Shown here: positions 1 to 64,000 of the stretch, piece after piece
Layout of the letters: the number at the start of each line of letters is the position of its first letter
Position numbering within the stretch: the stretch's first letter is position 1
Source of the DNA: Ruditapes philippinarum
Taxonomy: Eukaryota
Length of the DNA stretch: 64,000 nucleotides
Assembly: GCF_026571515.1 (NCBI RefSeq)
Contig: NW_026864086.1
Span: forward strand, 434,001 to 498,000
Direction of reading: 5' to 3'
The notes under the pieces: generated by a model
What the model was told of the DNA's origin: nothing
Seen by the model: only the letters and a program-made list of their open reading frames with translations
Database searches by the model: none
Translations under genes and position numbers: made by a program

Positions 1-119
1 TAAAATATTTGATTATGTGACTAGCGCCTGTGCTCACAGCTGTGTTGTTACTGTGGTGATCATAAAATCTTCAATAGAAATATACAAATATACAACCAAA
101 TAGCTCTATAAATGCACAG

Positions 120-1467
120 TCAAACCTGTCTTTAAATATACAGTCTTACCTGTCTGTAAGATAGTCAAACTTGTCGATAGAAATTAAGTGAAACTTGTCA
201 AACAGTTAATCAATATATACTTGTTCGGTGAATTTTGTGAAAAGAAATACAGTAAATTTGTCTTTAGATTTACAGTCAAACTAATTTAAAGATACACAGT
301 TAAACATGTCTGTAGATATACAGTAAAACATGTTTAAAGATATACAGTCAAACTTGTCTAAAGATACACTGTCAAACTTGTCTATAGATACACAGTCAAA
401 GGTTCTGTCAAACTTGTTTATAGATACACTGTCAACCTAGTCTATAGATACACTAAAAAACTTGTTTATAGATACACTGTCAAACTTGTCTATAGATATA
501 ATTTCAAAGTTGTCTAAAGATACACTGTCAGACCTGTCTATAGATATACTGTCAAACTTGTCTATAGATATAATGTCAGACTTGTCGATAGATATAATGT
601 CAAACTTGTCTATAGATATAATGTCAAAGTTGTCTATAGATATAATGTCAAACTTGTCTATAGATATAATGTCAAAGTTGTCTATAGATATAATGTCAAA
701 CTTGTCTATAGATATACTGTCAAACTTGTGTGTCAAACTTGTATGTAGATATAAAGTCAAACTTGTTTTTAGATACACTGTCAAACTTGTCTATAGTTAT
801 GTCAAACTTGTCTTTAGATATACTGTCAAACTTGTCTATAGATATAATGTCAAACTTGTCTATAGATATAATGTCAAAGTTGTCTATAGATATAATGTCA
901 AAGTTGTCTATAGATACACTGTCAGACTTGTCTATAGATACACTGTCAAATTTGTCTATAGATACACTGTCAAACTTGTCTATAGATACACAGTCAAAGG
1001 TATTGTCAAACTTGTATATAGATACACTTTCAAACTTGTCTATATATATATACTGTCATACTTGTCTATAGATTCACTGTCAAACTTGTCTATAGATACA
1101 CTGCAAAACGTATCTATAGATACACTGTCAGATCTGTCTATAGATACACTGTCAAACTTGTCTATAGATACACTGCAAAACGTATCTATAGATACACTGT
1201 CAAACTTGTCTATAGATACACTGTCAACCTTGTCTATAGATACACTGCAAAACGTATCTATAGATACACTGTCTGATCTGTCTATAGATACACTGTCAAA
1301 CTTGTCTATAGATACACTGCAAAACGTATCTATAGATACACAGTCAAATTTGTCTATAGATACACTGTCAACCTTGTCTATAGATACACAGTCAAAGGTA
1401 TTGTCAAACTTGTATATAGATACACTTTCAAACTTGTCTTTATATATACTGTCATACTTGTCTATAG
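120..1467. repeat. 24-bp minisatellite, unit ~GTCAAACTTGTCTATAGATACACT; degenerate at the 5' end, homogeneous from ~340
   Basis: Directly visible tandem units with a palindromic TCTATAGA core. The variant unit CTGCAAAACGTATCTATAG recurs at 1101, 1173, 1245 and 1317 (72-bp period). Confidence 0.95.
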
Positions 1468-3097
1468 TTTCATACATAATGCACATTTACAACAGCTTGC
1501 TTATAGAAGACAAGAGCACTGCAAAGGCGGAGCAATATACGCTCAATGTAAATTTGTTTGAGTAATAGAAAAATCAAATTAGGGAATAGATCTAATCCAG
1601 AATTGTGTCTGTAAAATGTTCAATCTTTATGACACCATATGACCTTCAAAGAGGGGTATTTTTACTCTAGTTGCATGATTCATTAAATTAGGCAATGATA
1701 TATACGAAATAAAGAGGCATAGTAGTTATCCAGAAAATATAATAGGTGTTTTCCTTTACCTTAATCTATATAAAGCAAGTGACTCCATGACAGGGCCAAT
1801 TTTGAATGGAGGGTCATGATAAATATAACGTTAGTAGATATCTATAAATTGATGCTACATGTCAAATATCTATGCTTTATAGTTTCACACAATAATACTC
1901 AAGTTATTTTCCTATACACGTTTAAGTCGATATAAATCATGCTACCTAAATGCTAAACAATAGTGACAACAGGGGCACGATAAATTTCAGTTTTCAAGAT
2001 CTACACGCTAAATGTCTAAGCTCTAGGCATTGTAGTTTCACAAAATAATACTTGAATGTGTTTCCTATACAAAAATGTATTAACTTAGTGACCACCGGAG
2101 CGGAAACCAATATTCGCAAAAGGGGACATTTAAATACCAGCTATGTTGTGGTCCACAATGCGAAATTACATGCCAAATATTAAAGCTGTGGTCAGCGTAG
2201 TTTCACACAAAAAGTCTCCCTGGGGCAGGGCAAATATTGAACCAACAACCATCATTCATATCAGTTTTGTGGAGGTTAATAAAGTAATGCTCCATGCTAA
2301 ATATCTTCGCTCTAGACTTAAAAGTTTCGAACAATTAAACTAAAATGTGCGTTCTTATATAAGTCTATAAAATAAAATAATTTTTTACCTGTGTTCTGCA
2401 CATCGTCTAATTGTAAGTGATATTTCTGCCGGAAAGTTTTAATTTCTGTATTTTGGTTAAACAATACAGAGCGGACACGAAATTTCAAAATTCACACAAG
2501 ATAACTGTGACCTTGTCTTTGATCTGAGGAAGGTCAAAGCTGCGCTCTTGACATTGTCTCCATTTGATAATCGTGTCTGCCAAGTACACCAATACATGTA
2601 GTTTCAATTTCCTTCAACCGATTAAAAAGATACAGACCGGACACAAATTTGCTATCAGGTGGACGGAAGACCAGGTGTATAACAATAAAAACCGACTTAT
2701 GTTCGGGCGTATAACAATAGAAATATTGTTTGAGGAACGTGTAGAATTTCTTCGAACTACACTGTGGCAAGTTATATACTTTGTAAAGGTTATATATTGC
2801 AAACATATTTTGCGTATGAGTATAAAATATGACCATGATGCATATAAGAAAAAAACCCGTGACTACATGTCACAAAATTTTATTCTTTCTCCAACATGTG
2901 ATTATCGCGGATTTGTCTTAACTATACAAGTTATTAAAAGAGTGTTAGTCCAGCTTAAATTATGACCCTTTGGAATATAGGAAAGTACATGAATATGATT
3001 TGGACAAATTGAAAATTATAATACAACAGACAATGTAAAAATACTGTTTTAGCTATATACTGAAGAATTCTGAGACATTTAAACGGTGTCGTGTTAT

Positions 3098-3270
3098 TTA
3101 CACGGTGTCACAAGGGCTTGCACTAGCACTGCTCATAGGCACATATCTACGTTCATGCTGCACAGGTATTTCCATGTATATTTTACTTGGTGTGGTTGCC
3201 TCCCTCGACACGGTTTCACAGTCATTCGCAAAGCCATTTCGCGCACGCATATATATATGAGGGCTATCGA
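3098..3270 (-). CDS. Terminal exon: cytoplasmic tail with Tyr motifs
   Basis: ttttcag|TC acceptor is phase-1 compatible with the TM exon. Encodes FDSPHIYMRARNGFANDCETVSREATTPSKIYMEIPVQHERRYVPMSSASASPCDTV*. Confidence 0.72.
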
Positions 3271-5460
3271 CTGAAAATATACAACTGGGTATTGAAAACA
3301 AACACAATGAAGAACAAATGTGTTTATCCAATGACAAAAATCTGGGTGTCTAGGTAAAATAATAATAAAAAACATTTTTATGTAAAACTCGTGTAAAAAC
3401 AAAAAAAAAACAATGTTATTGATATAAATTGATTTGAGGTTAAATATCAGAAAAAAAATACTTCACTATACTCTAATAAGATTCAAATTTTACATTGTAA
3501 AAACCTTTAGGAACATATATCTTTACCGTCACTGATCTATAAAAATTCATTCTAGGATAATATAAAATAAGCAAAAATATAATATAATAAAATATAATAT
3601 TATATAATATAATATAATAATATAATATAATATAATTTAATGAAATGTAATGTAATGTATTGTAATATAATATAATATAATATAATAAAAATGTAATGTA
3701 ATATAATATAAGTAAGAAAAAAATATGAAATTTGTTTGTTTACATTGCTTCTTTTGCCTGCAGAGTAATACTGCAAGGACAATTCCTATAATAACAGCTA
3801 CCCCAAACAACGCACCCAGAACCTTCACCATAATCCCTTCAACATTCGTTTCCCTGTAAAAAACCCAACAGTAGATCACTTTAAGTCGCTGAAAGAATCA
3901 AAGCATTGCAAGCATTGAAGTATACAATGTATGGTTAGTAAAAAAAACTGTACTATGAGTTGATGTATGCACTGGCAATTTCTCCCATCTACAACGTAGA
4001 AGCGATTTTTTGACCCAAAATAAAAAGTACCACAGATTCTAGCTTTGGTAATGAAATGTTTTGACTATCAGGAGATTCGAAATCAATAGAGTAAAAGTTT
4101 TCATGTATCAAATCAGTTTTGCATGGATGCATAAATCTCAATGGTCATCTGTTTTATATCATATTTTTTAATATAAGTTAATGTTTTAGTTTTGAAAGTG
4201 GTATATAATTGTAAGAATGATGATTATTCAAATATTATTAATTGCGTTTTTTAACGTTTCCAAGTTAATGTTACCCATAATCACATACAATTCCACTATC
4301 CATGAGCAAAGACCGAAGACGCCGGCACGTACAAAACATTCGCTTCAATTCATTTCTACCGTGATCGTGTATATTGTTTTAAGATTATGAATAGCGGTTT
4401 ACATTGGAACAGGATTTTTTAGCAATATGAATACTTCTGAATGTCATTTTAAATTTGAAAAGAATATACTTAAGCAATTGATAGATAAATCAAATCGAAA
4501 TTTTAATGAGAATGATTACACCAACGAAAATACCGAAAGAAAACGTAATTAAACTAAGTGTAATCTTAAAATACTTTAGAAAAAAATACAATTAATAATT
4601 TAAATGATGACGATGATACAATTATTTCATGCTATCCATTGTTTGACTGTAATATATCAGATGATTATATTATGATAAACCACTTGTGAAATTTATAAAA
4701 TAAAATATAATTTTCACGGTAGCCGGACTATATCTGAATGCGGATGAAAAAAATATCATAACTCAATGGAAGCACACTTGCCACATGTAATGACCTGTTT
4801 ATTGCATATGTTCCGCAGCAATTTTTCAGACTGGAATTAAATCAAGCAATAACGTAATTGTTCTAATATATTTATTAATTGCTTGAAAATAGATATTTCA
4901 ATGTATAAAATAAATAGTTAATCCACAAAAGTGTCAGCTGGCTGTCCTTGGTGTTCGATTAGATTATCTTAATCCATCAAGCAATTCGCCAAAGATTCAA
5001 CATCCTCTCGACGACCTTTCTTTTGCGGACAACAGGTGAGTGATGACCAGGAATAGCCTTAATATGGGATGTTGGCACACTTGGCAAGTGCGCCAATATG
5101 GCTTATTTGCACACTTGCTCAAATACGGGATTTTCGCATGTCATATTCAGAAAAATGAAACGCATTTTTATTACTAATTATAGTAACATTATGCAATAAT
5201 GCCGCATAAAACATTTTGCAAGCATAATAAAACGGGCAATGTAAAAGAGCTACAATTGACAATTATACACCATTTGAATCTACAAATATTTACCTGGAAC
5301 ATGGTATTTGTTCGCATACATATTTGATTGCAATGTATTTTTTGATGTAAGGAGGGTCATGTGACCCGTATTTGAAATTTGAAATTTGGAGGAGCACATA
5401 ATATGTTAACCGTACATGTAAGATTGGTAAGTCAACATTGCATAGTTTATTTATTTATTT

Positions 5461-5498
<38 letters not shown>

Positions 5499-8400
5499 AT
5501 ACTACAGCTAGAATGTAAATTACTAAAAATGTTTCCCACAGGGAACCTTTTTAACTTTTTCAAATATTGAACGACGTTACATGATCACCCAGTTTATACG
5601 GGTTGTAAAGGAGAATTACGTTTGGTTCATCGAAAAAAACTTCCTTATTCGGGTCGAAGCTCATCTGACTTTTTTAATTTCTTTTATTCAAAAATACGTG
5701 ATCATGCCTAAAACTCGGCTTAAATATCAAACAGGAAGATAGTTAAAGTATTTATCTAAATGATCATGTGAAACTATAGGATTGAAAATTTGAATAATGT
5801 TTTTCAAGTTTGTTTTTGTTGTTTCATGAAATATATTTATAGTACAAAGATTGCTTTAAGATTTTTATTGATTTTTTTGTAACTTGACAATTAAAGGCAA
5901 CTTTCATAGTGATTCCTATAAAAGAAAACATTAATATGTGACGCCCATTATAATTCATTCATCTGCATTAAAATGAATTATCAAAAGAAAAAAAAGATCC
6001 CAAAATCGTAAACTCCAAAAAAAAAAACTTTCGCGTTACCGCATTGAAGATGAACGCTATCTGAATGTTAAATAGAGTAAGAAAAAAAAAACACTGAAAC
6101 ATACAGTCAACAAATTAATTTCCGTATTATTTGACACACTACTATCATTATTTCCGTGTTATAAATTTGATAATTTAAATAGAAAAAAAAATAAAAATTA
6201 CTTTATTTAAATGCAATGTATGCGTATCCAGTTTTATTAATGCATTTAAACTATGTATTAGGCATATTGAATGATTATTTAGGATGAAATCTTAATACCT
6301 ATTTGGGTTCTTCAAAGTAATAAAACAAAGCCCTACCACATTATTAAATGGACAATTATTGTGTAATATGCTCATGGACATTTTTATTTAACTTCATAAA
6401 TGTCCCGGAAACGGACACGTCAAAATAATGAGGTAATTATGAAATAATATTATTTGATAATCGTTATGCTTATAGTTTTAAATAGAACTGTCGATAATTG
6501 AATGAAAATAGTTTTAACTAACAATAAAATTTCATGAATATATGATTTAATGTATAACTTGTATAAATGTACAGCCTTTGAATTTCACAATTTTATATCA
6601 TATTCTTGCAAGTCTCGAATCAAGATATTATATAAATTATTTTTAATTCGTTTTCAATAACGAGGACATTTTTTCCTTTGGCGGAACAAAACGTCAAAAG
6701 AACTAAATTAGGAATAAACAAGATACATTATATACTAGTCACTATTTGTAAAGAAGAAAAAACACGTGAACAGCTGACAGCGTTTTTTACTGAAGCACGG
6801 TACGTCTTTCAGCCTTCTGTAAGGCTTAAGCTCTTTGCTTTTTCGTCACACCATCAACTGAGAATGACGCGTAAATTATCATTTATAAAATAGCAATAAA
6901 ACTTTGAATACATACCCATCTTTTGAGTCTTTGTCAATAATGTCTGTGTCCTTTGATACCGCATAACAATTACTACATGCTTGTTTATTAGGACATCTTG
7001 AAACAATTGACACATCATTCGGATAGCTTATCTTGCTTGCCTCAAACGTAAAAGTGCCTTCCAATGGATACCTTCCAACCTGTTGTTCAACGAAATCATA
7101 AGTTGACTTGAAAAAATTGCTTTTTACCGTTCCAATAAATTTTTTGATAGGTAAAATGTCTTTCTTAGTCCAATTTGAGTAAAAGTCGTTTAAACACTTA
7201 ATTTTGGGTCATTTTGCAAAATAAAATTTATTATTCAGGAAAAAAATGTATTAGCAAACAATGTGAAAGTTTAAAAAAAATATTGTTCAAATATGGACAA
7301 ATCTGGAAAAAATCCTATTCCGTCATGTCAAAAACAAATTAATATCCAACAAAGAAATCTCAATATAAAGCTTTAAAAAGTAGGCATGGCGATGGAATAC
7401 TTACTTCCTTATAAAGAAGCATTGATAGGTCGTCGTCATCTTTTTGTATGTTGTAGATTCTGTAACCTACATTTCCATCACCGTTTTTGTCAAAAACTTT
7501 CATCTTGTTCCCTGATCCATCCAAGTCCATCTTAATATTCAATATTTCATTAACAAGCCCTGTTAAAATGAAATAATGAACACTGTTTTGAACATCTTAT
7601 ATATAAACTTTCTACGCAAATGACCTTCTAGACATTATTAACACTGATTTTAAAGGTATTTTTACAGTTAACGAACTCATGATTTTTGCACACGACCAAG
7701 TACTTTTGGCTAAACCCCCTTGAATCTCTTCAGGCAATGTTAACGGATATTGAAACTTATTGTAATACATGGGGTTTGAAAATAAAAACGTCTAAAACAA
7801 AACCAATGATTTTTGAAAAAGGACAGGTATACTCAGCATACTTTTCATATTTATAGCACACCAATTGAACTTGTAAAATCATTTAAATAACTTGGAATTA
7901 CTCTTTTTAAAAATGGCAATTGGTTTAGAACCCAAAACAGAATAGCTCAACATGCCTCATTTGCTTTACATAACCTGTTTAAAGTATTAACATAGAACTA
8001 CCAATTTATCAGAAATGTAAATTATTTGATTCTCTAGTCGGTCCATTTTGAATTCAAAATCGGAGATATGGGGAATGCACGATGCTAAAGATATAGAATT
8101 AATACATAGTGAATTTTTGCGGAGAGTCTTAGGGGTCAAACAATTAACTAATTTGTCAGCGCTTTATGGTGAGCTTGGTCGTTATCCGTTACATATTACT
8201 AGAAAACATAACATGATAAGATATTGGTAAAAAAATCTTAAACTTAATCATTCATCACTCGTAAAGCAAGCGTATTTACTTCTCAAGTCAGATACAGATG
8301 TTAGTCGACATTTTAACGGAGAAAATGGACTTCTTTTATAAAAGACATCTTGTCAATTCTTGGCTTTTCACATATTTGGGACAATCAGTTTGATATAGAT

Positions 8401-11400
8401 ATACCATATGATACTATTAAACAAAGATTAATTGACACTTTTCTACAAACTTGGTAAGTATCTATCAATAATTCACCAAAATTACAAATATACTTCATAT
8501 TTAAACATTCTTTTGAAATGGAAAAGTATTTAGATTATGTCCAAGACAGTAAATATATAACAGCTTTAACTAGATTTCGAACTTCCTCCCATAATTTATT
8601 TACAGAAACTGGTAGATATGAAAACACTCATAGAGAACAGCGAATATGTAAATCATGCAATATGAAGAGAGTGAATACCACTTTCTCCTTGAATTTCCCA
8701 ACTACCAAGATCTTCGAACATATATTTTAAACCGTACTATTTCCATTGACTATTGCCATCATGAACTTGTTAGTCTCTTGTCGTCAGACCCAAAGAAAAC
8801 TAAAGGTGCCTTAGCTAAATTTTTGTATTGGGCAAATCATAAACGTATCTCTTAATCTGCTATTTTTTCTGTCAGACTATATTAATGAAAATAAGTATAG
8901 TTCCTATAATAACTTGTATTCTTCAGAAAACTGTGTATTGTTAACTGTTTTTTTTTTCTGTACATGTCTGTACATGGGTATCATTGTTATTTGGCTATAA
9001 GCAATGTATTTTGTTTCATGCGTAATAAAATTCGTATTCGTATATAAAAACTTCTCGCATTTATTTTATTATACATTTACTTACCATGCCTGCAAAAAAA
9101 CGAAACATATACAGTTGTATATTTATCTGTGTATATGTAACTTCATATGCAATTAATTACAGTGCTCGAATGTATGTTGAGTGTTGTCAAAAGTCAATAT
9201 TATTATGATAATTGAAATGTATTTTGTATATGTTCACAGCCCCTACACTCTTAATTGATATTTTGTAATGTATTGTTTATGTGTTGGTCGGTAGCCGTAA
9301 ATAACACAATAAAGAGTTGAATCGAATATGATTTTTATCTATTTACTAATTTGTAATAAATAAATGAAATAAACTTTATTTTTTAATGATTTAATGTACT
9401 AGTATCTAGACTAAACAAATGCAATTATGGCAGTGAACTATTAAAAACGTCCTGTCTGGTTTTAAAACATTGTTAACCTAGATTCCTACAAGGCGAATGG
9501 CCCCGATAAGATTAAGCCAATTATTCTTAAAACAACAATGGCATCTGAATACCTTTTTTACAAGACATGCACAATTTGATGTGTTTCATAAAGTATAAAT
9601 TAATAAAGTAAGAAGAAAACTTTTGTATTAAGACCACACATTATCATATAAGTTCAGCTTATTATGTCAAATGCTTTGGGTTTTGTCTAAATGTCTTGAA
9701 AAGACTAAACAGTAAAAGCAAAGATATTATTTAAATGTTAACTCTCCAACTCTTGAACAACGTGGTAGCCAGTATCTTAAATGTTCATTCTCTTAACGAC
9801 AATAGAAGAATTAGGTAACAAGTCTGCATTTGTCTAACAAATGTTCGCATCGATAAACACTACATTCGATGAAACTTAGAAGTTACGTTAAGGAGGCATT
9901 TTGAAACTTTTTTCCAAAGGTGTATGCTGAAATGGTTTTCGGTAGGTCCAATGACGCCTTGGATTTAATAAACAAGGTAATTTGGACAGTCTGTTGATAA
10001 CTATGATCGGGAGATCTGACAATTACCAGCCGAAAAATGTACTAACATTATTCAAAGAACGATTTAGTATTCATTCATTTTTTATGCTAAAAGTGTGTGA
10101 CCCATCCATGTATTTAACTTTTGAATCGATCGCATCTTTACTTTTCATTGTATTGGTATAAATAAGTCCCCAGTCAATGTCACCGCTACCGTAATTGAAA
10201 ATATACAGTATACTACTAGTATTATATATGTATGGGTGTTTACTTATGTTATGACTTTTGATATTTTAGCTTGTATACAATATATGAAAGCGAATATTCT
10301 TATGCAATATGCATGTTAAGTGTTTTAGTATGGTTTTAAGAGATGCTTTCTTACCTTTTGTGTTATCCTTGAAATCTTTGCAAAGGTTTTTTGCGTGCGA
10401 ACCACATTTTGATTTTAGAAATTCATTTGCACCTGCCAGGAGACTCTTTGCTGCGACGTAAGCTTGTGTATCGTATGTATCTAGTTTGAAGTTTGGATCC
10501 TGACTGTAGTCATTAGAGTCATTGCATTGCTCGACATGTGTTTTGTCAAAACTGAGATCAAAATAGCACTTCCTCTCGGCTTGAACAAACAGCATAGCCC
10601 ATGGATCTTCGATGTAAGTCTTAGATTTTATGTTCTGGGCGTGGTTTCGAAGTTCTCGGTCTTTGTACATTTCGAGTGAAACGGTGAAAGAACCCAAAAG
10701 AATTTGGTTTTTGTCACTAGCTAATACGGTTGTATCACGTGCCCATGCTTCAGATCCTATGAAAACGAAATCCCCTCGCTTCATTTGTGTAGTGAAAGCA
10801 GACATGATCTTAATAAGATGATCTGGGTACAAGAAAACTACAACTATCTTTGCTTGAGCGTATGTTCTTAGTTTGTCATAGATTTGAAACTCGCTATCGC
10901 CCTCGTTAAAGGAAATGTTCTGAATAACACAAATCTTGTTAGAAGCTGCGAATTCTTTGACTTTATCTCGACCGGCTTCACCATAATCGCCAGCACTATG
11001 AATGATTTGTATGTAATCTGCATTCAACTTCTTCATCATTTCTACCATGGCTTTTGCTTGAGCATCATCCGGTGTAACTACACGCATGAAGTACGGGAAT
11101 TTAGACCTGTCACTCAATGCCGGGCTTGTTGACGCGTAGCTTATCTGTACAAACTTCAGAAACGACAATGTTGAAGCTACAGCCATGCTAACAGTGCTTG
11201 TGTATTCGGCAACATAACCTAGAATTTTATCATCGACCTTCACAACTGTGTTGTTGTCAATCGAAACTCCATTAGCATGTAGATCGTATATTTTCCTTTG
11301 GACAACAGCTGGATTCCTACATGAATTGATGATGATTGAGCCCACTTTAAGCTCAGGATAGAAGTTCGAATAATCACCACTTTTCTTGTTTACTTTTTCT

Positions 11401-14400
11401 ACGGCAAACCTTATAGATTCAGCGAGTTGGTATCCGCTATTGTCTGATATTGCACCACACTCTTGCGTACCGCTCGTATGAAAAATGGGAACTACACCAA
11501 CTAAATATACGTCGCCTGGCTCAAATAAAACACGTTCTTGTAATTCTAATAAGGGCGTGCATTCAGAGCATTTCTGACCAGGTGAACACTGGGCTCTGCG
11601 AACGTCTGGCCACAGTAACTCTTCACCAGATGCACGGTAATCACGGATTTTATTCAAGTCCACTTTAACTTCATTGCCAATCATTTTACCTATCTAAATA
11701 ACAGGAAAATGACATTTTATACACGGCATACTCTGTACAGTATCAGGGGCAGGTAACAGAGAATATATACGTCACTAACCCAAACTATGATAATAACTAG
11801 AATAGAAAATGCAAACAAGAAATCATTAACTCTTCTGTCAGCAAATTCTCACAATTCCCTGATTATATTTACATTTCCTATAAGCATAAAACATTCTACA
11901 ATATATACACATTGTATTCAACAATTTAGAGCTAAAAGCAAAAGCAAAAAAGAAAAGTCTATATTAGTGCCTGTCAAAATAATCCCCTAGATTTCGGAAC
12001 ATTTAAAAAAGACTACGCCTCCTGAGTTAATAGATATACCGGAGCATAAATTGTTCAGTCGAGATGAAAATAACATGTCGTGTATAAAATAAACAGTTTG
12101 ATCAAATACAAATTAGAACAGTGTTATAGAAAAGGGAAGAATTCGTGAACATAAACATTAAAACGATTTATATTAAACCATTTTATTTTAATAGTTGATT
12201 CAATTGCATTTCAGTAAAGATATAAATCGTTCGAGCTAACTCAAACACTATAAGCAGAGAGTTTAAGAAACAGGAACATAAATTTTCTTTTAGGTAACCC
12301 TTGTATCTGTTTATTTCAATAATCAATTTTAATTGCATTTCGTGATGTATTCAATATTTTACCGACCGTGAAAACACATCCATAAAGATAAAATGTTCGC
12401 GTTTGAAAAGATACAAAAAATGTGACATTCCTTACCATGCTTCATATCTTAAATAGACTTATTCATCTTTCATTCTTGATTAAACCACAGAACATTTGAG
12501 GGAAAGTTTCAAAATTTGTGTTAAGTGTATAGCGAACTATGCACACGATAATTAGGCGACACTGGTGTGTCAGCTGATCTTGGTCAGCACGTTATCGCAC
12601 GGGTAGAATATGTTGCCGCCAACAGGGTAAAGGTTAATATGTTATTATCACATTGGTTATGCCAAATGCTGAGAAAATGAAAGATCAATTAAAGCTTATA
12701 TAAAAGTATACTATTAGACCTTTCCTCAAAACTGTTTTAAAAATATTACCTTTTCGAATTTGATTTCATTCGAACTCTCTGAAGACTGGATATTAAATAG
12801 CTCATACGATGATTTGCCGTCCTTTTGCGTGACTGTCCCTGATTGGTCAAATTCCAAACTTTCGTCTTGTAGGGAATCAGGTCTTAATAGAGACGTTACC
12901 TTGTTTAATATTACGCTACCATTTTTACAGAACACAATTTATATTAATTATTGTAAAAGAAATTGCATGTTTGAAATTCAATTAGATGTAACAGTTAAAA
13001 AGCATTTAATAAATGTAAACGCATTTGCATTATACGATGATATTAACAGAAATAAAATAAAAAGCAACAAAATAGAAATTTCTTACGTCCAGGAGAAGTC
13101 GTTTTGGAAGTCGATTTGGAGTCCGGAAATAGCGTCGATCATATCTCCCTGCTTAAATGATTCAACAAATCCTGTACATGAACCCGTTTTTGTCTGGCAA
13201 TATTCCGTCCGGAGTTTCGTCACGGCTTTGATCATAGTATGTACAGCTTTTATAGCGTAACTTATTTGCAATGGCTGCGCGTGAAATGATTTTATTTCAT
13301 TCAGTAAAAAGAGGAAAAAAATTTTTACGTGAATGCACAACCAAGGACCTTTTGTAGAGGACATAAAATAGCCATTGGTTCGATTTAATTCTTTATCAAA
13401 AAAAAAAACTGTTGGGTAAAAACCCCGGTTAGTGCCGAGGGTTTGGGAAAAAATTTTAATAGGGGCGAAAGAACCGAACCCCTTTGATTTTAAATCATTT
13501 TCCCGTTATCCCCGTTTAAATAACGGATGTCCAAACTGCGTCTTCGAAACATAATGATTGACGGGGCGAGTATGAGACTTACCTAATGACGTAAGAAAAA
13601 ATTTTGCAAACGTAATTTTGAAGGTTTTAAAACACAAATTCCGTTAATAGGAGGTTGGAATTAGGAACCCCAATGAGAATTCCTTAAGGGTATTTTCGAA
13701 ATTTCGTTTACTTATGCCTTTTTGATCGCCCCGTCCTATTTAACGCTTAAAAAACTTGTTCTTAGTGTACAAAAGTTGTGTATCCTCTGACCATTTTTTT
13801 TTTCAATAAAACTGCAACCCTTTTCCCCTTTAAAACTTTTCCAGGGTTTTTACCATCATTTTAATAAGAAAAAAAAATTAAAAACTTTATTTTCATATCT
13901 TACGATACAAAAAACTTATATCTCTATCTCCACAGTTGTCTATAAACTAAAAAATTTTTAAAAACAACTTTTAAAAAATTAAACCCCATAGTTTTTTTTC
14001 CACTCAAATATAAGTTTTTTTTTGTAATTTAAAAAAATTATGTGGGCAAAATTTATAAAGTATTGACTGGTTACAGAAAATAGATTGTTAAAAAATTTTT
14101 TGTGCTTATTCCGCTTTTTAAAAGTGCTGACCCTTCTAGGTCTTTGTTTCAGCATATTTAATATTAAAAGATGATACGTTTAAGGTGAAAGGGCTGAAAG
14201 ATTTCATTTTTACATTTTTTCTCTGAACGACCAACATAAACCGAGTACTTTTTTGTTTTTTTTCTTTGCTTCTGGGGTTTTTGTCCTTTAAAGACGATAA
14301 TAGGAACCTATTGACCCTAATTTTCTTAATTAGGATAATTATGGGATAAATAGGAATCAATTTTTTTAGGAAATTACGTTATGGGAAAAACACTTTAATT

Positions 14401-17400
14401 AGCTTTTTAATTTAAATTATGGAAAATCATTTTTTAAGATGTTATCAGTATAGGGAAATCATTTCTTGAGGGGTTTAAATAGATGCGGGGGTTTTTTCTA
14501 AAATTTTTATTTTTTTTGGGAGCCTTTAAAAATTATTTTTGGAATTCTTTTTTGTTCAAAAAACGTTTAATTTCTCTGTCGGTACGTATAATTATTTAAC
14601 AGAATATCTTTGTAATAGCCTTTAACCGTTAATTAACCCTATCTTTCCCAACCTGAAAATTTCCAAAAGAAATTTCCCTTGAGTAGTTGTTTTTAAAACA
14701 TTACATTTTTGCGATTTTTTTGATCGCTGTTTTTAAAAATTTGTTCCGTAAAAATTTAAATTTAATGAACAAAAATTTTTGAAAAGGGAACTCCAAAGGG
14801 AAAATATATATTTCGCTCATAAAAGTAGAAAAGGCCTTAAAGATTACTATTTACCTGCGAATTAACGTTTACATGTCTTTGGTGACTTTTTAAAATTCCC
14901 AAAATTACATATGCCTATTTAAAAATTTCCCAAAAATGGTTGCATAGGGGGGGCTTTTTCAAAATTTGGATATTCCGGAAAAGGAAGGCCCTAAAAAAAA
15001 AAAAATGTTAAAGTTAAAATTTAACGAAAGTGTATCGGGGTTTTTCAATTACCATTATTTCATTTTTTCTTTAGAAAAAGTTTAAAAGATTTTATATAAC
15101 CATGGAAAAAATTCTACTTTTAAATGATCCCATTCTTTGTGGTTAAATCTTAAATGCCGAGTAAAATTTATTTACTAATATCTAATTCCCCTTTTAACCC
15201 AAGTAGCAAGCAAAAATTTTTAAAAAAATTTCTGAAATGTGATGGAAAAAATAAAATTTTGATCTTTTAACCCCATGTACTTTTCTCATAACTTTTCTTT
15301 TCCAACTTTTTGCACATCTTAAATTTTTTAACTGATAAAAAAATTATGTATTTTTGGAGGGAAAATGGGTTAATAATATCTTCATATTTACGGTTGGGCC
15401 GGAATATCCCCCCGGGGGGACCCCCCCAATTGGGGGTAAAAGGCTTGCGAGTTACCGCCCGGGGGGGTTCCGGGGGAGGGATTTTCGGGGTCCGAACCGC
15501 AAACAAATGTCGATATTTTTTTTGCTATTTGCCTTTTTTCTATTTAAAGGTTTACCTAAATAGATATATGCTCAGGGAAAATTAAAAGTCATTTCATCCT
15601 AATATTTTTTTAAAAAGCTAGAAAATTCCTTTAAAAAACAAAGGGAAATGATCTCCTAAACAATATTTTTCCCTTTTAAAAAGACGTCATTAAAACCGCG
15701 GTTTTTTCAAAAGTGCGTTAAAAAAGACTTGTTGTTTTGGGGACGCGACTCTTTCCCCGGCCCCCCCATGCAGATGAAATTTTCCGGGATGGGTAAAACT
15801 CCGGGAAACGCCCTCGCTATGCAGAAAAATAATTCTGTTATTTAAGTTGTAAAATTCTACCCATTGTAAGAAAAAACTTGGAAAAGACTTTTAAATTTCC
15901 AGAACATATTATATTTAGGTAAAACCCTTTTAAATTTTAAAAAAATTGGCGAATAAAGCAAGAAAAAATATCTAACATATTTTGCGGTTTGGTCGGAAAA
16001 TCCCTCCCTCGGAAACCCGCCCCTGGGGGGTAACCGCAGCCCCGTTTTCCGCCCAAAGGGCGGGTCCCTGGGACGGGTATTCCGGGCCAAAACCCCAACA
16101 TATGACAGATATTATTATTTGCATATCAACTGGCGTTTCCCCTGGTTTTGCCCATGCCGGGAAATTTCATCTGGCATGGGGTGCCAGATGGTCGCTGCCA
16201 AAAAACAACGTCATTTTGCGCACTTTAGAAAGAACGCGTTAAAATGGCGTCGTTTAAAAAAGGGAAAATATGTGCTTAGGTGACTCTTTCGCCCTTGTTT
16301 TTCAGTTTTAAGTTCATACCTATTGTAAGAAAATAGTTATGGGTGGAAGACTTTAATTTCCATCACATTAAACATATTTTAGGTAAACCCTTTTAAAAAT
16401 TAAAAAATATGGCGAACTCGGGGAACCCCCCATGGCGGAAACTCGGAAGCCTTTTTACCGCCCAATGGGGGGGTCCCCGGACGGATATTCCCTTTCCGAA
16501 CCGAACAATGACAGATATAATTTTTCTTGCAAAGCAGACTGGCGTTTTCGTCGTTTTATCCATCCCGGGAAATTTTATTGGCATGAAGGATGCCAGATGG
16601 TCCGTGCCATACAACAAAAGGTCTTTTAGCGGGATTTTTTGAATGAAAACCGCGTTAAAAGACGCAATTTTAAAAGGGGAAATATTCTTAGGTGACGTCA
16701 TTTTTGCCTTTTTTATTAATTCTTTTTTTAAAATTTTATAGCTATTTAGGAAAATGTTATGGGGTTTTTGACATTAATTTCCCTGAACAAAAATTTTTTT
16801 GAGGTAACCAATTTTAATTCAAATAAAGTGGCAGAATATGAAGAAAAAAAAATCTGACATATTTTAGTTCGGGTGGAATATCCCTTTTCCCCCGGGAACC
16901 CCCCCATGGCGTTAACTGGAAGCCCCGTTACCGCCCAAATTTAAAAGAAATGAAGATATTATTATTAATCGAAAATTTTGCGTCAATTAAAGACGCGTTT
17001 CCCGTTTTTTTTTTTTACAAAGAAAAAAAAAATTTACAGTGCGTAAAAAAGATAGTCAAATTTTTTACAAAAATTCAGAAAAGTTACTTATGCTTTTTTT
17101 TTCATTGTAATTTGATGAAATGACTATATATTTTAAAATACCTATAATATAACATTTAAATTTTTCGAAAATGTTTATATAAAATATTTTTGGGCCCCTT
17201 AAAAATAAAAAAAGGACTGTCCCCTTTTTTTTTAAATTAAACTTTACAGGTAAATCTGTGAATATTTATTAAAATTTTTTGGGCCAGTATTATTTATCGT
17301 TATGTTATTTTAATTGAAAAATTAAAAGGAATTAGGGCCCAAAGGAAAACTTATTCAATTCAGTTTTTCACTACTTTATAACCATAACGAGATAATGGGC

Positions 17401-20400
17401 TTTAAATTTACTCGAGGAATCTCAGAGTTATTGAGCCTCCTTTTTTTTAAAATTCAGCTATGAATGTTTACAAAATTAAATTTAAAAATAAGGTATTGGT
17501 TAATTAATGTTTAGAAAAAATTTTTCAAATTCTTTTTCATTTTTTTTTTATTTTAACTTGTCTTTGTAATGAAATTAAATTTTTAATAAAAAGTAATGTT
17601 TGTTAAGACGGGTTAAATGCATTGTTACAGTTATGACAGACGTTATTTTCGAATACGTATTTTTGGAAAAATCTTTTTGAAATGAAAAATAAACGAGATG
17701 AATGGATATTAAAAGAAATGGAAAAATAAAAACAAAATTTTAATTTACTTTACCCTTTTCGAAAAATTAAAAAATTGAATTTTTTCCCGGGTTTTGGTTT
17801 TTCAACTTTAAAAAAATATCTATTGTTATTCTTTATTTTTTTTTTTTTATAGATAAAAATTTTTAAAATAGGTTAAAATTTAAAAAAAGTCATTCAAAAA
17901 TCTAAAAAAGGGGTTTTTGTTGTTGCTTAACGAAAATGCTTATTCCTATTTTACAAATAATTATAAATGAACATCAACCAAAAAAAATATAGTCATTGAT
18001 TGTTCAACCCAACTTTGTTTTCTTGCTGATTTTAATTGGTCGTAAAAAAAATCAATTTATATTTATGTTTACTTCTGTATATACATACATCAAGAAAAAC
18101 GGGTGATTTAAGTTTGGGGAAATTAAAAGAAAGGTGGAATTTAACTAAATTTGGGTTCCTTTCACAGGCGTGAAAATTTTTTAATTCTAAAAATGTATCT
18201 ACTACGCACAAAAATATCTATACGCACAAAAAATCTAAATTTTACGCACAATAAATCTATTACACGCACAATAAAACTTCTACCACAAAAAAACATTCAG
18301 CAAAAAACCTTACCCTTTAAAAAGCAAATTCTATTATCCCAAAAAAATTTTATTTCTACCACAATCCCTTTTAAGCACAATAAACCATTTACACGCCTAA
18401 ACCCACCCATCCAAAAAACCTATTTTAAAAAACATTTTTTATAAATCAGTAAAAAAATATATCAAAATTAGATCAGCACCCAGTAGAAAAGCTTTTACAA
18501 AATTTAAAAAAACCAAAATTAAAAAAATAAACGCTAGAAATAAATGTCCTGTAATTTCCCCAATGGGAAACCCCGCCTTATAGTGTAAAAACCAAACAAA
18601 ACGAATTAACGAAAGACCCTTCAAAATAAAATTATATTTTTTAAAAAAAAGTTAAAAATTTTTAATGATTTTCTTCTTGTACTAATTTTATATTTGAACA
18701 AACCCGAAACGAGCTTTTTATCTGGATCAATCGTGCAAAATTTTGTATTTTAAAAACATTGCCCAGTCTCGTGCCGTTGTTGAAAACCTATCTGAAGCTC
18801 GTTTTTGTTTTTTGGTAGGCACCTAAAAATTTGGGAAAAAAGCCCCGGCCCCCCAGAGCTTTTTTTTGGCCCAGAACGCCCGAATAAAAAAAAACTAAAA
18901 AAATTTTGTGAGGAACCTAATTAATCAAATAATGTTAAAGTTAAGGCTTACAAGCAAAAAAAGCAGTATAACGTGTTTTTTGAACTTTTCGCGTTATAAC
19001 GCCTTTATTCGCGTTATTTCGCCATTGGTTTCGCGTTATTACGCCTTGATTCGTGTTACTTCGCCTTTTGCTTCTCGTAATAATGCCTCTTGATTCGCGT
19101 TATAATGCTTTTCCAATAGTTTATTTCATTTCATTTGATACAATATTAGCAAGGCTTTAATAAATCTGACTTTGTCTCTTTAGGCTTGTTAATAACATAA
19201 TTGTAACATGGTTTACGTAATATTTTATTTCTGAATAGTTGGAGTGTGTGAAGCTTGAATTACTTTTCATAACACAAAATTTGCCATACAAGAAAATTTC
19301 ACAGAACTTAAAAATCGGTCGTCTCTTCAAATCTACTCATTTGTTAACCCCTTTAACCTGGTTATAATTCTCGATATATTACATCGGAAATGTGTGGTTT
19401 ATATCACGCAAACTACAAATACATTGGATATTTTGACGTTACATGGTGGCTAATACAACACTAATACTAGGCTACCTTAATAAAATAAGAAAGGCAAGAT
19501 AAACATTCAAAATGGCCGCGCCAGAATCGTCTATTCAACTGCATATATATAGTTTGTCCTTGCTAAATGCTGATGTGGAAGGTAATTATTCAGTGATACG
19601 TGATTTACATGTACAGTTATAAGGGAAATTATCTCACATATTGTGGACATGTATTTGGTTAATCTCCTACCTATAACTGTTCCATTGCTTGAATCCCTGT
19701 TCAGAATTTCAACAGCTTTCTCAGCGGCTATATCGTCTACCTGGCATGTTTCAAATGATTCTAAACCTGCAAAAAGAAAAATGTTGTTTGTTTTGTTTTA
19801 AAAACCAATATAATGAGGTTTTTATGTTATTTTTTTTTTATGCCGTACCAAAACCTAAACGATTGCTTCAGATAGGATTTTCAACAACGGCAACGAGACT
19901 GGGCAATGCTTTAGAATACAACAACTTTGCACGAGTGTAGTAGTAAAGAAGAGAAAAGATCAATATGAACTATGTAAATAACTTTAAACACGCCATTACG
20001 AACTACCTTTTAATTATGTATCGTCTTATTTTAAACAGGCATATAAATTATATTAGGGTGGTAAGTATACTATTCCGTAATTAAGACAGGTCATTTTCAT
20101 CATCTAGATCTATTTTACAATATAATTTGTCCTTATAATTGTGTGGGTTTTTTTTTGACAAATTAGGAATAAAAAGATAAAGAGAAATAGTTTATTTCGG
20201 TAACCCACTAGTATATATTTACAGTATCGGCAGGTGGAACAAACCTAGTGCTATACCTTTTGATGATAGGAAATGTAAAAATTGTTTTATTTTGGAAGAT
20301 GAATTTCACTTTATTTTAGAATGTTCCCTATATAATGAATTACGAAAAAAATATATAAAAAAACACTTTTGGGAAAGACCAAATATACCTAAATTTGTTA

Positions 20401-21914
20401 CATTGATGAATTCAGAAAATGAAATAGAAATTAGAAACTTATCAATGTATATATTTAAAGCTTTCGATGTTCGAAACACTATTCTTTATAGTTAATCAAA
20501 AGTTTGTCCCAAACGCTGTATAACTGTATCTTACATAAACTTTTTACGTTTTGTTTTGTGATTTACTTCCTTATTAATAGGATGGTATCTTTCCTTAGTA
20601 TTTATTTACCAGTTTATGAATTGAGACATGTTGATAGTATATTATATCTGTAGTTTACGTTTTCTGATTGCTAAAAATACTGTGTAACTTAATGATATAT
20701 GTTTTATAAAGTGTGACATTGACCATTTGATTGTATTGTATGCTTTGTTATATGTACTGTGTATGCATGGACATATTGTCCAAATGTACTTTGAAATAAA
20801 CTTGAAACTTGAAACTTGTTACATACAATGATTGACGAATTAAGTTGATGTGTAAGTGTTGAACCTCACACAATAACATTAAAGTGACATTACATTCACA
20901 TTTATTCGCTGTTAAGTTCAGTTGAATTAGTGATATATTTCAAAAGATTGACCATCATAATGGTAATTGACCAATAATTGATGATGAAAAATGTTTATGA
21001 TACCAAATAAAACGACCTGAATTATAAAAAAGACTACCCCGCTCGTTTAAAGAATTGAACGTTACCAATATATTCTTTAAGGTATTTATAGAAATTTCTT
21101 TCCATTGGTCACATAAATTATTGATTATATACAGTAAAATATAAAGTTGAATACAATTGTGGCAAAATGTCAAGTTGTTTTGATCTTTTAAGGTTCATTC
21201 ACAAATTACACTTGGATGGGCGTAATGTCACTTTAAAAGAATTGCTATGAAGTTTGATTCACAGTGCATACAACGAGATACAACGCACATACACAAAGAG
21301 AACGCTTAAAATTACTTAATTAAAGTGACATTATGCCCATCTAAAGGTATATAGTGAGTGAACAGGTGAGAGTCAAAAAAATATTCATTTTGCCCTAATT
21401 CCTTTTGATTTAATTCTTTACTTCGCATAAACAATAAATAACCACCGGATTTAAACGAAATTTCAGTAAATATCATTTAGAATTTACCTTAACCTTCAAT
21501 TTATAAAAAGACTGGGCAGTCTTTTATATTTTAGGCAGATTTTTAATTTTATCCTATATAATCTGTTGGCCAAACATCATTTAAACAGTCAATCTTTTGA
21601 AATATAATGTCAAATTCAGCTCAACTTGACAATGAAAATATGAGCATAATGTCACTTTAAATGAAACATAACTTACCTATATTAATAGGCAAATTTCCCA
21701 CCTCATTCAGTTTTTCAATATACCATTTTACAGCTTCAACAGTCATTACCGAATCAATATCAACGTCCGTGCTACAAGTTTGTCCGCTACGTTCAAATAC
21801 TCCAAACAGACCGGCCACCATAATGTCTCCTTGTACATTGATATATCCGTAACAACCACCATATAAAAATGTTAAAACAATTAAAGCCCCTACAATATGG
21901 GTAAATTGTTTCAT
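3098..21914 (-). CDS. Multi-exon type I membrane receptor: signal peptide + two tandem mGluR/class C GPCR-type Venus flytrap (ANF_receptor) domains + single TM + short Tyr-motif tail (roughly 1100-1200 aa)
   Basis: Phase-compatible GT-AG exons: 21914-21677 (MKQFTHIVGAL...GDIMVAGLFGV), 19766-19671 (GLESFETCQ...GTVI), ~18880-18700 (corrupted; GVLG..QIGFSTT..FAR), one or more corrupted exons in ~14330-13087 (ends YAIKAVHTMIKAV...DFSW), 12882-12750, 11693-10355 ([57 protein letters not shown]), 7559-7405 (FDKNGDGNVGYRIYNIQ), 7079-6916, 3853-3744 (TM), 3270-3098 (stop TAA). AATAAA lies on the minus strand at 2879-2884. Confidence 0.8.
3578..3710. repeat. (ATAAT/GTAAT)n pentanucleotide microsatellite
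   Basis: Direct reading of the sequence. Confidence 0.9.
3744..3853 (-). CDS. Transmembrane exon of the double-VFT receptor
   Basis: tttacag|G...CAAT|gtaaac. Encodes ETNVEGIMVKVLGALFGVAVIIGIVLAVLLCRQKKQ (hydrophobic helix plus basic stop-transfer). Phase 2 matches the upstream donor at 6916. Confidence 0.82.
5447..5497. repeat. (TTTA)n microsatellite
   Basis: Direct reading of the sequence. Confidence 0.9.
7625..9042 (+). mobile_element. 5'-truncated, decayed non-LTR retrotransposon (LINE; RTE-X/CR1-like RT C-terminal half), antisense within a receptor intron
   Basis: Frameshifted remnants: FA(H)DQ in place of the RT FADD motif, WGLKI, YGELGRYPL, RFRTSSHNLFTETGRY...RICKSC..ESEYHFLL. Ends in AATAAA + (TTCGTA)n tail at ~9024-9042. 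Confidence 0.85.
10355..11693 (-). CDS. Large exon encoding most of the second Venus flytrap domain
   Basis: Corresponds to ORF 10266-11684, with acceptor tttag|ATA at 11693 and donor AAAG|gtaag at 10355. Classic mGluR VFT motifs are present. Confidence 0.92.
13270..18960. other. Low-accuracy (homopolymer-inflated) assembly segment
   Basis: Abrupt excess of long A/T/G/C runs. The exon at 18728-18821 differs from its clean inverted copy at 19841-19937 mostly by run-length errors and small indels. Repeat copies here are similarly corrupted. Confidence 0.8.
15380..16940. repeat. Array of GC-rich palindromic MITE-like repeats in direct and inverted orientation
   Basis: Recurrent motifs CATATTT.CGGTT.GG..GGAATATCCC, GGCGGTAAC...GTTACCGCC and AAAACGCGTTAAAA at ~15380, ~15975, ~16410 and ~16860. 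Confidence 0.6.
18960..19110. repeat. Short tandem repeat with a TTCGCGTTAT(A/T)(A/T)CGCC core (~21-bp period)
   Basis: About six degenerate copies are visible. Confidence 0.7.
19841..19937 (+). pseudogene. Inverted duplicate of a ~97-bp fragment of receptor exon 3, lying in intron 1
   Basis: The plus strand encodes AVPKPKRLLQIGFSTTATRLGNALEYNNFARV (a VFT motif). Its reverse complement aligns to 18728-18821. Confidence 0.85.
20222..20818 (+). mobile_element. LINE 3' fragment (RTE-X/CR1-like C-terminal zinc motif, 3' UTR and tail)
   Basis: IGRWNKP...RKCKNCFILEDEFHFILECSLYNELRKKYIK. Ends in AATAAA(CTTGAAA)n at 20796-20818. Confidence 0.82.
20879..21236. mobile_element. TTAA-flanked MITE (Kolobok-like, AG...CT termini), copy 1
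   Basis: TTAA|AGTGACATTAC ... GTAATGTCACT|TTAA. Confidence 0.72.
21320..21660. mobile_element. TTAA-flanked MITE (Kolobok-like), copy 2, inverted relative to copy 1
   Basis: TTAA|AGTGACATTATGC ... GCATAATGTCACT|TTAA. The internal ATATTTCAAAAGATTGAC is shared with copy 1 in opposite orientation. Confidence 0.72.
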
Positions 21915-24145
21915 CTTTATATTTCTGTTGTTGTTTTCTTTTCTTCAGTCACTTGCAACTAAGGTTTAACTGTGCGCATTTACTTTGTATCAAATAGGGT
22001 GCGATTAGTTTCTTCCTCTTCGTATTTATATCCATCAGTAATAACAACCATGCTTCAGCGATTTCAAAATAAGACGGGTATTTTTCTATGACGTGAAATT
22101 TAAAAAAAAACGAGAAACAAAAACCATACATATTTGAACTTGTTAAATATTTTCCTTGTTAACGACGTGAAGAAATCGAATTGTCCATAATTGAATCACA
22201 TCACTCAACTAAACTATTTTATGTTTTATGTTTGTTTCGTAAATCGTGTTTAAATTTGTTTTTCTTTATTTATTTTTTTTTAACGTAAACTGATAAATAT
22301 TTAAATATTAACTCAAATGAATTGATTAAATCATTATAAGAATAAATATATCGGTATATTCATGTTTTTATTTCGACAAAATCAGGGGCCATTGGTCTTT
22401 GAGTTACTAATACATTGTACAATGTTTTGACTTGAAATTTGAAATCAGATTTTAAACAATTTAAGTGCCTGTGCGTGAGAGATATTGTACTTTATTTCTC
22501 TTCTGAAAAGTCATTAAATTTAAGTCTACAATTTTCACCTATTAGTTTTTATGTTCTTGAGGGCTTTTCATGATTTACATATATTACATATATTTTCACA
22601 CCACAGATTAATACCAATAGATTATTTATATTCCGATAAAATGCATAATACTAGTACTTAATTGTCATTAATGAAACATAAATTATGCTCCTTTTTGTAT
22701 ACTCTATTTCTAAATGAAACGCATCAACTTAAGTTTTAAAAAATAGGTTTGGACATTAAGGTCAAGTTGGAATATTGAAGTTTGGTTAATCAGATTTGAT
22801 ACAGAAATCTTAAATAAAACATTTTAATATGTAAAATAGGTATTTTTGTGTTAAAATACAAATACCTTATTTATAAAATTGTGAAATGTTGAAATTTATC
22901 ATTTCAGAAGTAAAGTTATTCAAATTTACAGTATATTATTATTGTCTATATACGTGTTTGAAGGGGTAAGCTTTCAGAAAATGTCTGTGAAAGCTATGCA
23001 TTTAGAATAAATGCCTGACAAAATGTTATATATGTACTTAGCGATATTCGGATTATATCGCCTTTTCCCGCTTAATACCATCATAAAAACGTGTTACCAA
23101 GAAAGGTTTTATTAGTGTAATGAGGTTTTGAAGTTTGCCGAACTAATATACCGATTTATTAAATTGGTTAAATATTATATCGACATTATATCGATACATT
23201 TAAGCAAAATCGACATTATATCAGTATTTATATCGAAATTATATCGGTATTTTTACGTTCATGGAAAATGGGAATTTCATTCCTTCTGAGATTAACAGTA
23301 CAGTAAGATAAATTTTGTAGGACAGAAGAAGGAAAGAAGAGAAATTTGCCAGCGAGAGAGAGAACAAAAATTTTAACCCATTTGTAGGGGTGTGTTAAAA
23401 TAGAAAAAAACGCTTCTTTTTGCTAATTAAACAAAGAAAACAACAATAACAGTAGAAGCAACAACAGCAAACAAACAGCTAATGCTACATTCGTAACACA
23501 ACACAGTTTATACATGGTATAATGGCACGACCTTATTTAATTAACAATCATCGAAAGAAATTTCTCAAGGAGTAGGACCTAGATCATGTATCTCGGTGCT
23601 TTAAGCAAGAGAAACGTGTAGTCTATGACTAATGGCGGCAATTTACTTGTAACTGGCCATATATATGTTTACTAATTGAACATTAAGATCATTCTGTGTA
23701 ACATCTATTCTTAATTGATGTTGATTTAAATTTATCAAATTAGAAAATAGTGCAAAATGTTCTTTTAGAATTTTAAACTTTATTTTTCAACTGCTTTCAA
23801 AAATATGCGAACACATAGCCTTTACATTTAACATCTATGACATTTTTATCCAAATACATGTCCATGCACTATTGTATTATTATTGCAATATAGTTAAGTG
23901 AACCCATGTTGCAAAATGTAAGTAAATATAACACAAAGAGAATAATAAGATTATAAGATCCGAAACGGAAAAATTGAAAATGGTGCAAGCTCGCTTTGAT
24001 TGAGTCTGTTCATGGACAGTACTGGAAAGTAGAAGCTGCTGTGTATGGCCCCTAGCATCTGCTTAAGCAAAATAAACCCTTTTAAGTAAAATAATGATGT
24101 AATAATAAATAGATATTTTTGATAATATGTTTCTTCAAACATGTT

Positions 24146-27100
24146 TTATTTCTGATTGTTGTTAGTATACCATCTCCACGCATCTGTACCTGAAAGAAAA
24201 AATGTTTTATCCATTATCTACTAATTAATTGAATTGTGATTCACTATTGATAAATATTACATGCCTGTGTATAGCTTGATATAAAACTACATTAATAAAG
24301 ATGAATTTTAGTAAAACAATCATAAAAAAGGCAACGCAAATGGACATTTAACATCTTTTTATCAACTTACAGACATCTGTTATATTCAAGCCAACGTTCC
24401 ATTCAAGTTCCTTCCTGGCCAATGAAATGTCTGCATATGACGTGGGCGTGTCATATGATCGAGGTTCCTTAAATGCGATTGGAATCTACAGTAAACAAAT
24501 AAAATAAATAAAGGAAATACTCGTATCTGTAGATATAAAGGATTAATCACTCAGTCTCAGCGTTTTTCCCTTAAATAAGTGTTTAGAATATCAAATTTTA
24601 GATAGGCTTAACCTGTTATTTAAATCAATTTTCTATTCAGATCTATTTAAGCTAATGCATGTAAAGCACTGTACGCCCAACGTGTAAACAGTTCAAGTGT
24701 AAATTATCTCTACCCTGAAAGAAATATCGAACCGAGAGAACTCTTTGAAGTTGATATAATTTAATTCCATTATTATTTTCTATATTATAAAGATCACTCA
24801 CTGTTTTTCCTGATGCTTTTTCAAATTCTCTCACCATGTTGAGAGCTGAGCATGGACTTCCAGTCCCCAAGTTAAACACCTGTTGTATGATATAGTTTAT
24901 AATGATTCCGACATTGAATAGAAAAGTTAAAATGATCTTTATTATATCATTTACAGAAATTTGGTAAAAATTAAAAAAAATAAATAAAATATATTTTGAA
25001 AAGTTAAAAACTAAACTTAATAAAGTTAATAAAGTTTCAGTAACACTAAAATGATACAATAACTTTTCCATCAGACCTTCTTATAAAATGTTTAACCGGT
25101 ATTATGTATAAAACATCAATTAAAGGTGTGTTCAGTCGAGCATATTTTATCTTACATTTGTATAATGTATCTACGAAACATCAATTGCATGAATTCCATT
25201 GTTTATGAATTATTTCTAATATAATGATGTTTGTTATACATACAATTTTTAAATGTAAAATAACCATTTTTTCGAAGTTTTAAACTTGTAAACACAGTGT
25301 GAATACATATTGTCATGTTTGACACAGGCAGTTTCTTAAGAAAAGACAAAATTCCACAGTAATAGGGAATGCAGCTTCTCAAACAAAACAAGATCACATT
25401 ATACATATTCATTAACGTTAGGAACTTCTTAAATTATTTTTTATAGAATTCTACAAAACATGTATTTTACCCAAAGATGGGCATGGTGTATCTTTTCATT
25501 TTCCCGCCGCGTCTTGATTTGCGTAAAATTTTATAGAACTTCCCTTTTGTTACTGTACAAACCTTATAACCGTTTATAGCTTCTATCTTTTTTAGTGCTG
25601 CAATATGTCCTTTTGCAATATCAACAACGTGCGTATAATCCCTCTCACCTGAATATATACGTCAATTTGTGAGTTAAGATTATTTCAGAAGATGGCAAAA
25701 ATGTATCTGTGAATTCTACCAACTACAATTTACACTTTTAATTCAATTCACAAACATGCATAAGGGTGTCAATTTAGTTTCATATACATCCTGTTATAAA
25801 ATATGGTAAAAATAAATTTTCATACTATATCGTAAAACAATTTATTACATGACAGCGCTTGATTTCCATTACATGTAAAATCATAAAAATAATAAAGATA
25901 ATTAAGCATTTCTTTATTTAACAAATGTATAGTAAATCTTGATCTTTTTGCCTTTATATTTCGCAAGGAAAACTGCATAAAAGCACGCATAACAAGATAA
26001 TTTTCTTAAATTTCACAAATGTTTTATGTATGTGATAAAAAGTAGCACATTCGTTGCCATATAATAATTATTAAACTTTATTTTAACTCGAAGAAACCTA
26101 CATTTTCTTAAACTTGTTTTGATAAAAATTTTGTTACATAGGATATTATTTAAGGTCTTATCTTGTACCTGTTCCATCTATTGTTTTGTATTTATCACCA
26201 TATATAATGAAATGATCTTGCTTTCCTAGTGCAGTCTTTGCGATATTCGGCATGAGGTTTGGTGGATTGTCTGTCATGATTTCTCCAATAAGCCCGGACT
26301 TGTGCGCGCCAACTGGGTTAAACAATCGTAGGGTAATAATACTCCAATCCTGAAAAATATACACTAAGATTAAAGAATAATATATATATATATTCACACA
26401 CCACCGTAACTTCATGGCATCGTGTTTTCTTTTAAAGCTTTGTTTTTAAAAGGAGCTTCACTGAGGTCAAAAAGCCTTAAAACTTAAAAATAGATAAATG
26501 AAACACTTGTAAAGGACAAATCTGCAAAGGAGAAAAGCTGGCAAAGGATGAGAAAGAAATACACTAAGAATTTAATTGAATATCGATTTATTTTGCGCGA
26601 TTCCTAGACTTATTTGAGTTACCTTTTTGTGTTCTTTAGCACAATGAAAATAATGACGGTGACGGGAATATCTGAAAATTTGCACACAAGTTATTTGTAT
26701 AGACCTACATCAAAAGGTAAACAAATCTCGGAACTCGTATATCCAGTCTCGCCATTCCAAAAAAGTGAAGTCCTTTAAGTAGTACAATGAGTTGTCAATT
26801 AAATCCAAAATTCTAACCTCTTCAGCTATACATAAATCCTTCAAGACTTCCTCACAAAAATATTTTGTTCTACTGTATGGGTCGTTAACATCTCCAGCCG
26901 TATGCTGCTCATCAATTGGCAAATGATTTGGATGGCCGTAAACTGCTACGGAACTGGCATATATCATTCTATACACACCGTGGTTCTTCATTACCTGCAA
27001 GCTCAAACATGTTGACGGTATCATGACCAGATCTTAAAGGTAAAATTTCTATTCAAATGTGTACATTTTTTCAGTAATTTTGTTTTTAATCTTTGCTTAA

Positions 27101-29452
27101 AATGGCGAGCAAGTATACATTAATGTGTCTGGAAAGCTAAAACACCATTTCTTTTTCGAAGAAATATTGAATCAGCCTAAAGTTGTTAGTAGCTGCATAA
27201 TTGTGAATTAGGCATAAACCTAGCTGCTGGTAATCAGCGGATTCAGCATCAAAATATATACAATTAAATGAACACTGACATGTATGTATCATAGAAAATC
27301 CATATCTATCATACATAGTTCTTCATATAGTAGCGAAAAAGCGTTACCCTTTATTGTGAACATTGTTTTAATATTACAGACGCTACAATTTTATTGTACA
27401 CACAGTGATATTGCTAGCATGTTGTGTGTCAGCTTCTTGGATTGTCAATTTCGATTGAAAGACATGAAAAGCTATTATTCATGTACGTTACCTTACAACT
27501 ACAACACTGTATGGTATGGGAGCGCATCGGTGACAAAAATAAATGCATGTCATTCGCGTAAGAAATCATTTATAAAAACAAACAAAAATAATATTGTTAC
27601 AATGCTTTGATGGCTATTAATAAAAATAATTGGAAAAGATCCGTTTAATTTCTATTATATTTTCATCTTAAATGTATGGCATGCAATTCAAGTGGTGTTT
27701 AAAAGATAAAAGGTGGCGAAATGGAAATATGTAAACGATACATCTACGTTATCAGTGGCGCAAATTATGACGTTTGATTTGTTACTCATTACCTCTAAAA
27801 GTGTTACCAGCCCGACAACGTTGTTCTTGTAATAGTTCAAAGGAGACTGAATTGACAACTTATGTGACTTCTTAGCTGCCAGATGTATCACACAAGATAC
27901 ATTATTCTGAAACAGAGTAAAGATGTTTAATTCGATTCTTTCACACATAAACATTTGATTGGCATTCCTTACGTATAGGTTAAAGTTTATTAGTTCGTAT
28001 TTACAAAAATAAATTGGTCAGGCGCGGCGTACTATTAAACTTTAACCTATACTTAGTTACAGCTAGAAAACCCTTTAAAACATGTCGCGTGCTCCAGATG
28101 GCGACATTCCGTTGCCTTCTATAAATGAATTACTGTTTATGATTACGTCATTTTGCCCTTATGAATGAACATGAAAATTTATACGCTACTATACGAATAA
28201 ATGTTCAATAAAAATATAAGCTTTGGATATATTTCTAAGAATAAAATCTATCTCTAATTTCAAAAAAAGAACCAAGAGCTTCGTTAACGCCGTAAATAGT
28301 TACCTTTTTAGAAGCGTTACAACATTATCATTGACAAGATTATTTGAAAGCAATCGTGGGTCTTTGCAAAGTGAAACGAAATGGGTTAAAAAAAGTCCAT
28401 ACCGAATCGAAATACATATGAACAGTTATTAAGTAATATTTTCTTTTGCTTTCTCTCGTCGTAACCAATGCAATACATTGTTTTACCTTTTTGGCATGGA
28501 GGAATGCCACATGGGTAGTAGTGTATGGACGTTCTTTATATAAATGGAACCTCGAGTAATTTATTTCAACCTTTTATATATCATAAAACAAAAGATATTA
28601 TGTGGTACCTACCCAAAACAGGACTAACTGTAATTACCTCTTGAAAGATAAGATTTAGACTTTCCTTATCCGTAATGTCTACATTGTGAGCTTGAACTGG
28701 TTTTCCAGTAATAACCTCTACTTGTTTTAACGCCTCTACAAATAACAGTTAAATATATAATTCATAGAAAGTGCTTTTGCCCATTGAGTCAATCTTTTTA
28801 ATAGCTACTTTGTATTTGTATTGCATTTACTCTTAATATACTAATCGTATTGAAATATAATTATCGTATATATGTGTAAATATGTTAAAGTCTGGTCTCG
28901 TCTAGAATGATTCTGCAATGAAGACACTCATTATCGGTTCATATTGGTAAGATACGAGTATGTAAGTATACTAAGTTTATCGCATATTTGCTTTTTTTAC
29001 GACTCATTTTAATTGAAATTTGATGTCCGAATGTATTTTAATATTTAGTTTTGTTTTTTGTTGTTTTTTTGTGAAACATATGGTATTATAAGTGAGAAAC
29101 GTAGAAATGGTTTATTTGTTTTTAATATTCAATGTATGAAACGTTATTGTAATTTTATAAGAACATTGTTTGTCGAGTAAACAATACTAATATTTCATTT
29201 CAAATCATTAACAGTGTGCAAACGATCAACAGAAGTGTGAGCTATTTTGATATGAGACCTATTTAAAATGTCCAATGAAATTGCTTCTGTACCTCAATAC
29301 AAGTAAGGGTTCACTTGAAATTTACCAATTTTAGAGTTGTCCAATCTATCGATGACTATCACGTGATAACCTTCTTTTAGTAATTCTACAACCACGTGAC
29401 TACCGACATATCCAGCACCCCCTGTTACAACTATATGATTTTTAGCTGACAT
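24146..29452 (-). CDS. GALE: UDP-glucose/UDP-GlcNAc 4-epimerase-like protein (divergent GALE homologue), 9 coding exons
   Basis: Exons 29452-29326 ([19 protein letters not shown]), 28735-28638, 27906-27793, 26994-26818 (ASSVAVYG; YSRTK catalytic YxxxK), 26349-26169 ([10 protein letters not shown]...NLMP...DGTG), 25648-25563 ([14 protein letters not shown]), 24879-24802 (VFNLGTG), 24485-24371, 24189-24146 (CTDAWRW...*). All junctions are GT-AG and phase-consistent. A probable 5' UTR exon has its donor at 29935. Confidence 0.93.
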
Positions 29453-30146
29453 TCTACAAAACAACAATATGCCACGTATTTATGTGAGATCAAAGTAATT
29501 AAAGGCAAACGATTTTTTTCAATCTAACTATAAACTAATACCGAAAACATGACACCGTTGTTATTAGATTAAATGAATGAAGTTTAATGAAAATATAAAT
29601 TTATACAATTATATGAACCTTGGAATGTAAACTTTTACAGCGGCACTTTGTGTCAAACGCCTGATTATAAAACCAACTACATATCAATCCCAGTTTTGAA
29701 TTATATCGACTCTTAAACGTATACGTTGCATTGTACGAGTTAAATCTTGTAAAACATAAAAATGTATACTCATATATGTATAAACAAAATCTGATCAATC
29801 AAAATGAAAACCTGTATTAATATCAAAAATGGATTACAGCTGTACCTAAGATTTGCGGACAAAAAGGTAAAACAAACATGAAAACACCTCAATCTGTCAA
29901 ACATAAAAAAATAAAACAAAATGTAAGCGTCTTACCTTGATCAGATCACATTCCACAAGAAAATAAATTACATTCAGTTCTGTGTAGTTTTTCTATGATA
30001 TGTTGATCACATGTTACCAAATCAATGCCTGTGAGTTTGAGCGATTTTGTTCAATATGAAATTCTCTTACAATACATACAATGTATATATACGATATAAA
30101 ACAGTACAAAAATGAATAGATGGGGAGACATTTCATTATAATGGAG

Positions 30147-30777
30147 GTCATAAGACCTCCCTATAGTGTCATAAGACCTCCCTATAGTGTCATAAGACCT
30201 CCCTATAGTGTCATTAGACCTCCCTTTAGTGTCATAAGACCTCCCCTATAGTGTCATTAGACCTCCCTATAGTGTCATAAGACCTCCCTATAGTGTCATT
30301 AGACCTCCCTATAGTGTCATAAGACCTCCCTATAGTGTCATTAGACCTCCCTATAGTGTCATAAGACCTCCCTATAGTGTCATTAGACTTCCCTATAGTG
30401 TCATAAGACCTCCCTATAGTATCATTAGACCTCCCTATAGTGTCATTAGACCTCCCTATAGTGTCATAAGACCTCCCTATAGTGTCATAAGACCTCCCTA
30501 TAGTGTCATAAGACCTCCCTATAGTGTCATTAGACCTCCCTATAGTGTCATTAGACCTCCCTATAGTGTCATTAGACCTTCCTATAGTGTCATAAGACCT
30601 CCCTATAGTGTCATTAGACCTCCCTATAGTGTCATAAGACCTCCCTATAGTGTCATCAGACCTCCCTATAGTGTCATTAGACCTCTCTATAGTGTCATAA
30701 GACCTCCCTATAGTGTCATAAGACCTCCCTATAGTGTCATAAGACCTCCCTATAGTGTCGTTAGACCTCCCTATAGT
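30147..30777. repeat. 21-bp minisatellite (GTCATWAGACCTCCCTATAGT) x ~30
   Basis: Near-perfect tandem units differing mainly at one A/T position. The array starts within the palindrome GGAGGTC-ATAA-GACCTCC (30143-30160). Confidence 0.97.
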
Positions 30778-32212
30778 GTAGGGGCAATCATTTTTGCATT
30801 ACAAATTTAAAGTAAGTGTACAGGATTTAAAACGTTTAAACGTTTAGAACGTTTAAACCACAATGGAAATAAGTCGGCTTATGCCTTCTTTTTGTGTCAT
30901 CCTTGGTATTGAATATATGGCATCAACATATGCACTTTCATGTTCAAATGTATCTCTTGATGTTGACATTGAATTTGTAGTTGTTTTATGACATGTACTT
31001 TTTACCAAAATAAAACTATCTAAAAAAATCTATAACCTGTCTATAAAAATTGGTGAGCGTATGCTCTGATTTCAAAATAACAAAGAATATAGTGCAGAAC
31101 TGTAATTGCTAAACCAAAGCAAACATATTTCTTTCGCGGATGAATATCTAATTCCTTCTACGACTGCACACGCTGTCTCACTCAAATAATTGCGTTGAAC
31201 ATTTTATATTTTACTGCTGAACATTTGATATTTTACTGCTGAACATTTGATATTTTACTGGTCATTTTCTCCACCCTATCTTCATTTAAAGTTTAATACG
31301 ACCTTGAAACTCTGACCTGTAAATGTTTAAGTTGGTAAAAAAAATTGGCCTCAATCTAATTATCCTCAAAGCTTTAAGCATACTACAAGAATTTATATCT
31401 TTCCGTAGACTTCTAGATATAAAAAAGACAATACTTTACTTCATTAAATAAATTACAGAAATTGTGAAAGTCTCAATGTTTAACATTATCACATCATCAA
31501 TTTTGATATTTTCTTTTAAGTTGTTTTATTTATCAAAATTGATTAAATACTTAAGATAATGTTTAATAATCATAATAAAACAAGTTCACTGAATTTATAT
31601 GATGTCAATTATTTGCTTTACTTGTGCTTACACCAAATGAAATAACCAAATAGTCATTAATTAAATTATTCATCTGACTGTTTCTTCACTAGTATGTTTT
31701 TTTACAGTCATTTCTTCCAATTACTTGCGACAGATGCAGTCCGTTCATAAGTAAACCGACAACTTAATAACAAAATTATTTTGCTATATATAAAACATCC
31801 CCTGACCCCAGATATAATAGTCTATCGTGGAGACGGTCCAGTACTCTTGACTTAAAAGGGAAGTATGACGTCACGGCGACGTTATCATTTGACAAGCCTT
31901 CTGCAGCAGGTAGAAAAATTCTCGTACGAAGCTTATTTGTTTTACATGTTGCTTTCCCTTTCAGACAATGACCAACGAGTGAGAAAAGTTATTGAACTTA
32001 TTTTTACTTGTGATTTGCTTTCTATCTAGATAAATCATTCTTTGGCAACACTTCAACATTCAGCATTTTAGAAAAGTACCGTAATGCGAAATGATAGAAA
32101 TAAATAATTGTAAATATTGAAGATTAAAATTCATAATATAAGTTAAAAAAAAACTTTCGTGAGAAAATAAAAAAGATTTAGTGTTTTTACTATTTAATAA
32201 ATCTCTCGTATA

Positions 32213-34633
32213 CTAAATACCCTGAAAGTAGTCATGGACGTTTTGCAATTTATCACTCATTGTTTGTCTCTTAAACAGAATGTCTGGTTCATTGTCATAC
32301 CCAAATAAACGACAATCGTTCTCAACAATCTTTTTCAATTTTTGTATTAACTGTATTGGAACACTTCTAAAAGCTTGTACCAATGCTTCTTGATGCTGTG
32401 CCTTCAGTTCCTCTGAATAACTTTTACTTGCATACATAGCGGATTGAAAAGATCTTGTAAACGTGTTTTCGTCTATAACTCCTTGGTCATCTTTGAAGTA
32501 CGGAATGTTGTAATACTTTGATATCTTTCCGCGAATTTGTGAACTCGACCAAAACCTCTGAAGCAGTTCAAACTGTGGAATTACAGATTTGTACTTTGTG
32601 TACATTTGATACATTTCAGTAATCCAGTTTATTGAGTGTCTATATTTAATTTCTGATTCAATTTCTTTAATTGTTATGATTCTGTTTAGAGTTGCGTTTT
32701 TGTTAAGATATTTATTCACTAGCACGGCAAGGTCGTCAGAAAAGGTTTCAAGCTTACCAATGAAATCAAAATTTGATTCACACGGATTACATAAAGAAGA
32801 CATGGGATAAAAAAAACTAGACGTCATATTTTTATCATCTAACATCACTATATATTTAACAAGCTCTGTAAACGTAACATCATGTCCCAAGTTTAATGTC
32901 CTCGAAGCTGTGTTATTCCTAACTTTAGAAATTATGTCAACTCCTACGGTATACCAAACGTCGCTCGGATGATAAAAATACCCTTCATATAAAGAGAATA
33001 GTCTAGAATACGGATCTCTTACAAACATGAATTTGTGTCTTGAAAGCGAAGATATTTGCAGGTCTGTGAGAGCGTTATTGTAACTTTTTTTATTTCCAGT
33101 TTCCAAGTAGTTAAAAAATGTATCGACAAATGCAGATGCGCATTTTGGTATTTTACAATAGTAGAGATTGTTTGTTTTTGAAAAATTACTATGAACAGCT
33201 ATTGAAATAATTTTGCACATCTCTTTTGCGTGTTCCAATCTTCTATTCACTTCTCGCATCTGTGCTTCCTGTGATGAGCAAAACATTATAAAACACTTGA
33301 ATAAAAATACATGTGTTTAAGTAAACAAAGGTTGATAGCGGTAAGATATCAAATAATGAAATTAACAATCATAGTTTTGACATTATTTTACAATTTCAAG
33401 TCACGCTTGTGAAATATCTTTTACATCTTTTACATTCCTTTATTAACAAGCATGCATAATCAACCTGTACTTAATCTGCTAGATAGCTAAAATGGACTTG
33501 TCCATCTTAAATCTGGACAAAATGAATTATCTTTTAAGTGAACTCATAGAAATCACTACTGTCTGAATAACAAACAGTGCAGACCATTATCAGACAGCAC
33601 TGACTGATCATGATCTGCACTTATAACATCGGTACTGTCAGGTTTAGGGTTAAAACAAAGTAACATACGAGTTCATTTACCATTGTCATTATCTGATCAT
33701 GCAGTTTGATAGAGCTTACATTCCAGTCTCTGTTTTGATCCTTATAGCTGGCACCATTACTAAAATTGTTTCCTAAAAAAATCAAATTAATACCATAATC
33801 ACGCGTACATATTTGGCCGAAACATTTTTCACATTAATAAATACTGCATACAAATTAGAACAAAATAATCTTTTTTTTTTAAACTGGTATTACAATAGTT
33901 TTATCTGCATGACAGTTCAAACACAAACATTTTAATATCGTTTTTATTCTAAATCCAATAATAACATGCATTTACAACTTAGGTATAAGATTTGAGTGAC
34001 GAAACATACGGAAATCCGAGGTCCATATATTCGTTTAATTTGAAAAACATGTATTTGTTAATTGAAATTACAGTAGACATTTATGGATGTCATTTAAACA
34101 AAGACCATTTGCAAGCCTTTATATTCTTTTTTTTAAGTAGAATCTACATTTGTTATGTTATCCTTGTTGTTCTTTCGCCGTTATCACATTGATTAAAATC
34201 AATAATAAATGTTATTTATTTATACCTGAATCTTACTCTTTTGTATCATATTCAAACATAAAAACACGCTCCCTGTTGTCAAAATATGACACCCCAGAAA
34301 AAAGGTAACCAATGAACGTGCATCTGAATATGATATTGTTATCGCTTTCCGTTTTCCTGGCACCACAATAATACCCCAGCAAAAATAAGCCAATCAACGG
34401 GCATGCTTTGGAGTGCGGGTAACTGATACCTGCACTCCACTTAACTCATTGTGCATGTATATGTATACGATTTAACTATGACACATTTTCAACAAAAATG
34501 TTCCCCAAACTATGATACAATTATCTATACCTGAACCCATGAGAATAAACAAAACGAACGCTGTTAGAATGTATATCTGCAAACGTTGTAACAAACATGG
34601 AATTGTCGGATTCATCCCTCTGACCGGTGTCAT
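32213..34633 (-). CDS. Golgi carbohydrate sulfotransferase, CHST8-14/HNK-1ST family (Sulfotransfer_2), type II membrane protein
   Basis: Exons 34633-34531 (MTPVRGMNP...IYILTAFVLFILMGS, signal anchor), 33772-33681 and 33268-32213. Motifs: YCKIPKCAS (5'-PSB), FMFVRDPYSRLFSLY (3'-PB), LCNPC..FDFIGKLETF, DCRLFGY. Confidence 0.88.
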
Positions 34634-37119
34634 ACCTGTAGAATATGACTATTTGGAAAATCTGTATTTTTGTTATAAAGAAACAGACATAGATTAGCCA
34701 TTACATGATTTGCTCTCCACAAATATTTTATTCATATTTTATATATATGTACACGCGTTAACAAGGTCTTTATTTAAGCCGACAAGCTCTTATATAAGTT
34801 AATGATTCTGAACGCAAAAGCTGTTCACAGTTATAAGGTTTATTAAGTTGATTTAACTAAACTTAAAAAATAACTTTACCCATTTACCTATATAATTTGA
34901 TTCAATTCAAGAAATTAAGCTATAAATACAAAGTAAGAAATTCGTAGCTGTGTAGCATTTTGTTCACTTCATGTATCACCTTCCCATTTTTAGTTCTAGT
35001 ATGTTATTTGTTATATCTGCCTTACAAAAATAGTAAACTGATTAACATGAGTATTCCAAAGACATAACGAGAAAATAAACAACAAACACTTCCGACTGAT
35101 CACGTAAATTATCTACAATTATTTACCTTTAAAAATTAATTTCATTAACAAACGTCTTTAAATTAAACTTATATCCTTTTAAGAATATTTGATCTCACAT
35201 CCTTTTAACCACTTCGATCCATTATTGCTCAAAAATTTAATTATTGTTAATTATTTCAAAAAATGGAAGAAAATAAAAAAAAAAAAACCTAGATGCCATG
35301 ATAGTTACAATCTTTAATAATAATATAATTACCTTAAATACTAAATCGAGACACAATTGCACTCTTATATTTTGAAATGTAAGATATATTATATCCTTGA
35401 TTTGCAATGACGCATTTTTGTTTACGCATGTTTCTTATTTACCAGCAAGATGAAAAAAAAACATTAAATGGCGTAAGATCTTGCCAATAGAAATATGAAA
35501 AATCCGAAATCACACACAGCTGCAGACAATTATGTAATTCTTTAAGGAAATTTGTAACGAAATAGAACTAAACAATATCTATAGTATACATGAAAAAAAC
35601 TAGTTTCTGTCGCAAATCTATACTTTTTAAAAACATCTATAAACATCTGTTTCTTTATTTTTGTCTTTTGCAAATGAGATTTAAAAATCACAAAATAAAC
35701 ACAAATTCATTATTTGACGTAAAGAATCTAAAGTATTTTGTAAAAATAATTGTAACTGACCATACTTTGAGAATTAATATACGGATGTGGAGATGTTGTG
35801 TTTGTCAAGTGTAGATTCTGAGCCGCAAACTGTTACATATTTTCACTGAATAGACCTTTCAACTATACTTAAGTATCCTTATACAATCTATTACCATTTC
35901 ATTTGTTGTGAATCAATGTTTAATTCAAATAAAATATAAAACCGTTAAAGTTATTCTTTTAGCAGAGAGTATGTATGACATAAACAAGCCAAAAACTGAT
36001 GATTTTTGTTCTAACGGACATGATGAAAAGATCGGTGAACAAATCGAGTAGATAATATTTGATTTCATCTAGTGTAAAAGGATTATTTTAAGAGTGACTT
36101 ATTTTACAATGAATTTTCGCTTAGTAAGGTACATGCAATTTTTATATATTTCAATGTTACATTTATTTTTTAAATATGCAAAAATAAATGGTCAGATTTT
36201 CTTTTTTTTAATAATCAAGAAATACGGTTGCTTTAAATGATACATCAATATATATAAACAATATTCATCATGCATGACGAAAACACTTTGTATTAAAACA
36301 AAGATACAATAAAATGCCTAAATATTATTACAAAATGTAAATAATCAATTAAAGTAGATAAACGACATTATTGTACCCTGTTTTGCCAGCGTAAACTAAT
36401 CAATGTTACCCTGTCTCGAGATTACAAGCACGTGTTACTTCCGATCACTGTACCTTACTTGAGAGCTCGAACCACTCATGCGGTAACAAAAGTAGACTTG
36501 TTTTGTAACTATATATACTGTGATAATCCTTGCTATAAAATGACGTGCTCCAGAAATCAAGAAATCAAATGGTAATTTTCATACAGTGTGTGCTATGTTC
36601 TCTTTACATAATTATGCCATCATATCCTTGTTTATGATTCCTAAGGACAATCTAATTGATAAAAGCTGTTGTTTTTTTTTTATATTTGTTTTCATTGATT
36701 TGTATTTTTTATTGATTAATGTACTTCCCAGTGTATATATCTTACAGCGTTTTCAGATTGCTGTATTTATTGAAAAATGTAAACCGGCCAAATACTCTGT
36801 TGTCAGTTAATTACAAGAATAATATTGGGACCTGTCCTTAACATTGTATTGTAAAAGTTTTTCAATGGTTTCATATATTCCCTATGGCAACTGCATCTTT
36901 GACAATTCTAACTGACAGTTCCAGGTTGTATTTAATGATGTCAAAACCGGTGATCCCTCTAAAGCAATGAATACAACAATTGGAAGCTCGGTTTGATTGA
37001 GTCTGTTTATGAAAGATAATATTAAACAGTGCAACGTCTCTCATGATTCATAGCACCGGTTTAAGCGGTATTCAATCTCCGACACTAGCTAGCCGGAATC
37101 ACTGTGGACAAGAAAAAAA

Positions 37120-37760
37120 AACTAGAAATGTGTCCATAGGACAAAGGTGCCCCCACACTTTACTGTTTTGTCAAACTTATGACTCTAGGTCAAATATTAT
37201 TTTGGGCTACACATGACACAAATTGAAAATTAACAATTTTTTACTAAGCCAAGGGCAAATACTCTTCAAAAACTGAATAGATCCAGAATCAAGTGCACAA
37301 CTACACATGCCAACCAACGTTACTTTAAAGTTTCATGACTTTGGGTTAAAAAACTTTTTGAGCTATACACGACCAAATTTGAAATTTGCATTTTTTTATT
37401 AATTCTAGGGAAATAACTCTAAAAATAAAGGATAAATCCACTAGCGAACCCCAAAGTACAAAACTACACATGCTCACCAACTTTCATATTAAGTTTCATG
37501 GCTTTAGGTAAAATAGTTTTTGAGCTAAGCACAACACAAATTGCAAATTTTCACTGGGTCAAGGGCAATAACTCTGACAAAACAGAATAAAACCGCAAGC
37601 AAAACCTCAGGTGCAAAACTGCACATGCTGACTAACATTCCTGTAAAGTTTCATGACTCTAGGTCAAATACTTTTTGAGCTACGTGCGACACAACATGAG
37701 AACGGACGGACGAACAGACAAGGGTAAATCTAAATACCCCCTCCCTGTAGTGGGGACACA
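37120..37760 (-). mobile_element. Helentron-associated (HINE/DTC84-like) non-autonomous element with internal tandem repeats
   Basis: AACTAG...GTGTCC terminus, repeated AAAGTTTCATGACTCTAGGTCAAA units, a CGGA microsatellite and a terminal CCCC..GGGG palindrome. Confidence 0.6.
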
Positions 37761-40119
37761 CATGAAAAAATACTGAAGTGAAATATGAAGTAACTTTTTA
37801 CAGCTCAAAAATTGGAACTTGACACCTGCTGTAGTAAAACATAAAAATATAAAAATAATTAAAAGCATGAAAGTGTACGTCGTTTTAAAGCAGCATCAGA
37901 CATTTCATTCTGTAATGACATGTGCCTCTTGACCAATCATTCGTTGATCCAATAATTCAAAGAGTTTTCGCCTTATCATTTTTTCAATCATTTTTTAGGC
38001 ATTTTATATACATATGCAACAAGTTTGTAATTGTGTTTACAAGATAACTGTCTTTTGCAGATCAGGGTTGTTTTGTCCGAGTAAATCATATCTGTAAATC
38101 TATAACAAAGTTATGACAATCTAAGCTAAATTTAAACTTATCATTTGACCTTGACGGACAAGGTCATATTCCAATTACTTAACATAACATTTTATATTAG
38201 TGTTGTTTTGTCCAATATTAATAAAAGAAACCATTGATTAATAACATAGATATGCCCAATAGTACACAATTCTCTAATTTTACCTTTTGAGGCAATGTCA
38301 CATTAAGGTCAAGGTGAGGTTAATTCAACTTCTCCAATATCTTGTCCAAAAGATTACTTCGCCTAAGTATATAGCCCATGCGTTCATTATTTACTGTTAT
38401 AGTCAATTGTATCAAAGAACTGTGAAATTACAATAATTTGACAGACAAGGTCATTTATAAGGCAAGGTCAAATATGTTTGATCTTCTTTAAAACGTTGAC
38501 CTTAAGGCAGATATTATCAACAATGAAGACAATTTAATAAAAAATAATAGCCAACTGTAGCAAAAGTTAAGCAAAATTCAAAAGATTGACCTTCAAGGTC
38601 AATGTCATTTGTGAATGAAAGTCATAAACAATTTAATCTATTTGATGGTCTTGTCCAAATGATTGCTGTGTTAACGTATGAAAGACATCAATTTATAAAT
38701 AACAAAGTTTCAGCCAATTATCATAAAAAAATCAAGCAAAATGCAAACATTTGACATTAATTTAATGTACCACAACATGACTGTATCGATAGTTGTTCTT
38801 TCTTTTTCCATAAGAAAGTCGGGCTAAAATGGGTTCTGACAAGAACCCAGAGATTATAAGACCTGCATTTCACAAATAAGACGTCGAAAGAAAAATTTAA
38901 ATATAAGGAACTAAATCTTCCCCAAACACAACAATAATTTCTTCCTGAACGATCTTTGAGGCAGTATAATAATTATATCACTGAATATACTAGGCTCCAA
39001 ACAGCGCAAACAACGTTGACGTGACGATAAAATGCAAGGAACTAAAAATATCACAAACAAAACAATGATATCATGCTGAACGATCTTCAAGACAACTCTG
39101 ATTTTGTGAGCATTTTTACCCTTATCGCATTGAAAACACGTAAATACCGGCAATGTGTTACAAATTACCGCTGGGGCGAAAAATAAGCAAAATGAAATAA
39201 GGCATAAAAAGGAAATGCATCTTACAGCAGCTTGTATAGATTTGAACTACGGCAAAACAACATGCTAATGGTGCAATTTTAAAGTACAAATATGTATACG
39301 ATCTAAAGGGCAATATGCAATCTTCTTACTTAATCACGGAATGTCTAAATTTATGAAGACATAAGTTTGGGAAAGAAATCCTATTACTAAATATATGACT
39401 TATCCCCTTAAGATTCATAAAAATTCTTTGTTAATACTGATTATACTTTTATCACCGGTCAATGTAGTCTATACAAGATTAATGTCCAAAAATTCATGAA
39501 CTAATATGTTGCACTTGACCGAACTTAATTATTTGTTACGTTCTCATTGGGGTTTGTATGGTTGCAAAGTAGGTGCAGCCGTCGTTTTACTTCTAGACTT
39601 CGTCTACCTTATAATCCATCTATAATTACTGCTGAACCGAAAGCCTTAAATTAGCATTGTCATACATTTCACAGCATTATGATAAGACATTTGTATTTTT
39701 TCAGACTACACGCGTTATTGTCAATTATAGTCCGGTTATATCATAATGAATGACAAAGGAACCCTTTTGCAATTTCATGATATTTGTAAACTAAGTCAGT
39801 CAACTTCTGTTGAATCCCAAGCCATAAAGGAATACTAGAAAATAAAAGATGATGCTTTGGCTAAATAATCCTTAAATTCTCTACCAGTAAATTTAGCGCT
39901 ACTAAATAAGATTTTAAATCCTCAATAAATAATTTTATTTCATCTGAAATGAAATCAAATTTGAACAAAACTCCATTTAACATACTTCATGATATCAACG
40001 CTAGTTTTGACAAATTATCATCTCCATCTCACCTTAACCGTCAATATCAAGTTGTTCTACTAAGATGAAAAATTGCACATACTAAAACTATACATTCGGA
40101 TCTTTTAACAGAAGGTGAT

Positions 40120-41265
40120 GCTCTGTAACACCGCACTTTGGGGTCCAACGGACTTTGGGGTCCGACCCCAAAGTGAGTTTTAAACTTCGCATCGCACTTT
40201 GGGGTCCAACGCACTTCGAGGTCAAAATCGAAAAATTGACCCCAACGTGCGTAAATATGCTACATATCAACGCACTTTGGGTTCTAGAGGTCTGAAGCTG
40301 TTAACTGAGAGTTCTGCTTAAAAACTGAGTACTGACTTGTTACTGCTTGTTACTTGAATAAAGATGCGATAAATGTGAAATTGTTTGTCATAAAAGTAAT
40401 CAAAACAATGTAGTATTTGCCTTCCATATAAAATACTTATTCTATTCACTAAAACTGTACCCATTCTTGCCAAAAAGCAACAGATGAAAAAGATGGTTCA
40501 AGTAATTGGCCAATGTGTATTTTTGGATATTATAGAAGAACATCAAAGTAAAAAAGCTTTTAAGAAAAACAAATAAAAGCATAATGAGCCTATAAAACAT
40601 TATTTTAACCCTTGGGGGATCGATTCCCCACAATCCCCTCTATACTTCCAGTGAGAATTTTACAGGCTTTTAATGTACGACTACTTAAATAGTTTATGAT
40701 CTTGTTAGTACTGCCTGTACGTTCTTCTACTTAAAGCCGCATCTACACCTAGTCAAATTACTTATTTGTCACATTTGGCTAAATAAATGGCTCTTTCAAC
40801 ATATTATCATGCAAATTTTTTACTGAAATGTCTTACGAATATTTCCCAGAATTTATACTTTTGTCTATGCAAAGTCTATCATATTTCTATAAAATGTGTA
40901 AATAAATGCAATTAGCTAAAAACAATGGAGTTACTGAAAGGTATACATTCTTTTAAAATATAAATATATATTTGTAGCTTAATAATTGATACAAATTCTT
41001 TATTTGATGAAAGTTCTTCACTTACTGATCAAGACCTAATTAAATCCCTATTGATTCTACTATAATTCAGGGCACATGTTTTTCGTATATTAAATACCTT
41101 GAATTCTGTTTACCATTGGATTTGACTACAGTATATCATTTTAAACATAATGAAAATTATTTTGAAGAACCCAAAGTGCGGTCGTTTGTCTGATGTAAAA
41201 AATGCATATGTACCTGTTTAACGCACTTCAGGGTTGAAATTTCCCAAAGTGCGTTATTACACTGC
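40120..41265. mobile_element. ~1.15-kb non-autonomous DNA transposon with imperfect TIRs and subterminal (AACGCACTTTGGG) repeats
   Basis: Left end GCTCTGTAACACCGCACTTTGGG versus reverse complement of the right end GCAGTGTAATAACGCACTTTGGG. The motif is repeated about 5 times on the left and 2-3 times on the right. Confidence 0.6.
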
Positions 41266-41809
41266 TCCATTTTAGGTATCCTGCAATGGATTCTTTACTT
41301 TACTGTCAAACATTCCCTTCTATAATGCCATGATCTTGCACATGTTCTTGATAGATTTCATCTACTCAATTCACTTAGAATTTTTTTGCCTCAAATGTAT
41401 TTAAAACCCTAATCGGTTATATAAAGGTGGTAAACTTTTATTTAATATTTACCTAATTGATTATTCCAGCTCTTTTTAGACCTACTCATTATAGTGTTAG
41501 GTGTGATATGACGAGTAATGTGTCAGTGATGCCGTTAAACCCAAATAAACAAAGTGTTTGTATGTAAAACCCTCTGTTTTGTGAAATATAATTGACACAT
41601 TGTCCATATACAATCCTTTTGAACTTACAAATTGTTATGTTTTCATGTCATTTGTTTTTTGTTTTTTCATATCATTAACTAATATTCTGAATACATTTTA
41701 TTGCCGAGTCAGTAAAAGTTCTACCGCTATTATCTTAAATCAAAGCTTTCCATTATCTCACAACTTTATCTGCTGTTTTTTAGTTTGCTTTTTGTTTGTT
41801 TGTTTGTTT

Positions 41810-41846
<37 letters not shown>

Positions 41847-44551
41847 TTTGTTTTTGCTTTGCAAGCAACTTCATTACAAGCTTTTTTTAAATAACCTAAA
41901 CGTGTACCTCCCTTATATACAATGTATATATATTGTATTTCATACATAATAAGCAGTTTGGAAATAGACATGTTCCAAGTAATTATCCTAAATAAAAAAA
42001 TAATCTAAGGTTTCTTATAAGTTTTGCCAATAGTTTGGTAGTCTCTACATTTTTTAAAGCATTGCCTAGGATACAATGGGATTATGAGTATTTTATCATA
42101 ACCGCCGTATGAACACACCTGCGGATGTATAAAATTTCAAATATTACAAGTTCATGTTAAATGTTGAATACTGCTTAAGCCGGTGCTATGGGCATGGACG
42201 GTAACTTGCACTTTCCAGTACTATCCATGAACAGACTCAATCAAACCGAGTCTGCAACATTTTAAATATTATCGTGTTGTGCGCTTTGTAGGGATTCTTT
42301 ATTTCTCTTTATTTTACTTTGGAGGCGACAGTGACATTACAGAATTAATAACCTGCAGATAAACTCATGAAATTCTTTTTAATGTGATCAACATTCCATT
42401 TAAGATTACATTCTAGGTATGCAAGGAGGAATTTAAACTTCAATATATTGCAGAACAATAAATGCTGCCATATTAAGTATTGCGCAGATCAGTTATAAAT
42501 TAAATCTATTTATTCAGAATATATTAAATGTTCATGTCTTCTTCATTTCATAGTCAGTAAGTTGATTGTATGTAAAAGGTTTTTACTGCAAATATTTACT
42601 GACTAGCAAACAGCTGCTGCAAATCTCTCGGGGCAAATGTACATGCATGGTTTTCATATTATATAAAACAAAACGTGTCCTTGTTCTTTTGTTTTTATTT
42701 CGGACAAACAAACAATTTTCAGTCATGTCAAGTGCGTGATTTCTAGCATCAACACGCAATTTCATGGAATATGTTACATACTCTTTAATCAAGATAAATT
42801 CTCCATTGTTTTTCAAAAGCTTGAACGCCACAAACATACAATTAATCCATGAATTTACAACATTGAATTAGAAAAAGTAAAGGAAACAGATGTGTCTTAA
42901 ATGTTTAACAACATCCATCATGAAAATAAATCGGTCGGTCATGTCACGGACATCTGTACTTTTCGATGAAGGTGACAAATGATTCATATTTATCCAAATT
43001 ACAGTACCATTCATTTGACCTAAATATGCTTATTTGCAAAAGATTTGTCCACTGGTGTTGCTTCCAGAGGTTAGCCAAAATCATTTTCCGGTTTCAGCAC
43101 AATGTGACCTTCCTTAACTGTGCTTGTGCGTCGTAAAACAAAAGAAAAAAATGCAAATGAACTTTTGTTTTAAATACCTATGATATCATCTGAAGAACGT
43201 AGCAATAAATATAGAAAAGTTTGTAATATAAGTAGCAAAATATAAACAAAGTACAATTTTGACTTTCATAAAAAATACTAATTCACTATAAATGTTGCCA
43301 CACAGCAATAGATGAAAAAAAATGTTCAGTCATTCTAACAATGAGTTACTTTTTGAAAACTATAGCAGAACAACTAACATTAAAAACTGTTAATAAATAA
43401 AAATAAAAGCATTTCTGAGACATAATGCGAAACTCTTTTTCAAACGAGTAGTAAACGAGACCCCTATACTACTCAAACGTACCAACTTATCATTCGTGCA
43501 TCTTTTGCATTGATCCCTCTAACAACAAGGTGTGGACTTCAGTGATGTTATATTTTCTGGTCATTCATAATCATTGACTCCATACTTTAAAGTGTTAAAA
43601 TTGAGTACCACTTAAGCTGGTGCTTGGGGCGTGAGGGATGTTGCACTTTTTCATTTTCTCTCATGTACAGACTCAATCAAACCGAGTCTGCAATTTTCAT
43701 GCAATTTGTTGTGAATAATGCTTCCGAGGGATCACCTTTTGTCTAGATTCTTATATAATGTAATTCTTTAGGATAAAAAGATTGGTAGAAAAAAGAGCGT
43801 ATTTTCATGAACATTAAAATCAAGCTTAAGATATATTACAAAATGGTTCTTTATTATGTAATGTGATATATTATCTCTCATTCTATTTCTACAATATTTT
43901 TTCTTTCTTTCATATGCTTATAAAAGATTTGAAAAATATGAAATATACAAATAAATGTCATTGACAGAAATAACATGCCAGTGTATATATGTTCAAATAT
44001 TACCCTTCAAATTACTGAAACCGAAAGTGGTTAGTATTCTAGAAATACTTAAAGGTTTTTATATGGTTTTTTTTTTTTTTTTTTTTTTCGGTGTCCTGTT
44101 ATAGATTCCAAATAGTTACTTATTGGCCTTTTACCTGAACCATCTTTTTTTCCTTCTTTTGCGTTTATGGTACTCATTACAGGAATATAAAGTGATGTAG
44201 TATACGGGAAATCAAAATACTACTTAACTCGCAATTCGATCATTTTATTGTAAACAAGTTCAAGTTCAGTGCTACTTTCTTCAGTTGATAAAAATCTTAT
44301 ATGTTCTAAAAACATTAGTTCAATGATATAAAACTCATTTTTCCCTTTCTAAAGAAGAATATATTCAGTGTTTCTGAGACCATATGTGCCTTTAACACTT
44401 AGCATCAGTGTACAACAGAGATAGGTCCCCTTGTGCATGGAATAGTTGCTGGATGCATACATATGACGGTGAACAGTCGTTTGATAATATTTTCAGGGTC
44501 AGATATATTTTTGCTTAAACTTTTTACAATTGTTTACTCTTTAAGGGCACA

Positions 44552-45698
44552 GATGATTACCGGATCGATAATTGGAACTTTGATGTATGTGCTTGTGAAA
44601 CATATAATATCTCAAGTTTCATACAATGATATTGGTTTAAGACCCAAACTGATGGACGATATTTTTGTTAGAAAACGTCAACTTCAGAGCGGTCATCCAA
44701 TTACAGAAAATAATACAGCTAAACATGAAGTTCGTCATATAGCATTTGTAAAGGTTCATAGAACAGGGAGCGCAACGCTTAAACAAATATTTCTTAAGTT
44801 TGGACACATCAGAAATCTGACGTTTGTGTTACCAAACCTCCGGTACACACACACAAGAGGGGTTATCAGTGAAGTGGAATCTTTAACAAACAAAAATATT
44901 CTGCCACCGCCAAAATCGCAGCCTTATGACATATTGTGTCATCACGTGATATATAATAGAAACTTTTTCAAAGCAATTTTCCCAAAAGATACTGTTTATA
45001 TTGGCGCCGTAAGAGATCCTATTTCTCGATTCCAGTCAGCTATATACTTCTTTGAACCTAAGTACATACTTCAACTCCAAGGATTAAAACCATTATCAAC
45101 ATATTCCAGAAACCCTCTTCTCTATGAACCAACCGATCCAAGGAACTCAATGACCAATAACAGAATGGCAGTGGATTTTGGGTTCCCCATACACCTGTTT
45201 CCCGATCATTTAAGAAATACATCCGTCAATGAGATAAATGAATATATAAAGCAATTGGATACCGATTTCCAGCTTATTGTTGTAAATGAGCTCTTTGATG
45301 AATCACTTGTCTTGATGAAAAGATTACTTAACTGGAGCATCGGAGATATTCTTTATCTACGGAAACATGTAACAATTACAACGTCTAGACGAAATACTTT
45401 ATCCGAAACAGATATTTTGAATATTAAAGATTTTCTTTACTTAGATTACGCGTTATATAATTTTGCTGTGAGTCGAATAAAAAGACAAATCAGGGAAGAA
45501 GGTGACACTTTCAAAAAGGAGGTGGCATTTTTCAAGAATGTAAATACAATGTTTGAAGACTATTGTAGTGATTTAAAGCAACAAGTCAGTCCTCGTTATT
45601 TTCCAGGTACAGACTCAAACAGGGAATTTGAATTCTCACATATTGATTGCCTGCTTTTGAAAATGAAACTATTAAACTCAGAAAAAAATAGTAATTAA
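44552..45698 (+). CDS. Galactose-3-O-sulfotransferase (GAL3ST/cerebroside sulfotransferase family)
   Basis: ORF 44433-45698 has an N-terminal hydrophobic anchor (MITGSIIGTLMYVLV), HIAFVKVHRTGSATLKQIF, YDILCHHVIYN, VRDPISRFQSAIYFF, TNNRMAVDFGF, ELFDESLVLMKRLLNW and LDYALY. The 5' start is uncertain; candidate acceptors lie at ~44496 and ~44545. Confidence 0.9.
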
Positions 45699-47426
45699 AG
45701 CTTAGCTGATTACAAATGTAAACATAAAATTCATTCATGACATCTTATGCACAATCGATCTCTGCTTTTATTATTGTTTATAACAGTATAACTAACTTGC
45801 AATTAGATATATTTTATCATTTAACCGACACAAAAATTGGCATTTGTATATATGACAAACATATAAAAGTATTTAACTAATATATTTAGTATTGATTATG
45901 GCTGGTTGTCATTTACATCTTATTAACGACCTAGAAATATTTCCTAATCATGGTGCGTTGCATGCCCTTGTCTTTTATGTCCCTGTTTTCAGAAATTTGA
46001 CAAGAAGCAAATAACTGACCTTCAATTTTAATAACAAGTGTTTGTCTTGATAATTAGTGTTAGAGGGATTATTTCATTTTTAAGGCCTATTTGGGTCCCA
46101 TAATGCTATCATGTATACATGTATTTTTATGAACTTTTTTTGTGGTACCTTAATTGTTACAGTTTTTAAAAAGTTTCTCATTTGCCATATATTAGGTGAA
46201 ATATATTTTGCTACCTGTGCTATTTGGTAATTGATATACATTTGTAAATATAATTGTTTAGTTATTTGTATTGTAGTCGATTGAAGTCAAATTTCTACTT
46301 TGTTTACATTTTGCTCTACCTTTACGACGTATATTAATGTGTGTTCAGCGCTTTTTTTATTAGTCGTTTAAAAAACATGGTTTGAATTCCTTATGTAGCA
46401 TTATTAAACACATACATGTATATGATCTTCCTAAATAAAAAAAATGATTCAAGAGATGAAATATGCAATTTAATTCGGGAGGTACACTATTATGTGATAT
46501 AAACTTTTCTATATCAGCAACATTTCATTTCCTTTGACCCTCGGAATACTTTATGATAAATATCTTGTTCAATGATGCTGTAGGTGTTTCAAAGATTTAT
46601 CGTAAGTGTCCAGAATGCATTTTCCAGTATCTTTTGCTTGAGACAATAAAGCATTCCTTGTACATTACTGACGGAAATATGTTACACATTATCGCAGGGA
46701 AAATACCGTGGAATATCAATATATGCACTAAGAACCATTTTGAAAAAACAGCTTTTTTCCCAGTAGTTTCTACCAATGTCACATTGAACATAAAATGTCA
46801 TATTTAAATATGATTATACATAGCTTATAAGATAAGCAATAAGCAAATCATTTTCTCAGTCAGTGTAAAGTCCATTTTCAAGCCGTCATTTGTGTCAAAT
46901 CTCTATGAATGGGGGTGTCATAAGATAAGTATGAAACAAACAGCATTTATGCATGATGATTCATTATTATAATTATTCATTTTAAATATCCATTATTATA
47001 CATTGTCATGCAGAGACTTAAATTACAGAGGGATAAGAAGATGACCAATTTCCGCCATGTTTTATAACATAACCGAGTGGGTTTACAATTTCATTCATTA
47101 CCGAGAATAATATACATCTTTTTAATATTTGTTGTTTTTTGTTTTACATTTGTGCAACCTCTTTTTCATAACTTCTTTCGATTACCGCTACAAATTTCAT
47201 GAAGCATGATAAATTTCCTCGTGTCATAAATGGTCTCTGAAAATCTCATGAAAATGTGAACTTATGGAAAAATCAACTTTAGTGAATCACGTCATAACTT
47301 CCTCTTTTTTTATTCATAGCTCTGACATTGTGTAATCTGGAAATTCGGTATAGTAGAAGCTGACAATAAAAGAATTGCATGAATGTGAAAAGCTGTTGAC
47401 TTATGTCTGCTATTAGCTCAGATGAA

Positions 47427-47695
47427 GGGGCGTCCATGGCCGAATGGTAAAGGTCGTTGGTTTCAAATCATTTGCCCTTCACCGCTGTGGGTTCGAATTC
47501 CGATAGAGACTTTAAATTTTCTTTTGTGAGAAAGCTATCGAGCCAATTATCGGAGCATCGGTGATTCTACTCGGGTGCCAGTACGAGCCTGAAAAAATGC
47601 ATGAAGAGGTGCACCTGAGGCACTAAGCCAGTAAAACTTGAAAGTCGCCATATGACCTTTACAGTGTCAGTGCAACGTAAAGTCCAATCAAGAAA
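47427..47695 (+). mobile_element. tRNA-derived SINE
   Basis: A-box TGGCCGAATGG and B-box GGTTCGAATTC, followed by a SINE body ending ACGTAAAGTCCAATCAA. Confidence 0.75.
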
Positions 47696-48179
47696 TCAAT
47701 TTTAGGATATCAATTAGCAGCATATGGTCTTAAAACATATAAAAATTCGGCACACGCAGCTTAAGGTTTGGAGACGAAATATACCATTTTAGATTGTAAA
47801 AAGAATTACTTAAAAACAATTCATGTTTAATCTAAGCGAAATTTGTAAAGGAAGTTTATAAATGAGAACGTTTGATTGGTATAATAAACCCACGGATGTG
47901 TCACACGTACAGAGGGAAATACTGAAAAACAATGAAAATCAGAAACAAATATTAAGTAGCCTTTCTTATATATGTGTTTCGAAATAAACCTGTAGTGAAT
48001 CAGTAAGTGAACGCAATTAATAACACCAACGTCTACGTAGTCAGTAGACAATTATATTTATAAATACTTGATTAACATGCATAACTATATGAAAATTATA
48101 AACAAATGAACAAATAAATGATCATTGGAAAATTCAAATTATCTGTCGATCTAAGACTTTACAGAAATAACAAATCAAG

Positions 48180-48890
48180 TTTATCAGCGGTCTGAATCCG
48201 TTGCAAACCAGCAATAAGAACAGGCCCGCATGGCGTGGTCTCTTTTTCTCTTCCTCTATATAAAGTCTTTGAATTTTAGTAAAAAGCACTATTTTCAAAA
48301 GCTCACCGGCAGAAACCGTTTTATTTTATTCCGTAGCGTATTGACCACAACAATAGTTTGAAGGTTCGTTTTCATGGCAATATAAGGCACAAAAGCTCTA
48401 GTCCAAGGAAAATAGCCGCCACAGACTCGCATGGCATGGACAGTTTTTCGTTTTGTGATTTGTTCTTTTCTTTCTGTATATAAAGACTTAAAGTGTTCGA
48501 ATTTTCCTTAAAAAAAAACAACAAAAAAAAACGTTATTTTCTACAGCTCACTGACAGTAAAAATCTGTTGCAATTAGCAATAACATTAGTTTGAAAGTTA
48601 CGGCAATATAAGACACAAAAGCTCTTGCCAAAAAATAGACTCAAGAGGCACGCCTGGTATGGTCTCCTTTTCGGTTGTCCATTTGTTCTCTCTGTATGTA
48701 AAGTCTTTGAATTTTCGTAAAAAAAAACACTATTTTCTGCAGCTTTCCGTCAGGTTACCATTGGTTTGATTCCGTTCCAAATTAGCCATAGCAATAATTT
48801 GGAGATTAGTTGTTACAGCGGTATAAGTCAAAAAGCTCTAGCCCAAGGAAAATATCCGCCAGAGGTTCGAGATCTCATGCCTCTTTTCCT
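48180..48890. repeat. Degenerate tandem repeat, 3-4 units of ~190-240 bp
   Basis: Recurring TAAAGTCTTTGAATTTT, CACTATTTTC, CAAAAGCTCT.G.CCAAGGAAAATA and CGCATGGCATGG motifs. Confidence 0.65.
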
Positions 48891-49082
48891 GATTGCGATT
48901 TGTTGTTTTCTTTTTATTATTTTACGTTACAAATTGCATCATCTTCTTGAATGCACCATCAGAACCAAATTATTTTAGTGATTGTAATAATAATATAGAT
49001 GTAAGTATGTTTCAAATTCATTAAAACACATGTCAGGTTCAATCTTCGCTGCGACGTATTTCTGGAAGTATTATGCCCCTTT

Positions 49083-49715
49083 TTAACCCATTACTTCATG
49101 AGCATTTTGTGAAAAATGGCTGTTTTCATTGAAAAGTCTCCCGTTACAAGTTCAAATTGCTATAATACTATAAAAACTGCTTCAACACTAATCAAATTTG
49201 GCACAAATGTTGACTGGACCTGATTGCCCTTGCAACAACATGCTCAGGCTTAAATTTTCTGTTACCATGGCAACGAGGGGACATCTCAAAATTGCCAAAA
49301 ATCACTATTTTGCGTTGTTTTTTTTCCATCAAAATTGACTTCAAAGTGCTGCAACTTCTCAATGGATTGAGATAGAGTCAAATGCTTTTCAGCGTTGGTT
49401 ACACGTTACCTTATGATCAATCTGGGGTCATTTACAGCCTCTCACAAGTCCAAAATTTTCTTGGCGATGAGGGGGACTCCGCCCCCCTTCAAACCCCCCA
49501 AACAGAAGGGGGCACATCCCCCTTCTGGCAACCCCCTGATGTATCTTTTGGTTGGGGGGCCGCGCCGAAAAAGAGGTCACTTTTTTTAACAACATTACTT
49601 AAACAAAAACAAGTGTTTGGGGCCTAAATAAGGCATTTTTTCATCATTTGAGACAACAAAAAGGGGGTGGGGTGAAAAAGGCGTTAAAAGGCGTGTATAT
49701 GAAGTAATGGGTTAA
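49083..49715. mobile_element. Intact piggyBac-like MITE (~625 bp)
   Basis: TTAA|CCCATTACTTCAT ... ATGAAGTAATGGG|TTAA: a perfect 13-bp TIR with CCC/GGG termini and a TTAA TSD. Confidence 0.88.
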
Positions 49716-50957
49716 GCCAATTGTAAATGAAATTTTGGGTTTCAGGAGAATAAATTTTTAAAGATTTTCAATGTATCTGTTTATATTTGGCATGAAAGTA
49801 TGTTATACCACAATGCAAGTTGTAAATGATTTCCATTGCAATTAAATCATTATTGGAAGAATTATACCCTTTTTCAGGAATTTTTCTGTAAAATATTGGT
49901 TTCCACTGAGTACAGTAACTGGATAACTGATTTCACTAAATGTGTTGAAATGTGACATACAAGTATGTTATATCAAAACACAGGCCAAATTCGATTTTCT
50001 CTGAAATAAACTACATGTAATTGCAATCTTGATTTAAATGGAATTTAAAAATTGATTGAAAAGGGACAAACCCTGCAAAATAGGAGCTCAAATAAAATCA
50101 AGTCTTGATGTTCAATCAGTTGCTATTACTAATATATTCAATTCCTACATTGAAAAAAGCACTAATATTAATTTGATCAAAAAGTCATAATCGAGCCATT
50201 TACAACAATAAATTTGGTTACATTTTTGTCTACGATACTTCTTATAAATTTACCATCGGGCATATTGTAACTCCTTTAAAATTTATCGATAATAAGGTGA
50301 ATAAAAAGTCAAGGATTTGGTAGGTTCTGAATGTTTTATTTCTGTTGGCACAGCATGTATCTTAGACATCAATAGACAATCAATCTTCATGTTTTCAGCG
50401 TTTATTATAACACATTTAACCACACTCTGAAAATACATAATTAACACATTCTAAATAAATATAACATTTAACATTCTTTCTTGAATTGCATAAAGCAAAC
50501 AATCATAATCATTCCAGTGGCTTTTAATTAACATCAAGCATTTTATCATACAATATCATAAAACACTTATATACATTTACAACAATATATCACACTTACC
50601 AGTTTATGGAACTAAGTGTTTACATCAACACAACAAATACAAAACACTCTTCTCTCTCCAGTGTGTTGTTATTATCCTGCAAATTATAATAGAAAAATGT
50701 AATAGAATGTGAGATCATTTATTTATTTATTACTTGAGAGAAAAAAGATATGATACTATCGATCCCCCTTCTGGCAACCCCCTGATGTATCATTTTGATG
50801 GGGGACCGCGCCGAAAAAGTGGTCACTTTTTTAACAACATTTCTCAAACGAAAAAGAGTATTTGGGGCCTAAATAGGGCATTTTTTCACTGGTTGAGGCC
50901 TCAAAATGGGGGGACAAAAACCGTCAAAACACGTGTATATGAGGGAAAAGTTAACAT

Positions 50958-51176
50958 TTTTGTTTGTTTGTTCGTTTCATTTTACGCCTTTTTCCAACAG
51001 TATTTCAGTCATATAGGCGGGTAGTTTCCTAACCATCGTTCCTAGAGAGTTACACCAGTACTAGACTACCTTCCTCCGCGCTAAACTACCAAAGCATCTC
51101 CCGGGGATCGAACCCACGCCAGAGAGGTAACTGGATTAGAAGTCATCGACTCTAACCCCTCGACCACGGAGGCGGC
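50958..51176 (-). mobile_element. tRNA-derived SINE inserted in the MITE array
   Basis: Minus-strand A-box TGGTCGAGGGG, B-box GGTTCGATCCC and an (AAAC)n tail. Flanked by AAAGTTA direct repeats (TSD-like). Confidence 0.8.
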
Positions 51177-53194
51177 TAAAGTTACAAAAAAATTATGAAA
51201 AAGCAGCGTGGAATTACCCAAAATCGAGTTTTTCCGTGTTAACTCGTGGCCTAACACCTAATTTTCGTGAAAAATTGTTGTTTTGTGTCAATTTTTTTTA
51301 ATTAACCTTTTACCCCATGAGCATATTGTGAAAAATGGCCGTTTTATTGAAAATGCTCCTGTTACAAGTTCCAACTGCTATAAAAACTATGCAAAATGCT
51401 TCAATACTGATGAAACTTGGCACACATGTTCACTGAACTATAACCTTTGTAACAACATGCTCAATCTTAAATTTCCTGTTACCATGGTAACAGGGTGACG
51501 TCTTAAAATTGCGAAAAATCACTATTTTGCATTGTTTTTGCATCAAAACTGATTTCAAAGTGCTGCAACTTCTCAATGCGATGAGATAGAGTAAAAGGCT
51601 TTTCAGCGTGGGTTACACGTCACCTAAAAATCGACCTGAGGCCATTTTTAGTCTGTCACATTTCCAAAATTTGCTTTGCGATGAGGGGGACTCCGCCCCC
51701 CTTCAAACTCCCCAAACAGAAGCGGGCACATCCCCCTTCTGGCAACCCCCTGATGTATTATTTTATGGGGGACCGCGCCGAAAAAGTGGTCACTTTTTTA
51801 TACAAAATTTCTCAAACAAAAAACAGTGTTTGGGGCCCAAATAGGGCATTTTTTCACTGGTTGAGGCCTCATGTGGGGGGGGGGGGGGCAAAAAACCGTC
51901 AAAACACGTGTATATGAGGGAAAAGTTAACAAAAAATTATGAAAAACCGTGGAATTATCCAAAATCTAGATTTTCCATGTTAACTCGTGGCCTAACACCA
52001 AATTTTGGTGAAAAATTGTTGTTTTGTGTTAAATTTTGTTTAATAAACCTTTTACCCCATGAGCATATTGTGAAAAATGGCCGTTTTATTTAAAAGGCTC
52101 CTGTTACCATGGCAACGGGGGGACGTCTCAAAATTGCGAAAAATCACTATTTTGCATTGTTTTTTTTTCCCATCAAAACTGATTTCAAAGTGCTGCAACT
52201 TCTCAATGCGATGAGATAGAGTAAAAGGCTTTTCAGCGTTGGTTACACGTCACCTTAAGATCGACCTGAGGCCATTTTTAGCCTGTCACATTTCCAACAT
52301 TTGCTTGGCGTTGAAGGGGACTCAGCCCCCTTCAAACCCCCAAACAGAAGGGGGCACATCTCCTTTCTGGCAACCCCGTGATTTATCATTTTGATGGGGG
52401 ACCGCGCCGAAAAAGTGATCACTTTTTCAACAACATTTCTCAAACGAAAAACAGTGTTTGGGGCCCAAATAGGGCATTTTTTCACTATTTGAGGCCTCAA
52501 AGTGGGGGGGGGGGACAAAAAACCGTCAAAACACGTGTAAATGGCCGTTTTATTGAAAAAGCTCCTGTTACAAGAACCAACTGCTATAAACCTATGCAAA
52601 ATGCTTCAATACTGATGAAATGTTCACTGAAACATAACCTCTGTAACAACATGCTCAATCTTAAATTGCGAAAAATCACTATTTTGCATTGCTTTTTTCC
52701 CATCAAAACTGATTTCAAAGTGCTGCAACTTCTCAATGCGATGAGATAGAGTAAAAGGCTTTTCAGCGTTGGTTACACGTCACCTTAAGATCGACCTGAG
52801 GCCATTTTAGCCTGTCACATTTCCAAAATTTGCTTAGCGATGAGGGGGGACTCCGCCCCCTTCAAACCCCCCAAACAGAAGGGAGCACATCCCCACAGTG
52901 TTTGGGACCCAATTTTTTTCACTGGTTAAGGTCTCAAAAGGGGGGACAAAAAACATCAAAACACGTCTATATGAGGGAAAAGTTAACAAAAAATGATGAA
53001 AAACCTTGGAATTACACAAAATCTAGATTTTCCATGTTAACTCGTGGCGTAACACCTAATTTTGGTGAAAAATTGTTGTTTTGTGTTATATTTTGGTTAA
53101 TAAACCTTTTACCCCATGAGCATATTGTGAAAAATGGCCGCTTTATTTAAAAGGCTCATGTTACAAAATAGATAAATACAGAATCCCTAAAGAA

Positions 53195-53378
53195 AGCCCA
53201 ACACGTCAAAATTGAAAATGTTGCAGGCTCGGTTTGATTGAGCCTGTTCATGGACGGTACTGGAAAGTGCAAGTTACCGTCCACGCCCCCTAGCACCGGC
53301 TTAAGCAGAATTCAACATTTAACATGAACTGGTAAAATTTAGAATTTTGAAACATCCGCAGATGTGTTCATATGGCGA
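53195..53378 (+). mobile_element. Short interspersed repeat family (core GGCTCGGTTTGATTGAG...CTAGCACCGGCTTAAGC)
   Basis: Homologous copies at ~23988-24070 (+), ~36985-37075 (+), ~42105-42270 (-) and ~43610-43695 (-). Confidence 0.75.
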
Positions 53379-54299
53379 AGTTCCATCTGCTTTAAAACTA
53401 TGCAGAATGCTTCAATACTGATGAAACTTGGCACACATGTTCACTGAACTAGAACCTCTGTAACAACATGCTCAATCTTAAATTTCCTGTTACCATGGCA
53501 ACTGGGGGACGTCTCAAAATTCCGAAAAATCACTATTTTGCATTGTTTTTTCCATCAAAAATGATTTCAAAGTGCTGCAACTTCTCAATGCGATGAGATA
53601 GAGTAAAAGGCTTTTCAGCGTTGGTTACACATCATCTTAAGATCGACCACCTGAGGCCATTTTAGCCTGTCACATTTCCAAAATTTGCTTTGCGATGAGG
53701 GGGACTCCGCCCCCCTTCAAACTCCCCAAACAGAAGGGGGCACATCCCCCTTTTTGGCAACCCCCTTGTGTATCATTTTGATGGTGGGCCGCGCCGAAAA
53801 AGTGGTAACTTTTTTTAACAACATTTCTCAAAGAAAACCAGTGTTTGGTGCCCAAATAGGGCATTTTTTCACTGGTTGATGCCTCAAAAAGAGGGGGAGA
53901 CAAAAAGCTGTAAAACACGTCTATATGAGGGAAAAGGTTAAGGTAAACAATACTTAAAATACTCTGGAAATCATAAAAAGCGGTTTAAACTTTACATGCC
54001 TTATTAATAATAATAATATTCCATAAATCACAAAAATTTAAAAACCATGAGGACAATGTTATTGATATGAGCTCAACTAAACACAATAGTCACAAATCAT
54101 TAACTATGGTAATGCATGTACATATACTATTGCACTTAATAAATTAATTTTAATAGTTCATTATACATGTTTGCAGAGTATTTATTATTATGCACACATA
54201 TAAAAAAAACCTTAATTTTAATGGGTCTGGAAGGGGAAACAAACATAATTATATTTTTGGCCTAATAATCGCAGTTCTTCCCCTTTAAAACTGATATAA

Positions 54300-56262
54300 A
54301 TGGCGACATTGATCAGATCAAGTTTTGGTACGTGATGAACATTTTTACTGCAGTATTTGTTTGGAGATATATGACACACCTAGAACATTACCGTGTTTAC
54401 ATTCATTCTGTCAGGAATGTTTAAAAGGTTATATTCTGAAGATTACACAGGATTCACAAACTTTGTTATGTCCAGTTTGTAGAGCTGACACGAAAACAGA
54501 TAAAGTCAGGTTTAAATCGGTTGAAAAGTGGGTGGAGAATTTTCCGATTAACTTTACTCTACTTTCGATTTTAAAAGAAAGAAAGTTGGCGATGAATCCA
54601 AAAGAAAATGATTGTGAGGCGTGCTTAAGGGAGGATATCAAGGTTGAAGCTATTGTTTATTGTTATGATTGTTCTGAAAAACTGTGTGAAGATTGTAAAA
54701 GACATCATAGGAAAAATAAAGTATTATCAAATCATAAATTGATTGAAATTAATGAGTCAAAAGCCGTAGATCTTTCAGAATTCGAATATTTAGCAAATCT
54801 ATCCAAATGTTCAACTCACAGTACCGAAGATGTAAAGTATCTATGTAAAGATCATGATCAGCTTTGCTGCAATGAATGTGCGATTGTTACACATAGAAAA
54901 TGTGAAGATATGGTATCCCTGATAGATGAAATAAAAGAAAAGGAAGAGTGCATAGAAACTTGTCTTGAAAAGAGACTTATTACGATTGACAGTTACGTTG
55001 GAAAGCTGATTAAGCACGAAACTACATATTTAGAAAGCACGAATAAAAAAGAAAAAGAAGCAAAGGCCTGCTTGACGAATTTTAAGGAAAAACTTGATGC
55101 CGCCTATAGCAAACTTGAAACGAGAGTCATGTTGGGAATAACATGGAGGAAACACTCATTATCAAAAGCTAGTTCTTTACAGAAAGAATCTGCCGAAAAA
55201 CTGAAAGGGGATATCAAGTATTGTGATGAAAAAATTAAGAAAGCTAGAACATATGGAACAGCGATACATGCATTTCTTCTTGAAAGAGAAATGGGTAAAA
55301 AAGTTATAGAATACGAGGAAACATTCATAAATCTAAGACAGCAATCAAGCAGAGTATTACCTACTCTTTTAGAAGCTTGTCCACTACAAGAAGTATTAGG
55401 AAAGATTGATGGACTTTATCAGATCAGAGAAATGAGAAAAGAGCCTATTTTGCCTTCGTTTCCACAACGCAAAGCATTTACGAGTAGGAAACTGAATTTG
55501 GAACGTGAAGTTAATTTGAATGAAAGTCAGCCTAGATACTGTCTTTGGGTTGGCAATTACATCGTAGTTTCTTTTGAACGCACTTCTAAACTAGTAGCTT
55601 ACAAAACAGGCGACGGTTCACCTGTATCAACATACCAATGTCCCTCTCCTACATCAGTAACAGCAATTGAGAATGATAAGTTTGCTGTTGCCTTGCCATC
55701 AATAAACAAAATAATTATAATGCAGATTCAACAAAATCATATGATGTATTTAAGAGAATTGACATGTTCAAAACCGGACCTGATTGCCTATGACAAAAAG
55801 ACCAAACGTTTATTAACACTGTCTACGTCAGAAACCGTCATAAGAAAAATAACGATTGATGGTAAAGATGCTGATTGTATCGATTTGAGCAGAATTGAGA
55901 GAAAATATATAGAGAATACACACAACGTCTATGTTGATTCTCAGCTTAGACATATCCTTATTTCATCACACAGTATGCATATGTTACTTTGCACTGACAT
56001 GTCTGGGAATGTAATTTTCCAACACAAAATTGAATATCCGTGGTCTGTTATTACAGACTCACAAGCGAATGTTTATGTCGCAAATTACAGCGAAAATAGT
56101 ATTCAACTACTTAATCCAAATGGACAATCTATGAAAGCTCACATTCTAGGGAAACATAAAGAATCTTATCCATTAGCAATGTCTTTTAATAAAGAAATGA
56201 CCAAACTGGTTGTAACATTAGATAACTTATCAGGAAAGATGAGAATATTCAAATTCGAGTAA
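54300..56262 (+). CDS. Intronless TRIM E3 ligase (RING - B-box - B-box - coiled coil - NHL/beta-propeller; TRIM56/TRIM71/TRIM2-3-like)
   Basis: ORF 54325-56262: CSICLE..PRTLPCLHSFCQEC..CPVC (RING), CEAC..CYDC..CEDC..HH, CSTH..CKDHDQLCCNEC..HRKC (B-boxes), a helical region, and a C-terminal PWSVITDSQANVYV NHL-like repeat. The best ATG (54300) is out of frame by 1 nt. Confidence 0.9.
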
Positions 56263-56479
56263 GAGAGACAACTATCATGAAGTAGTACAAAAATAGTTCT
56301 ATGTGGCCAGCTTAGAGAAGAATTGTTTGAGTGATGACTGTTCATACAAAATATTTGGCTTTACTCATAAGCGGACTGTTTATATAAGTCATTTATTTAA
56401 ATGACTTTTCAAAATAAAAATATATATCGTATAATGCTACTTTTTCTATAAACAATACACATGATAAATACATGGTTCA

Positions 56480-57562
56480 TTTTTATATGCCCGTAAAAAT
56501 TTCGGGCATATTATGTTATACCCCCTGGGGTCCGTCCCTCCGTCTGTCTGTCTGCTCTCACGAGACAGTAATAATGTGGCTAGAGGGACAATAGGTAACT
56601 GTTCTTTCTCTTTGATGTCATTCATTCCGTGATGCTTTTATGTGGCTATTTTCATTTGTGTGGCTAAAAAGAACAAAAGAGAGAACAATAGAGTAGCCAC
56701 ATTATTACTGTCCCTTTAGAACGTCCGTCCGTCTGTCCGTCCGTCCGTTACCGATTTGGTTTCTGGAGCATAACTTATATTCCATTTGGCCCACAATATT
56801 CAAACTTCATAGGATGATTGTCTATATTGGGTAGAAGACCCCTCTTGATTTTGGGGTCACAAGGTCAAAGGTCAAGGTCACTATTACCTTAAAACTGAAA
56901 ACAGTTTCTGGAGCGTAACTTATGTTCCATTTGACCCACAGTGTTCAAACTTCATAGTATGATTGTCCATATTGGGTACAAGACGCCTATTGATTTTGGG
57001 GTTACAAGATCAAAGGTCAAGGTAACTGTTACCTTAAAACTGAAAACAGTTTCCGGAGCATAACTTATGTTCTATTTGGCCCACAGTGTTCAAACTTCAT
57101 AGTATGATTGTCCATATTGGGTACAAGACCCCTATTGATTTTGGGGTTACAAGATCAAAGGTCAAGGTTACTATTACCTTAAAACTGAAAACAGTTTCCG
57201 GAGCATAACTTATGTTCTATTTGGCCCACAGTGTCCAAACTTCATAGGATGATTGTCCATATTGGGTAGAAGACGCCTATTGATTTTGGGGTCACAGGGT
57301 CGAAGTTCAAGGTCACTTTTACCTTAATAGAATGAATAATGCTCACAAGGTCAAAGTTTAAGGTCACTATTACCTTAACACTGAAAACAATTTTCGGAGC
57401 GTAACTTAAGTTCCATTTGGCCCACAATATTCAAACTTCATAGGATTGCTATTTGAAGGAAGTAATACTTTATTTAATTCTCATGTCTAACAAATGCTTC
57501 ATCCTTACTAAAAAAACACACTTTCGGGCATGTAATGCTCCGCCTAGCGGTGCTCTTGTTGT
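56480..57562 (+). mobile_element. Helentron-associated (HINE) element with GTCC microsatellite and ~145-bp central tandem repeats
   Basis: 5' TTTTATATGCCCG..CGGGCATA inverted repeat, (GTCC/GTCT)n, units at ~56760, 56905, 57049, 57195 and 57391, and a 3' CGGGCAT + CCGC-CTA-GCGG hairpin + CTTGTT. Confidence 0.75.
56564..56712. mobile_element. ~150-bp MITE nested in the GTCC microsatellite
   Basis: Perfect 19-bp inverted repeat GACAGTAATAATGTGGCTA / TAGCCACATTATTACTGTC. Confidence 0.75.
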
Positions 57563-59342
57563 TAATATACTTGAAAAAATGTTTAAGATAATCAGTGTCA
57601 TGTGTGTAAAAATCGAAATATGTTTCTCAATAATTTACATGTATGATTCGAATAAAAAAAATGTTAACCATGTGAATACCAAAGAATAGGTTTGTTTGAC
57701 AAGGAGAATGACCACTTAAAGAAGTTTACTCGGAAGAACCCTAATAAACCCATCCCATGCCTTCATACAATGTAGATTTTCTGTATACTATACGTTACCT
57801 TATCCAAAAAAAGTCCTCGAAGCATAAGCTATAACATATTGAAATTTAAATTAAAACAACATTTTAATGTACCAATCAACCTAGAGATTGTGCAAGGTGT
57901 TATACATTTATGTCAACATTCTTTTGAGAGGTAACCAAAAATGCTTGTCTCAAAACTTTATTTTGTTTTCATGATTAGAGTATTGTTAACTTATGAAATG
58001 AAACTGCTTTCTATTTATATTTTGTTATATATTTAACAAAGTTGCCTCAATTGTTGGCAACAAAATTCTTGATGATTACACAGCAAAATATAGCTTTTCA
58101 AAAATACTATCTGTTGCACAATATATAATTATATAAACATGGGCACTAAGGATAATAAATGAATTTTATTAAAACGGAAAAGTTTTCCATGAAAAGGCTT
58201 GTTTTATTAACTAAAAACTAATATAAACACTAATACTTAATTTACAATATTGTCTATATGACAGAAAAACAAATAATAACTTTTATAGATCTTTAATGTG
58301 TAAAGACGTTCTCAGAAAATTAAAAATGACTTTTTACCCTAATTCGACAGTCCCTACTTTTAAACATGAAGTATCTTTAAAAATAGATAATCAGCCAAAG
58401 TAAAACTGGTTAACTATAATATGATAGTTCTTAGTTTTCCATGCAAAGTCATATAGAAATGTTAGCATAGCTTGCATAACAATGGCATAATAGTTTCTTG
58501 TAGGGTTATAAATCTTGATAAATGAAAATCTTTAAGATGTGTTTCTAAACAAACCTGTCGACCGTGTTTCGGTATGTGAACTCAATTTCTATCACCAATA
58601 TATAAAAAGTCGGCAAGGCTATTCTTTTTATAAATATTTGATTAAAATGCAAACAATATATAAAAATTGTAAACATTATATCAGTGCATAGATCCCTGAC
58701 CTGTGCAATTCTAATTATCAGATTAGTGGATACAAAAAGAATTTCACCACAACATAATTGTTAAGAGCACATGTCAATGTTTGTGGTTAAATCTATTTTA
58801 TACAAATGAAAGGTCAGAGTAGGGATCTATCAATTGAACACATCAGAAATCATATAATATAATATACATCTATTGTACATGAACTAAGGGTACCAAATAA
58901 GTTCTGATATTATGCTTGTTATTTTGGACACAATTTAAAACCCAGATCGTGTGTGTTGAAAAAACTCAGTAAGTTCTTACGTAAAATAAACTGTTCACTA
59001 GAAAATGTAATGAGATATGAATGCAAGAAGGAAGAATGGTTAAATAGAACCTAAATATGTGAGAAAGTTAACTAGAAAGTTAAAGAACTGTGAAAACCTT
59101 CTTTAATTCAGTTCTACAGGTAGTCAAACTGAAAACAGACCAGCCTTCGGCCGGAAACAATGTTGTATTTCATGTCACATGTTCCTATGAACGATATATA
59201 AGAAATATCGCAATGTAAAAATGTCTATTTTAAAATATGGTTGTTCCTCAAGTCATTCAATTTATTACGACCAAATTTGTTATAGATATTTATTGCGATG
59301 GATTTGCCCTCAACAGAGTAAAGAGCTATTGGTTTAAACATA

Positions 59343-59521
59343 TTTATTTAAGCTCGATTGCGAAACAAGATCTCGCAACTTATCTTAATCACTTTCGAGT
59401 CCGCGTCCTGGAACCAACCATTACTTGTGTCATATGAAGAAACATGGTCGTGACCCAAGTAGGGCTCGAACCCATGATCTCGGGGTTTAGAGGTAGACAC
59501 CTTAACCACTAGGCCACCGCT
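59343..59521 (-). mobile_element. tRNA-derived SINE
   Basis: Minus-strand GGTGGCCTAGTGGTTAAG (A-box) and GGGTTCGAGCCC (B-box), a non-tRNA body, and an AT-rich tail. Confidence 0.78.
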
Positions 59522-60094
59522 ATTACATATGGAATTTGTAAACAGACAATAATTTGGATTGTTTGAGTCAAATAGCATATCACCTAACATAGTATTAATA
59601 AGACGCGGTAAATATGCTTTTGTTGTTGCTTCCAATTACACTCAAAAAGGAGGACAACAAATAATACATTCTAACACTCCTAGTGATTTTGTCACTATAG
59701 ACAAAGAAGAAAAAAACGGTGTTAAACTGCCTAAACATTGGTTATGGACTACTTGTATATGCGGCTGTTATGTTTTACAGTTTTGACAAAACGCGGCTCC
59801 AATCTGTAAGCAAAGTAATGACGTCATCTTAAGTATACAACTCATGTATTCATAAACGCGCTAGTAAGCCGTCATGTCAAACATACAAGAATGATTAATC
59901 AAACACAGAATATAAATACAAGCTCCAATATTGGTTAATTATTTTACCTATATAATGTTAAGATGGATTGGAGCCTATTGAAATTTTCTCCAAATGAAAA
60001 TGTACGTAAATTATACAAATACAAAATAAGAGACTGAGAAATTTACAAGACAATTTAGTTCATACTCATTTAAATGCCAAATTCATGGTTCAGT

Positions 60095-60850
60095 ATCTAA
60101 ATGCTGTCGACCTCGTTGTACTCATTGTAATAATATTGTTGAAACTAATAATTTTTCAAGTACTACTATACCTTAAGAATTTTCTATAAAACTTGATTTT
60201 TCATGTATATGTTCAGATGTCATTTATCTAATAACTTGTAAAAAAATGTAAAAAAAAACAGTATGTTGGTCAAACTCAGCAAAAATGTAGTCAAAGAATG
60301 AATAGTCACAAATTTGATATTAAACACTTTCCTGACACTATTACCAATGTATCTGAACATTTTAATTCTGAAGGGCATTCTATCAAAGACTTTTCATTCA
60401 TGCCAATTGATAAAGTAAAGAATAATTGGCAAAGATTATTAAAAGAAACTTCAAGGATGTATAAGCTAGGTACAATTATTCATGATGGCATGAACTCCAA
60501 AATTCTTAATTAATTTTGTAGATTATAATCTTCACTTTAATATTTTTTTTATAAAAAAAAATTGGGTTTTTTTCTATTTTTTGCTTATGAATTAAAACTA
60601 ATTTCATGTCAATATGTAGTTTATCCTGGTTTTCTAATTTTACATTGTTTTTTACTTCATCTTTACCAGTGTTTTGTATCTTTTATCAAGATCCTACATA
60701 TTACATTTATACGCCAACAAATTATGTATTACATTTTGACGTCGTTGTCCTTGACGTCATATGACGTTGAAGTCATTTCCTGTAAACGAAGTATACCTGA
60801 TGAAGACTTTTGAGTAAAAAACGTTGAATATTTTACAAATAAAATATAAC
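60095..60850 (+). mobile_element. Penelope-like element remnant: GIY-YIG endonuclease plus 3' region
   Basis: CCRPRCTHC...FSC..SDVIYLITCKKC (frameshift) KQYVGQT..RMNSHKFDI..VSEHFNSEGHS..LLKET..KLGT..GMNSK; contains in-frame stops. Confidence 0.85.
60792..60830 (+). ncRNA. Degenerate minimal hammerhead ribozyme motif of the Penelope element
   Basis: TATAC-CTGATGA-AGACTTTTGAGT-AAAAAACGTT-GAATA. The CUGAUGA box is intact and stems I and II are recognisable, but the CGAAAC box reads AAAAAC. Confidence 0.55.
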
Positions 60851-61156
60851 ATTTTTTAATTGAAACTGGAGTTGATTTCTATATTCTATATAGATAAAAT
60901 AATAATGTTTAAGAAATAACAAACTCTATGTTTCTTCGCATATCTTCAGCCGAAACGTATACATATATAAATATACATAGAGTTCTTCCTTAAACATTAT
61001 TATCACACACCCGTGCCGATTTTGCGACTCCGTAAATATGATATTGCACGGGCGCGTGATGCCATTAGCGTTATACAAACATAGTGTAAAAGATGCGCGT
61101 CAATGAAAAATGACTTTATTTCACTTTAAACGGTCTTTATTTTGGGTATGTGATAA

Positions 61157-61297
61157 ATAGAATATTAAATTCGTGTAAGCTCATCACTGAATTTATTGCA
61201 CTCGTTGAATAAAATAATATTATGCTCGCATAATATAATTTTATTCACCTCGTGCAATAAATTCAGTATTGAACTTGCACTCATTCAATATCCTATT
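61157..61297. repeat. ~140-bp imperfect palindrome (foldback MITE-like)
   Basis: ACTGAATTTATTGCAC...GAATAAAAT..TATTATGC-TC-GCATAATA..ATTTTATTC...GTGCAATAAATTCAGT, centred at ~61226. Confidence 0.8.
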
Positions 61298-61440
61298 TAT
61301 TTTATCTATTTCAACACTGCACAAGGAACATTTTTCACGTTTTAATATATTATATATACAAATGTATGAAATTATTAAAATTACATAGGTATGCTACTTT
61401 AAAATTGCCTTCACATAACCAATGATGCAGATAATGCTAT

Positions 61441-61664
61441 TGTTCTATATTGATATATATTGAAACAGACTTTAGTTACTGATAAGCTCCGCCTCCATAG
61501 CATGCTACATGTAACATCACTTGTGTATTAAATCTTGGAATATTAAGACGTACTCTTGTTGTCTCTTCTAGTTCAAATTATACAATAGTATACTTTACTG
61601 GACATCTCATTTGAGATATAATATTCTTGATAATATACTTGTCACTAAAACAAAACATACAACA
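61441..61664 (+). mobile_element. Putative 5' LTR of the Gypsy element
   Basis: TGTT...AACA termini and an internal ATTAAA, immediately followed by the PBS. The 5' boundary is tentative because the 3' LTR is not in the window. Confidence 0.6.
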
Positions 61665-61675
61665 TGGTGTCAGAA
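61665..61675 (+). promoter_or_regulatory. Primer-binding site TGGTGTCAGAA (tRNA-Leu type)
   Basis: Directly follows the ...AACA LTR end and matches the start of the tRNA-Leu PBS consensus TGGTGTCAGAAG. Confidence 0.7.
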
Positions 61676-61759
61676 AAAATGGAAATTAAATTTAACTTCA
61701 CCTGACATTTAGATCAAATTCATATTAACTGAAACTTTAAAAAAAAAAAAGTGAACAAA

Positions 61760-63968
61760 ATGGCACTCTCTGGAATAAACCCACCAAACATGAACTGGGA
61801 CAGTGTTAATCTACCTACAACTTGGGAAAAATTTGAACGAAATGTTAAACTAATATTCAGTGGACCCCTCAAAGAAAAATCAGAAGAAGAAAGGATTTCA
61901 TATCTACTAATATGGGTAGGAGAAAAGGGGCAAGACATTATGCAATCATGGAATTTAACCGCAGATGATAGAAAAAAGATCGATACGTACTTCACAAAAT
62001 TTCAAAACCACGTTCAACCTAAATTAAACCCAATTTTTGCTAGGTACCAATTCAACAACGAAAGGCAGGGTGATGAAAACATAGACCAATTCATCACAAA
62101 ACTAAAATTGAAAGCCAATGAATGCAGATACCAAGAAGGAACAAAGGACGAAATGATCAGAGATCGAATTGTTTTCGGGGTAAATAACCAAAGACTGAGA
62201 GAAAAATTAATTAACGAAGGAGAATCCTTAACATTAGACAAGGCAATCCAAATCTCACAAAATTTCGAATACTGTAAAAAACAAATGGACATTCTTAACC
62301 CCAAGCAAGACATAAATTACGTCAAACATGGACGAAGGCAAGGTCGTGCCAAACCGGAACACAGCGCTGCCAGGATCGACACGAAACAGAAGTCTCAAAC
62401 AACTACCTGTAGAAATTGTGGAACATACCATGACATCACTCAAAGAAGGAAATGTCCGGCATATGGACAGCAGTGCAAATCATGTAAAAAGTACAATCAT
62501 TGGGCAAAAGTATGCCGTTCAAACAAACAGAAACATGTTCATGAATTGTCGAACAATTTAAGTGAAAATAGTGATGATTCTTGTATGGATAACTATTTCA
62601 TTGATACGGTAAGTCACAAAACATCGCCAGCCCCAGATCGCGCGTTTGTTGACATTAAGATTGGCCCGAAATGCCAAAACATTAATTTCAAACTTGATAC
62701 AGGGAGCAGCGTTAACATACTCTCTAAGCGCAAATTTGAATCGCTCAACATGAGAATCCCTTTGCAGGCCCCCGATTCTCAACTTATCTCTTACTCAGGT
62801 GATACAATAAAAGTTATAGGAAAAATCAGTTTAACCTGTAGCTATCGTACCGCGCAAGTTACTGTAGACTTCTATGTCGTTAACAGTGACGCACCACCGC
62901 TTATAGGATTACAGACATCCATTGACCTTGGGTTAATTAAACTCACATATGACATAAACTGCCAAAATACTCAGTACATGACTAAAGAGTCAGTAATGTC
63001 TGAGTACGGTGATTTGTTCAGGGGCGTAGGCATACTCCCTGGTAAAAGCAAATTACACCTGCGTGATGACGCTATTCCAGTAATTACACCTCCGAGACGT
63101 GAACCGGAAGCGCTCAAATCGCGACTTAAGCTAGAGCTTGAGCAAATGGTCAAAGACGCCAGTAACGGAACCTACGGACTGGGTACACCCTATTGTTGTG
63201 GTCGAAAAACCGAACGGAAAATTACGTATTTGCTTAGACCCAAAACAGCTCAATGACGCAATACGTAGACCTCATTATGTCACATCAACACTTGATGACG
63301 TAACAGCAAAGCTCGCTGGAGCTAAATACTTTAGCATGTTAGATCTTACTCATGCATATTGGTCTGTACAACTAGACGATCAATCGTCTTACGTCACAAC
63401 CTTCGCTACTCCTTTCGGTAGATATAGATACTTAAGGTTACCATACGGTATATCATCATCAAGTGATATATTTTGTCAAAAGGTCAATCAGATATTCGAA
63501 GGAATAAATGGAATACTCCCTCTTGTTGATGATATTTTAATATGGGGAAACACGCAAGGTGAACATGACAAATGTCTAACACAGATTCTATTACGTGCGC
63601 GCGAGCAAGGTATCAGGTTTAATGAGCAAAAATGCACAATTGGCGCCAAATCAGTACCATTCTTTGGTCATATCATTACGGAAAGTGGGTTAAAGGCTGA
63701 CCCGTCTAAGATTGAGGCAATTATAAAATTGCCAATCCCCAATAACCGCGAAATGGTCGAAAGGCTTTTGGGAATGGTCAATTATCTCTCTAAATTCGCG
63801 CCAAATCTAGCAGAAGTTACAGCCCCCTTACGGAGCCTCTTGAAAAAAGATACAGAGTTTATATGGGATCATGTTCATGACCGAGCATTTTCTCAAGTCA
63901 AAGATATTACAAGAAAAGCATTGATGCAAAGCATCAAAGGGCGTCCAAACAAGAAATGCAGCAAGTGA
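61760..63968 (+). mobile_element. Decayed Ty3/Gypsy gag-pro-RT polyprotein
   Basis: Gag (EMIRDRIVFGV), zinc knuckles (CRNCG..H..C; CKSCKKYNHWAKVC), protease FKLDTGSS, and RT (LRICLDPKQLN, LDLTHAYWSV, TPFGRYRYLRLPYG, LVDDILIWG). Frameshift at ~63155; homology is lost at ~63910, before RNase H. Confidence 0.93.
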
Positions 63969-64000
63969 AGATGAACTAGTAGACATATGATGACAAGATA

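Follow-up and report, generated by a model that had tools for sequence, protein, structure and literature searches.

A Ruditapes philippinarum receptor with two Venus flytraps, one membrane helix and a conserved tyrosine pair in its tail as a candidate amino-acid sensor

A gene in a 64,000-nucleotide stretch of Ruditapes philippinarum DNA (the window, meaning the whole stretch analysed) encodes a receptor made of two mGluR-type Venus-flytrap domains (VFT1 and VFT2), one membrane helix and a 62-residue disordered cytoplasmic tail. Its defining features set this receptor apart from class C GPCRs, VKRs and NPRs alike. The tail likely links the predicted sensing of an amino acid to growth signalling, independently of G proteins. 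Its tyrosine pair, YMEI-x7-YVPM, sits in a block on which purifying selection is shown to act, as judged from an alignment of four genes. Our preferred account of the pair, held tentatively and at clearly less than an even chance, is that a separate kinase would phosphorylate it after the predicted binding of an amino acid, whereupon the SH2 of p85 would dock.

The gene runs on the minus strand from an ATG at 21914 down to 3098. Among 27 long relatives its closest is Mercenaria LOC128549591 (P0003, 1119 aa; 73%) and its second closest the Logan protein P0004 (67%). P0003 maps along the window exons, save for residues about 113-130 and 163-236. The features of the gene, in the direction of transcription, are the following:

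21677-21914, minus strand: exon 1, predicted, with start codon, signal-peptide-like N-terminus and the start of VFT1 (54% to P0003 residues 1-84)
19671-19766, minus strand: exon 2 (VFT1), predicted (70% to P0003; splice consensus)
13087-13680, minus strand: VFT1 exon or exons, frameshifted in error-rich assembly (tblastn pieces in several frames; homopolymer excess)
12750-12882, minus strand: exon with the VFT1 end (54% to P0003; a loose contig end of runs X1 and X2 maps to its 3' end; 5' border from splice consensus)
10355-11693, minus strand: large exon with the linker and most of VFT2, including the amino-acid pocket (Pfam ANF_receptor, E 2.7e-38; 73% to P0003)
7405-7559, minus strand: VFT2 exon (contig joints; 75% to P0003)
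6916-7079, minus strand: exon with the VFT2 end and a short Cys linker (contig joints; 72% to P0003)
3744-3853, minus strand: exon of the one transmembrane helix, with RQKKQ as a basic stop-transfer (contig joints; helix at 1042-1071 in the orthologue model)
3098-3270, minus strand: last coding exon, carrying the disordered tail and the stop codon (splice 3744 to 3270 in X1 and X2; orthologue model pLDDT <50 over residues 1068-1119)
3242-3253, minus strand: YMRA, a decayed form of the Y[LI]xP that the family has next to the membrane (20 near relatives: Y[LI]xP in 16, Y[LI]xA in 3, none in 1)
3182-3193, minus strand: TPSK, invariant in 4 of 4 genes
3167-3178, minus strand: YMEI, the proximal Tyr, 11 residues ahead of YVPM (Y, E, I and the next P kept in 4 of 4 genes; aligned with FxxIP of P0006-P0008)
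3134-3145, minus strand: YVPM, the distal Tyr of the pair, YxxM of p85 type (RYV kept in 4 of 4 genes, the +3 Met in 3 of 4)
3101-3109, minus strand: C-terminal DTV, without counterpart in the other 3 clade genes
2864-3097, minus strand: 3' UTR, with AATAAA at 2884-2879 and a poly(A) site near 2864 (X2 contig)

Positions 3268-3101 of the minus strand encode DSPHIYMRA...KIYMEIPVQHERRYVPMSSASASPCDTV and are followed by the stop TAA at 3100-3098, the leading F of the tail arising from the splice codon. The three tyrosines that the sequence-only reading had placed in this tail are there as written, with their codons at 3253-3251 (YMRA), 3178-3176 (YMEI) and 3145-3143 (YVPM). The tail exon is spliced to the hydrophobic exon at 3853-3744 through a GT donor (3743) and an AG acceptor (3271), and this joint is exact in contigs of runs X1 and X2, which stem from two studies and are two of the four runs compared. 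A contig of run X3 has the same joint with different letters in the junction codon, and the raw reads of run X24 cover the tail exon at a depth below 1, with none of the listed joints among them. Three further upstream joints are likewise in the X1 and X2 contigs, and the X2 contig ends in poly(A) 15 bases past the AATAAA. Spliced and polyadenylated contigs indicate an mRNA origin, although the RNA type of runs X1-X3 was guessed and no run with the gene is recorded as RNA. Across exon and UTR, X1 and X2 differ from the window at 3 positions each, the sole coding difference being at 3157, outside the motifs. The five 3' exons, from 11692 to 3098, join in a single open frame of 645 residues. The segment 3098-3270 is the last coding exon and lies within the mRNA, in the frame read by the splice, which settles the point on which the earlier reading had said it could fail, namely an exon outside the mRNA. 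The plus-strand frames and remaining minus-strand frames of the exon are excluded by the observed splice phase. A genome search for a second copy of the tail gave one match, the tail itself.

The 5' half of the gene is less well preserved in the assembly. Homopolymer runs number 17 per kb between window positions 13001 and 19000 and 3.9 per kb outside them, and the interval is a poorly polished, error-rich stretch that breaks the VFT1 exons, which is probably why the exact gene has no database protein. Intron 1 contains an inverted, clean copy of part of exon 3 at 19835-19937 (plus strand), which would be either an assembly artefact or a local inverted duplication; a copy in the same orientation at 18728-18829 (minus strand) is 84% alike and error-ridden. 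Elsewhere in the window are a 24-bp tandem array (241-1467, about 1.6 kb past the 3' UTR), exons of an NAD-dependent epimerase that we take to be GALE-like (26710-28017, minus strand), Sulfotransfer_2 and Gal-3-O-sulfotransferase frames (32213-33316, minus strand, and 44403-45698, plus strand), a single-exon RING/B-box TRIM-like gene of 649 aa (54313-56262, plus strand) and retroelement frames with RVT_1 in the second (61733-63968, plus strand).

The AlphaFold2 model of P0003, built on a 21-row alignment (mean pLDDT 82, pTM 0.60), predicts that both flytraps are folded and that a single helix spans 1042-1071; its tail has pLDDT <50. The class C-type flytrap is present: in addition to the ANF_receptor match, mGluR ectodomains are the best matches of P0003 in sequence and in fold, with mGluR3 the best in the PDB. 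The seven-helix module is absent, as the mRNA shows one helix and then a stop; none of 27 genome-wide 7tm_3 matches lies on the gene's 552-kb contig, and the 30 kb downstream of the gene hold no flytrap or 7TM match. The independence from G proteins that had been proposed therefore stands as architecture. P0003 and P0004 have no Pfam match to the nine-cysteine domain NCD3G, Pfam scans of the window exons and of relatives found no kinase domain, and the tail alone gave no PDB match at E 10.

Among known systems, VKRs are similar in being invertebrate receptors with a class C-type flytrap, a single helix and a proposed PI3K/Akt output. Further, the receptor keeps the Ser165 equivalent and has Tyr at the Lys409 equivalent, as VKRs are reported to do (PMC4026697). 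It differs in having two flytraps instead of one and in lacking the insulin-receptor-like tyrosine kinase domain, so that another kinase is needed; by analogy, it would work as a VKR with the kinase in trans. The mGluRs and multi-flytrap class C GPCRs (for example Tubulanus XP_074641006.1 and Saccoglossus XP_002735016.2) share flytrap sequence and fold, but the receptor is without 7tm_3, Pfam NCD3G and the Arg78 and Lys409 equivalents and has one helix and a tyrosine tail. NPR-C has a similar outline of flytrap-fold ectodomain, one helix and a short enzyme-less tail; the receptor departs from it in its mGluR-type small-molecule pocket, tandem domains and SH2-type tyrosine motifs, and no NPR is among the 60 PDB sequence matches listed. 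The ITAM receptors CgIgR (oyster) and Draper (Drosophila) and the p85 site of PDGFR-beta resemble it in a tyrosine pair 11-12 residues apart in a disordered tail, but they have Ig or EGF ectodomains where it has flytraps, and the receptor falls outside the strict ITAM, has a single YxxM and has no kinase of its own. The sensor kinases BvgS and EvgS also set tandem flytraps ahead of a membrane helix, but these are bacterial histidine kinases and the analogy is one of outline alone.

Pocket positions are given in mGluR1 numbers, by what we assume to be a valid transfer from mGluR3 motifs. VFT2 of the window gene has S, T, D, Y and E at the equivalents of Ser165, Thr188, Asp208, Tyr236 and Asp318, with Leu at that of Arg78 and Tyr at that of Lys409, and the glutamate-specific residues are thus replaced (roles of the pocket residues from PMC4026697 and PMC6307864). 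Across the 81 VFT2 units of the single-pass family these places are well kept (S in 74, T/S in 76, D in 67, Y in 80, E/D in 75), the Tyr236 equivalent far more so than in 7TM units (31 of 58). Tyr at the Lys409 place is found in 4 of the 81, exactly the clade of the window gene, and pocket and tail thus changed together. In VFT1, T, D and Y are kept in all 11 relatives examined. The best reading of these residues is a predicted amino-acid sensor whose pocket is without the glutamate-specific residues.

The conservation of the tail was assessed in a clade of four genes, namely the window gene, P0003, Mercenaria P0181 (the full-length protein that clusters with fragment P0030) and P0004, which form one clade with support of 1.0 (FastTree) and 100 (IQ-TREE). 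No more than three lineages are represented, two of the genes being paralogues within Mercenaria. Further orthologue tails were sought among proteins of shorter or similar length, which yielded P0030 alone. The orthologues are intact, at 1119-1130 aa. Common to all four last exons is TPSKIY[MF]EIP-x5/6-RYV[PR][MI]; its TPSK fits a proline-directed (CDK-type) Thr site. Within the block at positions 26-43, 12 of 18 positions are invariant. The other exon positions reach 3 of 38 (Fisher p 1e-5), and the folded VFT2 of the same clade 274 of 482, proportionally below the motif block. Both tyrosines are present in 4 of 4 genes, so the alignment that the sequence-only reading had called for bears out its expectation for YMEI and YVPM. 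The first site is YxEI in all four and YxxM in none; the second is YxxM in three (YVPM, YVPM, YVRM), and P0004 has YFEI-x8-YVPI, with Ile at +3 and a Tyr spacing of 12 residues. At the juxtamembrane site, where the window gene has YMRA, P0181 is without Tyr. The DTV end had been read as a class III PDZ ligand, and this claim is lost: the other three genes end in SQSPL, SVDNK (RVDNK in full-length P0181) and DYPKY, and in the wider clade a terminal V, I or L is found in 1 of 6 representatives. The sister paralogues P0007, P0008, P0009, P0013 and P0014 end in IQTTDT or TTQTSDM, ends that we take to resemble a dynein light chain LC8 or PDZ ligand. From 32 pattern matches, a scan of metagenomes yielded 2 loci, short stop-bounded frames with no receptor context, and these were set aside as chance.

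Taken singly, the tail motifs are modestly above chance, and the case rests on conservation. When the 62-residue tail is shuffled 20,000 times, YxxM arises in 13.6% of the shuffles, Y[VMLIE]xM in 3.0%, a class III PDZ end in 1.4%, a PDZ end of any class in 6.0% and two YxxPhi in 8.5%. The tandem pattern Yxx[LIM]-x6-8-Yxx[LIM] arises in 0.2%, a figure to be read with the pattern's having been picked after the sequence was viewed. Neither Tyr of the pair has an acidic residue directly ahead of it.

The receptor belongs to a wider single-pass family. A profile search covered 1.84 billion representatives, and hydrophobicity gives one membrane pass to 68 of its best 150 matches, the set analysed, several passes to 23 and no helix to 58, with 1 too short to class. 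Pfam scans took in 22 plus 6 proteins, 21 of them single-pass: all 16 full-length single-pass relatives scanned have two ANF_receptor stretches and are without kinase, cyclase or 7tm_3, and the multi-pass relatives scanned carry 7tm_3. The single-pass members that have names belong to bivalves, gastropods, Lingula (a brachiopod) and Dimorphilus (an annelid), and the named ones with 7TM to Tubulanus, Saccoglossus and Branchiostoma. The single-pass VFT2 units fall in one clade both in FastTree (81 of 81; 0.97) and in a 53-row IQ-TREE (28 of 28; 95). VFT1 groups with unit 1 of the five-flytrap GPCRs and VFT2 near their units 2-4, with weaker support for the sister placement to the latter (0.95 and 83). 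We infer the direction of change, since the root is one distant sequence and the trees are without VKR. Five other contigs of the genome have VFT2 matches of 37-53% without 7tm_3, and some of these may be haplotypes. In a separate region (C8247:97-168 kb; loci L008-L011, L018, L023 and L025) are several flytrap exons and three 7tm_3 matches, a cluster that is, by its domain content, one of predicted multi-flytrap class C GPCR genes. The family sequences are already public but mislabelled, as a matching 105-member cluster in the ESM Atlas carries an automatic mGluR name. No description of the family was found in a search of the open-access literature; nearest in topic there are VKRs and bacterial and trypanosome tandem-flytrap sensors.

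The family tails have a default of their own. Of the 68 tails, 9 were left out as incomplete or as falling beyond the clade; the remaining 59 contain 45 copies of Y[LI]xP in 35 tails, against 3.5 +/- 1.8 in shuffled tails (about 13-fold; reached in 0 of 500 shuffles). The control motifs F[LI]xP (3 vs 2.2) and H[LI]xP (9 vs 4.1 expected; reached in 13 of 500) stay far closer to expectation, which points to Tyr-specific selection on Y[LI]xP across the family. The motif is in all 9 subclades examined, whose tails are related and hence not independent samples. Proteins that carry it include XP_053382572.1 and a product of Ruditapes LOC132757490. YxxM is not enriched (6 vs 8.0 expected), nor are YxxPhi (96 vs 91, 68 tails), the ITAM-like tandem pattern (1 vs 0.5) or YxN, YxxQ, NPxY and YxxV. 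The family default appears, from this enrichment, to be Y[LI]xP of Crk/Nck/PLCgamma type, YxxP sites being ligands of these three (PMC13435814). The small clade probably let Y[LI]xP decay and gained the distal pair, as a rewired family member. A terminal V, I or L is found in 30 of the 59 tails (8.3 expected), such ends lying mostly in long-tailed subclades; long-tailed members, for example P0119-P0129 and P0145-P0180, have 250-750 residues in the tail and ISRV or E-x-[MI]I at its terminus, and to judge by these ends they are likely a PDZ-binding subfamily.

For the window gene itself, docking of p85 is the account that we prefer. Ligand binding would close the flytraps, a predicted receptor dimer would then shift its helices, a cytoplasmic kinase, a separate protein, would phosphorylate the tail tyrosines, and a two-SH2 protein, p85 being favoured, would bind the phosphorylated tail. 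YVPM is the sequence at PDGFR-beta Tyr751. The genome has a p85 gene, with N-SH2 and iSH2 on contig C8485. We favour p85 because Met dominates at +3, because YxxM binds the SH2 of PI3K (PMC13435814) and because the spacing of 11 residues is that of the p85 sites Tyr740 and Tyr751 of PDGFR-beta (PMC2192656). Amino acids act through PI3K/Akt/S6K in VKRs, according to PMC4026697. Contrary to this account are YVPI with its wider spacing in P0004, the lack of YxxM at the first site in all four genes and its lack of enrichment in the family. Likewise, the first Tyr corresponds to the Phe of FxxIP in the sister paralogues P0006-P0008, which fits a role independent of phosphorylation.

It is unlikely that the pair is instead an ITAM-like tandem site for Syk/Shark, or an SHP2 tandem site, in an immunoreceptor-like small-molecule sensor. 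The spacing YxxI-x7/8-Yxx[I/M] is found in 4 of 4 genes and the tandem pattern, chosen post hoc, is rare in shuffles; P0004 fits the consensus Yxx[I/L]x6-9Yxx[L/I] as given in PMC9546547, and oyster CgIgR uses an ITAM to recruit CgSyk (PMC6994640 and PMC13344425). However, P0004 is the only one of the four to fit the strict consensus, the second motif of the window gene ending in Met. Further, the D/E-x-x-Y prefix (PMC6994640) is missing, with Ser at that place in 4 of 4 genes, the pattern is unenriched in the family, and Syk was not found in the genome among the 9 of 51 SH2 matches that were translated, the two compared with the PDB being p85 and STAT.

We also give little credence to the view that the motifs are unphosphorylated YxxPhi signals for AP-complex mu, serving NPR-C-like scavenging or clearance or control of surface level. 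YMEI and YVP[MI] are both YxxPhi, with the Ile/Met swap at +3 tolerated, and the Phe of the sister paralogues sits at the homologous place. As predicted sorting signals they lie at tail positions 37 (YMEI) and 48 (YVPM) from the helix, the former inside the usual 10-40 (PMC4584282), and NPR-C is alike in outline (Atlas rank 3, score 0.93). Against this, sorting leaves the 12 invariant residues and the fixed Tyr spacing unexplained, and the family tails are enriched in Y[LI]xP, not in YxxPhi. Y[LI]xP is a poor mu ligand.

Less probable again is that the receptor uses its flytraps to pair with a related multi-flytrap class C GPCR, as an accessory subunit or a decoy, leaving the output to G proteins and the tail as a scaffold. 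Class C receptors dimerise via their flytraps, the family is kin to multi-flytrap 7TM receptors, and the genome has such genes, flytraps and 7tm_3 occurring together on C8247, C7218, C9571 and C2577. However, the strong Tyr-motif selection across the 9 subclades points to an output of the tail's own, and the pocket is better kept in single-pass VFT2 than in 7TM units. A chance or neutral origin of the motifs, in a gene left over from a truncated GPCR, is very improbable and largely refuted, for although YxxM alone is common in shuffles and the N-terminal half is broken in the assembly, transcripts from two studies are spliced and polyadenylated, the orthologues are intact, the motif block is conserved beyond the folded domain and the breaks are confined to the error-rich stretch.

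To our knowledge, animal class C flytraps signal via 7TM, cyclase or a fused kinase. It is possible, if somewhat doubtful, that lophotrochozoans have an undescribed receptor family whose double flytrap, of class C GPCR type, gave up the 7TM G-protein module and acquired one helix with a phosphotyrosine tail. Without a kinase of their own, its members would sense amino acids or chemicals and signal in the manner of cytokine and immune receptors, by default through Y[LI]xP (Crk/Nck/PLCgamma), and the changed pocket and tail of the venerid clade would wire a new ligand to PI3K/TOR. If this is true, a widespread family without 7TM, cyclase or kinase, but with selection on its tyrosine motifs, would represent a further route from the sensing of small molecules to cell signalling. 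Such a family would also be a candidate extracellular amino-acid input into growth control in farmed bivalves.

Follow-up and report, generated by a model that had tools for sequence, protein, structure and literature searches.

A clam member of an unnamed mollusc family of single-pass proteins with tandem Venus flytraps retains one intact flytrap

We analyzed a window of 64,000 nucleotides from the heterodont clam Ruditapes philippinarum and found on its minus strand (21914..3098) a real multi-exon gene for a type I membrane protein. The gene belongs to an unnamed mollusc family of single-pass proteins with two Venus flytrap domains (VFTs), of which Mercenaria LOC128549591 is an example. The first-pass annotation had described it as a receptor with two tandem mGluR-type VFTs. 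This holds for the inner domain (VFT2), which is intact and of mGluR type, and for the architecture of the relatives, but not for the outer domain (VFT1), which is eroded at this locus: the clam gene encodes a single intact VFT. The best explanation, which we consider rather probable, is that VFT1 decayed in this copy while the rest of the gene was conserved, and that the product is still used, sensing an amino-acid-like ligand through VFT2 with an output through tyrosine motifs or a partner receptor.

The gene model was compared with the Mercenaria protein P0172, the closest full-length relative. Exon 1 (21914-21677) carries the ATG, a signal-peptide-like N-terminus that ends in CYG, and the first ~55 residues of VFT1; it is 55% identical to residues 1-80 of P0172 and ends in phase 1 at a G/GTAAGT donor. 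Exon 2 (19766-19671) corresponds to residues 80-112 of P0172, with 70% identity, and lies between a TTGCAG/G acceptor and an ATAG/GTAGG donor, both ends being in phase 1. From the exon at 12882-12750 to the last one at 3270-3098, all junctions are in phase, have GT/AG sites, and are collinear with P0172. The exon at 12882-12750 encodes the C-terminal hairpin of VFT1 (54-56% identity to P0172 438-482) and ends in phase 0. It is followed by a large exon of 446 codons (11693-10355, ending in phase 1) with the first three-cysteine linker and nearly all of VFT2, and by the exon of the last VFT2 hairpin (7559-7405), which has the motif NGDGN..Y.IYNIQ and is 75-77% identical to P0172 and P0064. The second three-cysteine motif and the start of an acidic stalk are found at 7079-6916, ending in phase 2. 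The exon at 3853-3744 (ending in phase 1) completes the stalk and adds the single transmembrane (TM) helix and a basic stop-transfer sequence (RQKKQ); it can be aligned to the TM regions of P0064 and P0002. The last exon (3270-3098) encodes a cytoplasmic tail of 63 residues that ends in DTV before a TAA stop. The signal peptide, the two cysteine motifs, the stalk, the single TM, the tail of about 60 residues, and the stop at 3098 had all been called correctly beforehand, and the junctions 6916/3853 and 3744/3270 are exact, in phase, and bounded by GT/AG. The AATAAA hexamer expected about 215 nt downstream lies at 2884-2879, 214 nt past the stop.

Between exon 2 and the VFT1 hairpin exon, the picture is one of decay. 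A profile built from 20 two-VFT relatives matches VFT1 in just two stretches, profile positions 10-105 and 366-485. Of the roughly 480 residues of VFT1, no more than about 240 can be encoded, and some 250 are missing. Positions ~106-365 were absent from both strands of 1-26000 when searched with the family profile and with seven full-length relatives, and a genome-wide protein search placed nothing of the missing part elsewhere on the contig. What remains of the corresponding exons can still be recognized. A sense-strand remnant of exon 3 (about 18887-18728) is diverged and frameshifted, with 34% identity to P0172 110-143 before the frame changes. A partial copy in a better state of preservation occupies 19842-19937 on the plus strand, inverted with respect to the gene; it matches family profile positions 131-164 (E 8e-08) and is 56% identical to P0172 131-162. 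The two copies are the arms of an inverted repeat. In paralogues of the same genome, a single uninterrupted exon of some 265-310 codons encodes VFT1 residues ~171-438. Here the 5' part of that exon (13800-13349) has collinear similarity to relatives interrupted by stops and frameshifts: the stretch 13800-13300 is 27% similar to P0172 ~210-353, split between frames -2 and -3 and containing in-frame stops, and the region 14100-13290, the 5' two-thirds of the exon, has 12-20 stops in every frame. With stops read as X, this region matches the profile with an E of 0.01. The 3' part (13348-13087) ends in phase 2, and only its last ~67 codons (13289-13087) are intact, with 59% identity to P0172 371-436. 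Its 5' edge is given by candidate acceptors only. In-frame phase-1 acceptors, weak to moderate, occur at 13408, 13390, and 13348; an in-frame path across the gap exists, and the junction from exon 2 to the surviving part is a prediction. VFT1 is an eroded remnant, the clam gene therefore encodes one intact VFT only, and annotation should not model this locus as a two-VFT protein.

VFT2 has been kept in full. Its exon matches Pfam ANF_receptor with an E of 2.7e-38 and is 73% identical to P0172 and 81% to P0001. Among solved structures, the 56 closest to it are mGluRs without exception, led by mGluR3 (E 1.4e-37), and the best 60 comprise mGluR, T1R3, and CaSR chains and no NPR chain. The first linker has the motif C-x5-C-x2-C, and the domain is flanked by two such motifs. 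The positions that bind the amino-acid backbone are kept (in mGluR numbering, Thr for Ser165, Thr188, Asp208, Tyr236, and Glu for Asp318). The mGluR arginines that contact the distal carboxylate of glutamate are missing; VFT2 is therefore predicted to close on a ligand that is probably not glutamate but another amino acid or a small molecule resembling one.

Downstream of VFT2 there is one hydrophobic helix, then the tail and the stop. Pfam found no 7tm_3, NCD3G, kinase, or cyclase domain in any exon, and 7tm_3 (PF00003) is absent from the whole of contig C12573 and from the contigs of the paralogues, in agreement with the earlier claim that the receptor has no 7TM, kinase, or cyclase part. 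The tail is 44% identical to that of P0064, and P0172 carries the same TPSKIYMEIP..RRYVPM block. Three tyrosine motifs are present in the clam tail. The juxtamembrane one reads YMRA, as compared with YLRP in P0172 and Y-[LI]-x-P as the family form. The two distal ones, YMEI and YVPM, are kept in P0172, in P0176 (as YFEI and YVPI), and partly in P0064. Their sequences fit YxxPhi sorting signals and SH2 phosphotyrosine motifs equally well.

The first-pass annotation had suggested searching mollusc proteomes for the same layout, and this search was productive. HMMER returned 3315 matches, many of them of ~1100 aa with two VFT stretches, including dozens of family members from bivalves and gastropods; all named members come from these two groups. 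The family layout consists of a signal peptide, a distal VFT, a three-cysteine linker, a proximal VFT, a second three-cysteine linker, an acidic stalk, one TM, and a short tail. Pfam reported only two ANF_receptor domains in each of the eight relatives scanned, with no NCD3G, 7tm_3, or kinase, and precomputed Pfam annotations of ~35 more agree, likewise with no 7tm_3. As a control for NCD3G, the true mGluR P0197 from the same searches does show PF07562. Of 40 relatives, 37 have one TM in the corresponding position; both VFTs of the family keep the five residues that bind the backbone, and a juxtamembrane Y[LIVM]x[PA] is present in 26 of 37 tails. For some members, Logan contigs of 3.6-4.4 kb are filled by ORFs of 1099-1131 aa and are therefore intron-free and mRNA-like. 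An AF2 model of P0172 (pLDDT 85.6, pTM 0.75) has two VFTs and one TM helix and superposes on mGluR VFTs with an E of 3e-33 and a TM-score of up to 0.87. Two mGluR-type VFTs in tandem, joined to one TM and a short tail, with no 7TM, NCD3G, kinase, or cyclase part, form a real and conserved mollusc architecture. Its members are labeled "uncharacterized", "GRM3-like", or "metabotropic glutamate receptor 3", the last two labels being misleading. The earlier impression that this is not a described receptor class still holds, as the searchable literature gave no published description of the single-pass two-VFT family, nor of class C GPCRs with several VFTs (poly-VFT GPCRs).

Could the decay of VFT1 be only apparent? 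It is very improbable that the locus encodes two complete tandem VFTs and that the missing exons were overlooked. Relatives do have two full VFTs, and the clam gene retains exons 1-2 and the final ~110 residues of VFT1 in conserved form, but neither the profile, nor the seven relatives, nor the contig-wide search recovered the middle of the domain, and the homologous exon is recognizable and ridden with stops, which brings this reading close to refutation. An incomplete 3' end, with a transcript running on into 7TM, kinase, or cyclase exons, is scarcely credible: nothing was found in its favor, the tail exon closes with a stop codon and AATAAA lies beyond it, similarity to P0172, P0176, and P0064 extends to the last part of the tail, and about 40 relatives end alike. 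Neither 7TM exons on the contig nor a set of relatives all carrying 7tm_3 was seen when looked for. One might also suppose that the whole locus is a pseudogene or a transcribed relic, with the erosion of VFT1 as its first visible damage, since two ancestral exons are clearly dead, the juxtamembrane motif is degraded, and no transcript-derived or other protein of R. philippinarum was found for it in databases. We regard this as unlikely. While the decayed part accumulated 12-20 stops per 270 codons, about 886 codons in the rest of the gene stayed open (chance probability about 6e-27). These are 55-75% identical to P0172, compared with 27-34% in the decayed pieces, every splice phase is kept, and an in-frame path spans the gap. 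Moreover, the VFT2 exon has 66-85% of its words present in 20 runs from 11 studies, whose contig sets total 17-178 Mb, as compared with a genome of 1.4 Gb. The presence of the exon in these transcriptome-sized assemblies makes it likely that the locus is transcribed.

The product of a still functional clam gene would be about 890-910 aa long and have one working VFT behind an N-terminal vestige. By analogy with mGluRs and from motif matches, it is likely an amino-acid-like ligand sensor or a co-receptor acting through the tyrosine motifs. VFT2 would close upon binding such a ligand, and the closure could be relayed from the lobe-2 cysteine, tethered to the three-cysteine linker, through the stalk to the TM. 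There is no catalytic domain; therefore, the output would pass through proteins recruited to the tyrosine motifs (YMEI and YVPM here, the juxtamembrane Y-[LI]-x-P in most relatives) or through a partner receptor. The same molecule might instead not signal, acting as a decoy or co-receptor for class C GPCRs, to which it would bind by its VFT, or as a receptor for endocytic clearance like NPR-C, with YMEI and YVPM as YxxPhi signals. Class C VFTs work as dimers, true class C GPCRs that could be the partners are numerous in the genome, NPR-C itself consists of a VFT, one TM, and a short tail, and both distal tyrosines suit the sorting role as well as they suit SH2 binding. In Entamoeba, a TM-less VFT protein acts through partners (PMC12965686). 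We consider this non-signaling role somewhat unlikely: the juxtamembrane motif that recurs in relatives is not a YxxPhi signal, but the present data fit a decoy or clearance function and signaling through adaptors alike.

The origin of the family is tied to poly-VFT class C GPCRs, which have 3-5 ANF_receptor domains and a 7tm_3 and are all "uncharacterized". They occur in several invertebrate phyla, for example in Tubulanus polymorphus (XP_074641006.1), Sinanodonta, Physella, Babylonia, Bulinus, Lingula, Saccoglossus, and Branchiostoma. A tree of the single domains places the family's distal VFT in a clade with the first VFT of five-VFT GPCRs, and its proximal VFT in one with the other GPCR VFTs, both with support 1.0. 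The single-pass family and the poly-VFT GPCRs therefore have a tandem-VFT ancestor in common. We tentatively propose, as a possibility to which we give less than even credence, that the family is an undescribed mollusc receptor class, neither GPCR nor kinase, that descends from poly-VFT class C GPCRs, having lost the 7TM, and senses amino-acid-like ligands via tyrosine motifs or partner receptors; the clam gene would then be a natural member deleted for the outer flytrap and working via the inner one. Class C flytrap modules signal through a 7TM or, in Venus kinase receptors (VKRs), through a kinase. If conserved and expressed, a family coupling two flytraps to a bare TM helix would represent a third output mode, and a natural system in which to ask how the closing of a flytrap is passed on when there is no 7TM dimer. 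Bivalves use free amino acids as osmolytes, and also as cues for settlement or feeding, and the family proteins are therefore candidate amino-acid sensors. The poly-VFT GPCRs, which range from molluscs to amphioxus, are apparently unstudied and may be an overlooked branch of class C evolution.

Among known systems, the mGluRs, and group II mGluR2/3 in particular, have a clearly homologous VFT that shares the lobe-2 cysteine, the terminal hairpin motif, and the backbone-binding positions. In contrast with mGluRs, the clam gene and the family lack 7tm_3 and retain only the C-x5-C-x2-C vestige in place of NCD3G, the arginines for the glutamate side chain are replaced, and the family has two VFTs per chain. 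Of the hallmarks of class C GPCRs, the clam locus thus has a VFT and neither NCD3G (PF07562) nor 7tm_3 (PF00003); of those of the family, it has the signal peptide and the proximal VFT with its flanking motifs and hairpin, and lacks a complete distal VFT. The poly-VFT GPCRs share the tandem VFTs in one chain, but they have 3-5 of them and a 7TM end, whereas the single-pass family has two and one TM helix. NPR-C binds peptides; its one VFT, an ectodomain of ANF_receptor fold, is followed by a single TM and a short tail that is not catalytic. Its layout is similar to that of the clam gene, but the clam VFT is of mGluR type and not of NPR type, which makes this an analogy and not a membership. 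Venus kinase receptors are reported to be invertebrate receptors with a class C-like VFT on a single TM (PMC3703292, PMC4026697). They have a single VFT and an intracellular tyrosine kinase, whereas the clam gene and its relatives have no kinase and the clam tail is only 63 aa long. Finally, the bacterial sensor kinases BvgS/EvgS and the trypanosome receptor adenylate cyclases are reported to have tandem VFT-like domains on the outer side of the membrane followed by one TM (PMC4352136, PMC6027212). These are periplasmic-binding-protein domains unrelated to the clam VFTs and are joined to catalytic cytoplasmic domains, so that the resemblance is a convergence of layout only.

The gene lies on the minus strand, between an ATG at 21914 and a TAA at 3100-3098, in AT-rich eukaryotic DNA (GC about 30%) corresponding to C12573:434001-498000, where C12573 is our handle for the contig, in an assembly that totals 1.4 Gb in 15,874 contigs. 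Its best protein matches come from heterodont clams, venerids among them. The closest full-length relative is P0172 (LOC128549591 of Mercenaria mercenaria, 1119 aa), with 73% identity across the large exon. Exon 1 (21914-21677, 3' phase 1) carries the start codon, the signal peptide and the beginning of the outer Venus flytrap domain (VFT1), which continues in exon 2 (19766-19671, phase 1), in the surviving piece of a large exon (ending at 13087, phase 2) and in an exon for its C-terminal hairpin (12882-12750, phase 0). The large exon (11693-10355, phase 1) encodes the first Cys motif and the inner flytrap, VFT2, whose last hairpin has its own exon (7559-7405, phase 0). Then come the second Cys motif with the acidic stalk (7079-6916, phase 2), the stalk end with the transmembrane segment (TM) and RQKKQ (3853-3744, phase 1), and the cytoplasmic tail with the stop (3270-3098). 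We read every boundary on the sequence: the junctions are GT/AG throughout, the phases are all consistent, and the P0172 residue is reproduced at each junction. Junctions 6916/3853 and 3744/3270, proposed in the first-pass annotation, are exact, GT/AG and in phase, and the AATAAA it had placed downstream of the stop lies at 2884-2879, 214 nt past it.

The 446-codon large exon matches ANF_receptor in Pfam (E 2.7e-38), and no exon of the gene matches 7tm_3, NCD3G, a kinase or a cyclase there. When the VFT2 exon was searched against solved structures, the top 56 were all metabotropic glutamate receptors (mGluRs), led by mGluR3 (E 1.4e-37), with T1R3 and CaSR next at about 1e-19; describing the flytrap as mGluR-type was therefore correct. 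The reading that 7TM exons are hidden nearby was rejected, since there is no 7tm_3 anywhere on the contig. In mGluRs, the ligand's alpha-amino-acid backbone is held by Ser165, Thr188, Asp208, Tyr236 and Asp318 (mGluR1 numbering). Aligned with mGluR3, VFT2 keeps the backbone-holding positions, with Thr for Ser165, Thr188, Asp208, Tyr236, and Glu for Asp318. In the same alignment, the two arginines gripping glutamate's distal carboxylate in mGluR3 are replaced by Ser and Leu. The TM exon has one hydrophobic helix ahead of its basic end. The tail is 63 aa long, contains YMRA, YMEI and YVPM, the last fitting the p85 consensus, and ends in DTV.

A HMMER search against 1.8 billion representatives gave 3315 matches, many of them about 1100 aa long with two VFT stretches. 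The architecture suggested earlier was found in molluscs, in bivalves (Mercenaria, Ruditapes, Mactra, Mya, Dreissena, Sinanodonta, Potamilus, Tegillarca, Pinctada, Saccostrea, Mytilus and Solemya) and in gastropods (Haliotis, Patella and Nucella), both by Pfam and by reading the sequences; all named members are from molluscs. Their layout is signal peptide, VFT, C-x5-C-x2-C, VFT, hairpin, C-x5-C-x2-C, stalk, one TM and short tail. Pfam detects two ANF_receptor domains and nothing else, hence neither 7tm_3 nor NCD3G, in 8/8 members scanned, and precomputed results give the same for about 35 others. In contrast, NCD3G and 7tm_3 are both present in a genuine mGluR of Haliotis from the same list. 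The members are labelled "uncharacterized protein", "hypothetical protein" or, automatically, "GRM3-like", "GRM4" or "GRM7-like". Four of them are ORFs of 1099-1131 aa filling Logan contigs of 3.6-4.4 kb; lacking introns, these contigs resemble mRNAs. Across an alignment of 40 sequences, VFT1 and VFT2 both conserve the five backbone-binding positions and 37/40 sequences have one C-terminal TM, with Y-[LIVM]-x-[PA] at most 45 residues from the TM in 26/37 tails. The window's gene and P0172 share the tail block TPSKIYMEIP..RRYVPM, which reads ..YFEIP..RRYVPI in the relative P0176 and is only partly kept in P0064 (YMEIP..RYVRM). We modelled the full-length fold with AlphaFold2 on P0172, using this alignment, and not on the window's protein. 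In the P0172 model (pLDDT 85.6, pTM 0.75), both VFTs are complete, a single long helix forms the TM and the tail is disordered; among PDB entries, mGluR VFTs match it best.

The first-pass annotation had assigned two tandem VFTs to the locus, but VFT1 is not intact. We built a VFT1 profile from 20 two-VFT relatives and scanned both strands of window positions 1-26000. It matches the minus strand solely at profile positions 10-105 and 366-485; positions ~106-365 have no match on either strand in this range, and a genome-wide protein search with P0172 found no further VFT1 piece on the contig. In paralogous copies on three short contigs of the same genome, whether alleles or separate genes (C8171:10075-19909, C14158:14788-22921 and C5863:15296-19733; further ones are on C1423 and C12060), residues ~171-438 are encoded by a single open exon of 263-309 codons and residues ~110-172 by a separate one. 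The paralogues with an open large VFT1 exon show identities of 50-54% and 36-40%. On C8171, the exon 3 equivalent occurs in two copies (10075-10266 and 12036-12221). The window's large VFT1 exon is open only over its last ~67 codons (13289-13087, 59% identity to P0172). Upstream, 13800-13300 aligns collinearly to 7/7 relatives at about 27% identity, in two other frames and with in-frame stops, and 14100-13290 has 12-20 stops per minus-strand frame. With stops read as X, the profile still aligns positions 219-309 upstream of the open piece (E 0.01). Exon 3 has a sense copy at about 18887-18728 (minus strand, 34% identity), which changes frame after "LQIGF", and an inverted copy at 19842-19937 (plus strand), which is better preserved (56% identity, profile E 8e-08). 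The copies at 19842-19937 (+) and 18728-18887 (-) lie in opposite orientation as inverted-repeat arms that are 74-85% complementary. This, with the better state of the inverted copy, suggests that VFT1 was lost in connection with an old inverted duplication or rearrangement. With its large exon decayed and exon 3 frameshifted, the locus has coding capacity for about 240 of the ~480 VFT1 residues; lobe 2 is missing entirely, as are the positions that contact the ligand.

Such a locus might be a pseudogene, or a working gene with a vestigial N-terminal piece. Protein database searches found no transcript-derived protein of Ruditapes philippinarum for the gene, and the shorter isoforms of relatives (P0198, P0203, P0189 and P0002) offer no precedent for an internal loss of VFT1, as each lacks sequence at its N- or C-terminus. 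Outside the decayed stretch, about 886 codons are open, which has a chance of about 6e-27 at the local 0.066 stops per codon. The open pieces are 55-75% identical to P0172; the decayed ones, 27-34%. Three phase-1 acceptors (13408, 13390 and 13348) would each allow in-frame splicing of exon 2 to what survives of the large VFT1 exon, for a predicted ORF of roughly 890-910 codons; exons were searched one by one, never as a joined protein, and ORF length was summed from exon lengths only. Finally, 20 runs from 11 studies contain 66-85% of the words sampled from the VFT2 exon. None of these runs is recorded as RNA, but their contig sets amount to 17-178 Mb versus a 1.4-Gb genome, so that the matches look like transcription of this exon. 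On balance, we consider it considerably more probable that the gene works, with its N-terminal piece vestigial, than that it is a pseudogene.

The long intron holds several interspersed-repeat copies at 15270-16930 on both strands, with similar Pro/Gly-rich pseudo-peptides in several frames. Reverse transcriptase-like fragments lie at about 8048-8855 (+), where the short ORF tested gave no Pfam match. Elsewhere, the window has two apparently intronless sulfotransferase ORFs, at 32213-33286 (-; Sulfotransfer_2, E 4e-29) and 44433-45698 (+; galactose-3-O-sulfotransferase, E 2e-37), and a single-exon, 645-aa TRIM-like ORF with RING finger and B-box at 54325-56262 (+), of a kind that has expanded in bivalves. 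At 61751-63968 (+), a gag-like retroelement ORF precedes one for reverse transcriptase (RVT_1, E 3e-22), and the element continues past the window's end.

The longer HMMER matches have 3-5 ANF_receptor domains followed by a single C-terminal 7tm_3, in 1850-2870 aa (P0003, P0004, P0006, P0008, P0015, P0026, P0019, P0031, P0036/P0205 and P0037, all "uncharacterized"). These poly-VFT GPCRs occur in bivalves, gastropods, Octopus, a nemertean, a brachiopod, a hemichordate and amphioxus, some on mRNA-like contigs of 9-10 kb. In a FastTree phylogeny of 63 VFT domains (midpoint-rooted, SH-like supports only), two groupings have support 1.0: the single-pass family's distal VFT as sister to VFT 1 of the 5-VFT GPCRs, and its proximal VFT together with VFTs 2-5 of those GPCRs. 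Ordinary mGluR-like receptors with one VFT branch outside both. At the level of domain sequences, the tree shows a shared ancestry for the tandem layout of the single-pass family and the poly-VFT GPCRs, and does not give the direction of change. We infer that the 7TM domain was lost in the single-pass lineage. In the clam's own assembly, C8247:97000-168000 combines at least 10 VFT exons, which share 22-31% identity with the window's VFT2, with three 7tm_3 matches, and appears to be a tandem array of genuine class C GPCR genes. Three Polypterus senegalus proteins named "CASR protein, partial" (P0016, P0022 and P0024; 2496-3927 aa) show 7-10 VFT stretches in which domain coverage is fragmentary; they seem to be tandem CaSR-like genes merged into single models, not real poly-VFT proteins.

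As to function, VFT2 would probably close on an amino-acid-like ligand other than glutamate. The lobe-2 cysteine of the VFTs is invariant and a 3-Cys motif follows each of them. In mGluRs, a disulfide between the VFT and the cysteine-rich domain couples closure to the next domain, which this pair may resemble. The signal would then pass through the stalk to the single TM helix. Since the tail has no catalytic domain, output might go via proteins at its tyrosine motifs, which fit SH2 ligands and YxxPhi sorting signals equally well, or via a partner receptor. Dimerisation is expected by analogy with class C biology. In the open full-text literature searched, we found no description of the mollusc single-pass family or of the poly-VFT GPCRs. 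The tandem flytraps found there are only those of bacterial BvgS/EvgS and CdgH and of trypanosome cyclases, and the VFT proteins found there that lack a 7TM domain are the single-VFT VKRs and a GPI-anchored VFT protein of Entamoeba.
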